Assembly: GCA_016933055.1 (NCBI GenBank)
Contig: JAFGBS010000028.1
Location: 90,001-122,000 of the forward strand
DNA from: Promethearchaeota archaeon
GTDB taxonomy: Archaea > Asgardarchaeota > Lokiarchaeia > Sigyniarchaeales > Promethearchaeaceae
Length of the DNA: 32,000 nucleotides
Direction: 5' to 3'
Part shown: in pieces, positions 1 through 32,000 of the stretch
How positions within the stretch are numbered: the stretch's first letter is position 1
Layout: each line of letters starts with the position of its first letter
Translations under genes and position numbers: made by a program
Notes under the pieces: generated by a model
Seen by the model: only the letters and a program-made list of their open reading frames with translations
Told to the model about the DNA's origin: nothing
Database searches by the model: none

Positions 1-767
1 AAAAATTCATCAGCAGCAAGAGTGGTCTCAATTCTTTGAGTGGGAATTTTTATATATTGTAATCCTTGAGTTAGCATCAAGATTAACCAAAATGTTGTGA
101 CAAATTTCACAAGTTCCTTTTTAGACGCAATTAAGAAATTTCTTAAGCGAGTTTTTCGAATTGTTAAGAGGAACTTCTTCCGAATCTGGTAGAACTTCAT
201 ATGAGTGTCATTACGCTTAAAAGTCCACAAAATTACATTATAGAGAAGTTTCCCCGAAAATAAGCCCAAATTTATCCATGAAATTACTTTCAATATCCAT
301 CTAAAGTTATTAGACAAAAATAATACCCCTGCAATTACGTATCCCACTCCAAATATTATTACTCCTAGTAAGAACATCATCATCCCCCAAATCGAAGTAA
401 ATTTGAGTGCATCGAGTAAAATATTGGATATTATACTTGTTTTTATCATATGATTGTATCGATATTTGTCCAAAATTAGCAGTATTGCTCGTATAATTAT
501 ATAAAATAGCACTAATATGATGATCCAATAAGAAAAATCTAAGCCTACAATTAAGAAAGTACCAATTAATGGTTCAAAAATCACTCTAAGTGGGTGAATA
601 ATGGATTTATATGAGGAAGTTACATCCATTTGAGATAATGCATCATAAAACACTGGGTTTCGAGAGCCTACAAATGCAATATAAATTAACCATCCGATAA
701 AGGCACCGAATCCGAGAGTAGTCAGAATTTCAAGTAAATTTTTGTGAAGTAAAATCCGTATTTTCAT
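1..767 (-). CDS. Multi-pass membrane protein, 3'-truncated by the window edge (absent from ORF track)
   Basis: Manual translation from the ATG at 767 gives MKIRILLHKNLLEILTTLGFGAFIGWLIYIAFVGSRNPVFYDAL... with no stop to position 1 (about 255 codons). It has several hydrophobic segments and starts 32 bp after the stop of the alpha/beta hydrolase on the same strand. Confidence 0.85.
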   Translation of the reverse strand, partial: MKIRILLHKNLLEILTTLGFGAFIGWLIYIAFVGSRNPVFYDALSQMDVTSSYKSIIHPLRVIFEPLIGTFLIVGLDFSYWIIILVLFYIIIRAILLILDKYRYNHMIKTSIISNILLDALKFTSIWGMMMFLLGVIIFGVGYVIAGVLFLSNNFRWILKVISWINLGLFSGKLLYNVILWTFKRNDTHMKFYQIRKKFLLTIRKTRLRNFLIASKKELVKFVTTFWLILMLTQGLQYIKIPTQRIETTLAADEF

Positions 768-799
768 CTATACTTGCTTTCTTAGAGACTATATAAAAA

Positions 800-1729
800 T
801 TATGGAACCTCATCGGTTTCGAAAAGATTTAGAAGTCTCACGAATAAATGTTTCAAATAGCGTTCTGCAGTAGTGAAATGAGTTCCATCTTCATAAAAGA
901 ATGATTCACAATTAGGTATATGATCGGCAACATATTTTCCCATTTCTATTGGAACAATGTCATCCGCTTCACCATGAATCAACATAACAAGTTTATCTTC
1001 CGGTATTTCTTCCAATTTAAATCCCCAGTCACGAGCATAAATTTCAACATCTTGCGCAGTCCCTAACGGTCCTTGTGCATATCCTGCATAATTATCCAAT
1101 ATGAAAGATTCCTTGTATTCAGGTGTTTTGAATAACTCCTGATCAGTTGTACTCATTCCCCGAATCATCTTATCAATTGTTTTTACAGATTTTTTCATAG
1201 TTCGAAATTGAGAATAAAATACTAAACGATACGCTAATTTGAAAATGGTTCGGGATAATTTTGCTAAACATAACCCCGCCCTTAATAATGGCATCATCTG
1301 TTTGATTCCACTTTCCATCGGTCCTAAACCCGATACTACTAAAGTCGCAATCAATCGGTTTGAAGGGATTTGATAAGTGCATGCAAGCGCGTAAGGACCC
1401 CCACCGGATATCCCTAAAATCGCAAAACGTTTGATTTTCAATAAATTCGCAAATTCTAATACATCTTCTGCCCAAGATAGCAATGTACGTCGTTTTTGTG
1501 GACTTGATAACCCAATACCTGGACGATCGATAGCGTATACTTTGAAAGGTGAGTTTTTCAGTTTTTCATGGAGTAATTTACCCTCATAGCGAGATCCCGG
1601 AAATCCATGAAAATATATTACAGGAAATCCACTACGATTTCCATAAATCGCGTACCCGATTTTTCTTCCATCATGTAAGAAAATCATCAGATCTTCCGAT
1701 TCCGAATCAATTAACCTACTAGCAAGCAT
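800..1729 (-). CDS. Alpha/beta-fold hydrolase
   Basis: YFHGFPG oxyanion motif, IDRPGIGLS, nucleophile elbow GISGGG, HGEADDIVP acid and GTHF catalytic His. Confidence 0.92.
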   Translation of the reverse strand: MLASRLIDSESEDLMIFLHDGRKIGYAIYGNRSGFPVIYFHGFPGSRYEGKLLHEKLKNSPFKVYAIDRPGIGLSSPQKRRTLLSWAEDVLEFANLLKIKRFAILGISGGGPYALACTYQIPSNRLIATLVVSGLGPMESGIKQMMPLLRAGLCLAKLSRTIFKLAYRLVFYSQFRTMKKSVKTIDKMIRGMSTTDQELFKTPEYKESFILDNYAGYAQGPLGTAQDVEIYARDWGFKLEEIPEDKLVMLIHGEADDIVPIEMGKYVADHIPNCESFFYEDGTHFTTAERYLKHLFVRLLNLFETDEVP

Positions 1730-1738
1730 TTTTTTCTC

Positions 1739-3076
1739 TTATACCAATTGGATAGTAAAGGAATTGTCTAAATTTCTTCCAGATACTACTTGGAAAGTTT
1801 GATTATTGACAGTGATGTTATAGGTTCCAAAAAATCCAGTGAATTCTAAAATACCATTTGAATCAGTGTGAATATTAGTGAATTCGGTATGCCATCTTTC
1901 CTTAATCAAATGCTTTAGGATGTTGTATGATGGTTTCGGGGTAAAATCAGATCGCACTAAACCGTATCCATCATATCGTGAATGATCTACATCTCGATCT
2001 TCAAATCCCCAATACAATAACGCTTCGCATGCAGGATTTGCAAATGCAGTTGTATAAAATCTCTCAAGGAATTCTGCTTGTAAATCTTCAGACCATACTC
2101 CTTTTTTCCATGAATTTGTGATAGGAGCTCCATAGGAAGACACCATAATTTCCGTAATATGAATAGGTTTTTCTAATTTAGAGAAACCATCAAGAGTTCC
2201 TTTTATCTCATATGTTGGAGTCCAATCTGAATCCATTAAGTGATCTTGCATCCCAATTATGTCATAAGGTGTTCCCCTCTCATTTAATCGAGCCAAAAAA
2301 CTTTCCATTTCACCGATTCCGAAGGTATGTCCTAACATTCCATAATCATTAAAAATCAAATTATTAGATGGTACGGCCACCTTGGCTGTTATGAAACATT
2401 CATGGACGAATTCTTCCAAGTTATCAATCTTAGGGAATTTTCTATGCAACATCTCATTTGTAACATCCCAATAAGATATATTATTACGATATTTTTGAGT
2501 TAATGTTGCAATTCGATTGGTATAATGATCAATTATTTCTTGTTTCGTCATATTATCTATATCCAACCATTCTGGAACACCCGCAGGATGATTCCACACA
2601 ATACAATGACCTTTTGTCGTGATACCATGCGATTCAAGGAACGCTATAGAACTGTTTATGCGAGCTTCTTCAGGATAGGAAGTTGCATTCTCCCATGCAG
2701 CATAATAGAATGGCAAAATTCCAAAATTAAATACATCTATCCACATAGATGTATAAAGCTCATTTGTAGGAGAGGATTCGTCATAGTGGAAAAACATAGC
2801 TCCGAATAAAAACTCATGCATATCCAATGTGAGGTTTACAGCTGTATTTAATATAGGATCTCCGGTTGAATTCGTAAATTGAATGCGGATCGTCCCCTTT
2901 CGTATCTTATCTATGTTTTCTTGAGCGTCTCGGAATATTTTCTCATCCCATAATTTACCGAAATAATTCGGCAAGATTGGAGAGATCATCAGAAGTGTAA
3001 AAGTTGAAAAGAATGCTACGGTTAAAATAATTCCCAAAACTTTATTTGTTAAAGACGAATATGTTTGATTTTTCAT
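1739..3076 (-). CDS. Membrane-anchored glycoside hydrolase family 10 (endo-xylanase-like)
   Basis: GH10 motifs KGHCIVW, WDVTNE (acid/base Glu), FNDY, IGMQDH and PIHITE (nucleophile Glu), plus a C-terminal GFFGTYNITV strand. One N-terminal hydrophobic helix (VLGIILTVAFFSTFTLLMI). Confidence 0.88.
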   Translation of the reverse strand: MKNQTYSSLTNKVLGIILTVAFFSTFTLLMISPILPNYFGKLWDEKIFRDAQENIDKIRKGTIRIQFTNSTGDPILNTAVNLTLDMHEFLFGAMFFHYDESSPTNELYTSMWIDVFNFGILPFYYAAWENATSYPEEARINSSIAFLESHGITTKGHCIVWNHPAGVPEWLDIDNMTKQEIIDHYTNRIATLTQKYRNNISYWDVTNEMLHRKFPKIDNLEEFVHECFITAKVAVPSNNLIFNDYGMLGHTFGIGEMESFLARLNERGTPYDIIGMQDHLMDSDWTPTYEIKGTLDGFSKLEKPIHITEIMVSSYGAPITNSWKKGVWSEDLQAEFLERFYTTAFANPACEALLYWGFEDRDVDHSRYDGYGLVRSDFTPKPSYNILKHLIKERWHTEFTNIHTDSNGILEFTGFFGTYNITVNNQTFQVVSGRNLDNSFTIQLV

Positions 3077-3080
3077 CTAC

Positions 3081-3836
3081 TCAACTCCATTGGGCACCAG
3101 CGATTAAATTTCCAGATAAATAAACCACAAACAAAACTGCAAATGTGAGGATAATTTTATTGGATATCCAAATGATAAAAAATCTATTTCTTGTCGATTT
3201 TGACGTATCAAACCATATAAAGACACCAAGATTGATGCGATATTCAGAATTCCACTTTAGTATTACAAATATTAACAAGATTATGAGCTGAATAATTACA
3301 GGAAGTGTGAGATCGGTAACTGGAAAGAAGATCTTGGTATAGGAAAATTTCTCAAAAAAATACATCCACATTACCATTATGATATGAAAAAGGACGGTAA
3401 AAATATGAGAATAAGAACAAAGTGAAAGATATGATTTATAGGATAACCTGGTGCTTGAATTTCGATTTTTTTTTTCTCTATTAATGATCACAGATAAAAT
3501 TCCATAGGAAATAGACCCATGGAGTAGAAAATCGTAAAAAAATACTAAAATAAATCCTAAACCAAACATACCGATTATAAATAAGGGATTAGTAGCTCCA
3601 TATATGAATAAACGTCCTGTATGAAAGGCTCCTGGAACCCAATAGACCTCCGGATACATCATAAAAAACATGAGTACAAATCCCGCAAAAATTGAAGTGA
3701 TGAGAATCAAACCCATGGATTGAATGTATCTTCTTTTCCAATTTCGCGCAGGTTCTGATAATAAAAGAGATAATGTATGGATTTTAGGGGATAGAAAAAA
3801 TCCTCCAATATTTTCGAAAATTGTCCACATATCCAT
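3081..3836 (-). CDS. Integral membrane protein, possibly Yip1-like
   Basis: About five hydrophobic segments. The N-terminal FFLSP and the later LSYKSYLSLCSYSHIF resemble the Yip1-domain pattern. It ends 4 bp before the GH10 start. The CDS is well supported; the family call is tentative. Confidence 0.7.
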   Translation of the reverse strand: MDMWTIFENIGGFFLSPKIHTLSLLLSEPARNWKRRYIQSMGLILITSIFAGFVLMFFMMYPEVYWVPGAFHTGRLFIYGATNPLFIIGMFGLGFILVFFYDFLLHGSISYGILSVIINREKKNRNSSTRLSYKSYLSLCSYSHIFTVLFHIIMVMWMYFFEKFSYTKIFFPVTDLTLPVIIQLIILLIFVILKWNSEYRINLGVFIWFDTSKSTRNRFFIIWISNKIILTFAVLFVVYLSGNLIAGAQWS

Positions 3837-3988
3837 TTTTTCACGCTGTAAAGGATATTTATAAAATTTATCGGTTAGATGATAAAAAAACGTATGGGTA
3901 ACTGTGAAGAATAGAAAAACATGAATTCACATAAGTTAGTGACAAATTGCTTTTTATTACTTATTACCATCACCATACTAATTCCTAA

Positions 3989-5512
3989 TTGGTGTATACA
4001 ATGAGTTCTTCCTCCCGAGAGTTAATTTTAAAAAATTCTATTATTTACGATGCTAAAAATCAAATTAATGGTGAAACAATAGATCTACTAATCAGAGATG
4101 GTAAAATCGTTGAATCCTTGAAAGATGAATCCTCAGCACAAGAAATCGATGGGAAAGGATACATCACCTTCCCAGGGTTTATTGATATGAGATGCCACTA
4201 TTATGCCCAAGAGACAATCTATCACCAATTACTTAATCAAAAACATAACACTCGCAATTGCATAGCAAGTGCGCAATTACTAGAGAAAAATGCATTGCAG
4301 CAAGGGTTTACTTTTCTCTGTGAAATGGATGTACCCCCTACCCAATCAAAAATCGCCTTACAAAATATGACTCTAGGACCGTTATTGGATCATCTATTAA
4401 TAATGGATTTTGGGTCCAATTGGGCTTTTATGAGTGATTTTGAAACAGAAAATCCGGTAGAAACAATTGCTTATACATTGTCAATGCTCCTAGGAATAGT
4501 TAAGGGAGGCGGTATTTCCATTACTTGTCCCTATCATCAGCAATATTGGAATTTAAAGCCGATTCTTCCCAATTCCTCAATTCCTATAATGAAAATCCTA
4601 CCACAAAAGCTTTATTCGTTATTCACTAAGGCCGCAAACTTACATAACATTTCTCCGTACTTTTTATCTCCTTATTTCGATGAAGATAATCCGATCACTT
4701 TACTTAGCATTCTAAAAGAATTGGGACAACAAGATTTTGTTCTATCTACAGTAAACCATTACTTCAAAAGTGAATGGAAAGAATTGGAAAAAATTTATTC
4801 GGCTCAAGAAAATCTCGTCTGCGAAGTTACTCCTTTCACTACTGATCATGTTAACCCGTTAATAACTCGTGATAGAAATTTTGCTTTAAGTGAAAGCAAG
4901 CATTCGGGAATCCCCATGATAGCCGTTGATGTAGAATTTGATACGGAGTATTATATAACGGGGCGAAAATTCGAAACAGACTCCCCTCTACAAATTGATT
5001 GGGTTAAATTAATTCAAAGTTTCAAAAAGAACTGTGGATTGGATCGAGTTATCTTATCCAGTAATGCTCCGTACAATATGTGCATTTCAGATTGGTCAAA
5101 GCATCTTGCAAGATTATTAACTCAATCCAATCATGAATTGGATCTATTTGATATTTCTAGAATTTTATCAACCAATCCGGCGCAGATCATAGGCTTAGAT
5201 AGCAGAAAAGGTCATTTAGGAGTCGGTGCTGATGCTGATATAGTATGTTTTCAAGGAAATCCTGAAAACATAAACGAAACGCTATTCAAAGATTCCGAAA
5301 TTGTTATGAAAAATGGCAATATAGTCAAAAAGAGAACCAATTTGATTACACTAGATAAACCACTTGGGAAAATATTCTGGACTGAGGGTAATTATGATCC
5401 TTTAAAAATGGATAAATTACGTCCTAAGAAAGAGAAATTCTATGATAAACGGTTTTCAATGTACTTGGAGGCATTAGAAAATCCTAAAATATCCATTATG
5501 GAAAAAATCTAA
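3989..5512 (+). CDS. Amidohydrolase-fold protein homologous to formylmethanofuran dehydrogenase subunit A (FwdA), metal ligands apparently lost
   Basis: LLIRDGKIVE, PGFID and NPAQIIGLDSRKGHLGVGADADIV mark the amidohydrolase fold. GFTFLCEMDVPP, FGSNWAFM, VDVEFDT and the C-terminal region track FwdA as I recall it. The HxH motif reads DMRCH. Confidence 0.75.
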   Translation: MVYTMSSSSRELILKNSIIYDAKNQINGETIDLLIRDGKIVESLKDESSAQEIDGKGYITFPGFIDMRCHYYAQETIYHQLLNQKHNTRNCIASAQLLEKNALQQGFTFLCEMDVPPTQSKIALQNMTLGPLLDHLLIMDFGSNWAFMSDFETENPVETIAYTLSMLLGIVKGGGISITCPYHQQYWNLKPILPNSSIPIMKILPQKLYSLFTKAANLHNISPYFLSPYFDEDNPITLLSILKELGQQDFVLSTVNHYFKSEWKELEKIYSAQENLVCEVTPFTTDHVNPLITRDRNFALSESKHSGIPMIAVDVEFDTEYYITGRKFETDSPLQIDWVKLIQSFKKNCGLDRVILSSNAPYNMCISDWSKHLARLLTQSNHELDLFDISRILSTNPAQIIGLDSRKGHLGVGADADIVCFQGNPENINETLFKDSEIVMKNGNIVKKRTNLITLDKPLGKIFWTEGNYDPLKMDKLRPKKEKFYDKRFSMYLEALENPKISIMEKI

Positions 5513-5618
5513 AATACTTCCATACTTTTCATTTTACGGATTCTAGAGAATAGCAAAGATGAATATTTTTTAACACTGAGGTTCTTTTTATTTTCATATT
5601 GGTTTCTGGGGCTTTTTC

Positions 5619-7949
5619 ATGGAAAAAATAGGTCTAGCAATTTGCCATTGTGGCTTAAATATAGCGGGAGTACTCGATATAAAGAGAATAAAGAATTTTT
5701 TTAAAAAAGACCCTAAAAATCTCTATGTGTTCGACGAGAATTATTTATGTTCCGATGCGGGATTAAAAGCGATAGATGATATAGTGGGGGAGCAAAAGAT
5801 AACTCGAGTAGTGATAGCAGCATGTTCTATTAAACTCCATGGAGATATGTTTCGTGAACATTTTGAAAAAATCGGCATTTCCCGAGACTTAGTTGCTTTT
5901 GTAAACATCCGAGAACAAAATTCATGGGTTCATACTAAAGAACCAGCTTTAGCCACACAAAAAGCTATTGAACAAATCCAAGCGAAAATTGAGTATGTAA
6001 AACTTCTAGAACCTCAAGAAAGGGTAAGAGTTCCCGTTACACAAGAAGCTTTAGTTATAGGGGGGGGTATAGCAGGTATACATGGTGCTCTTGCGATAGC
6101 AAATGCTGGATATCATGTCTATTTAGTGGAAAAAGATTCCACAATTGGGGGTCACATGCCTTTATTTGATAAAACTTTTCCCACTATGGATTGCTCAATT
6201 TGTATTCTAGGTCCGATAATGAACGAGGTAAAAGAACACCCTAACATTACATTAATGACTTACACTGAAGTAATTGATGTTTCTGGATACATAGGAAATT
6301 TTCAAGTGAAAATAAAGAAAAAAGCACGGTACGTGGATTTGGAAAAATGTGTAGGATGTTTTGACCTTTGTCGGGGAGTGTGCGATGTCGAATTACCTGG
6401 TCGTTTTTTTCCTATGAAAGCAATTGATGTGAAATTTCCGGGTGCAATTCCATTAGTACCCGTTATTAATATGGACTATTGCACTGGCTGTGGAGCATGC
6501 GAACTTGCGTGTGATAGAGAGGCTATAATATATGATGATAAAGATGCGATTGAGGATATTAAAGTCGGAGCAATCTTGGTTGCTACAGGTTTCAAGGATT
6601 TCGATCCAACTGGGCTTCGAGAGTATAAATATTCTCTGAATCCAAATATTATTACTGCATTGGAAATGGAGAGGATGTTAAATCCTGAAGGACCTACTCG
6701 GGGAAAAATATCTGTACCCTCAACCGGGCTACCCCCAAAAAAAGTCGGATTTATTCTCTGTGTCGGTTCTCGAAACAAAAATTTGAATAGAGAATACTGT
6801 TCTAATGTTTGTTGCATGTATTCCATTAAACAAGCAATTTTGATCAAAGAGCGAGTCCCGAATTGTGAAGTGTATGTGTTTTATAACGATATCCGCGCAA
6901 ACTTCAAAATGGGGGAGAACTTTTACAATCGGGCACGTGAAGAAAATCATATTCATTTTCAAAAAGGGACAGTATCTGATATTCAGTCTATTAACGGAGA
7001 GGAAGACGATGCACCTACAATAAAACTTTTTGCAGAAGATACTATGCAAGGTGTACGAATGGAAGATGAATTTGATCTTGTTGTACTTGCAACTGGGATG
7101 GATCCTCCTGATGATACTGACAAAATTGCTAATATGCTGAATATTTCAAAAGATCCTTACGGATTTCTCATGGCAAGTCATCTGAAAGTTCGACCATCGC
7201 AATCTTCTCTGCACGGGATTTATCTAGCTGGTACTATCCACGGACCTAAAGATATTCCTAGTAGTATTCTACAAGCAGAAAGTGCCGCGGTAAAAATACT
7301 TTCTATTTTGATCAAAAAAGAATTAGAAATTGCTGCGGTAAAAGTCCATTTGGATGAAGATAAATGTGACTTATGCCGATTATGTCTTGATGTATGTGAT
7401 TATCAAGCATTGTCCATAGAGAATAAGAAAATAGTGCTTAATTCTGCTAACTGTCTTGGATGTGGGGCATGCGCAGCAATGTGTCACACAAACGCATTGT
7501 GGATCCCTGGATTCAGCTCAGAACAGATTGAACGACAAATAGACTCATACCTAGCGAATAAGTCTCAGGCTCCCTTAATTCTTGCATTTCTGTGTAATTG
7601 GTGCGCGTATCCGGGAGCTGATCTAGCGGGTACAAATAAAATACAATACCCCACAAATATACGAGTGATACGAGTGAATTGTGCTGGGATGGTTAATCCC
7701 TCATGGGTAGTCAAAGCCTTATTGGAAGGTGCTGACGGGGTAATTGTTATCGGGTGTTACGAACAAGATTGCCATTTCACCTCAGGATTTACCAAAGCGA
7801 AAAATTGGCATGAATCTACACTCGCTATACTGGAGGAATTGAACATTGATACGAATCGGATTCGATTGGAGAATATTTCTGCGGGTGAGGGGAAAAAATT
7901 CGCTGATATAGTTTTCGAGTTTTCAAACTCATTGATAAAAAAGAAATAA
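5619..7949 (+). CDS. hdrA: Heterodisulfide reductase subunit A fused to C-terminal MvhD (hydrogenase delta, [2Fe-2S]) domain
   Basis: N-terminal ICHCGLNIAG...REQNSWVH, FAD motif VIGGGIAG, FPTMDCSIC, FILCVGSR/CSNVCC and four ferredoxin CxxC..CxxxC motifs. The C-terminal AFLCNWCAYPGADLAG...RVNCAG...GADGVIVIGC...DCHF is MvhD. Confidence 0.95.
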   Translation: MEKIGLAICHCGLNIAGVLDIKRIKNFFKKDPKNLYVFDENYLCSDAGLKAIDDIVGEQKITRVVIAACSIKLHGDMFREHFEKIGISRDLVAFVNIREQNSWVHTKEPALATQKAIEQIQAKIEYVKLLEPQERVRVPVTQEALVIGGGIAGIHGALAIANAGYHVYLVEKDSTIGGHMPLFDKTFPTMDCSICILGPIMNEVKEHPNITLMTYTEVIDVSGYIGNFQVKIKKKARYVDLEKCVGCFDLCRGVCDVELPGRFFPMKAIDVKFPGAIPLVPVINMDYCTGCGACELACDREAIIYDDKDAIEDIKVGAILVATGFKDFDPTGLREYKYSLNPNIITALEMERMLNPEGPTRGKISVPSTGLPPKKVGFILCVGSRNKNLNREYCSNVCCMYSIKQAILIKERVPNCEVYVFYNDIRANFKMGENFYNRAREENHIHFQKGTVSDIQSINGEEDDAPTIKLFAEDTMQGVRMEDEFDLVVLATGMDPPDDTDKIANMLNISKDPYGFLMASHLKVRPSQSSLHGIYLAGTIHGPKDIPSSILQAESAAVKILSILIKKELEIAAVKVHLDEDKCDLCRLCLDVCDYQALSIENKKIVLNSANCLGCGACAAMCHTNALWIPGFSSEQIERQIDSYLANKSQAPLILAFLCNWCAYPGADLAGTNKIQYPTNIRVIRVNCAGMVNPSWVVKALLEGADGVIVIGCYEQDCHFTSGFTKAKNWHESTLAILEELNIDTNRIRLENISAGEGKKFADIVFEFSNSLIKKK

Positions 7950-8102
7950 TATAAATGTAAAAATATACACGCCGGATATGAAAAATTGCACTTCTTTATC
8001 CAATTACGTTGATCTTGATACCATTTTTGCATAGAAATCAATAGGTGGTTCTTTATACAAATTAAAGGTACAAAAAATTAGAGAAATAAAAACAAAAATT
8101 AC

Positions 8103-8450
8103 TTATTCCATTATTGACTTAATTTGCCGGCTAATCAATCCTAATTGATTTTTCGCGTCTTGACCCACAAAGCATATGATAGAATATTTTGATCCATAAG
8201 CAATTACTGCATATCCCTTACTTAAGGTGATAGTCAATTCTTTTGGACTCCCTTTGCTTATATTAGATCCCAATAGTGTTAAACGGGGAAGTAACTCAGA
8301 TGCTGCTTTCGCAATCTTGCTAGTATCATCATTTGCAATAGTTTGACCCGAGATAACATATCCTTTCGGATCAAATGCGACAATTCCCTCAACCTCAGCA
8401 ATTTCACTCATAATATTCGCTAATTTTGGTTCTATTTCCTCTTTCGACAT
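8103..8450 (-). CDS. Roadblock/LC7 (MglB/LAMTOR-like) domain protein
   Basis: 115 aa with helix-VEGIVAFDPKGYVI-helix-three strands-C-terminal helix (QLGLISRQIK). GAGGTAAG lies directly upstream of the ATG. Confidence 0.85.
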   Translation of the reverse strand: MSKEEIEPKLANIMSEIAEVEGIVAFDPKGYVISGQTIANDDTSKIAKAASELLPRLTLLGSNISKGSPKELTITLSKGYAVIAYGSKYSIICFVGQDAKNQLGLISRQIKSIME

Positions 8451-8608
8451 CTTACCTCATCTTTTTCCTCAATCATATTTATAAAATATGATTATTGGTA
8501 ATTTAATCTTTAATTTATAGATACCTACTTAAACCTAAATAGATCTTCTATATTATAATACCTGAATTGGAAAACAAATACAATCGAAATTGTGGAAAAG
8601 TAAAAGAA

Positions 8609-8905
8609 TTACTTCAAAACGATGAGATTAAGACCCTCAGTGTTCGCGATCATTACTTCTCCTTTTTGAGTTTCAAGTCTTACAAAAGCAAGCTCTCCTT
8701 CCTTCAAAGCATCGCAGATATTACGAGCTCTTCCGATCAATGAAGTTATATATGCAGCAGTTTTTTCTGTTGTTTCTGTATCTAAGTCACTCTGAATTGG
8801 TAAGCCCTCTTGATCACAAACAATTACTCCACGAACGCCTTCCATGGAGGAGAAGCGCTTAACAATAGCACGTATGCTTTTTCCATCAATCATCGCGATT
8901 TTCAC
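8609..8905 (-). CDS. Roadblock/LC7 protein resembling dynein light chain roadblock (DYNLRB); likely start ATG at 8893
   Basis: KRFSSMEGVRGVIVCDQEGLPIQS...ARN...LAFVRLETQKGEVMIA...LIV matches the DYNLRB-type pattern. It lacks the extra C-terminal helix. Confidence 0.88.
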   Translation of the reverse strand: MKIAMIDGKSIRAIVKRFSSMEGVRGVIVCDQEGLPIQSDLDTETTEKTAAYITSLIGRARNICDALKEGELAFVRLETQKGEVMIANTEGLNLIVLK

Positions 8906-9075
8906 TTCTAATGTTAGAATATGTATTTTGATAGGTTTGTATGTTAAAAAATTATTCCTTCCTATCCTTATCTTAAATATAGAGATCCATTAGTATCCTA
9001 AATTTATTGTCAAAACGACAAAATCTGAGTATGGTATCACTTTAGTATATCCCTCGCTCTAAGGTAATTTAGATC

Positions 9076-9297
9076 TTCTAGGGTCAACCCACATTCTGCA
9101 GAACTATGCCTCAAGTAGTGACTCTTATTCATCTAATCAACTTTTAAGTGACATTTCGTCAACTTAGATGACCAGACATCCACTTTACTTTTCCCTTTTT
9201 CACCTTATGGGACTTGTAGAGTGTTAGACCTTCCTATGCTGAATTAACCTTTTAGTTGTTCCATGAGAGATTTTTGGTGTAGTTCCTAGAACTTGAG
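9076..9297. ncRNA. Candidate structured non-coding RNA (unassigned)
   Basis: Sits in a 738-bp gap with no ORF in the supplied track and is less AT-rich than its flanks. It contains several short complementary segments and, on the minus strand, fragments resembling RNase P conserved regions. A canonical P4 helix could not be built. Confidence 0.25.
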
Positions 9298-9643
9298 ATT
9301 GTGAGCATAAAATTCACGATAGTTATCTTACAATTTACTTAATAGAGATTGAAAATAACGAAATCGCCAAAAACGAAAACATTGGCGCAAATTATGTTAA
9401 AAAATTTAAATAATTACTTTTCTTTTTTTTAAGTTCTTACAAGATTGTTCTCTTTTTCAATCTGCCCGTAGACTAATTTACCCCAACAAGGTTTCAATTT
9501 CGTTACAATCTAAGAATAAAATTAATGGAACATTCAGCTACATACTCCTACATCATATTTAGGCTTTTAGAAGAAATTTGAGTTATGATGATAAAGTATT
9601 TGTTTTTGAACCCTATGAATTAATATGAGGTATACATAAATTC

Positions 9644-12600
9644 ATGTCAGACGCAGCAGAATACTATCAACGGGGCTTAACATTTCTTTCTGAAAAACCT
9701 CCTAATCTTATTAAAGCTCTATCCTTAATACGTAAAGCTAAATTATTGTTCGATCAAAAAGGGAATGAGAGGGAATCTGAGGCAGCACAGGATAAAATCT
9801 ATTTTGTATACATTTCTTTAATCGAAAAAGAGTATGAACAGGCAAAAAATTTCTTGACGATAGGTTCTTTTGAAAAAGCTCTATCAAAAGGAGTGGATGC
9901 CTACTCTCATTTAGATAAATCCTCTCCTAAATATAGCCAAAAAACCTCAAAAAAAATTGAAAATTTAATAGAACAAATTGCAATTGAGCTTTTATATGAT
10001 ATAGAACGTAGTCAAGATAAGATTTCCATTGATGAATCTCTTAGCAAATTGCACTATGTAGAACGGGTCATCCTTGATGTTTTTTATTCTCATCTCAAAT
10101 CCTCCAGTGACAAGGTTGAAATTCCTGAAAATTTCATAAAAGAAATCCAAGATAAACGCAAAATCCAACGTGCATTCATTAATATTTACGAATCGCTAGG
10201 GAATCACTCAAAAGATTTAGCAAAAACGTATATACAAGAGGGAAATATCACTCAAGGAGCTATATCTCTTAATCTAGCGAAACAATTATATGAAACCACT
10301 GGTTCTACCCAGCGATTAGACGATCTTAAGCCTTTATATCAAAAAATCCATGAGGCTCAAGGTGACCTTGCATATACTAATGCCGAACAATTGATGCAAG
10401 AAAATCGACTGGAAAAGGCTCGAAATCAACTAAAAAAAGCTCGTGATTTCTATTCTATATCTCAAAATGATAAAAAGAAAAAAGCTGCTGAAGAGTTATA
10501 TCTTAATGTGTCGGTCGAATTGGGCGAAAATCTTCTCGAGGATGCTGAGAAAGCTTTAGAACTAAATGATATGAAATCTACGATTGACTATTTGAAAGAA
10601 GCGTATGATTTTTTTAGTAAAATCAATCATAAAAAACTAAAGCAGCAAACTGAACAGAAATTAAATAGAGTGTATTCAGTATTAGGAGATAGAGAATCTG
10701 AACTTGCAGAACAAGTTGATCCAAGCGATATAATCAATAAAAACCTCAGTAAATTAGATCTTGAGGAGTATAGCTTCCAAAGTGAGTTTTTTTTGACTTC
10801 TGAACTTATTTCTCAGAAATTACAGAGATTACATGGTGCTTCCTATTATTACCAAAAAGCGCATAATGAGATTCAACTTAAGAAAAACGAACGCAAAATT
10901 CATAGTTATACAGAAAAGATCGCTAACTTATACTTAAATCAAGGGAAAAGGGATTTTAAAAATAGAGAATACGAAAAAGCTCAAATTCATCTAAAAAAAA
11001 GCATCTTCTATTACCAGAATAACAACCAAAAAATTAATAGTATTCGGGGGATGCTCCAAAAAATCGAACCCAAAATTAATGCCAAAAAACTAGAAAAAAT
11101 TAAAAAATCTTTAATTCAGTATAATGAATTAATTTCCGAGCAATATATAGGAAATCCACCTACTTCTGGAGTGAATCTCCATGGGGATACCACTGATCAG
11201 CAATATCGATGCAAAAATTGCGGAAATTGGGTACAAGCATATTATTATGATTCCATTCAAGAGAGATGTTTAGAATGTCGTTCACGGATAATATGCGATG
11301 AATGTAGGAAAGAAATTGGACCGAATGAAATATATCAGCAATGTTTAGGATGTAAGGCTATTTTTTGTTTAGATTGCGCTGAACGAGTATTTGATTTCAT
11401 CCAAAAAAAATGTTTGAGCTGTCGAGTTGTCCAAATTTGTGATATTTGTCAAAAAGAAGCAAAACCAACTGAAAGTTTCAGTGAGTGTCCCCTCTGCCAC
11501 AAAATATGTTGTACTTCACACTTCGATTTTCAACAAGGTTTATGCAACGAATGTCGACAAATCATTAAATGTTCACAGTGTGGGGTTGAATTAAATAAAG
11601 AAGACGTATTTGTCTGTGACGTTTGTAAAAACGTTTTTTGCGCTAAACACTTCGATGTTGGGAGAAATACATGTATTCAAGATCGTAAAGAAGAAATCTG
11701 CGCAAAATGCGGAAAAATCTTGAAGAAAGAAGATTCAGCAAACAAATGTCCAAAATGTGGTTTTATGTACTGTACAAATCACTTCTCGGAGTTTCACGAA
11801 ATGTGTACGGTCTGCCTTCCAAAATTAGAATGTTCATTTTGTGGTATGGACTTATCCAAGGAAAATTTTTTCCAGTGTAACGATTGTAAAAAAGTGTTTT
11901 GTCGGGATCATTTCAATTCAGCTTTGGGAAGGTGTTTATCTTGCACAGAGAAGGTGAGCACAGTAAAAATAAATGCAATCGGAGTTCAAACAATCACACA
12001 AGACGCTACTCAGATGTATGATTTACAAGCCAGCACAATGCAGCCGATTATTGCAAAATTTAATCGTGGGGAGGTTCTCGAATCGGAAGAAATCGATTTT
12101 CTTTTGCGACATCAGATCAATTTACCCATAGATGAGGAAAAATATGTGAATATAGGTTCTACTCAGAACGTTATGGTACTAATTCGGCAACCTGACAATA
12201 AACCTTACGTTGTACTTGTTCCAGAAACCCCAATTGTAATTGATGTGAAATACTATGGGGATCTTTTCCGTAAGCTAATTCCATATCTTCCTGAAGTTCC
12301 ACTCACCATCGATGGAATGACGAGTATTGTGAACTTAATATTTTATGCCTCAAATAATCCCCGATGGGCTTTAATGTACGAAATATTACATCAAACTTTA
12401 TTGAAAACTGGAATAGAAGTGTTACATGTACTTGTCTTGGTGTTCAGGAAAGCGAATACAGAATTAATAAGTCAATCAATATCAGACTCTATCCTAGAAA
12501 AAAACTTTTCCGGTACAAACATAAAAGAAGCTCTCAAATTTATTCAAACTAATGATTCTGAAGATGAAGTGGGATTGTTTTCAAATAATGAAAGATTGGA

Positions 12601-12691
12601 CCAATTACTCAAGGTTTTTTATAATCTTCACCGGGGTAATGTACTACGTGCTGCAGAACTACTTGCTATCTATGAAATCGATCCGAAATAA
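9644..12691 (+). CDS. Large protein: TPR/alpha-SNAP-like helical repeats + five tandem 8-ligand Cys/His zinc fingers + unassigned C-terminal domain
   Basis: The N-terminal ~480 aa carry recurring A..L..A..(F/Y) helical pairs. Residues ~523-767 hold five units of CxxC-x11/12-CxxC-x4-Cxx(H/C)-x7/11-Cxx(C/D) plus one half unit. GAGGT lies upstream of the ATG. Confidence 0.9.
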   Translation: MSDAAEYYQRGLTFLSEKPPNLIKALSLIRKAKLLFDQKGNERESEAAQDKIYFVYISLIEKEYEQAKNFLTIGSFEKALSKGVDAYSHLDKSSPKYSQKTSKKIENLIEQIAIELLYDIERSQDKISIDESLSKLHYVERVILDVFYSHLKSSSDKVEIPENFIKEIQDKRKIQRAFINIYESLGNHSKDLAKTYIQEGNITQGAISLNLAKQLYETTGSTQRLDDLKPLYQKIHEAQGDLAYTNAEQLMQENRLEKARNQLKKARDFYSISQNDKKKKAAEELYLNVSVELGENLLEDAEKALELNDMKSTIDYLKEAYDFFSKINHKKLKQQTEQKLNRVYSVLGDRESELAEQVDPSDIINKNLSKLDLEEYSFQSEFFLTSELISQKLQRLHGASYYYQKAHNEIQLKKNERKIHSYTEKIANLYLNQGKRDFKNREYEKAQIHLKKSIFYYQNNNQKINSIRGMLQKIEPKINAKKLEKIKKSLIQYNELISEQYIGNPPTSGVNLHGDTTDQQYRCKNCGNWVQAYYYDSIQERCLECRSRIICDECRKEIGPNEIYQQCLGCKAIFCLDCAERVFDFIQKKCLSCRVVQICDICQKEAKPTESFSECPLCHKICCTSHFDFQQGLCNECRQIIKCSQCGVELNKEDVFVCDVCKNVFCAKHFDVGRNTCIQDRKEEICAKCGKILKKEDSANKCPKCGFMYCTNHFSEFHEMCTVCLPKLECSFCGMDLSKENFFQCNDCKKVFCRDHFNSALGRCLSCTEKVSTVKINAIGVQTITQDATQMYDLQASTMQPIIAKFNRGEVLESEEIDFLLRHQINLPIDEEKYVNIGSTQNVMVLIRQPDNKPYVVLVPETPIVIDVKYYGDLFRKLIPYLPEVPLTIDGMTSIVNLIFYASNNPRWALMYEILHQTLLKTGIEVLHVLVLVFRKANTELISQSISDSILEKNFSGTNIKEALKFIQTNDSEDEVGLFSNNERLDQLLKVFYNLHRGNVLRAAELLAIYEIDPK

Positions 12692-12774
12692 TTCTTAAAA
12701 CGGAATAAACGATACCCACTTAGCGATGACAGAATACTAGTTTAATGAATACTTAAAATGAAAAGGTAAAAATA

Positions 12775-13467
12775 ATGTCAAATTATTGTGCAAAATGTGG
12801 AGATCCGTTAGAGCCGGGTCAGAAATTTTGTGAGAAATGTGGGGCTCCTGCAGAAGCTATGAACACACCTCAGACCGCCCAACCAGCAGCTTCTAGTGGT
12901 CTATTTGATCCCTCGAGACAGTATTATATTCTTCAGGAAAAATACTGGTCATGGGGCTCGGGATCGATAATGGATGAGCAAGGTCAAGAAATTGGAAAGA
13001 TGCATAGGAAGGTGTTTTCGATTCGACAGAAAATAGAATTATTGGAATTAGATGGGACCGTTAGTGCCACAATTCATAAAAAAATTGTTGCGATTCGACC
13101 CACCTATGATTTGAAAGATGGGCAGGAAAATGATCTTGCACGGTTAAAAAAGACCATCATAAATGTCATCCGACCGAAGCTTTTCTTAGAAGACCCTAAT
13201 GGGAATGTGCTTTATGAAGCAAGAGGGAAATTTATGGGGTGGGACTTCACAATTACAGATCCATCAACTGGGACTCTAGTTGGGACCGTTAGTAAAACGG
13301 ATAGATGGAGGGATGTATTCCTTGGTGGTGTATTTAATTTTAAGGACACATACGCTCTTAAAATCGAAGATCCTACTGTTGATCGACGACTTTTACTTGG
13401 ATTCGTGTTGAGCATTGATAATTCACTCCACGATCAGGGTAAAACTGGTGGATTCCGTTTCGGTTAA
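12775..13467 (+). CDS. Zinc-ribbon + LURP-one/scramblase (Tubby C-like) domain protein
   Basis: N-terminal CAKCG...FCEKCG ribbon and an Ala/Pro/Gln linker. Repeated beta units (YYILQEKYWSWG..IMDEQGQEIG, LFLEDPNG, WDFTITD, DTYALKI) end in a helix (DRRLLLGFVLSID), as is typical of LURP-one/scramblase. Confidence 0.82.
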   Translation: MSNYCAKCGDPLEPGQKFCEKCGAPAEAMNTPQTAQPAASSGLFDPSRQYYILQEKYWSWGSGSIMDEQGQEIGKMHRKVFSIRQKIELLELDGTVSATIHKKIVAIRPTYDLKDGQENDLARLKKTIINVIRPKLFLEDPNGNVLYEARGKFMGWDFTITDPSTGTLVGTVSKTDRWRDVFLGGVFNFKDTYALKIEDPTVDRRLLLGFVLSIDNSLHDQGKTGGFRFG

Positions 13468-13476
13468 TCGTAAAAA

Positions 13477-13491
13477 TTTTTTTTCTTCTTT
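13477..13491 (+). terminator. Oligo-T tract, possible archaeal intrinsic terminator
   Basis: TTTTTTTTCTTCTTT lies 10 bp after the stop at 13467. Confidence 0.4.
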
Positions 13492-13560
13492 AGTCAATTT
13501 TAATGCGATTCTGGAATCAAAAAGGCTTTTTTTTCCAATAATCCCTCCCACATAAATTAA

Positions 13561-14688
13561 TTGAGAAAATTTCAAATACAACCCTCATTAACTACGTGTA
13601 TGCACGATCCGCTTTCTGAGTATCTAATTGAGAGATTTGACCTAAAATCAGAAGACCACAAATTATACTGCGATGTGGTAAAAACTGCTTTTCTACATCA
13701 TAAACATTCTCAAGGGGGAACTATTCTATTTGATGAAGAAACCTTTAACATCATGTTTGGGTCTCCGTATCAAGACAAAGATTTATTCATACGTGCAATT
13801 CATAAAGAAACCGGTGATTTGGTTGGCTTTGTAGGGGCTATCCCCCGTCATTTGGTGTATCAAGGAAAAGAATACAAATTTGGTGTTCCTGCGTGGATCT
13901 CTGTTCACTATAAACACCAAAAAAAGGGCCTTGCACGTGCGATGGGTATCAAGTTACTAGAATATGGTGCCAATACAGCAAGGTATGAAGGTGGATTTGT
14001 AGAATTTGATTCAGAAGATCATGGTTTAGAGGCATTTGATGCTGTATTTCGAGGATACGATTATGAAATCAATGATATTTTATCTATGGACAAGTTCGTG
14101 GTTCGTGCATTTGATGTTAAAAAACTGAGTTCCGTAATAAAATTACAGAAAATCGAAAAATTTGGATTGAGATTGCTTCAAAAAGTGCAAAAAGTAAACA
14201 ATCCACTAATACGTAAATCTAAACCTGAAGATCATGAGCGCCTTTATGAGTTACTTCAAGATCATATCGAACGAAATGAGTTGTCCGTTATTCGAGATAA
14301 GGAAGATTTTTTGTGGTATTTGCAACAACCTGGTGTGAACTGCGTAGTCCATGAAGATGAATCAGGTGCGGTAGATGGATTTATAATTGCTTGGAAATTT
14401 CAATTAGCTGGATTTGGAAACGCTATAAACTTTGGCTGGCTGGATTGCGTACATATCCATCGCCTATCCAGTAAAGATGCTTCAGATTTATGTAAATATT
14501 TATGTGTTGTCTCTAAAGAATTAGGATGGGAGGGTTTGCAGACTCCATACATTCCATATTTTGATCCCAAACCTTTCAAAAAAGCGAAATTCATATTTTA
14601 CCCCAAAAAACTAATAATTAGTAGTTTTAAATTCAGACCAACACCAATTCCAAAAAACGTAAAATCATTTTATTTTGATTGGAGATAA
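13561..14688 (+). CDS. Tandem-GNAT acyltransferase, N-myristoyltransferase (NMT)-like; start TTG 13561 or ATG 13600
   Basis: LVGFVGAIP, ISVHYKHQKKGLARAM, RAFDVKKL, IRKSKPEDHERLYELL, VVHEDESGAVDGF, SKELGWE and FKKAKF are colinear with NMT N- and C-domain segments as I recall them. Confidence 0.75.
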   Translation: MRKFQIQPSLTTCMHDPLSEYLIERFDLKSEDHKLYCDVVKTAFLHHKHSQGGTILFDEETFNIMFGSPYQDKDLFIRAIHKETGDLVGFVGAIPRHLVYQGKEYKFGVPAWISVHYKHQKKGLARAMGIKLLEYGANTARYEGGFVEFDSEDHGLEAFDAVFRGYDYEINDILSMDKFVVRAFDVKKLSSVIKLQKIEKFGLRLLQKVQKVNNPLIRKSKPEDHERLYELLQDHIERNELSVIRDKEDFLWYLQQPGVNCVVHEDESGAVDGFIIAWKFQLAGFGNAINFGWLDCVHIHRLSSKDASDLCKYLCVVSKELGWEGLQTPYIPYFDPKPFKKAKFIFYPKKLIISSFKFRPTPIPKNVKSFYFDWR

Positions 14689-14729
14689 AAAAAAAGTCTC
14701 ATAAAAATAATGGAATGGAATAGACGAAA

Positions 14730-17700
14730 TTAGTCCTCTAATCCCTCTTCTTTTAGGAGATCATCCAGATCTGCAGTTTCTTTTTCCTTTTCGGGAGTTA
14801 TAGCTTCCGATTCTTCCACTACATCCTCTGGTTTTTGTTTTTGTAATTTAGCTACTTCCACGTAACGTCCTCGTCTCGGTCGTTTTTCTTCTTTTTTCTC
14901 TTTTTCAGGTACTTTTTGTAGCTTTTTATAAGTATTCCAACTGAAGTATGTACTGCCCAGAATTAATCCGATCAATCCGATGAAAAATAATGTTTTAAAA
15001 AATCCATCCAAATTGTCAAGAAAAGATGAAGTTAGAACGGTTAATTCAAATGAAGAAGAATTTTGCACCACTTCATTAGAATCATGATTCTTACACGTCA
15101 CTTGAACTTGGATAATTCCTTCGTTTTCTTGATAAGAAGCTGGAATGGTGACATAATATTCAATGAAAAAGAACTCATAAGGATTCAATTGTTTTTCAGA
15201 AGAATAACTGATATCACCTATTCTAAATGTTGTGCCGGGAAAAGCAAAATCAACGGCAAAATCTTTCAAGGTGGAGTTTCCAATGTTGGTAATTTTAAAT
15301 ATTAAGGTATTTTCTTGTTTTTCTTTCAAAAACACTTGATCCGTGGAATTCACAATCTCAATCCGAATTGAATCGCTATAAGTTATCATTGCAAAATCCA
15401 AGGTAGTAGAGGTGCCAAAGATCGTTGTGTTTCCCATCCATGTCAGTTTTATTTTCAAATTGGTAGATTTAGAAACAATATTTGAATCAAAAGTACCGGT
15501 AAAAAAGCCGTTATCCTCTGTAACTAATTCTTTTTCATCAGTTTGGTTGAAAGTTATCCATTCAGACCCATTGAATACCTCAACCGAAATAGTTTGATTT
15601 TTTATATTTTGACTAAATTCATCCATTAAATACCCTTGAAGTTTAAAATCGCTCCCCCATATTAAGTCTACTGTGGAAACATCTGAGAATATAGCTATAG
15701 GTTTGGAATTGAAAGTATCATATTCTGATAGGGAACAAGTAACATAATAACTATCTGAGATTTGTAATAGGTATGTGGCTGTGGAATGCACTAACTCTTC
15801 TACACGGTTAATTTCAGCTGAAAAAATCTTTCCGATAGGTCCTGGGCGATGATGAATCATACTTTTCATCATTATTTTTCCTTCGAATTCTGTTTCTGAT
15901 TTTTCGATAAATGGGAATACAATATCTACAATCCGGTCATTAAGTTTTGCTCCATTTATTTCAGTTTGAATTTTTAATACAAACGGGTTTAAGCGAATCG
16001 GGGCATTTATTCCCTTATAATCTGTTGGAACAGTGAATTCTAATTCGATAGTATTGGATTCAGTTCCACTCCCTACCATTCCTAGTTTAAAACTTGTACT
16101 CTGTTCCATTACAATCCAATCATAATTTGTGGATTGCACAAACTGAGCATTTATCATTAAATCATTATCCCAATATAAGTTAAAACTCTCAAAGGTAAGA
16201 TTTACCTTGATAATTTCACCAGGATTAAATAATGATTCATTTACGAGTATATGAGTTAGATTTATGTCAAATCCATAATCGAGATATTCCCATCCCAATG
16301 TTTCGTTGATATGATAGTTTCCATCTCCAGAGGATCCTGTCGTATCATTAATTGCAAAAACTGATACATTATATGTAGATGCACTTGTTAAATTCCTCTG
16401 TATTGAAGAAAGAATCACATCCACACGCTTATTTAAATCCTCAGCGATATTCATTATATCAACGCCATATTCCATAATGAATATGGGTTGAATTTGGTAT
16501 CCTAATTCATTCCCTCCATTCCATTTGAAAACGAGGGAATATTTTCCCATTTGTGTTATCTCAGTAGTGTTCAAAATATTTTCAAAATCATATTGATAAT
16601 GGGTGAGTAAAACTGGTTTTCCATTAATTAAGATAGCTTCAGTATCGTCAGGAGTAGTATCCACTAACTCATTCGGGATTAAAAGTGCATTATCGGGATC
16701 ATAAAGATTGACAGTACTATCACCCGTAAAAATTTCAGAACTATTTTTAGTATAATTTAAAATTCCCATGCTTACTGAAATGTTATCTCCTTGCATAAAT
16801 CCATAAGTTGGCCAATAGTGGTCCTCATAATGAAGATAAGATTTCATCTCATGTACATAATTTGGACTATCTGCATAAAGAGAATATATACCATTCTCTG
16901 TTTCAAGAATCCAATATTCCACGAAATTCCCCTCAGTCGATTCTTCATAATCATCAAGTATTGAATTTCGATTTTCATCTAATAATTCTGTTACCGACCA
17001 ATCTACTGGAACAACAAAACTGAAATTTTTTAATGTCCAGCCCGTATAGATGGCAGAATTTAGGGTATAATTAAGCTCCCATGCGGGATTATCACCAAAT
17101 TCAACAGAAAATTTTGTTATTGTAGACTCAATATTATACACAACAGCTGTATAATTCACATTAAATACGAGATTTAGAGTTAATGATTTGTTGAACTCTA
17201 TTGGAATGGTAATATTATTCGCATCATCCCGTATCTCGGTTTCAAATATATGATTCCATTTTGCGAGCCCCCATCGATATCCCGAAGTTTGTGCATATAT
17301 TCCAGTAGTTAAAGAGTAGGATTTCACTGCTCTGTCGTCAATTTTCATATCTATTTCTTCAGGTAACCATGGACGTGTTAGGTTGATTGCAAAGGGGGCA
17401 GCATCTACTTGCCCTCCTCCCACTAATACTTTACTCCAAGTTCCCGGATTCCCATTACTGGAGCGTAAAAATAAATGGTCCACCCGTTGATCGGGATCCT
17501 GGTTCGTGGCATCTCCATCAGAATCCGAATATGGAATGGTCACTACGGAATAGATAGAACTTGTATTAGCACTTAAAACGACAAAGTAATTACTGACATT
17601 CAGTTCGATAGGAGAATGATCCGCATTGAATGGAATATAAGCGTATTCATCACCCTCATAGTTATCAATTATTCTACTATTCATAAGTAGTTCTGGTTCT

Positions 17701-18773
17701 AAATTCAATTGGGTAGTGGATACAACCGTGGAACGAGTCCCAGTTTGATTCGCGCGATACAATTTTACAGCGAGTTCCGAATTGGGTAAAGTAGGAGTTA
17801 AAGTGCGTATCCATGCGAAAAATCCCGTAACATTCACAATTCCTTGTACATCGAATTCCATGGCAACATAATTTGTAGTAGAAATCGCAGTTTCCGAAGC
17901 AATTAACGCTTCCACTTTTAAATCATTATATAGCACATAAAAAGAATTGAAACTATTCGATAATACTATAGTAATGTTCACTTGGTTATTTGCATTGAGA
18001 TATGATAATCGGGTATTGGTTAGAGTAATTTCTTCAATTAAATCAGGATCATTCCAAGTCTGAGTCTTCATTAAATCCAATTGACCAGTTTGAATATTTG
18101 TGAGATAGATCGTAGCTGTTACTGCTCTCGATATAATTCGATCCATAATCAATCGAAATCCTATCGTCCTTGCCTTAACAAAACCAGGCACATTCGTGAA
18201 ATTTGCGGAGTAGGTTATATTTACCATATTATCTGGAGGGGAAAATTCACTATTTAATCCTAAATAGGAATTTGGATTCGTGTCAACTAATCCCGTGAAA
18301 CCGGTGCTTCCAATTGTGGAAGTTCCATCGGTAATTATTAAACTATCGGTACTAGTTGACTCCGATGTAGTCCAACCTGGATTTTGACGGGAATTCTCAT
18401 CTGAACGAGGATAATCTAACACTGAATCGGTTTCAAATGTATGAACAGTTTCATAATCGCTCAGAATAGTAAAATTCATGGAGCTGGAATATACAGCAGA
18501 AGGGGATGTTGGTGTGGAAATATTAAAATCATCGACTTGATTTGATTCTGAATCAGTTTTTTGAACATATGATCTTACTGTTTGTGGGTCCCCAGAACCT
18601 TCCCACGGAACATCTAAATCCGTTGAGGACTGTACATTGTATAAATCTGGAGTTATAGGATCTTTGGCTATAGAAATAAAGCTAACTCCAATAAAAATAG
18701 TAAGTATAATAGCAGAGAATAATAACATTCCTTTTACTTGATTTTTCCGATAATTGTTCATAAAGCGTCTCAT
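14730..18773 (-). CDS. Large membrane-anchored surface glycoprotein (Ig/CARDB-like beta domains)
   Basis: N-terminal hydrophobic helix and a Thr/Ser/Asn-rich beta ectodomain with about 30 N-x-S/T sequons (counted by eye). A CARDB-like FKITNIGNSTL segment precedes a C-terminal TM helix (FFKTLFFIGLIGLILGSTYF) and a ~65-aa charged tail. Confidence 0.88.
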   Translation of the reverse strand: MRRFMNNYRKNQVKGMLLFSAIILTIFIGVSFISIAKDPITPDLYNVQSSTDLDVPWEGSGDPQTVRSYVQKTDSESNQVDDFNISTPTSPSAVYSSSMNFTILSDYETVHTFETDSVLDYPRSDENSRQNPGWTTSESTSTDSLIITDGTSTIGSTGFTGLVDTNPNSYLGLNSEFSPPDNMVNITYSANFTNVPGFVKARTIGFRLIMDRIISRAVTATIYLTNIQTGQLDLMKTQTWNDPDLIEEITLTNTRLSYLNANNQVNITIVLSNSFNSFYVLYNDLKVEALIASETAISTTNYVAMEFDVQGIVNVTGFFAWIRTLTPTLPNSELAVKLYRANQTGTRSTVVSTTQLNLEPELLMNSRIIDNYEGDEYAYIPFNADHSPIELNVSNYFVVLSANTSSIYSVVTIPYSDSDGDATNQDPDQRVDHLFLRSSNGNPGTWSKVLVGGGQVDAAPFAINLTRPWLPEEIDMKIDDRAVKSYSLTTGIYAQTSGYRWGLAKWNHIFETEIRDDANNITIPIEFNKSLTLNLVFNVNYTAVVYNIESTITKFSVEFGDNPAWELNYTLNSAIYTGWTLKNFSFVVPVDWSVTELLDENRNSILDDYEESTEGNFVEYWILETENGIYSLYADSPNYVHEMKSYLHYEDHYWPTYGFMQGDNISVSMGILNYTKNSSEIFTGDSTVNLYDPDNALLIPNELVDTTPDDTEAILINGKPVLLTHYQYDFENILNTTEITQMGKYSLVFKWNGGNELGYQIQPIFIMEYGVDIMNIAEDLNKRVDVILSSIQRNLTSASTYNVSVFAINDTTGSSGDGNYHINETLGWEYLDYGFDINLTHILVNESLFNPGEIIKVNLTFESFNLYWDNDLMINAQFVQSTNYDWIVMEQSTSFKLGMVGSGTESNTIELEFTVPTDYKGINAPIRLNPFVLKIQTEINGAKLNDRIVDIVFPFIEKSETEFEGKIMMKSMIHHRPGPIGKIFSAEINRVEELVHSTATYLLQISDSYYVTCSLSEYDTFNSKPIAIFSDVSTVDLIWGSDFKLQGYLMDEFSQNIKNQTISVEVFNGSEWITFNQTDEKELVTEDNGFFTGTFDSNIVSKSTNLKIKLTWMGNTTIFGTSTTLDFAMITYSDSIRIEIVNSTDQVFLKEKQENTLIFKITNIGNSTLKDFAVDFAFPGTTFRIGDISYSSEKQLNPYEFFFIEYYVTIPASYQENEGIIQVQVTCKNHDSNEVVQNSSSFELTVLTSSFLDNLDGFFKTLFFIGLIGLILGSTYFSWNTYKKLQKVPEKEKKEEKRPRRGRYVEVAKLQKQKPEDVVEESEAITPEKEKETADLDDLLKEEGLED

Positions 18774-18798
18774 AGGATTAGTCCCAACTTATCTATCT

Positions 18799-18849
18799 AA
18801 TATTGAAATCATGTCGCACTAGTGCGTATCTATATTGATTTTCAATATT
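18799..18849. promoter_or_regulatory. Nested inverted repeat upstream of the surface-protein gene
   Basis: AATATTGAAATC (18799-18810) and GATTTTCAATATT (18837-18849) flank the perfect palindrome CGCACTAGTGCG (18815-18826). Confidence 0.4.
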
Positions 18850-19106
18850 GTTCTAGTTTTAAAAATACTCTGATTCAATCATTTTCTATTTGGATTTATG
18901 TCGATTCTGAAGAGATCTTATGTTTGCTGATCTTAGAAAATTCCTTGAACAGGTTTGGGGTCTTCATAAAAATGATTGTGTTTATGAATTTAAAATCTCA
19001 AAAGACCTTGAGTATAATATCCATTTGCTGATTTAACCTGACAATATTCATTTTTCGATTAATTTAATAATGAATATAATTTCGCGAAAACCTTGATAGG
19101 AACTAT

Positions 19107-19271
19107 CTATCCTCTTGTCATAGTTGCTCCACATTTAGGACATTTTTGATTATTGCAAGGAACACCTGCTTTGTGTGGAATTTGATGCTTGCAATTGGGA
19201 CATATACAACTTCCTTCGGGTCCTGCGGCATATGGTCCTCCCATTCGTCCACGTCCACCTCTTCTACTCAT
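19107..19271 (-). CDS. Small Gly/Arg-rich, Cys-rich metal-binding protein, 54 aa (absent from ORF track)
   Basis: Manual translation gives MSRRGGRGRMGGPYAAGPEGSCICPNCKHQIPHKAGVPCNNQKCPKCGATMTRG*. A strong AGAGGTGA Shine-Dalgarno precedes the ATG. It fits the widespread GPxGxCxCPxC...PH..G.PC....CP.CG..M small-protein pattern. Confidence 0.88.
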   Translation of the reverse strand: MSRRGGRGRMGGPYAAGPEGSCICPNCKHQIPHKAGVPCNNQKCPKCGATMTRG

Positions 19272-19553
19272 AAAATCACCTCTTTTTTATTCTATTATCA
19301 TGAATTTCCTAAATAATACAAATTTGTGAATATATAGAATATAAACGCATAAATACTTATACTTGAGATATGAAATCTTTTAGAAAAGAAAATATATAAT
19401 TGTAAATTTTTCAACTGAGATAAACTCCATATGGAGAATATACCCTCGACAAAATCGGAAGTTCCACAAAGTTACCGAGTAGATCTGAAGAATTTTTAAA
19501 CTGTAAAAGGATTTCTTTTCATAAGATCTCTATAAACTCATAAATTGTGATTA

Positions 19554-20927
19554 TTGATTTCCCAATTAATTACCTCAACCCCTCAAAGCTCGTCTAAATC
19601 ACGATATATTGGTATAGACGTTTTCAAAGGGTGGGGTGTGTGGTATATGCTTATTATTCACGCTTTCATTCAGCAGATTGCAGGATATGATGGTTCTCTA
19701 TTCGTTAATGCATTAGCTCAAATCGATTCATGGTGGCCATATCTGTTAGCCGTACCTGTGGGAATAATCAGTCTATGGGGTTTCATGTTCGGTTTTGCTT
19801 TCGCTTGCACTGTCGCAATGCAAACTTTACGTTTAATTGATACGAATCCCAAACGAATCCCTAAATATATTTTTCATAAATTCATTATGGGATGTCTATT
19901 GCTTATACTCAACAAAATTGGATACACTATTTTTAATATCCCTTTTTTTTCAGATGGATCAACTTTATTTCCTACCCTTAGAGCAAATTATGATGCTAAT
20001 ATTTTGGATGCAATTGCATGGATGGGAGTGTTAGTTCCCCTATCAATTTGGTTTCTATACGGATTATTTCGGATAAAAAAGGGGGATCATTTGATATTTA
20101 CTCTACTTGTAATTTTGACTTTATGGTTTGCTCTATCCCCTACTTTGATCAGTTATGGGGAAATGGCGATATCATATCTCGAAACTAAAAAATTATACAT
20201 TTTTTCATTGATAATAAGTAAATTCACCCGTGGGAGGTTCCGCCTATTACCTGGGTTAGGTTATGGGTTTATTGGCAGTATTTATGCAACATTGCTATAT
20301 AAACAAGCTCAATTTAAGAAAATCATTCAATTTACCCTCTTTTTCTTTGCATATTGCATGATCGCATTTGTATTATGGATTTTTTTCATTGATCCATCAT
20401 GGTTCCAAAGTTTCACCGATGAAACAGTTCCAATTCCTCTAACCATTATCAGCATGTCTACTATGCAATTCTTGTTTGTTTTATTCATCCGTACTCATGA
20501 TTACCCAAAAAATGAGACAAAACGAGTGAAAGCTTCGAAAAGAACGACATTTTGGCGAAGATTTTCGGTATTTTCATTATCTGCATTTTCTATAGGAACA
20601 CCGATAGCAGATCGGATATTTTCCTGGTTCGTGCGATTCTGGGGGCCATCAGTGGATTATAGTGGAACTACCGGTGTATTTGCATGGACCATATGGCAAA
20701 TAATTGTTTTTGTTCTATTTATTTGGGGATTTTGGGAAATCATAGTACGAATATGGGAGAATTTTGAGTATAAATTTTCATTAGACTGGCTTTTAGCACA
20801 ACTTATGGCAATGCTAACGGGCACACAGATGAACCGCAGTGATGTTAAATACATTATCTACAACCCCAATTATTACAAAATTCCGGATGTCGCCTTTAGT
20901 CAACTAAAAGCAAAAGTCATAGACTAA
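19554..20927 (+). CDS. Multi-pass membrane acyltransferase, HGSNAT-catalytic/DUF1624-like
   Basis: RYIGIDVFKGWGVWYMLIIH is the R..xID..RG...MxxxH start of this clan. About ten TM segments. DAIAW and RLLPGLGY (FPLxPW-like) motifs. Confidence 0.7.
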   Translation: MISQLITSTPQSSSKSRYIGIDVFKGWGVWYMLIIHAFIQQIAGYDGSLFVNALAQIDSWWPYLLAVPVGIISLWGFMFGFAFACTVAMQTLRLIDTNPKRIPKYIFHKFIMGCLLLILNKIGYTIFNIPFFSDGSTLFPTLRANYDANILDAIAWMGVLVPLSIWFLYGLFRIKKGDHLIFTLLVILTLWFALSPTLISYGEMAISYLETKKLYIFSLIISKFTRGRFRLLPGLGYGFIGSIYATLLYKQAQFKKIIQFTLFFFAYCMIAFVLWIFFIDPSWFQSFTDETVPIPLTIISMSTMQFLFVLFIRTHDYPKNETKRVKASKRTTFWRRFSVFSLSAFSIGTPIADRIFSWFVRFWGPSVDYSGTTGVFAWTIWQIIVFVLFIWGFWEIIVRIWENFEYKFSLDWLLAQLMAMLTGTQMNRSDVKYIIYNPNYYKIPDVAFSQLKAKVID

Positions 20928-21017
20928 TTTTTGAAATAAAACTAATTTGAACGAGCTACTACTATTAGTACTTTTATGGATAAGTGGAAAAAAATAAAGA
21001 TAAAAATCAGGAAAAAA

Positions 21018-22298
21018 TTACCATGTATTGATCGCATCTAACAAATCCACAACACCGAATCCATCGAGTAAAATTACAATAAGCAGAATACCTAAGATTG
21101 TAACCAAAAAGATCAGACTTGCTTTTAACGTAGATACACGTTTTTTATTCTTATGCATATACCATGCTACATAAGTACAATACCCTAAAACTACTAAACC
21201 CCAAATTAGAGAAATCCACCACGTCACACTAAGCCCCAGTTCATCAGTTAAAATTTCAAATAAGGAATCTGGAACTTCTGCAATGAAGTATATGAAAAAT
21301 GGACTGATTCCAAATATTTGTAACCAAATGAGTTTTAATTTGAAACGGGTATTAAGTTGATAGAAACCCCATAATACAACGCAGCTCAATCCAATTGCGG
21401 TAACGATGAACGGGAATGAAACTAAATGTTTACTAAGGGTGAATGCTGGGATGAAAATACCCCTTAAAGCTAAATATAATACTACGACAGTGATAGTAAG
21501 ATTAAATATTCCGAAAATTAGCATTCCTCTGTATTTTTTAGTTTCGATGGTGTCGGAGAAAAAGATCAAATCCCCCATCGCAGTGGCGATGATCACGATT
21601 GATCCGTATCCCATTATGGATCCAAAAACACCACCATGTATAGAATTTAATGCATATGTATCTAATTCAGTAGTATATAACCCCACTTGATATAGGATAG
21701 CCCAACCATATCCTAAAAAGAAACGATAACGAGGATTTCTAACTCCCATAAATATAAATCCTACTAAACCAGCAATAGCTATGCTTGGAACCACGTCCCA
21801 TGGGATGATGTATAAGACTGGTCGATGATATAAAGGAATTGAACCCTCATAAATGAAATTGCGACCTTCTGGAAAGGAATAATATTTTAAGAATTCCAAA
21901 TCGATGTTTGCAATCACAAAACCCAATATCAGCAGGGCTAAGTATCGGAATATAATATATCTTCGAGCAGAAGTAGGTCCTTTTTGTTCTTTTCGTTTTC
22001 TGAATGATATTGGCATAGTAAAACCTAAAAGAAAGAGAAAAGCAGGCGCACCAAGATCATAGAGGGTAATTAAACCTGAACCGGCACTTGCATGAGTAAA
22101 TAATCCACGGAGTATAGATAAACCACTAAGATCTAGGCCGCTATCCCCTGGAAATGAGATTGTGGCAACAAGATATAACATCACGAATCCCCGAGCCATA
22201 TCTACCCATTCTAATCGTGCTTTTTCGGGCTTTCTCTGAATAGGTACTTCCTTTAATTTTTCCTCGGGCATATCGGGTTCAATCGATAATTCTGACAT
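21018..22298 (-). CDS. Heparan-alpha-glucosaminide N-acetyltransferase-like (HGSNAT/NagX-like) membrane protein
   Basis: RLEWVDMARG...FTHAS...ITLYDLGAPAFLFLLGFTMPISF parallels HGSNAT RLRSVDTFRG...FKHAS...LTVADLVFPWFVFIMG as I recall it. About eleven TM segments. Confidence 0.75.
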   Translation of the reverse strand: MSELSIEPDMPEEKLKEVPIQRKPEKARLEWVDMARGFVMLYLVATISFPGDSGLDLSGLSILRGLFTHASAGSGLITLYDLGAPAFLFLLGFTMPISFRKRKEQKGPTSARRYIIFRYLALLILGFVIANIDLEFLKYYSFPEGRNFIYEGSIPLYHRPVLYIIPWDVVPSIAIAGLVGFIFMGVRNPRYRFFLGYGWAILYQVGLYTTELDTYALNSIHGGVFGSIMGYGSIVIIATAMGDLIFFSDTIETKKYRGMLIFGIFNLTITVVVLYLALRGIFIPAFTLSKHLVSFPFIVTAIGLSCVVLWGFYQLNTRFKLKLIWLQIFGISPFFIYFIAEVPDSLFEILTDELGLSVTWWISLIWGLVVLGYCTYVAWYMHKNKKRVSTLKASLIFLVTILGILLIVILLDGFGVVDLLDAINTW

Positions 22299-22669
22299 TT
22301 TGGATCCTCAATATTTGATAGTCTTTGGTTTTCTTTGAACCTATTTAAAACTTATTTTAAACTCATCTTATGGATATTGCTACTAGGTTCATGGACCATG
22401 TAAATTGATAGGAAATAATCTCTATAGCTAAAAAAAGTTTCGTTCTTTTTATTTGAAAAATGTATATGAAAAACTGATAGTAACCCACATAAAACATATG
22501 CAGTAATAATAATTCAATTCTTAATTTAGTTACATTATGTGAAAAAGCACTAAATAAAAATTGAGATCATATTTCTGATCATGCGTATGATCGTTTCCCA
22601 ATTCGATCATCATATATATAATCTTTAACATGGATTTCTATTTATCTTGTGTAGAAATAAAGGATGGAT

Positions 22670-24649
22670 TTACTCCACCATAATTATTTTTTCAAAGATA
22701 ATGGATCTTGAAGATGAACCGATTCTTAACCTATATTCACCTGATTCAACTTTCCAATCATGAATTGAAACATCCCAAAAAGCAAAATCCTCGATTCTTA
22801 CAGGAATACATAACACTTTTTCCTCTTGGGGTTGAAGTGATATTTTTGCAAATCCCACTAATTCATTTTGAGGTCTATCTACACTAGATTCCACATCTGA
22901 TACATACACTTGGACAACTTCGGCACCAGAAACCATACCGATATTTTTAATATTAATTTTAATAGTTATTATTTCCTCTCTTGTCACGATTTCTTTATCC
23001 AGTTCACATGTACTCATCTCAAAGGTAGTGTAGGATAGTCCAAAACCAAAGGGGAACAATGGTTCAATATTAAATTTATCAAAATACCGATATCCCACAT
23101 ATATTCCCTCCCTATAGTGTACTTGCTTATCACCTGGATACGTATCTGGATTGGTATGGGCAGGTGAATCATCGATTTTTTTTGGGAAGGTTATGGGGAG
23201 TTTTCCAGAAGGGTTAATATCTCCGAATAGCACTTTTGCAATTGCATGACCTCCCATCATACCGGGATACCATGCCTCGATCACAGCAGGGACTGCATTT
23301 AACCATTTTTCCATTGCGATTGGCCCCCCATTAATTAAGACTACGATGGTATTGGGATTTTTCTCACAAGTTTCCATTATCATTTTTTCCTCTTCTTCAG
23401 GTAAATGTAGTTGTAATCGATCAAATCCTTCTGCATCCTCATGCTTTCCATGATTGAGACCTGTAAAAATAATAACATAATCCGCTTCTTTTGGATCTTT
23501 GACCAGTTTAATGTGAGTTCTTACCCCAATGCCATTTAAAGGAGTAATTTCGAATGGGGGGATTACGGCAGAGCTTCCTCCATAATTGAATTTACCCATC
23601 TTCTTGTTAGTGTTTCTTCCTTTTATAGCGATTTTTAGTTCTTTACTAGAATTTAAAGGTAAAATTCCTTCATTTTTCAGGAGAACTATTCCCTCTTCAG
23701 CAATTTTCTGAGCGAGCTGACGATGCTCTTCGGTATTTCTTCTTCCTCTGGCAATTTTCTTCTTAAACACCTCCGTCTTTATCATAATTTTCACCATTCG
23801 TTTTAGTAATTCATCTATTCTCTCTTCAGTGATCTGGTTTTCGTCTAATGCTGATAGAAGTGACTTCTTTTTGTATATAATGGTCCTTGGCATTTCTAGA
23901 GAAAGTCCTGCATTGATACAACCCGTTGTACTAGTAAATCGTGTTGCAAACCAATCGGACATCACAAATCCATCAAATTTCCATTTGTTGAATAAAATGT
24001 CCTGAATAAGATGAGGATTTTCACATCCATGAAATCCATTAACTTTATTATAACACGCCATAAATGACCATGGATTCGTATTCTTTACGATATCTTCAAA
24101 CGATCGTAAATAGATCTCATGAAGCGTCCGTTCATCAATCAGCGCATTTATTGTATATCGTTTAAATTCTTGATTGTTTGCAGCATAATGCTTGATACAA
24201 GCGCCAATATTTTGACTTTGAAGCCCTTTTACGAACGGTTTAGCCATTTCTTTCGTTAAAAAAGGATCTTCTGAAAAATATTCAAAAGTTCTTCCATTTA
24301 AGGGAGTTCGATCGATATTAATACCAGGAGCCAAGAGGATGTGTTTGTTAACTGCCCTTACTTCTTCGCCCATGGCCACACCCACCCGTTCGGCTAATTG
24401 TTTATCCCAAGTTGAGGCTAAACATTTTGTAACTGGGAATTGAGTATTTTTTCGAAAGCTTGAGTGATATGCTACGCCATTTGGCCCGTCGGACATACCC
24501 ATACGCGGGATTCTCAAGCGTCTTATTGGTTTAGTCCACCAATAACGCGTTCCCGATAAAAGTTTGAATTTCTCTTTTAAGGTAAGACTTTCGACAAAAT
24601 CGTTTATTCTCATATTTAGATCTAAACGCTCATTTTCAAAAGAATACAT
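22670..24649 (-). CDS. Glycoside hydrolase family 3 (beta-glucosidase/xylosidase-like) with Fn3-like C-terminus
   Basis: SDGPNGV, LAPGINIDRTPLNGRTFEYFSEDP, KHY, VMSDW (nucleophile Asp), EGIVLLKN, AWYPG, PSGKLPITFP, YREGIYVGYRY, PFGFGLSYT and GAEVVQVY. Confidence 0.95.
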   Translation of the reverse strand: MYSFENERLDLNMRINDFVESLTLKEKFKLLSGTRYWWTKPIRRLRIPRMGMSDGPNGVAYHSSFRKNTQFPVTKCLASTWDKQLAERVGVAMGEEVRAVNKHILLAPGINIDRTPLNGRTFEYFSEDPFLTKEMAKPFVKGLQSQNIGACIKHYAANNQEFKRYTINALIDERTLHEIYLRSFEDIVKNTNPWSFMACYNKVNGFHGCENPHLIQDILFNKWKFDGFVMSDWFATRFTSTTGCINAGLSLEMPRTIIYKKKSLLSALDENQITEERIDELLKRMVKIMIKTEVFKKKIARGRRNTEEHRQLAQKIAEEGIVLLKNEGILPLNSSKELKIAIKGRNTNKKMGKFNYGGSSAVIPPFEITPLNGIGVRTHIKLVKDPKEADYVIIFTGLNHGKHEDAEGFDRLQLHLPEEEEKMIMETCEKNPNTIVVLINGGPIAMEKWLNAVPAVIEAWYPGMMGGHAIAKVLFGDINPSGKLPITFPKKIDDSPAHTNPDTYPGDKQVHYREGIYVGYRYFDKFNIEPLFPFGFGLSYTTFEMSTCELDKEIVTREEIITIKINIKNIGMVSGAEVVQVYVSDVESSVDRPQNELVGFAKISLQPQEEKVLCIPVRIEDFAFWDVSIHDWKVESGEYRLRIGSSSRSIIFEKIIMVE

Positions 24650-24795
24650 ACTTTCAAAGTTCTCTCGGATTTATTTTAAGGTTCGCACCTAGTTTTTGTT
24701 GATTTTGAACGAATTTTACTAATAATTGGATTCAAAATTTTTTATGTATTAAGTCAATTTTATTTAAATCAAAGTAAAAGAAAAAGGTCAATGCT

Positions 24796-25365
24796 ATGAC
24801 AATTAATCAATATGTATTTCCAGATTGGTGGGATTACTTAATACAAAAATTTCAAGAACTTATCGTTTGGTTTTCTAGTTTGGATTTAATTGCTCAGATA
24901 TTTGCAGGTATTGGAATATTTCTCCTATTTTTTTTAGCTTGGGGTATTATGTATGGAATATTTCAGTTTGCATTGGAGGTTGTGAAATTTACTCTAATCG
25001 TAATTCTGATCGCCCATTATCTTGTATTCTTGGGATTCAAACTTAGTATTGTTGCAATCGCAAGTCCAAACGAAGTCAAAAATCAATGGGAATATGGGGT
25101 TAATAATATCAAATGGGTAATACAGCGCGCTTATCCCAAAGAATATCTTAAAAGTGAACAATTTATTCAACGCCATGTTACATTCCATAAACCAAACCCT
25201 GAACCAAAACCGGAGAGTCAAGTAGTAATCGTAAAATCAGATACAAAACTCCATTGTACAAATTGTGGAGTCCCTTTTTCAGGTAGAATGCAGCAATTAG
25301 CTAAAAGTAGGAACTATGTATACTGCGAGAATTGTGGTCAGGTCTTTATTTTGCACGAAACTTAA
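24796..25365 (+). CDS. Membrane protein with C-terminal zinc ribbon
   Basis: Two hydrophobic helices in the N-terminal half and a C-terminal CTNCG...YCENCG. Confidence 0.8.
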   Translation: MTINQYVFPDWWDYLIQKFQELIVWFSSLDLIAQIFAGIGIFLLFFLAWGIMYGIFQFALEVVKFTLIVILIAHYLVFLGFKLSIVAIASPNEVKNQWEYGVNNIKWVIQRAYPKEYLKSEQFIQRHVTFHKPNPEPKPESQVVIVKSDTKLHCTNCGVPFSGRMQQLAKSRNYVYCENCGQVFILHET

Positions 25366-25585
25366 TTTTCAAGGCGGTATTAAAGTAATTTAAGAAATTT
25401 TATTTCTATCCCCCTTACACATTATTCATCGGGAACTCCAAGATTTACGGGCTTTGAACATAATTTTCTTAGTTTTTTCAATATCTTTCTGGTAATTCTT
25501 ACCATCCTTTTCAATGATTTGGTAATATGTCATATTTACACGAACATTTTTAGCAGTTTCATAATTTCCTCCAGCATTATACATC

Positions 25586-28500
25586 GTGATTTCGATGAAA
25601 AAACAAAAAACTAAAAAATTGGAATCCTCTGAATTCAATTCTGAGACATTGAATATTTTCAAGATTTATGATTCTGTGCCTATCTCAATTGCAGTTTATA
25701 ATTCTGACGATAAATCCGTTAGGCTTAACACCAAATTTACAGAAGTTTTTGGATATTCCGAAGCTGAAATTAAAACAGTTGATGATTGGTGGAATCTTTG
25801 TGTTCCTGATGAAAACAAACGTAAGACTCTAAAAACTATATGGAATAGAAGTCTAATGACTTCAATAAAAAACAATTCAGAATTTGAACCTATGGAAATG
25901 GAGATTCAAGGTAAATCTGGGTCCAAAAAATACATAAGATATACTCCAAAAATTATCAAGCCTTATTATGTGGGTTTTTTCTTAGATATTACTGATTTGA
26001 AAGAGGCAATGGACAAAAAACTTCTTGTAAGTGAGCGAAGAACTAATTCACTTCTCTACGCTCCCAAAAACATACCTCAAGCAATATTTGATAGAAATGG
26101 TATTATTCTCGAAATCAATGATGCAGCGATCCGCGAGACGAAGATAAGTGCAGATAAATTACTTGGTAAAAATTTATTTTCGTTGCTTAAAGAATACGGC
26201 ATCGAAAATATATATAAATTTGAGGAGGTGATTCAAAAGAAAAAAGCGATTAATATCCAAATAGAATTTCTCAAAAGCAAGTATGATGTCGAGTATTATC
26301 CTCTTCTTAATGAGTATGAGGAAGTTGAGAAAGTAGCACTATATGCAAGAAATTTGAGTGATATGTTTCTCAAAGAAAGACTTCAAGATAGTGAAATTCG
26401 CTTTAAATCTTTTATGGAACACGGTCCTTTCAAAGCCTATATTAAAGACAAAAATGGGAAATACATTTATGGGAACCCCGCTGCTCTCGAATTTATCAAA
26501 TCTGTGTCTGATAAGGAATTTATTGGTTCCGAAGTCGGAGATTTCTTTAATGATGAAACTGCGGAAAAAATGTCATCATATGAACAAAAAATACTGCAAA
26601 CGAAGAAGTCTATCGAAATAGACCCACATTCTCGTACTGATAAGACTGGAAAAGAAATATGGATGAAAGAAATAAAGTTTCCAATTCCTATATCTAAAGA
26701 GGAATTACTTATTGGAGGTATAGTGCTGGATGTAACTGATGAGGTGATATTAAAACAGAATTTGCTTTTAACCCAGTATTCTGTTGAAAATAGTGGAATT
26801 GGAATCGTATGGACTAATGAAGATGCAAAGTTTATCTATGCGAATAATTACGCTTGCAAAATGTTTGGGTATTCCAAAGAAGAATTTCTCCAGTTGCATG
26901 TATGGGATATAACACCACATTATACAAGGGATATTTCTAAACGGTTAATACAACAAATGCTAGAGTCAGTAGTACACACTAATGAAACAATGGCTAAAAG
27001 AAAAGATGGTTCTGAGTTTCCTATCTATGTAAATGTAAACTATCTAAACATAAATAATAAATCTTACATGTTCGGTTATTTTTTTGATCTATCTGAGAAA
27101 AGAGAGAATAAGAAGAAACTTCAATTAGCTCAATTCTCGATGGACCACAGCAGTATTCCTATATTAACAATCAATGAAAAAGGAGATATTATTTATGTGA
27201 ATGAGATTGCCATTCAAAAATTGGGGTATACTATGGAAGAAATTTTGAAATTAAAAGCATGGGATCTTAGCGCTGATACCGATCGGTCCGATTTTCCTAA
27301 GAGAATACAAAAGATAACCCAATTAAAAAAAGATTCAGGAGAAACCATAATAAAAAAAGCCGGAGGAGATACATTTCCTGCATTTATTACGGTGAACTAT
27401 CTAAAACTGCCCGACGAAGCATTATACAATGTGTATATTCAAGATATGACTCTTCAGAGGAAAAATGAACTGGAATTGAATAAATTGTACAATGCAACTG
27501 AACAATCTCCCATTTCTGTTGTAATAACAAACCCCGATGGTAATATTGAATATATCAATCCCAAATTTTGTAGCTTAACCGGATACAAACAAGAGGAACT
27601 TATTGGAAAAAATCCACGAGTTTTAAAAACGGGATATACAACGCCTCAAGAATATTCTCAACTATGGCGTACGATTAAAAATGGTGAAGTTTGGCAAGGC
27701 ACATTTCGTAATGTGAAAAAAAATGGAGAATTTTTCTGGGAAAATGCCACTATATGCCCAATATTCGGTTTGGATGGTAGAATTCAAAATTTTCTTGGAA
27801 TTAAAGAAGATATAACTGAGAAAATTACATTACAAGAGCAACTACAACATTCACAGAAGATGGAAGCTCTTGGTAGACTGGCTGGGGGAATAGCCCACGA
27901 CTTCAACAATATACTTACGGTTATTATGGGTACTGCCCAATTACTGCAATATGATATGAAAGATGAAATCATGAATGAATATCTGACAGAAATCGTAAAA
28001 GCTAGTAATAAAGCTGCTGGGTTAACTAAACAACTTCTTGCTTTTGGTAAGAAACAAGTTCTAAAACCCCAATATCTAGACTTGAATCGGGTTCTTGTTG
28101 ATATGGAAGGTATGCTAAGAAGAATTTTACCCGAAAATATTCATTTTACTTTTGTGTTACACAATCAACCGATCACGATTAAAGTGGATAAAGTACAATT
28201 GGAGCAAGTAATTTTGAATATCGTGATTAATGCTAAGGAAGCTATGGTTAATGGTGGAAATCTAACAATTACTACTTCTGTGAATTCTAAACATGTAGGT
28301 AATCAATTGAAATATTGTGGTACTCTCTCGATTTCAGATACAGGGGTAGGAATGGATGAACACACGAAAATGCGCTTATTTGAACCTTTTTTTACTACTA
28401 AGGAAAAGGGTACGGGTTTAGGTTTAGCCACAGTATACGGGATCGTCTCCCAAAGTGATGGAGATATCGAGGTGGATAGCGACTTGGGTGAAGGTTCTGC

Positions 28501-28933
28501 ATTTGTAGTTAATTTCCCCCTCAGACTTAATCCCATTGAAGAAGAAGAAGAGATAATAGTAAAGAAATCTGAATGGAGAGGTACAGAAACCATTCTATTG
28601 ATTGAAGATGAAGAAGCAGTGAGAAAAGTTGTTTATCAAATTCTTATTAATGAAGGTTACACCGTATGGATGGCAGAAAATGGAGAGAGTGCTATCTTAA
28701 ATTATTCCCATCTGGTTGATAAAATTGATTTAATCATCTCGGATGTGATAATGCCGATTATGGGTGGTATTGAAGCTGTATCACGATTTCAAGAGATAAG
28801 ACCCTCTGTTAAAATCATATTCATGTCAGGATATGCAGGGGAAGAGAATTCTATGAATGAAAAAGAAATATTTATCACCAAACCGATAAATCGGATAGAT
28901 CTACTGAAAAAAATTCGTGAAGCGTTAGATTGA
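25586..28933 (+). CDS. Cytoplasmic hybrid sensor histidine kinase (six PAS/PAC + HisKA + HATPase + receiver); start may be ATG 25595
   Basis: Six PAS-like segments, each with N...(F/L)GY-type and D(I/V/L/M)T/S end motifs or similar. H-box LGRLAGGIAHDFNNIL, N-box QVILNIVINA, G-boxes DTGVG, FFTTK and GTGLGL. Receiver LLIEDE...DVIMP...SGY...KP. No TM segment. Confidence 0.95.
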   Translation: MISMKKQKTKKLESSEFNSETLNIFKIYDSVPISIAVYNSDDKSVRLNTKFTEVFGYSEAEIKTVDDWWNLCVPDENKRKTLKTIWNRSLMTSIKNNSEFEPMEMEIQGKSGSKKYIRYTPKIIKPYYVGFFLDITDLKEAMDKKLLVSERRTNSLLYAPKNIPQAIFDRNGIILEINDAAIRETKISADKLLGKNLFSLLKEYGIENIYKFEEVIQKKKAINIQIEFLKSKYDVEYYPLLNEYEEVEKVALYARNLSDMFLKERLQDSEIRFKSFMEHGPFKAYIKDKNGKYIYGNPAALEFIKSVSDKEFIGSEVGDFFNDETAEKMSSYEQKILQTKKSIEIDPHSRTDKTGKEIWMKEIKFPIPISKEELLIGGIVLDVTDEVILKQNLLLTQYSVENSGIGIVWTNEDAKFIYANNYACKMFGYSKEEFLQLHVWDITPHYTRDISKRLIQQMLESVVHTNETMAKRKDGSEFPIYVNVNYLNINNKSYMFGYFFDLSEKRENKKKLQLAQFSMDHSSIPILTINEKGDIIYVNEIAIQKLGYTMEEILKLKAWDLSADTDRSDFPKRIQKITQLKKDSGETIIKKAGGDTFPAFITVNYLKLPDEALYNVYIQDMTLQRKNELELNKLYNATEQSPISVVITNPDGNIEYINPKFCSLTGYKQEELIGKNPRVLKTGYTTPQEYSQLWRTIKNGEVWQGTFRNVKKNGEFFWENATICPIFGLDGRIQNFLGIKEDITEKITLQEQLQHSQKMEALGRLAGGIAHDFNNILTVIMGTAQLLQYDMKDEIMNEYLTEIVKASNKAAGLTKQLLAFGKKQVLKPQYLDLNRVLVDMEGMLRRILPENIHFTFVLHNQPITIKVDKVQLEQVILNIVINAKEAMVNGGNLTITTSVNSKHVGNQLKYCGTLSISDTGVGMDEHTKMRLFEPFFTTKEKGTGLGLATVYGIVSQSDGDIEVDSDLGEGSAFVVNFPLRLNPIEEEEEIIVKKSEWRGTETILLIEDEEAVRKVVYQILINEGYTVWMAENGESAILNYSHLVDKIDLIISDVIMPIMGGIEAVSRFQEIRPSVKIIFMSGYAGEENSMNEKEIFITKPINRIDLLKKIREALD

Positions 28934-29023
28934 TTTCCTGATAGTCAAAATAATTTGTTCATGGAGAACTAACCTATTTTCTTTGGGGCAAATATTTATT
29001 TCCATCGATGATACCTTGTTGTT

Positions 29024-29752
29024 ATGGATACTCGAAATGCAATGGAACCATATGGTCATGCATTACTCGATTTCTATTATGGTGGTGAGGATTCTCCCGT
29101 TCTTATTATTAGAGATGATGGTTATAGAGATGAAATGAGTGTACGGCAATACTTTAGAACTCGAGAGAAATTCTCCGAAATTGAAAAAAAAGCCTTAAAT
29201 GAATGTAAGGGAAAAATTGTGGATCTTAGTGCTGGAGTAGGTGCAGATTGCCTTGAATTACAGAATCGGAAATTTGATGTGACTGCAGTAGAAGTTTGTC
29301 CTGAAGCATGTGAAATCATGCGAAAACGAGGAGTGAAGAAAGTCTTTTGCATGGATCTATTCGATTTCAACGAGTCTGGATATGATACTATTTTCTTATT
29401 CAATCGAAGTATTGGCAACGTGCAAAATTTAGAAGGACTCGAACGCTTTTTGGAACAAGCAAAGAAATTCTTAGCACCTAGAGGCCAAATAATTTTCGAC
29501 TCTGTTGATATTCGCTATACGGATAATCCAGCACATTTAGCTTATCAACGGAGAAACATTGATATGGGAAAATATTTTGGAGAAATTATAGTCCGATTTG
29601 AGTATAAAAGCATAATTGGTCCAAATTTCGGACTACTCCATGTGGATCCTGATATAGTACAAACTTATTGTAATAAAACAGGATGGAAGTGTAATATTAT
29701 ATATTCAGATGAAGAAGGAAATTATCTAGCAAAACTGAGTCTGTTTGAATAA
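29024..29752 (+). CDS. Class I SAM-dependent methyltransferase
   Basis: Motif I KIVDLSAGVG, followed by VTAVE, YDTIFL and LAPRGQIIFD. Confidence 0.85.
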   Translation: MDTRNAMEPYGHALLDFYYGGEDSPVLIIRDDGYRDEMSVRQYFRTREKFSEIEKKALNECKGKIVDLSAGVGADCLELQNRKFDVTAVEVCPEACEIMRKRGVKKVFCMDLFDFNESGYDTIFLFNRSIGNVQNLEGLERFLEQAKKFLAPRGQIIFDSVDIRYTDNPAHLAYQRRNIDMGKYFGEIIVRFEYKSIIGPNFGLLHVDPDIVQTYCNKTGWKCNIIYSDEEGNYLAKLSLFE

Positions 29753-29797
29753 AATTAAATAAAGCCACTGATGTAAACCAATTTTAGGGGGATTAAT

Positions 29798-30793
29798 TTA
29801 CCCAAAATTGACTTTCCACTTCCTTTTCTTCTCATTAAGTTTTGCTTTTAAATTGAAGTCAATAGGGAAATTTATGAAAGCTATTCCTAAAGAAATCAGG
29901 AGTAATCCCAACCATAACGTCCACGAGATGGATTCTCCTAATAAAATTACTGAAAATAATGTTCCAAACACAGGTACCAAATTAATGAAAATTCCCGATT
30001 TCGTTGTTCCTAGATTTTTTATTGCTACAAAATAGCATAGAAAACTAATCACGGTTACGAATAATGCCATAATTATAATTGAGATCCAGAAAATCCAAGA
30101 ATTCCATTGAAGTTGATCCCATTGATTTTCAATTATTGCTGCTCCTCCAAACATAAAAGCTCCTAATACTGTAGCCCAAGTTGTTGTTTCGTATGAAGTA
30201 TGTGTCTGCATAACCGTTTTCCCTAAAACAGAATACCCTGCAAAACAAAAAAACGCACCCAAAACAATGATGTTTCCAATCACATGTTGAGAATTAAATT
30301 CGATGAAGGGAGCTATACCTATAATCATAAGGACTCCCGCAAAACTAAACAATAAACCCCAATACCTCCATTTAGGTTCTAGTCGCTCTTTATGGATGAG
30401 TCTACTTAGAAGAGTAATAATCGTTGGTTGGACTCCTGCTAGTACCGCTCCTTGAGCTGAAGTAGTAAATCGCATTGCAGTTAAAAACAGAATTCCATAC
30501 CCGAAAATTCCCAACAATCCCAAAACAAAGAATTGGTAAATTGATTTCCACGTGTACACTTTTAAATTATTTCTAAATTTAATAAAATAAAAGACTATAT
30601 ACACAAAACTTGCAATAATAAAACGAAAAAACCCAATTTGAAAGGAAGTGGCTAAAGGAACGAGAATTTTGGCCAGTGGCCAGGATATACCCCAAAAGAT
30701 CATAGAAACTATAAGTAGAACATAATTAACTAGATGGGAATTTTTCATTTTGATATATGTCCTGATAGGATGATTAGAATTAATGTTTGTCAA
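29798..30793 (-). CDS. DMT/EamA family transporter
   Basis: FWGISWPLAK, FFRF and AGVQP in the first repeat; F..LVPVFG..FS..LLGE in the second. About ten TM segments. Confidence 0.92.
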   Translation of the reverse strand: MTNINSNHPIRTYIKMKNSHLVNYVLLIVSMIFWGISWPLAKILVPLATSFQIGFFRFIIASFVYIVFYFIKFRNNLKVYTWKSIYQFFVLGLLGIFGYGILFLTAMRFTTSAQGAVLAGVQPTIITLLSRLIHKERLEPKWRYWGLLFSFAGVLMIIGIAPFIEFNSQHVIGNIIVLGAFFCFAGYSVLGKTVMQTHTSYETTTWATVLGAFMFGGAAIIENQWDQLQWNSWIFWISIIIMALFVTVISFLCYFVAIKNLGTTKSGIFINLVPVFGTLFSVILLGESISWTLWLGLLLISLGIAFINFPIDFNLKAKLNEKKRKWKVNFG

Positions 30794-30814
30794 ACCAGAG
30801 AGAACCTTAGAGGT

Positions 30815-32000
30815 CTATTTTTGACTTTGTTGTAATTGCCATTCCCAACTTTGGTGAACAAAATACTGATTATAAAGGGAGGCATATTTACCTCCCTGAG
30901 AGAGTAATTCTTCATGCGTCCCTTCTTCTACAATTTTTCCCTGTTCCATTACTATGATTCGATCTGCTCCGACAATTGTTGACAATCGGTGTGCGATAAT
31001 AATAGCAGTACGGTTTTTAAGAATTTCATCTAATGCTTCTTGGATCATTGCTTCAGTATACGCATCTACACTAGATGTGGCTTCATCCAAAATCAAGATG
31101 CTGGGATCCAACAGTATAGCTCGAGCAAAACTAATTAACTGGCGTTGACCTACCGATAATTCCTTTCCTCTTTCTCCAATCCGTGTATAAATTCCATTAG
31201 GTAATACTCTGATGAAATCATATGCTTGAACGATCTGCAGCACTTTTATCACTTCTTCCTCGGATGCTTCCTTTCTTCCGTAGGTAATATTATCAAATAT
31301 TGTTCCAGGGAAAAGAAAAACATCTTGCTCGACTTTTCCGATTTGTTTTCGATAAGAACCCAAATCAATATCTCTAATATTATATCCGTCAATAAGAATT
31401 GAACCCTCTTGAAATTCATAGTATCGACCTAAAAGTGCCGTTAACGAGGTTTTTCCTGCACCGGTATGGCCAACTATAGCCAATTTCTCTCCACTATCAA
31501 TCTTTAAGGTCAGATCGTTAAAAACAACATTTTCATCGTCATATGTAAAATAGATATCTTTGAATTGAATATTTCCATTTAGGTTATCTACATGCAAGGG
31601 ATTCGAATTTTGTACTATCTTTGGTCTAGTGTCAAGAATTCCCAAAATTCGTTCAAACGATGCCATTCCTGCAGAAAGTTCTGGAAAAAATCGAGCTAAT
31701 GTCATAATAGGTCGGAAAAAAGTTTGAAGATATAAAATAAACATTACCACGGTTCCAGGAGTAATGGTTTCGGTTAATATCATGTTAAAACCATAGTATA
31801 AAACAATACACATAATTATTGATGTCAAAGTATTAATCAGAGGTCGCCAAAAATGCGTTACAGCAGTTAAATGCATCCAAGATCTTAAATATTCTCTATT
31901 TATTTGCTCAAATTGCAGTGAGATCGTCATTTCCTGTCCAAAACTCTTAGAGACTTGAATTCCCTCAATAGATTCCACAATGGATGAATTAACATCTGAA
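30815..32000 (-). CDS. ABC exporter, fused TMD + NBD (MdlB/MsbA-like), 5'-truncated by the window edge
   Basis: Walker A GHTGAGKT, signature LSVGQRQ, Walker B ILILDEATSSVD and IIAHRL. The frame stays open upstream of 31978 (SDVNSSIVESIEGIQVSKSFGQE) to the window end. Confidence 0.95.
   Translation of the reverse strand, partial: SDVNSSIVESIEGIQVSKSFGQEMTISLQFEQINREYLRSWMHLTAVTHFWRPLINTLTSIIMCIVLYYGFNMILTETITPGTVVMFILYLQTFFRPIMTLARFFPELSAGMASFERILGILDTRPKIVQNSNPLHVDNLNGNIQFKDIYFTYDDENVVFNDLTLKIDSGEKLAIVGHTGAGKTSLTALLGRYYEFQEGSILIDGYNIRDIDLGSYRKQIGKVEQDVFLFPGTIFDNITYGRKEASEEEVIKVLQIVQAYDFIRVLPNGIYTRIGERGKELSVGQRQLISFARAILLDPSILILDEATSSVDAYTEAMIQEALDEILKNRTAIIIAHRLSTIVGADRIIVMEQGKIVEEGTHEELLSQGGKYASLYNQYFVHQSWEWQLQQSQK

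Follow-up and report, generated by a model that had tools for sequence, protein, structure and literature searches.

FYVE and FYVE-related fingers are usually seen as modules of eukaryotic membrane traffic. What role might an array of similar zinc fingers have in an archaeon? The question is raised by a single gene of a Promethearchaeota archaeon, which lies in the window analysed here, a stretch of 32,000 nucleotides of DNA from contig JAFGBS010000028.1. On balance, the array is best explained as a multivalent scaffold for docking other proteins, made of FYVE-like cross-brace fingers that lack a lipid pocket. A pocketless finger of the FYVE fold, present five times in an Asgard protein beside Roadblock genes, would give a concrete case in which to study the role of such fingers before PI3P signalling existed.

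Layout of the Protein

The protein (P0001) is 1015 amino acids long and is encoded on the forward strand at positions 9644–12691. It consists of an N-terminal helical region, the finger array, and a C-terminal domain. All 40 of its cysteines and all 17 of its CxxC motifs fall within residues 518–772, and the remaining 760 residues contain none. Such a cysteine pattern is far beyond chance.

The initial annotation had described five finger units and one half unit at positions 11210–11944. These positions correspond exactly to C523–C767 of the reading frame, and a regular expression recovers the five full units with the same spacings. Each of the five units is 38–43 residues long and follows the pattern C-x2-C-x11/12-C-x2-C-x4-C-x2-[C/H]-x7/11-C-x2-[C/D]. 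The linkers between finger units are always five residues long.

The half unit, C523-x2-C526-x15-C542-x2-C545 (positions 11210–11278, forward strand, like all units), comes first. In alignment it spans the stretch from pair 2 to pair 4 of a full unit, with Q in place of C5 and Y in place of H6, and its two cysteine pairs are equivalent to ligand pairs 2 and 4. A unit profile matches it over positions 12–41 of 42 (E 2.4e-4), and its x15 spacing is the one that separates pair 2 from pair 4 in units 2–5. It is predicted to hold one zinc.

Unit 1 (residues 551–593; positions 11294–11422) has only cysteine ligands, spacings of x12, x4, and x11, and a helix of seven residues after pair 3. Unit 2 (residues 599–637; 11438–11554) is of the form C4-C-H-C2. 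In unit 3 (residues 643–680; 11570–11683) the final ligand is Asp, which is His or Cys in orthologues. Units 4 (residues 686–724; 11699–11815) and 5 (residues 730–767; 11831–11944) complete the array, the latter followed by a short helix.

Conservation, Gain, and Loss of Units

Eleven homologues, the most distant at 40% identity, keep the ligand columns, and the half unit is almost invariant among them. Units 1 and 4 are the best-conserved full units, with identities to their orthologous units of 55–60% and 49–60%, respectively. Ligand 5 of unit 1 is Asp in P0007 and P0008. Searched against the host genome, a profile built from 54 units finds each of the five units (E 7e-12 to 6e-16), while nothing elsewhere in that genome scores better than 2e-3.

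Units at the same position in different proteins are 37–60% identical, compared with 23–44% among the units within one protein. Each array position thus keeps its own conserved sequence, which suggests a distinct binding surface for each unit. Since no tandem repeat was found in the array at the DNA level, the duplications that produced the units are old.

Whole units have been gained and lost. The copy number, which the initial annotation had proposed to compare across Asgard genomes, is 3 to 6 fingers per protein where fingers are present and zero in homologues of about 800 residues from sister genera. Unit 2 is an accessory unit that is absent from P0010, and unit 5 is absent from both P0007 and P0010. 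The series from zero to between three and six fingers within one protein family amounts to a natural experiment on scaffold valency.

An Insertion Between Two Older Domains

The N-terminal region (residues 1–515; positions 9644–11188, forward strand) is helical, TPR-like, and free of cysteine. It had been called a TPR/SNAP-like solenoid. For the TPR half of that name there are sub-threshold matches only: in a profile search of the PDB, consensus TPR proteins align along some 30 residues (E 1e-4), and TPR_12 or TPR_2 appears below threshold in 5–6 of 13 homologues. The SNAP half comes only from language-model neighbours, SNAP/TPR clusters at 0.87–0.89 (by features, the N-terminal part reaches at most 0.90 in the ESM Atlas), and the TPR/SNAP profiles PF13424 and PF14938 do not match P0001. 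Phylum-wide matches in one family (f9) cover only residues 181–346 at about 21% identity and were taken as generic helical-repeat similarity.

The C-terminal domain (residues 790–1015; positions 12011–12688, forward strand), absent from the initial annotation, is mostly helical with one beta-hairpin and is modelled with a pLDDT of 92.5 and a pTM of 0.89. It is the best-conserved part of the protein among distant homologues and is present in a single copy in the host genome. No fold match was found in the PDB with Foldseek (best E 0.18), in the VIA wide search (best Z 4.8 over 41 residues), or in the ESM Atlas (TM at most 0.31), and a search of the ESM Atlas by features gave no usable match. 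The modelled domain may have a new fold.

Both flanking domains are found together in the homologues of about 800 residues from sister genera, which have no fingers. One such homologue of 802 residues, whose genome is complete and belongs to the same family, aligns to residues 93–488 and 800–1012 only. By this sequence comparison, the fingers are a lineage-specific insertion, placed in the linker of an older protein that had the two flanking domains, an event that the initial annotation did not contain. The insertion of the array between the TPR-like region and the orphan C-terminal domain of an older Asgard protein would have converted a two-domain scaffold into a multivalent one.

Fold of the Fingers

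The array was modelled with AlphaFold2 from 12 sequences, with a mean pLDDT of 89.9. Unit 5 (model residues 211–257) was compared with known structures by a VIA wide search, and FYVE or FYVE-related fingers took all of the first 14 places (Z 6.5–4.5, rmsd 1.4–2.2 Å, 44–47 residues). The Z scores were 6.5 for RIM2 (2cjs) and RUFY1 (2yw8; rmsd 1.6 Å over 47 residues), 6.4 for Slp4, 6.3 for EEA1, 6.0 for endofin, 5.8 for Hrs, 5.5 for melanophilin, and 4.5 for rabphilin. At least 10 FYVE entries scored Z 6.5–5.0, above PHD (at most 3.9), AN1 (3.5), and B-box (3.1) in the same search. A Z of 6.5 is under the level graded as safe in the search tool's notes, and the FYVE match was obtained for unit 5 alone. 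The internal units 1, 2, and 4 have C1 domains as their closest matches, at Z 3.3–3.5 only. The C1 domain is a member of the same cross-brace class.

The likeness to FYVE domains (PF01363; EEA1 1joc, RUFY1 2yw8, endofin 3t7l, Hrs 1dvp, Vps27 1vfy) extends to the ligands. Both have eight ligands in four pairs and share C-x2-C-x11/12-C-x2-C-x4-C-x2-C/H...C-x2-C; Vps27 FYVE, too, has a pair 3 of the form C-x2-H. All five units show this pattern. The FYVE fold consists of two beta-hairpins and a C-terminal helix; modelled unit 5 superposes on these domains at 1.5–1.6 Å over 46–47 residues (Z 5.8–6.5), and together with the half unit it points to two zinc ions in cross-brace order. The differences are that the spacer between pairs 3 and 4 is x7 in the units and about x16 in FYVE, that there are five and a half tandem copies rather than one or two, and that the host is an archaeon.

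Other members of the class resemble the units less closely. C1 and DC1 domains (PKC-delta C1 1ptr, MgcRacGAP C1 4b6d) are interleaved two-zinc fingers with x4, x2, and x7 spacings like those of the units, and C1_2 (DC1) matches 13 of the 54 units below threshold; unlike the units, C1 starts with a His ligand and ends in just one Cys, and the match is weak. PHD fingers (PF00628) have the signature C4-H-C3 with His as the fifth ligand, whereas His is sixth in units 2–5 and there is none in unit 1. AN1 fingers (PF01428; Cuz1 5ij4) share the first six ligands, C-x2-C-x(9-12)-C-x2-C-x4-C-x2-H, and also the aromatic residue that precedes ligand 5. The last pair differs, however, being H-x-C after x5 in AN1 and C-x2-C/D/H after x7 or x11 in the units; the Pfam alignments to AN1 stop at position 30 of 40, the best reaches 18.8 bits against a cut-off of 27.9, and the structural Z is 3.5.

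Taken together, the comparisons support the units being two-zinc fingers of the FYVE/PHD/C1 binuclear treble-clef class, much as the initial annotation had claimed in calling them FYVE/PHD-type cross-brace fingers. The resemblance to FYVE in particular may be just that of the common binuclear treble-clef scaffold.

With the whole array, Foldseek found nothing in the PDB at E <= 1e-3, with weak rows for tandem LIM, PZP, and RBR proteins only. By shape, the array reaches a TM of at most 0.45 in the ESM Atlas, where the rows include Thermoproteota HerA/DUF87 clusters named automatically as “FYVE-type domain-containing protein”. By features, it reaches at most 0.85, with archaeal B-box and Prok-RING_1 clusters among its language-model neighbours (0.79–0.85). 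Both sets of clusters are leads only. No Pfam or NCBIfam model reaches its own threshold (NCBIfam gives no match at all), in agreement with the earlier statement that the architecture was not recognised from any named family; the evidence supports a known class of finger in an architecture that no named family covers as a whole.

Sequence Profiles and Ubiquitin-Type Systems

Profile searches are less specific than the structural comparison. Pfam FYVE matches 18 of the 54 units below threshold (best E 9.4e-4; gathering threshold 27.8 bits), so that the commonest sub-threshold Pfam match is not the FYVE class of the earlier claim but zf-AN1, found in 38 of 54 (best E 1.2e-4). The best single-unit FYVE match is unit 6 of P0008 (1.1e-4, 22.6 bits, under threshold), whose top PDB matches are almost entirely FYVE. 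On the whole array of P0001, Pfam FYVE gives no match at E up to 10. The unit profile finds weak FYVE signals in the PDB, Vps27 at 4.7e-4 and EEA1 at 2.3e-3. Matches to zf-RING_5 (2e-4), IBR (1.1e-4), and an ANCHR-like B-box (1.4e-3) are all under their cut-offs. With AN1 commonest and RING_5, IBR, and B-box of similar strength, the finger family is not resolvable by sequence.

These matches raise another explanation, in which the fingers would serve a ubiquitin-type conjugation system as RING-like or E3-like modules that recruit an E2 or a ubiquitin-like protein. Besides zf-RING_5, IBR, and AN1, the sub-threshold matches include zf-RING_2, Prok-RING_1, Prok-RING_2, and zf-UBP, and the BRE1 RING appears at 3.6e-3 in the PDB profile search. 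P0020 and P0024 are the nearest relatives of units 4–5 outside the family (E about 1e-6 to 2e-4); in each, two units of this kind are joined to an E2/UBC-like domain at the C-terminus (UQ_con 1e-4, E2-ntca, Prok-E2; all under cut-off). Binuclear treble clefs have also been recruited repeatedly into ubiquitin systems (PMC4506424). Nevertheless, this explanation is rather unlikely. Every RING, IBR, and E2 match is under its curated threshold, solved RING and IBR structures are absent among the top structural matches while FYVE stands clearly above, and no E1, E2, or Ubl gene is found among the window's reading frames scanned against Pfam.

Binuclear RING-like treble clefs do exist in prokaryotes (Burroughs et al. 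2011, as cited in PMC4506424). Prok-RING_1/2 and the prokaryotic B-box belong to the same structural class as the units, and RING, IBR, and B-box fingers may have an ancestor in common with the units within that class. The array differs from them in ligand signature, in spacer lengths, and in sitting between two other domains, and no significant sequence match links its units to the Prok-RING/B-box families.

Possible Relation to Rab Effectors

A further possibility is that the units have a real kinship with the eukaryotic FYVE/Rab-effector finger, beyond a generic treble clef, and form a multivalent platform acting together with the neighbouring Roadblock/LC7 proteins and with small GTPases. 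If so, the protein would represent a prokaryotic precursor of trafficking scaffolds built from a solenoid and zinc fingers, found in the archaeal family to which the cultured Asgard archaea belong. The FYVE-related fingers of Rab effectors (RIM2-alpha 2cjs, Slp4 5x6t, melanophilin 2zet, rabphilin-3A 1zbd) are alike in fold to unit 5, at Z 6.5, 6.4, 5.5, and 4.5, and also lack the PI3P motifs. The initial annotation had likened unit 1 to the rabphilin/Slp finger. That likeness appears in unit 5, through RIM, Slp4, melanophilin, and rabphilin; it was not seen for unit 1, the best matches of the internal units being C1 domains.

In Rab effectors, a single finger lies between two long helices (SHD1 and SHD2) that contact the Rab GTPase. 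No such flanking helices are present in the model of the array, the units being joined by their short linkers. The Pfam models FYVE_2 (PF02318) and RIM2a_ZnF (PF22601) match only marginally, at E 0.022 and 0.072. As a whole, this platform reading is best regarded as unlikely.

Docking of Proteins or Binding of Lipids

A FYVE domain that senses PI3P carries the motifs WxxD, R(R/K)HHCR, and RVC. The absence of the second had been noted before; all three are absent from residues 518–772, which argues that there is no PI3P pocket. The array is also nearly neutral, with 36 Lys and Arg against 35 Asp and Glu (net charge about +1). Lacking the FYVE phosphoinositide pocket and nearly neutral, the fingers would most likely be protein-docking modules rather than PI3P sensors. 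The fingers of Rab effectors likewise work within complexes of proteins rather than sensing lipids.

The array might instead bind a lipid other than PI3P, its avidity holding the scaffold at the archaeal membrane. Its best structural neighbours, FYVE and C1, are lipid-binding modules, and multivalency suits weak lipid binding. Among the genes nearby, one encodes a scramblase/LOR-like protein and another an NMT-like acyltransferase, and in a sister family a TM-finger-TIR protein has a single unit of this type beside its transmembrane helices. Against this stand the three missing motifs and the lack of any basic cluster in the array. The LOR and NMT neighbours are absent beside the 40%-identity homologue and beside the fingerless homologue, and many FYVE-related fingers (rabphilin, Slp, RIM) do not bind lipid. 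Membrane tethering is unlikely.

Zinc Topology

The initial annotation had asked for structure prediction to separate cross-brace from sequential zinc binding, and the model favours the cross-brace. In the proposed topology, zinc 1 would be held by pair 1, a C-x2-C, together with pair 3, a C-x2-H/C that opens a short helix, and zinc 2 by pairs 2 and 4. The half unit retains pair 2 and pair 4 at x15, which argues for cross-brace binding. One half finger with a single zinc and five binuclear treble-clef fingers would thus follow one another at rigid spacing, with 11 zinc ions predicted per chain.

It is very unlikely that the units are independent sequential sites, LIM-like or zinc-ribbon-like, with zinc bound by pairs 1+2 and 3+4. 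The best whole-array matches in Foldseek, though weak, are indeed to the tandem LIM proteins LMO2 and PINCH-1 (E about 2e-3, probability 0.92–0.94); zinc-ribbon and double-zinc-ribbon profiles are often found below threshold, and the x11/12 spacer between pairs 1 and 2 is compatible with a rubredoxin-like knuckle pair. Tandem LIM arrays (LMO2 2xjy) also recall the head-to-tail packing and short fixed linkers seen here. LIM sites are sequential, however, and the LIM alignments have an rmsd above 10 Å and a TM below 0.3, while unit 5 fits cross-braced FYVE across the whole unit and the half unit corresponds to neither 1+2 nor 3+4.

Least probable of all is binding of DNA or RNA, which is known from some multi-finger proteins. 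The array is indeed a tandem one, and its unit profile picks up C2H2 arrays in the PDB, but those matches span only about 14 residues around one CxxC (pair 2) and reflect no more than composition and a local motif. The array is neutral, and its structural neighbours bind proteins or lipids.

Gene Neighbourhood

For the preferred explanation, a docking scaffold, the adjacent genes provide a possible context. Two Roadblock/LC7 genes lie upstream on the reverse strand, divergent from the finger gene. The nearer, gene B (positions 8609–8905), matches Robl_LC7 at 1e-16 and LAMTOR5 with 40.4 bits against a cut-off of 27; the second of the pair, gene A (positions 8103–8450), matches Robl_LC7 at 1.7e-7. 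The product of gene B is 99%, 87%, and 57% identical to orthologues adjoining homologous genes, and orthologues of gene A occupy the same position in L012 and L013. The order HdrA/MvhD, two Roadblock genes, and finger gene is retained in three lineages, down to 40% identity, and the fingerless homologue also has a Roadblock gene nearby.

This consistent pairing suggests that the scaffold probably takes part in the same process as proteins of the GTPase-regulator type. A divergent arrangement is in itself weak evidence of common function, and a complex prediction for the two Roadblock proteins with the C-terminal domain, at a score of 0.00, speaks neither way. The gap of 738 bp upstream of the finger gene contains no convincing small reading frame, and Rfam finds nothing in the window.

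Distribution

Full-length homologues, at 67–70% and about 40% identity, are restricted to Promethearchaeota/Lokiarchaeota MAGs. The fingered family is tiny, comprising two genera among the genomes searched and a few metagenomic contigs. One protein, P0012, bears the precomputed Pfam accession PF26037.1. A search of sequencing runs listed no RNA dataset containing the locus; its DNA is matched in a sediment metagenome, probably the one it came from, and 38% of its words are found in a hot-spring metagenome.

The finger array

The finger protein (P0001, 1015 aa) is encoded at 9644-12691 on the forward strand. It consists of an N-terminal helical region, an array of zinc fingers and a C-terminal domain. 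The stretch 11210-11944, where the initial annotation had placed five finger units and a half unit, runs exactly from C523 to C767, and a pattern search recovers all of them. Units 1 to 5 span aa 551-593, 599-637, 643-680, 686-724 and 730-767, with the half unit, C523-x2-C526-x15-C542-x2-C545, on their N-terminal side. Each unit carries four ligand pairs in the signature C-x2-C-x11/12-C-x2-C-x4-C-x2-[C/H]-x7-C-x2-[C/D], the spacer between pairs 3 and 4 being x11 in unit 1. The linker from one unit to the next is exactly five residues throughout.

The pattern is real and well beyond chance, as can be seen from its spacing, the confinement of its cysteines, the conservation of its ligands and its profile matches within its own genome. 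The protein's 40 cysteines and 17 CxxC motifs are all confined to aa 518-772; the remaining 760 residues hold none. The ligand columns are kept in all homologues. A 54-unit profile run against the same genome matches each of the five units (E 7e-12 to 6e-16) and no other locus better than 2e-3. No repeat is detectable in the array at the DNA level.

Fold of the fingers

Judged by sequence alone, the fingers are of the binuclear treble-clef class, and their family cannot be named. No Pfam or NCBIfam model attains its curated cut-off, whether the whole protein, the array or one unit at a time is searched. When 54 units were scanned against Pfam one by one, sub-threshold matches were spread over binuclear finger families: zf-AN1 (38 of the 54 units, best E 1.2e-4), an ANCHR-like B-box (30), zf-RING_5 (20), IBR (18), FYVE (18, best E 9.4e-4), zf-HIT (14) and C1_2 (13). 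Among PDB sequences, the unit profile matches the FYVE domain of Vps27 (4.7e-4), EEA1 (2.3e-3) and the RING of BRE1 (3.6e-3). Its matches there to C2H2 fingers are 14 residues long and were rejected as spurious.

From 12 aligned homologues, AlphaFold2 gave a confident model of aa 516-772, with a mean pLDDT of 89.9, a pTM of 0.52 and no segment under 50 in pLDDT. The modelled unit starts with a strand, a knuckle, a strand, a loop, a strand, a knuckle and a strand; a short helix then leads from pair 3, followed by a hairpin into pair 4. As modelled, the elements follow the order of a treble clef in which a second site is interleaved.

The array model was compared with 48,161 representative solved chains, without a prefilter. 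For unit 5 (model residues 211-257, aa 726-772), the top 14 matches are all FYVE or FYVE-related fingers: RIM2-alpha (2cjs, Z 6.5, 2.1 Å over 46 residues), RUFY1 (2yw8, Z 6.5, 1.6 Å over 47), Slp4 (5x6t, Z 6.4; 2csz, Z 5.3), EEA1 (1joc, Z 6.3, 1.6 Å over 46), endofin (3t7l, Z 6.0, 1.5 Å), ZFYVE19 (Z 5.9), Hrs (Z 5.8), melanophilin (2zet, Z 5.5), CARP2 (Z 5.5), ZFYVE27 (Z 5.5), ALFY (Z 5.0), the RH domain of Rubicon (Z 4.7) and rabphilin (1zbd, Z 4.5). Other classes score lower, such as PHD fingers (from Z 3.9), the AN1 finger of Cuz1 (3.5) and a B-box (3.1). A structural Z under 8 may arise from a widely shared arrangement, and the comparison effectively covers unit 5 only. Even so, the FYVE group spans the whole of that unit and stands 1-2.5 Z units above everything else. 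The internal units, which are without the trailing helix, match C1 domains best (Z 3.1-3.5), namely those of PKC-delta, RasGRP1, MRCK1, MgcRacGAP and Vav1. C1 domains are interleaved two-zinc fingers. A Foldseek search with the whole array returned nothing at E <= 1e-3, its rows for tandem LIM, PZP and RBR being poor (rmsd > 10 Å). The model thus suggests a FYVE-like fold, and for unit 5 the superposition on solved fingers agrees with the FYVE/PHD type first proposed.

Fingers of the same type in other proteins

The same finger is found outside the family of P0001. Two metagenomic proteins of about 390 aa (P0020 and P0024) combine a zinc ribbon, two such fingers and a C-terminal E2/UBC-like domain with sub-threshold matches to UQ_con, E2-ntca and Prok-E2. 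The finger type may be linked to ubiquitin-like conjugation in other prokaryotes. For P0001 itself, whose unit 5 resembles FYVE fingers, a RING- or E3-like use in a ubiquitin-type system is unlikely. Another example comes from a genome of a sister family in the same order (G030), where the gene L017:991-2037 (reverse strand) encodes a 348-aa protein with N-terminal transmembrane helices, one all-Cys unit of identical x11/x4/x7 spacing and a TIR_2 domain (3.8e-11). P0026 is a small stand-alone array, and its cluster includes a protein from a Nanoarchaeota MAG. Since the finger occurs single, paired and stand-alone in other proteins, the module is mobile, and the long array is specific to the family.

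The array fingers are not canonical FYVE domains. Aa 518-772 contain none of the motifs WxxD, R(R/K)HHCR and RVC, which confirms the lack of the PI3P motif R(R/K)HHCR remarked on earlier and extends it to the other two. The residues preceding pair 2 are acidic or hydrophobic. Units 2-5 share a His as sixth ligand with AN1, and the FYVE domain of Vps27 has C-x2-H at the same place (pair 3). The homologue P0008 has a unit 6, absent from P0001, with K-H-H-C ahead of pair 2; it scores 22.6 bits with Pfam FYVE (cut-off 27.8), and FYVE domains make up nearly all of its best matches among PDB sequences. This likeness is suggestive and not significant. Lipid or membrane binding by the array, other than through PI3P, is quite unlikely.

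Zinc coordination

The unit 5 model fits solved FYVE domains across all four of its ligand pairs, at 1.4-2.2 Å. Solved FYVE domains are cross-braced. The half unit corresponds to the part of a full unit that runs from pair 2 through pair 4 (positions 12-41 of 42 in the unit HMM). The distance from ligand 4 to ligand 7 is x15, as in units 2-5, and Gln and Tyr take the positions of ligands 5 and 6. Pairs 2 and 4 are thus retained in the half unit while pairs 1 and 3 are gone, and its four ligands form a complete site only when a single metal is bound by both remaining pairs, as in a cross-brace. Both observations, though indirect, make sequential, LIM-like sites very unlikely, and they favour interleaved fingers over independent zinc ribbons. 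On the model, the array would bind 11 zinc ions in cross-brace fashion. The half unit also gives zinc-ribbon-type sub-threshold matches. These fit the second site of RING-like binuclear treble clefs, which resembles a rubredoxin-like zinc ribbon (PMC4506424).

Flanking domains

The N-terminal 515 aa contain no Cys. A TPR/SNAP-like solenoid had been proposed for this part; its TPR signals are all sub-threshold, and SNAP is seen only among language-model neighbours (0.87-0.89). The C-terminal domain (aa 790-1015, window 12011-12688, forward strand) is modelled with pLDDT 92.5 and pTM 0.89 as a helical domain with one beta-hairpin. No convincing fold match was found with Foldseek against the PDB (best E 0.18), a wide VIA search (best Z 4.8 over 41 aa) or the ESM Atlas (TM 0.31 or less). 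The domain may be a new fold, conserved across the family. It is the most conserved part among distant fingerless homologues.

Evolution of the array

Homologues were sought by word index among 5.8 billion proteins and, exhaustively, with HMMER among 1.84 billion cluster representatives. Together these searches give few relatives: six share 67-70% identity and about six more share about 40%, and each is a "hypothetical protein" encoded in a Promethearchaeota/Lokiarchaeota MAG or on a metagenomic contig. When one genome was scanned for each prokaryotic species, two more loci emerged, in isolates AMARA_1 and Bin_342. Whole-genome searches place the finger-bearing form in two species of the window's genus and in one further genus of its family, where it has 6 units in an open frame of 1111 aa. 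It was not found in the 10 other searched genomes of the family, three of them single-contig.

In those other genera of the family, the protein is about 800 aa long; it shares the N- and C-terminal parts and has no fingers. For instance, an 802-aa protein from a complete 4.36-Mb genome aligns to P0001 aa 93-488 and 800-1012, with an unrelated linker of about 110 aa between the aligned parts. Because the flanks are common to both forms and the linker is unrelated, the array is a lineage-specific insertion into the inter-domain linker. The C-terminal domain is present in a single copy in the window's genome, so the finger protein occupies the place of the fingerless one.

Copy number, whose survey across Asgard genomes had been suggested, changes by whole units among the homologues found, from 3 to 6. 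P0010 has 3 units (2 and 5 are missing), P0007 has 4, the window's clade 5, and P0008, P0009 and P0012 have 6 each. The half unit is present in every finger-bearing homologue and forms, with units 1, 3 and 4, the always-present core; the best conserved repeats are the half unit, unit 1 and unit 4. Each unit of P0001 is 37-60% identical to the unit at the same position in the 40%-identity homologues, whereas units within P0001 are only 23-44% identical to one another. Units are thus positionally orthologous, the duplications being old and each position keeping its own character, and gain and loss are modular.

The fold class of the fingers is already known, and binuclear treble clefs have been described from prokaryotes (PMC4506424). 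New are the particular ligand signature of the finger, the arrangement of 3-6 such units between a helical region and an orphan domain, and their presence in this Asgard family. No description of such a protein was found in the literature on Asgard archaea with FYVE and related subjects; automatic "FYVE-type" labels already stand on some archaeal proteins.

Gene neighbourhood and possible role

Two Roadblock/LC7 genes (A, 8103-8450; B, 8609-8905; both reverse strand) lie upstream of the finger gene and divergent from it. They are preceded by an HdrA-MvhD fusion with FlpD, 4Fe-4S and FAD domains (5619-7949, forward) and, before that, an amidohydrolase-family (FwdA-like) gene (3989-5512, forward). 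AMARA_1 (69% identity) and Bin_342 (40% identity) keep the order HdrA/MvhD, Roadblock, Roadblock, finger gene; at the orthologous loci L012 and L013 the HdrA/MvhD gene holds its place upstream of the pair. The fingerless homologue has a nearby Roadblock gene and an orthologue of the 1347-aa neighbour. The Roadblock neighbourhood is thus conserved. The divergent intergenic region (8906-9643) is 738 bp long, against about 225-254 bp at L012 and L013, and holds no Rfam match and no convincing open reading frame.

Roadblock B shares 99%, 87% and 57% identity with its orthologues, which makes it far more conserved than the finger gene and its other neighbours. It exceeds the LAMTOR5 threshold of Pfam (40.4 bits against 27). 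Its translation probably begins at an ATG four codons after the listed GTG, because the orthologues start MIDG.

Nucleic-acid binding by the array, which has 36 K+R against 35 D+E, is very unlikely. A reading a little likelier to be right than wrong is that FYVE-like cross-brace fingers are docking modules on an older scaffold. Each finger would dock proteins through a surface of its own, and the five-residue linkers would hold the fingers at fixed spacing. The fingers would add valency to the TPR-like region and C-terminal domain, and this scaffold would act in the same process as the Roadblock pair.

Downstream by 83 bp is a gene for a 230-aa protein (12775-13467, forward) with an N-terminal zinc ribbon and a LURP-one-related/scramblase-like (tubby-like) domain. 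It is followed at 13561-14688 (forward) by a GNAT protein with a sub-threshold match to the N-myristoyltransferase N-terminal domain. Neither gene is beside the Bin_342 or the fingerless homologue. The 1347-aa protein (14730-18773, reverse) has no Pfam match. It is probably a surface protein anchored in the membrane, since a hydrophobic segment close to its C-terminus precedes a tail rich in Lys and Glu. In a complete genome of the family, its orthologue (27% identity across the full length) lies near the gene for the fingerless homologue.

Follow-up and report, generated by a model that had tools for sequence, protein, structure and literature searches.

The locus and its product

The window, the whole 32,000-nucleotide stretch of DNA from a Promethearchaeota archaeon that was analysed, carries a gene for a predicted acyltransferase built from two GNAT folds in tandem and resembling N-myristoyltransferase (NMT), which in eukaryotes attaches a fatty chain to the ends of proteins. 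Its features are listed in Table 1. The reading frame is open on the forward strand from 13561 to 14688, with a TTG at 13561 as its formal start. The product had originally been predicted as a two-GNAT protein of 375 aa; the open frame and the GNAT fold of both halves stood, and the length did not, as it had been counted in codons from the TTG, whereas translation from the ATG gives 362 aa. The ATG is most likely the start codon. The protein on record (P0002) is 362 aa long, 100 % identical, and begins at this ATG, and the homologues all begin at the equivalent position. The TTG would be disfavoured as a start because it is overlapped by the A+T-rich ATAAATTAA, which to judge from its letters is possibly an archaeal TATA-like element. 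The gene is present as a single copy in the host genome. No longer, fused form was found among proteins of 635-2000 aa, which is weak evidence. With one genomic copy, no fusions found and no neighbourhood kept beyond close relatives, the protein is a stand-alone, single-copy one.

Table 1 Features of the NMT-like gene and its product, in positions of the window
Feature	Position	Strand	Residues	Remarks
Gene for 362-aa NMT-like tandem-GNAT acyltransferase	13600..14688	+	1-362	Stop codon included; ATG at 13600
A+T-rich ATAAATTAA, possible TATA-like element	13552..13560	+		About 40 nt before the ATG; read from the sequence
N-terminal GNAT lobe	13600..14109	+	1-170	Pfam matches and secondary structure of the AF2 model
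Strand VPAWISVH	13885..13908	+	96-103	Aligns with NMT EINFLCVH; conservation in 30 homologues
HQKKGLA	13915..13935	+	106-112	Aligns with NMT K-L-R-S-K-R-L-A
Acidic/His loop DSEDHGLE after strand 5	14008..14031	+	137-144	Region where NMT has YTAG
C-terminal GNAT lobe	14209..14631	+	204-344	Structure matches and conservation
C-terminal tail FYFDWR-COOH	14668..14685	+	357-362	Homologue tails and structural alignment

Domains and conserved motifs

The N-terminal lobe is presumed to be the acyl-CoA-binding lobe. The top Pfam match of the protein, Acetyltransf_9 (34 bits), lies in this half, as does the NMT N-domain PF01233, which covers aa 41-115 of the 362-aa form and passes its gathering score (27.8 bits, where 25 are required); Acetyltransf_1 is also matched. 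PF01233 is found in 28 of 30 family members at E <= 0.01, the best value being 6.4e-12. The NMT C-domain, PF02799 (NMT_C), was not detected in the 362-aa protein and is matched by 4/30 family members at the same threshold; the C lobe, which lacks this match, is covered by the hhalign and fold comparisons with NMT described below.

In the strand VPAWISVH, P97 does not vary and W99 hardly varies, and the Asn of NMT EINFL is replaced by A98 here and by Ser, Ala, Gly or Thr across the family. The corresponding EINFLCVH strand of NMT bears the beta-bulge and the oxyanion hole. The segment HQKKGLA reads as the canonical GNAT Q/R-x-x-G-x-A pyrophosphate-binding motif, and its conservation is high (H106 in 30/30 homologues, Q107 and G110 in 27/30 each, A112 in 28/30). 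The loop that follows strand 5 has the family consensus EPEQHGID, with G142 invariant and H141 present in 27/30, and may contribute to the acceptor site. The C lobe is strongly conserved at R205, D211, D236 and W265 and in the segments LAGFG, GW and GW..Q.P..Y[FY]; R205, D211 and F331, the last of these just before the final strands, are common to this lobe and the NMTs. Single-domain GNATs align to residues 202..344 of the AF2 model at Z 10-11 (VIA). Among the 120 matches listed, the chain ends at the same position in every homologue, with [W/F]R in 120, WR in 119 and exactly FYFDWR in 93; a Y-x-D/E-x-R tail is found in many of the wider relatives.

Sequence homology to N-myristoyltransferase

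When used as a single phmmer query against the PDB, the protein matched NMTs exclusively. A profile of 30 homologues searched against the same database with hmmsearch gave 47 matches, 44 of them NMTs (best E 1.6e-11), and alignment with hhalign against 12 eukaryote-type NMTs gave a probability of 99.3 % (E 1.1e-20) over 277 columns, reaching aa 317. Together with the Foldseek E value of 3.7e-19 reported below, these values place the match to NMT far beyond chance. Identity to eukaryotic NMTs is only 13-19 %. Positions held in common with NMT include P56, V75-G76-F77, P82, V102, A112, R169, R205, D211, E252 and F331. The evidence supports the Asgard protein being a real but distant relative of NMT, homologous over both GNAT lobes.

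Most of the segment pairings originally proposed with human NMT1 were recovered by alignment programs. Those of the types LVGF..IP, [IL].VH....K.LA, R..[DN]VK.L, [IF]R....D, VV.E and K..G were reproduced by HMMER and hhalign, and that at K[FA]KF was matched by MAFFT, with F331 conserved in the Asgard, other prokaryotic and eukaryotic groups. The alignments likewise confirmed VPAWI opposite EINFL. The proposed pairing of YTAG with VEFD is insecure because HMMER and hhalign position this stretch differently; the residue opposite the NMT Thr varies between D140 and A145 from one aligner to another, and in none of the alignments is it a Thr. The Asn of EINFL and the Thr of YTAG (yeast N169/T205, human N246/T282) are the residues that bind the Gly amine of the substrate in NMT. 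No counterpart of the N-terminal segment of the NMT core (about 70 residues, with the consensus HxFWxxQPV / FWxTQPV) was found in the Asgard protein, and the alignments begin at residue 74 of yeast NMT and at position 61 of the NMT profile.

Predicted structure and position of the C-terminus

The AF2 model has a pLDDT of 90.6 and a pTM of 0.89. With this model as the Foldseek query, the top 50 matches in the PDB and the top 30 in Swiss-Prot were all NMTs. An exhaustive VIA search placed yeast NMT first (Z 28.9, 334 residues, rmsd 3.2 Å, model residues 3..362 on 74..455), followed by Cryptosporidium NMT (Z 27.6) and, after the NMTs, by MAB_4324 (20.1), Eis (18.3), HisAT (15.0) and FemX (13); among solved folds that of NMT is thus the closest, with 28.9 and 27.6 against 20.1 for the next family. 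VIA pairs model residue 362 with yeast Leu455, the last residue and the catalytic C-terminal residue of yeast NMT, and the Foldseek alignments run to the last residues of human NMT2 and mouse NMT1. The end register shared with NMT that had been read from the sequence was therefore borne out, and in the model the last residue of the Asgard protein is structurally equivalent to the catalytic C-terminal residue of NMT. Separately, the loop after strand 5, with H141, the invariant G142 and its acidic residues, could supply a base in place of the C-terminal carboxylate.

An enzyme of the Eis or FemAB type that had been mis-read as NMT-like would also be a double GNAT, and two results lean towards Eis: the top Pfam match, Acetyltransf_9, covers the Eis N domain and outscores NMT (34 bits against 28), and VIA aligns Eis 1..402 to residues 7..362. 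The C-terminus of Eis is also used near its active site. Against this, Eis reached E 3.1 in the profile search where NMT reached 1.6e-11, and its structural match has a Z of 18.3 at an rmsd of 6.2 Å compared with 28.9 at 3.2 Å for NMT. The third, SCP2-like domain of Eis is absent, the chain stopping after its second GNAT, so that of the three Eis domains (PF13527, PF17668 and PF13530) the Asgard protein has Acetyltransf_9 and no further one. FemX and FemA scored Z 13-14 and gave no sequence match in the PDB or Pfam. A mis-read Eis- or FemAB-type enzyme is accordingly very improbable, and the description of the protein as a prokaryotic relative of NMT holds, with full-length profile and structure matches that both favour NMT by a wide margin, Eis, FemAB and the remaining tandem GNATs all ranking well below it.

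Comparison with known enzymes

Eukaryotic NMT (EC 2.3.1.97; PF01233 and PF02799; yeast Nmt1p, human NMT1/2, and the Plasmodium and Cryptosporidium enzymes) shares with the Asgard protein its tandem-GNAT build, colinear over both lobes, the bulged strand aligned with EINFLCVH and, in the model, a last residue at the position of the catalytic C-terminus. The Asgard protein differs in lacking the 70 or so N-terminal core residues and the basic ribosome-binding extension, in having a CoA motif of the acetyltransferase type (QxxGxA) and in ending with YFDWR rather than the hydrophobic G-[LIV]-[VI]-[LM]-x of NMT; Ala/Ser takes the place of the EINFL Asn, no Thr can be put opposite YTAG, and the NMT_C profile is silent.

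MAB_4324 (PDB 7q3a) and Eis (PDB 3sxn, 9mva) are tandem GNATs with an N lobe of the Acetyltransf_9 type and Z scores of 20.1 and 17-18, clearly below those of NMT, and they show no significant sequence match. The histidine acetyltransferase HisAT/NAT16 (PDB 9emd) is a double GNAT of similar size, but it also gave no sequence match. Its relatives include archaeal proteins, and it accepts long acyl-CoAs as well (PMC12219266); the same study separates a HisAT type, marked by a beta-hairpin, from an NMT type with the C-terminus in the active site. In that scheme the Asgard protein would be of the NMT type.

Distribution and phylogeny of the family

Predicted structures of the "NMT-type" had already been noted in archaea and bacteria from AlphaFold models (PMC12219266, 2025), and the list in that paper includes a Thorarchaeota entry, A0A3L6J856. 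Within the collection of papers searched, none was found joining 'Asgard' or 'Heimdallarchae' with 'N-myristoyltransferase'. A family search among 1.84 billion sequences returned 219 representatives at E <= 1e-3. Between the Asgard clade and the remaining members, scores against the Asgard profile fall from about 357 bits to 117, and second-tier relatives score 40-117 bits. One of the relatives is from a Thermoplasmata archaeon and one clade is from an Anaerolineae bacterium; a genome scan with the sister clade, seeking the taxonomy of second-tier relatives, gave no matches.

The nearest clusters in the ESM Atlas are bacterial and align over 345-348 residues, to residue 362; these bacterial proteins of about 350 aa are the closest structural relatives, at TM 0.83-0.87 compared with 0.78-0.81 for eukaryotic NMTs. 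Uncharacterised prokaryotic tandem GNATs of the 'NMT-type' comprise bacterial clusters of about 330-365 aa (Aminicenantota, Pseudomonadota, Acidobacteriota, Myxococcota and Chloroflexota) and the Thermoplasmata protein (PMC12219266). They resemble the Asgard protein in length, in their stand-alone form, in the structural match to the last residue and, for many of them, in a Y-x-D/E-x-R tail, but the Asgard clade has its own invariant FYFDWR tail and its own conserved C-lobe blocks.

The Asgard clade (about 360 aa, FYFDWR end) formed a separate branch with support of 100/100 among the prokaryotic NMT-like proteins in the tree, and it sits within a larger family of NMT-like enzymes, most of them bacterial. 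In a quick tree the eukaryotic clade stood apart from the Asgard clade, and the tree constrained to join them was slightly better (AU p 0.69). A more careful tree had a four-way polytomy where the eukaryotic clade attaches, and under the AU test a clan uniting the Asgard family with eukaryotic NMTs was not rejected (p 0.35). A position of the Asgard clade as sister to eukaryotic NMT is thus neither supported nor rejected. The combined reading in which eukaryotic NMT has the FYFDWR clade as its sister or stock, and in which that clade already attaches fatty or other long acyl chains to the N-termini of proteins in Asgard cells, is improbable.

Gene neighbourhood and host context

A LOR/scramblase-like gene adjoins the NMT-like gene both here and in a relative with 68 % identity, which alone keeps the LOR-like gene upstream and a 1339-aa gene downstream. 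No neighbours are shared among the loci of the homologues in L. ossiferum, a 4.36-Mb Lokiarchaeota genome and a Heimdall MAG, and the gene contexts of the bacterial and sister-clade members are unlike one another. The L. ossiferum homologue has a small GTPase gene directly upstream and a CDP-alcohol phosphatidyltransferase gene nearby, LPG_synthase_C lies beside one relative (P0200), and ABC-transporter genes lie beside another (P0151). The host carries six acyl-CoA dehydrogenase genes, so acyl-CoA metabolism is present.

These observations bear on whether the protein is a true glycylpeptide N-myristoyltransferase, passing C14 or a similar long acyl chain to an N-terminal Gly, for example of small GTPases, in which case N-lipidation would predate eukaryotes. 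Such a reading draws on NMT being the best match in sequence and structure over the whole length, C-terminal residue included, on the AU tests, which leave the clan with eukaryotic NMT standing, and on the acyl-CoA dehydrogenases and the GTPase gene of L. ossiferum. It is opposed by the substrates at hand, since a Met-Gly start (Gly2) is plausible in 1 of 44 host small-GTPase ORFs examined and the GTPase beside the L. ossiferum gene begins MTASK; the LOR-like neighbour, which begins MSNY, does not start with Met-Gly either. According to published studies, no myristoylation site can be recognised in Asgard Arf proteins, which attach to membranes without that modification (PMC11914678; bioRxiv 10.1101/2024.02.28.582541). 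The loss of the EINFL Asn, the lack of a Thr opposite YTAG in any alignment, the missing N-terminal part with FWxTQPV and the bacterial identity of the closest structural relatives count against it as well, and true myristoyltransferase activity is therefore judged unlikely. The tie to myristoylation of eukaryotic Arf-type GTPases that was implied in the original prediction is not supported, given these findings, the mostly bacterial nearest relatives and a tree that does not settle an Asgard-eukaryote sisterhood.

Proposed function and mechanism

The protein is probably an acyl-CoA-dependent tandem-GNAT N-acyltransferase built like NMT, one of an Asgard clade inside a mostly bacterial family, with both of its lobes homologous to those of eukaryotic NMT. 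By analogy with NMT, the N lobe would bind acyl-CoA through HQKKGLA, and the bulged strand P97-A98-W99-I100 would polarise the thioester carbonyl through its backbone amides. The acceptor amine would sit in a groove formed by the conserved C lobe, and the carboxylate at the enzyme's own C-terminus, that of R362 with Y358, D360 and W361 holding it, would fold back into the active site to act as the base. Given the lost NMT Asn, the lack of a Thr that can be placed and the absence of the N-terminal segment, the enzyme most likely uses an acceptor other than a Gly-peptide, and perhaps also a donor other than myristoyl-CoA; the earlier caveat that donor or acceptor might differ was apt.

A protein or peptide alpha-amine is the best, if tentative, guess for the acceptor. 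Ranked just below it is an amine of a small molecule or lipid head group (amino acid, polyamine, amino sugar or aminolipid), to which an acetyl or other short acyl group would be transferred as in HisAT/NAT16, MshD, Eis or GlmA, the likeness to NMT then reflecting only a shared fold ancestry. The acetyltransferase-type Q-x-x-G-x-A motif and the Acetyltransf_9 and Acetyltransf_1 matches are in keeping with such an activity, as are the many characterised prokaryotic tandem GNATs that use small molecules and are present at Z 14-20. Membrane and lipid genes adjoin some relatives (CDP-alcohol phosphatidyltransferase, LPG_synthase_C, ABC-transporter and LOR/scramblase-like genes), and the use of long acyl-CoAs by HisAT indicates that the fold is versatile (PMC12219266). 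However, a pathway enzyme would usually keep its gene neighbours, and no neighbourhood is kept across this family. NMT also scores 8 to 9 Z units over every small-molecule tandem GNAT, and conservation of the C lobe and of the last residue is as strict as it is in NMT. Transfer to a small-molecule or lipid amine is thus a substantial possibility that falls short of being the favoured one, and the protein or peptide alpha-amine is retained as the first choice.

Significance

NMT is generally presented as an enzyme of eukaryotes only (Meinnel et al. 2020, as cited in PMC12219266). N-myristoylation belongs to the membrane-targeting tools considered in work on eukaryogenesis, and a conserved Asgard enzyme that has the two-lobed build of NMT and is predicted to share its unusual use of the C-terminus is an expressible candidate for tracing the origin of that chemistry. 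This build is widespread among bacteria, and therefore the Asgard protein alone is no evidence for an archaeal origin of myristoylation. If the FYFDWR clade were in fact the sister or stock of eukaryotic NMT and acylated N-termini, N-terminal lipidation would have been inherited from the archaeal host and not invented after eukaryogenesis. As the prokaryotic family is uncharacterised, any biochemical result on this enzyme would be informative.

Gene and gene product

The NMT-like gene (NMT, N-myristoyltransferase) lies in a frame that is open over the whole extent originally predicted and has 375 codons when counted from a TTG. The predicted length of 375 aa was not upheld, as the identical recorded protein, P0002, is 362 residues long, counted from the ATG at 13600, and every aligned homologue starts within a few residues of the Met encoded there. 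The gene was accordingly taken as 13600..14688, and residues are numbered in the 362-aa form. The A+T-rich ATAAATTAA, about 40 nt 5' of the ATG and containing the TTG, may be a TATA-like element. The gene is single-copy in the host genome (3.76 Mb, 36 contigs). Features of the window and of compared loci are shown in the table.

Features of the window and of loci carrying homologues
Sequence	Coordinates	Strand	Feature
Window	5619-7949	+	HdrA-like flavoprotein, several 4Fe-4S domains, fused to MvhD/FlpD domain
Window	8103-8450	-	Roadblock/LC7-type gene, Pfam-confirmed, in tandem with the next
Window	8609-8905	-	Second Roadblock/LC7-type gene, assigned from sequence alone
Window	9644-12691	+	1015-aa protein, no Pfam match; long helical repeat-like N part, then many CxxC...CxxC zinc-finger-like repeats
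Window	12775-13467	+	Zinc-ribbon and LOR/scramblase-like (tubby-fold) protein gene, 132 nt upstream of the NMT-like ATG
Window	13561-14688	+	Open frame counted from TTG
Window	13600-14688	+	NMT-like gene, extent as taken
Window	14730-18773	-	ORF, 1347 aa, no Pfam match
Window	19554-20927	+	ORF, 457 aa, no Pfam match
L001 (L. ossiferum)	5191-5799		Ras/Arf-like small GTPase gene, 200 nt upstream of homologue
L001 (L. ossiferum)	7197-8156		CDP-alcohol phosphatidyltransferase gene, 36 nt downstream of homologue
L008 (68%-identical relative)	1-557		LOR/scramblase-like gene adjacent to homologue
L010 (sister clade)	621-3641		ABC-transporter genes, then NMT-like gene after a 20-nt gap
L011 (P0200, distant homologue)	5001-7364		P0200, 150 nt upstream of stand-alone LPG_synthase_C (MprF C-domain-like) gene
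G026 (same phylum)	C1:1011617-1012699		Gene copy broken by three stop codons; piece matches on opposite strand

Sequence similarity to N-myristoyltransferases

When the single sequence was searched against all PDB chains, ten sequences were matched and all ten were NMTs, with the N lobe followed by the C lobe in order. A 30-homologue profile matched 47 PDB sequences, 44 of them NMTs (best E 1.6e-11, profile positions 16-264), the others being two single-domain acetyltransferases and Eis (E 3.1), and profile-profile comparison with 12 eukaryote-type NMTs spanned 277 columns at a probability of 99.3% (E 1.1e-20). These programs recovered the segment pairs from which colinearity with NMT had been proposed; the final pair, in which FKKAKF matches the K-F of NMT, was recovered together with the shared end register when 87 sequences were aligned with MAFFT. 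In the MAFFT alignment, V75-G76-F77, P82, R169, R205, D211 and F331 are common to the eukaryotic group, the Asgard group and the remaining prokaryotes. The Pfam domains matched were Acetyltransf_9, at 34 bits, and the N-domain of NMT, whose score of 27.8 bits exceeds the cut-off of 25; NMT_C was not among them. The likeness to NMT exceeds chance, and the homology is real and specific.

The Asgard VPAWISVH strand aligns with the EINFLCVH strand of NMT, as originally predicted. The oxyanion hole of NMT is built from the backbone of aromatic and aliphatic positions that are kept here as W99 and I/L100, whereas the Asn of EINFL is replaced by Ala or Ser. The predicted placement of the NMT stretch YTAG did not prove reliable, and no aligner put a Thr there; after strand 5 the Asgard family has instead a conserved E-P-E-Q-H-G-I-D loop. 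HQKKGLA, the CoA motif, has the Q-x-x-G-x-A form ordinary in acetyltransferases, and nothing in the Asgard protein corresponds to the first ~70 residues of the NMT core, where the HxFWxxQPV consensus lies.

Structure

An AF2 model made from a 30-sequence alignment was confident (pLDDT 90.6, pTM 0.89). The best 50 PDB and best 30 Swiss-Prot Foldseek matches were all NMTs (TM about 0.72-0.76), and several alignments extended to the final residue of both proteins. In a separate exhaustive structural alignment against 48,161 PDB representatives, yeast NMT (Z 28.9, 334 residues, rmsd 3.2 Å, chain 74..455 under model 3..362) and Cryptosporidium NMT (Z 27.6) were followed after a gap by MAB_4324 (Z 20.1), Eis (18.3) and a clavulanate tandem GNAT (17.4), and lower still by HisAT (Z 15.0), MshD (13.9) and FemX/FemA (13-14). 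Because NMTs lead both rankings, with a gap before MAB_4324, Eis and FemX/FemA, the alternative of an Eis- or FemAB-type protein is not favoured, and the proposed relationship to NMT withstands the profile and fold searches. The carboxylate of the C-terminal residue, Leu455 in yeast NMT, acts in NMT catalysis; in the model, residue 362 corresponds structurally to Leu455.

Wider relatives and phylogeny

When 1.84 billion representatives were searched exhaustively with the profile, only 219 proteins reached E <= 1e-3, and scores fell from about 357 bits in the Asgard clade to 117 bits and lower for the rest. The second tier comprises proteins of about 330-410 aa, many with a Y-x-D/E-x-R end, one of them from a Thermoplasmata archaeon, and also eukaryote-type NMTs at about 45-55 bits; one clade of relatives derives from an Anaerolineae bacterium. 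The nearest ESM Atlas clusters by features and shape are bacterial (Aminicenantota, Pseudomonadota, Acidobacteriota, Myxococcota and Chloroflexota; TM 0.83-0.87 over 345-348 residues, reaching the last residue), and eukaryotic NMT clusters have TM 0.78-0.81.

A careful ML tree was built from 87 sequences, a sample that is biased because its members were chosen for their resemblance to the Asgard profile. The tree groups the Asgard clade (100/100) with a small sister clade (99/97) and places the eukaryotic NMTs on one long branch, which attaches to a four-way polytomy at the base of the prokaryotic radiation. A clan of eukaryotic NMTs with the Asgard clade (AU test, p 0.69, quick tree) or with the Asgard and sister clades (p 0.35, careful tree) is neither rejected nor supported.

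Distribution of the Asgard family

A word-indexed search gave 158 proteins, nearly all of 360-365 aa and most annotated only as 'GNAT family N-acetyltransferase'; named members are labelled Promethearchaeota, Lokiarchaeia, Heimdallarchaeota, Hodarchaeota, Thorarchaeota and Sigynarchaeota. All 120 homologues listed end in [W/F]R (WR in 119, exactly FYFDWR in 93), and none has a one-residue C-terminal extension, as expected if the terminal carboxylate is functional. Strong matches occur in 43 of 301 sampled species genomes of the same phylum, some with two to four copies, and cluster in three families (6/6, 25/28 with one weak match counted, and 11/11), most remaining families having no match or weak second-tier matches only; the distribution is therefore patchy rather than phylum-wide. 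In this otherwise Asgard family, P0019 (51% identical) carries the NCBI label Smithella sp.; 30 contigs contain its cluster, the longest of them 160 kb, and the label probably reflects a mis-binned contig, not a bacterial copy.

Gene context and substrate clues

Gene order is not kept beyond close relatives at the homologue loci compared. The LOR/scramblase-like neighbour recurs in the 68%-identical relative, where 1339-aa and 453-aa counterparts of the window's 1347-aa and 457-aa ORFs also sit next to the homologue with their order preserved, and is absent in more distant Asgard genomes. It starts MSNY and is thus not a Gly2 substrate. A search for fused forms of the NMT-like protein among proteins of 635-2000 aa found none.

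The host genome has 46 Arf/Ras-like matches, and a Met-Gly start preceding the P-loop is plausible in only 1 of the 44 small-GTPase ORFs examined. The GTPase encoded immediately upstream of the L. ossiferum homologue starts MTASK, and neither its gene nor the CDP-alcohol phosphatidyltransferase gene recurs at the other loci compared. Roadblock/LC7-type gene pairs in Asgard archaea usually accompany small GTPases; no GTPase ORF lies between the window's pair and the next gene. Asgard Arf-like GTPases have been reported to lack Gly2/myristoylation signals and to bind membranes without myristoylation (PMC11914678; bioRxiv 10.1101/2024.02.28.582541). Acyl-CoAs are available, given six acyl-CoA dehydrogenase genes in the host genome.

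Assignment

The HisAT/NAT16 paper notes earlier reports that restrict NMTs to eukaryotes; it also describes NMT-type predicted structures in archaea and bacteria, recognized by a C-terminus ending at the active site, lists in its structure table one protein from Thorarchaeota and one 'Euryarchaeota' entry under the name glycylpeptide N-tetradecanoyltransferase, and cautions that activity cannot be inferred (PMC12219266). Among the papers searched, none explicitly linked Asgard archaea with an NMT homologue. The archaeal protein colinear with NMT was confirmed by sequence, profile and structure searches. Membership in the eukaryotic NMT family proper was considered and rejected on the Asn and Thr positions that serve the substrate amine, the N-terminal segment and NMT_C. 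The protein fits better into an Asgard clade of uncharacterised prokaryotic NMT-type tandem GNATs; its fold and its invariant end suggest acyl-CoA-dependent N-acyl transfer in which the chain's own C-terminal carboxylate would act as the base.
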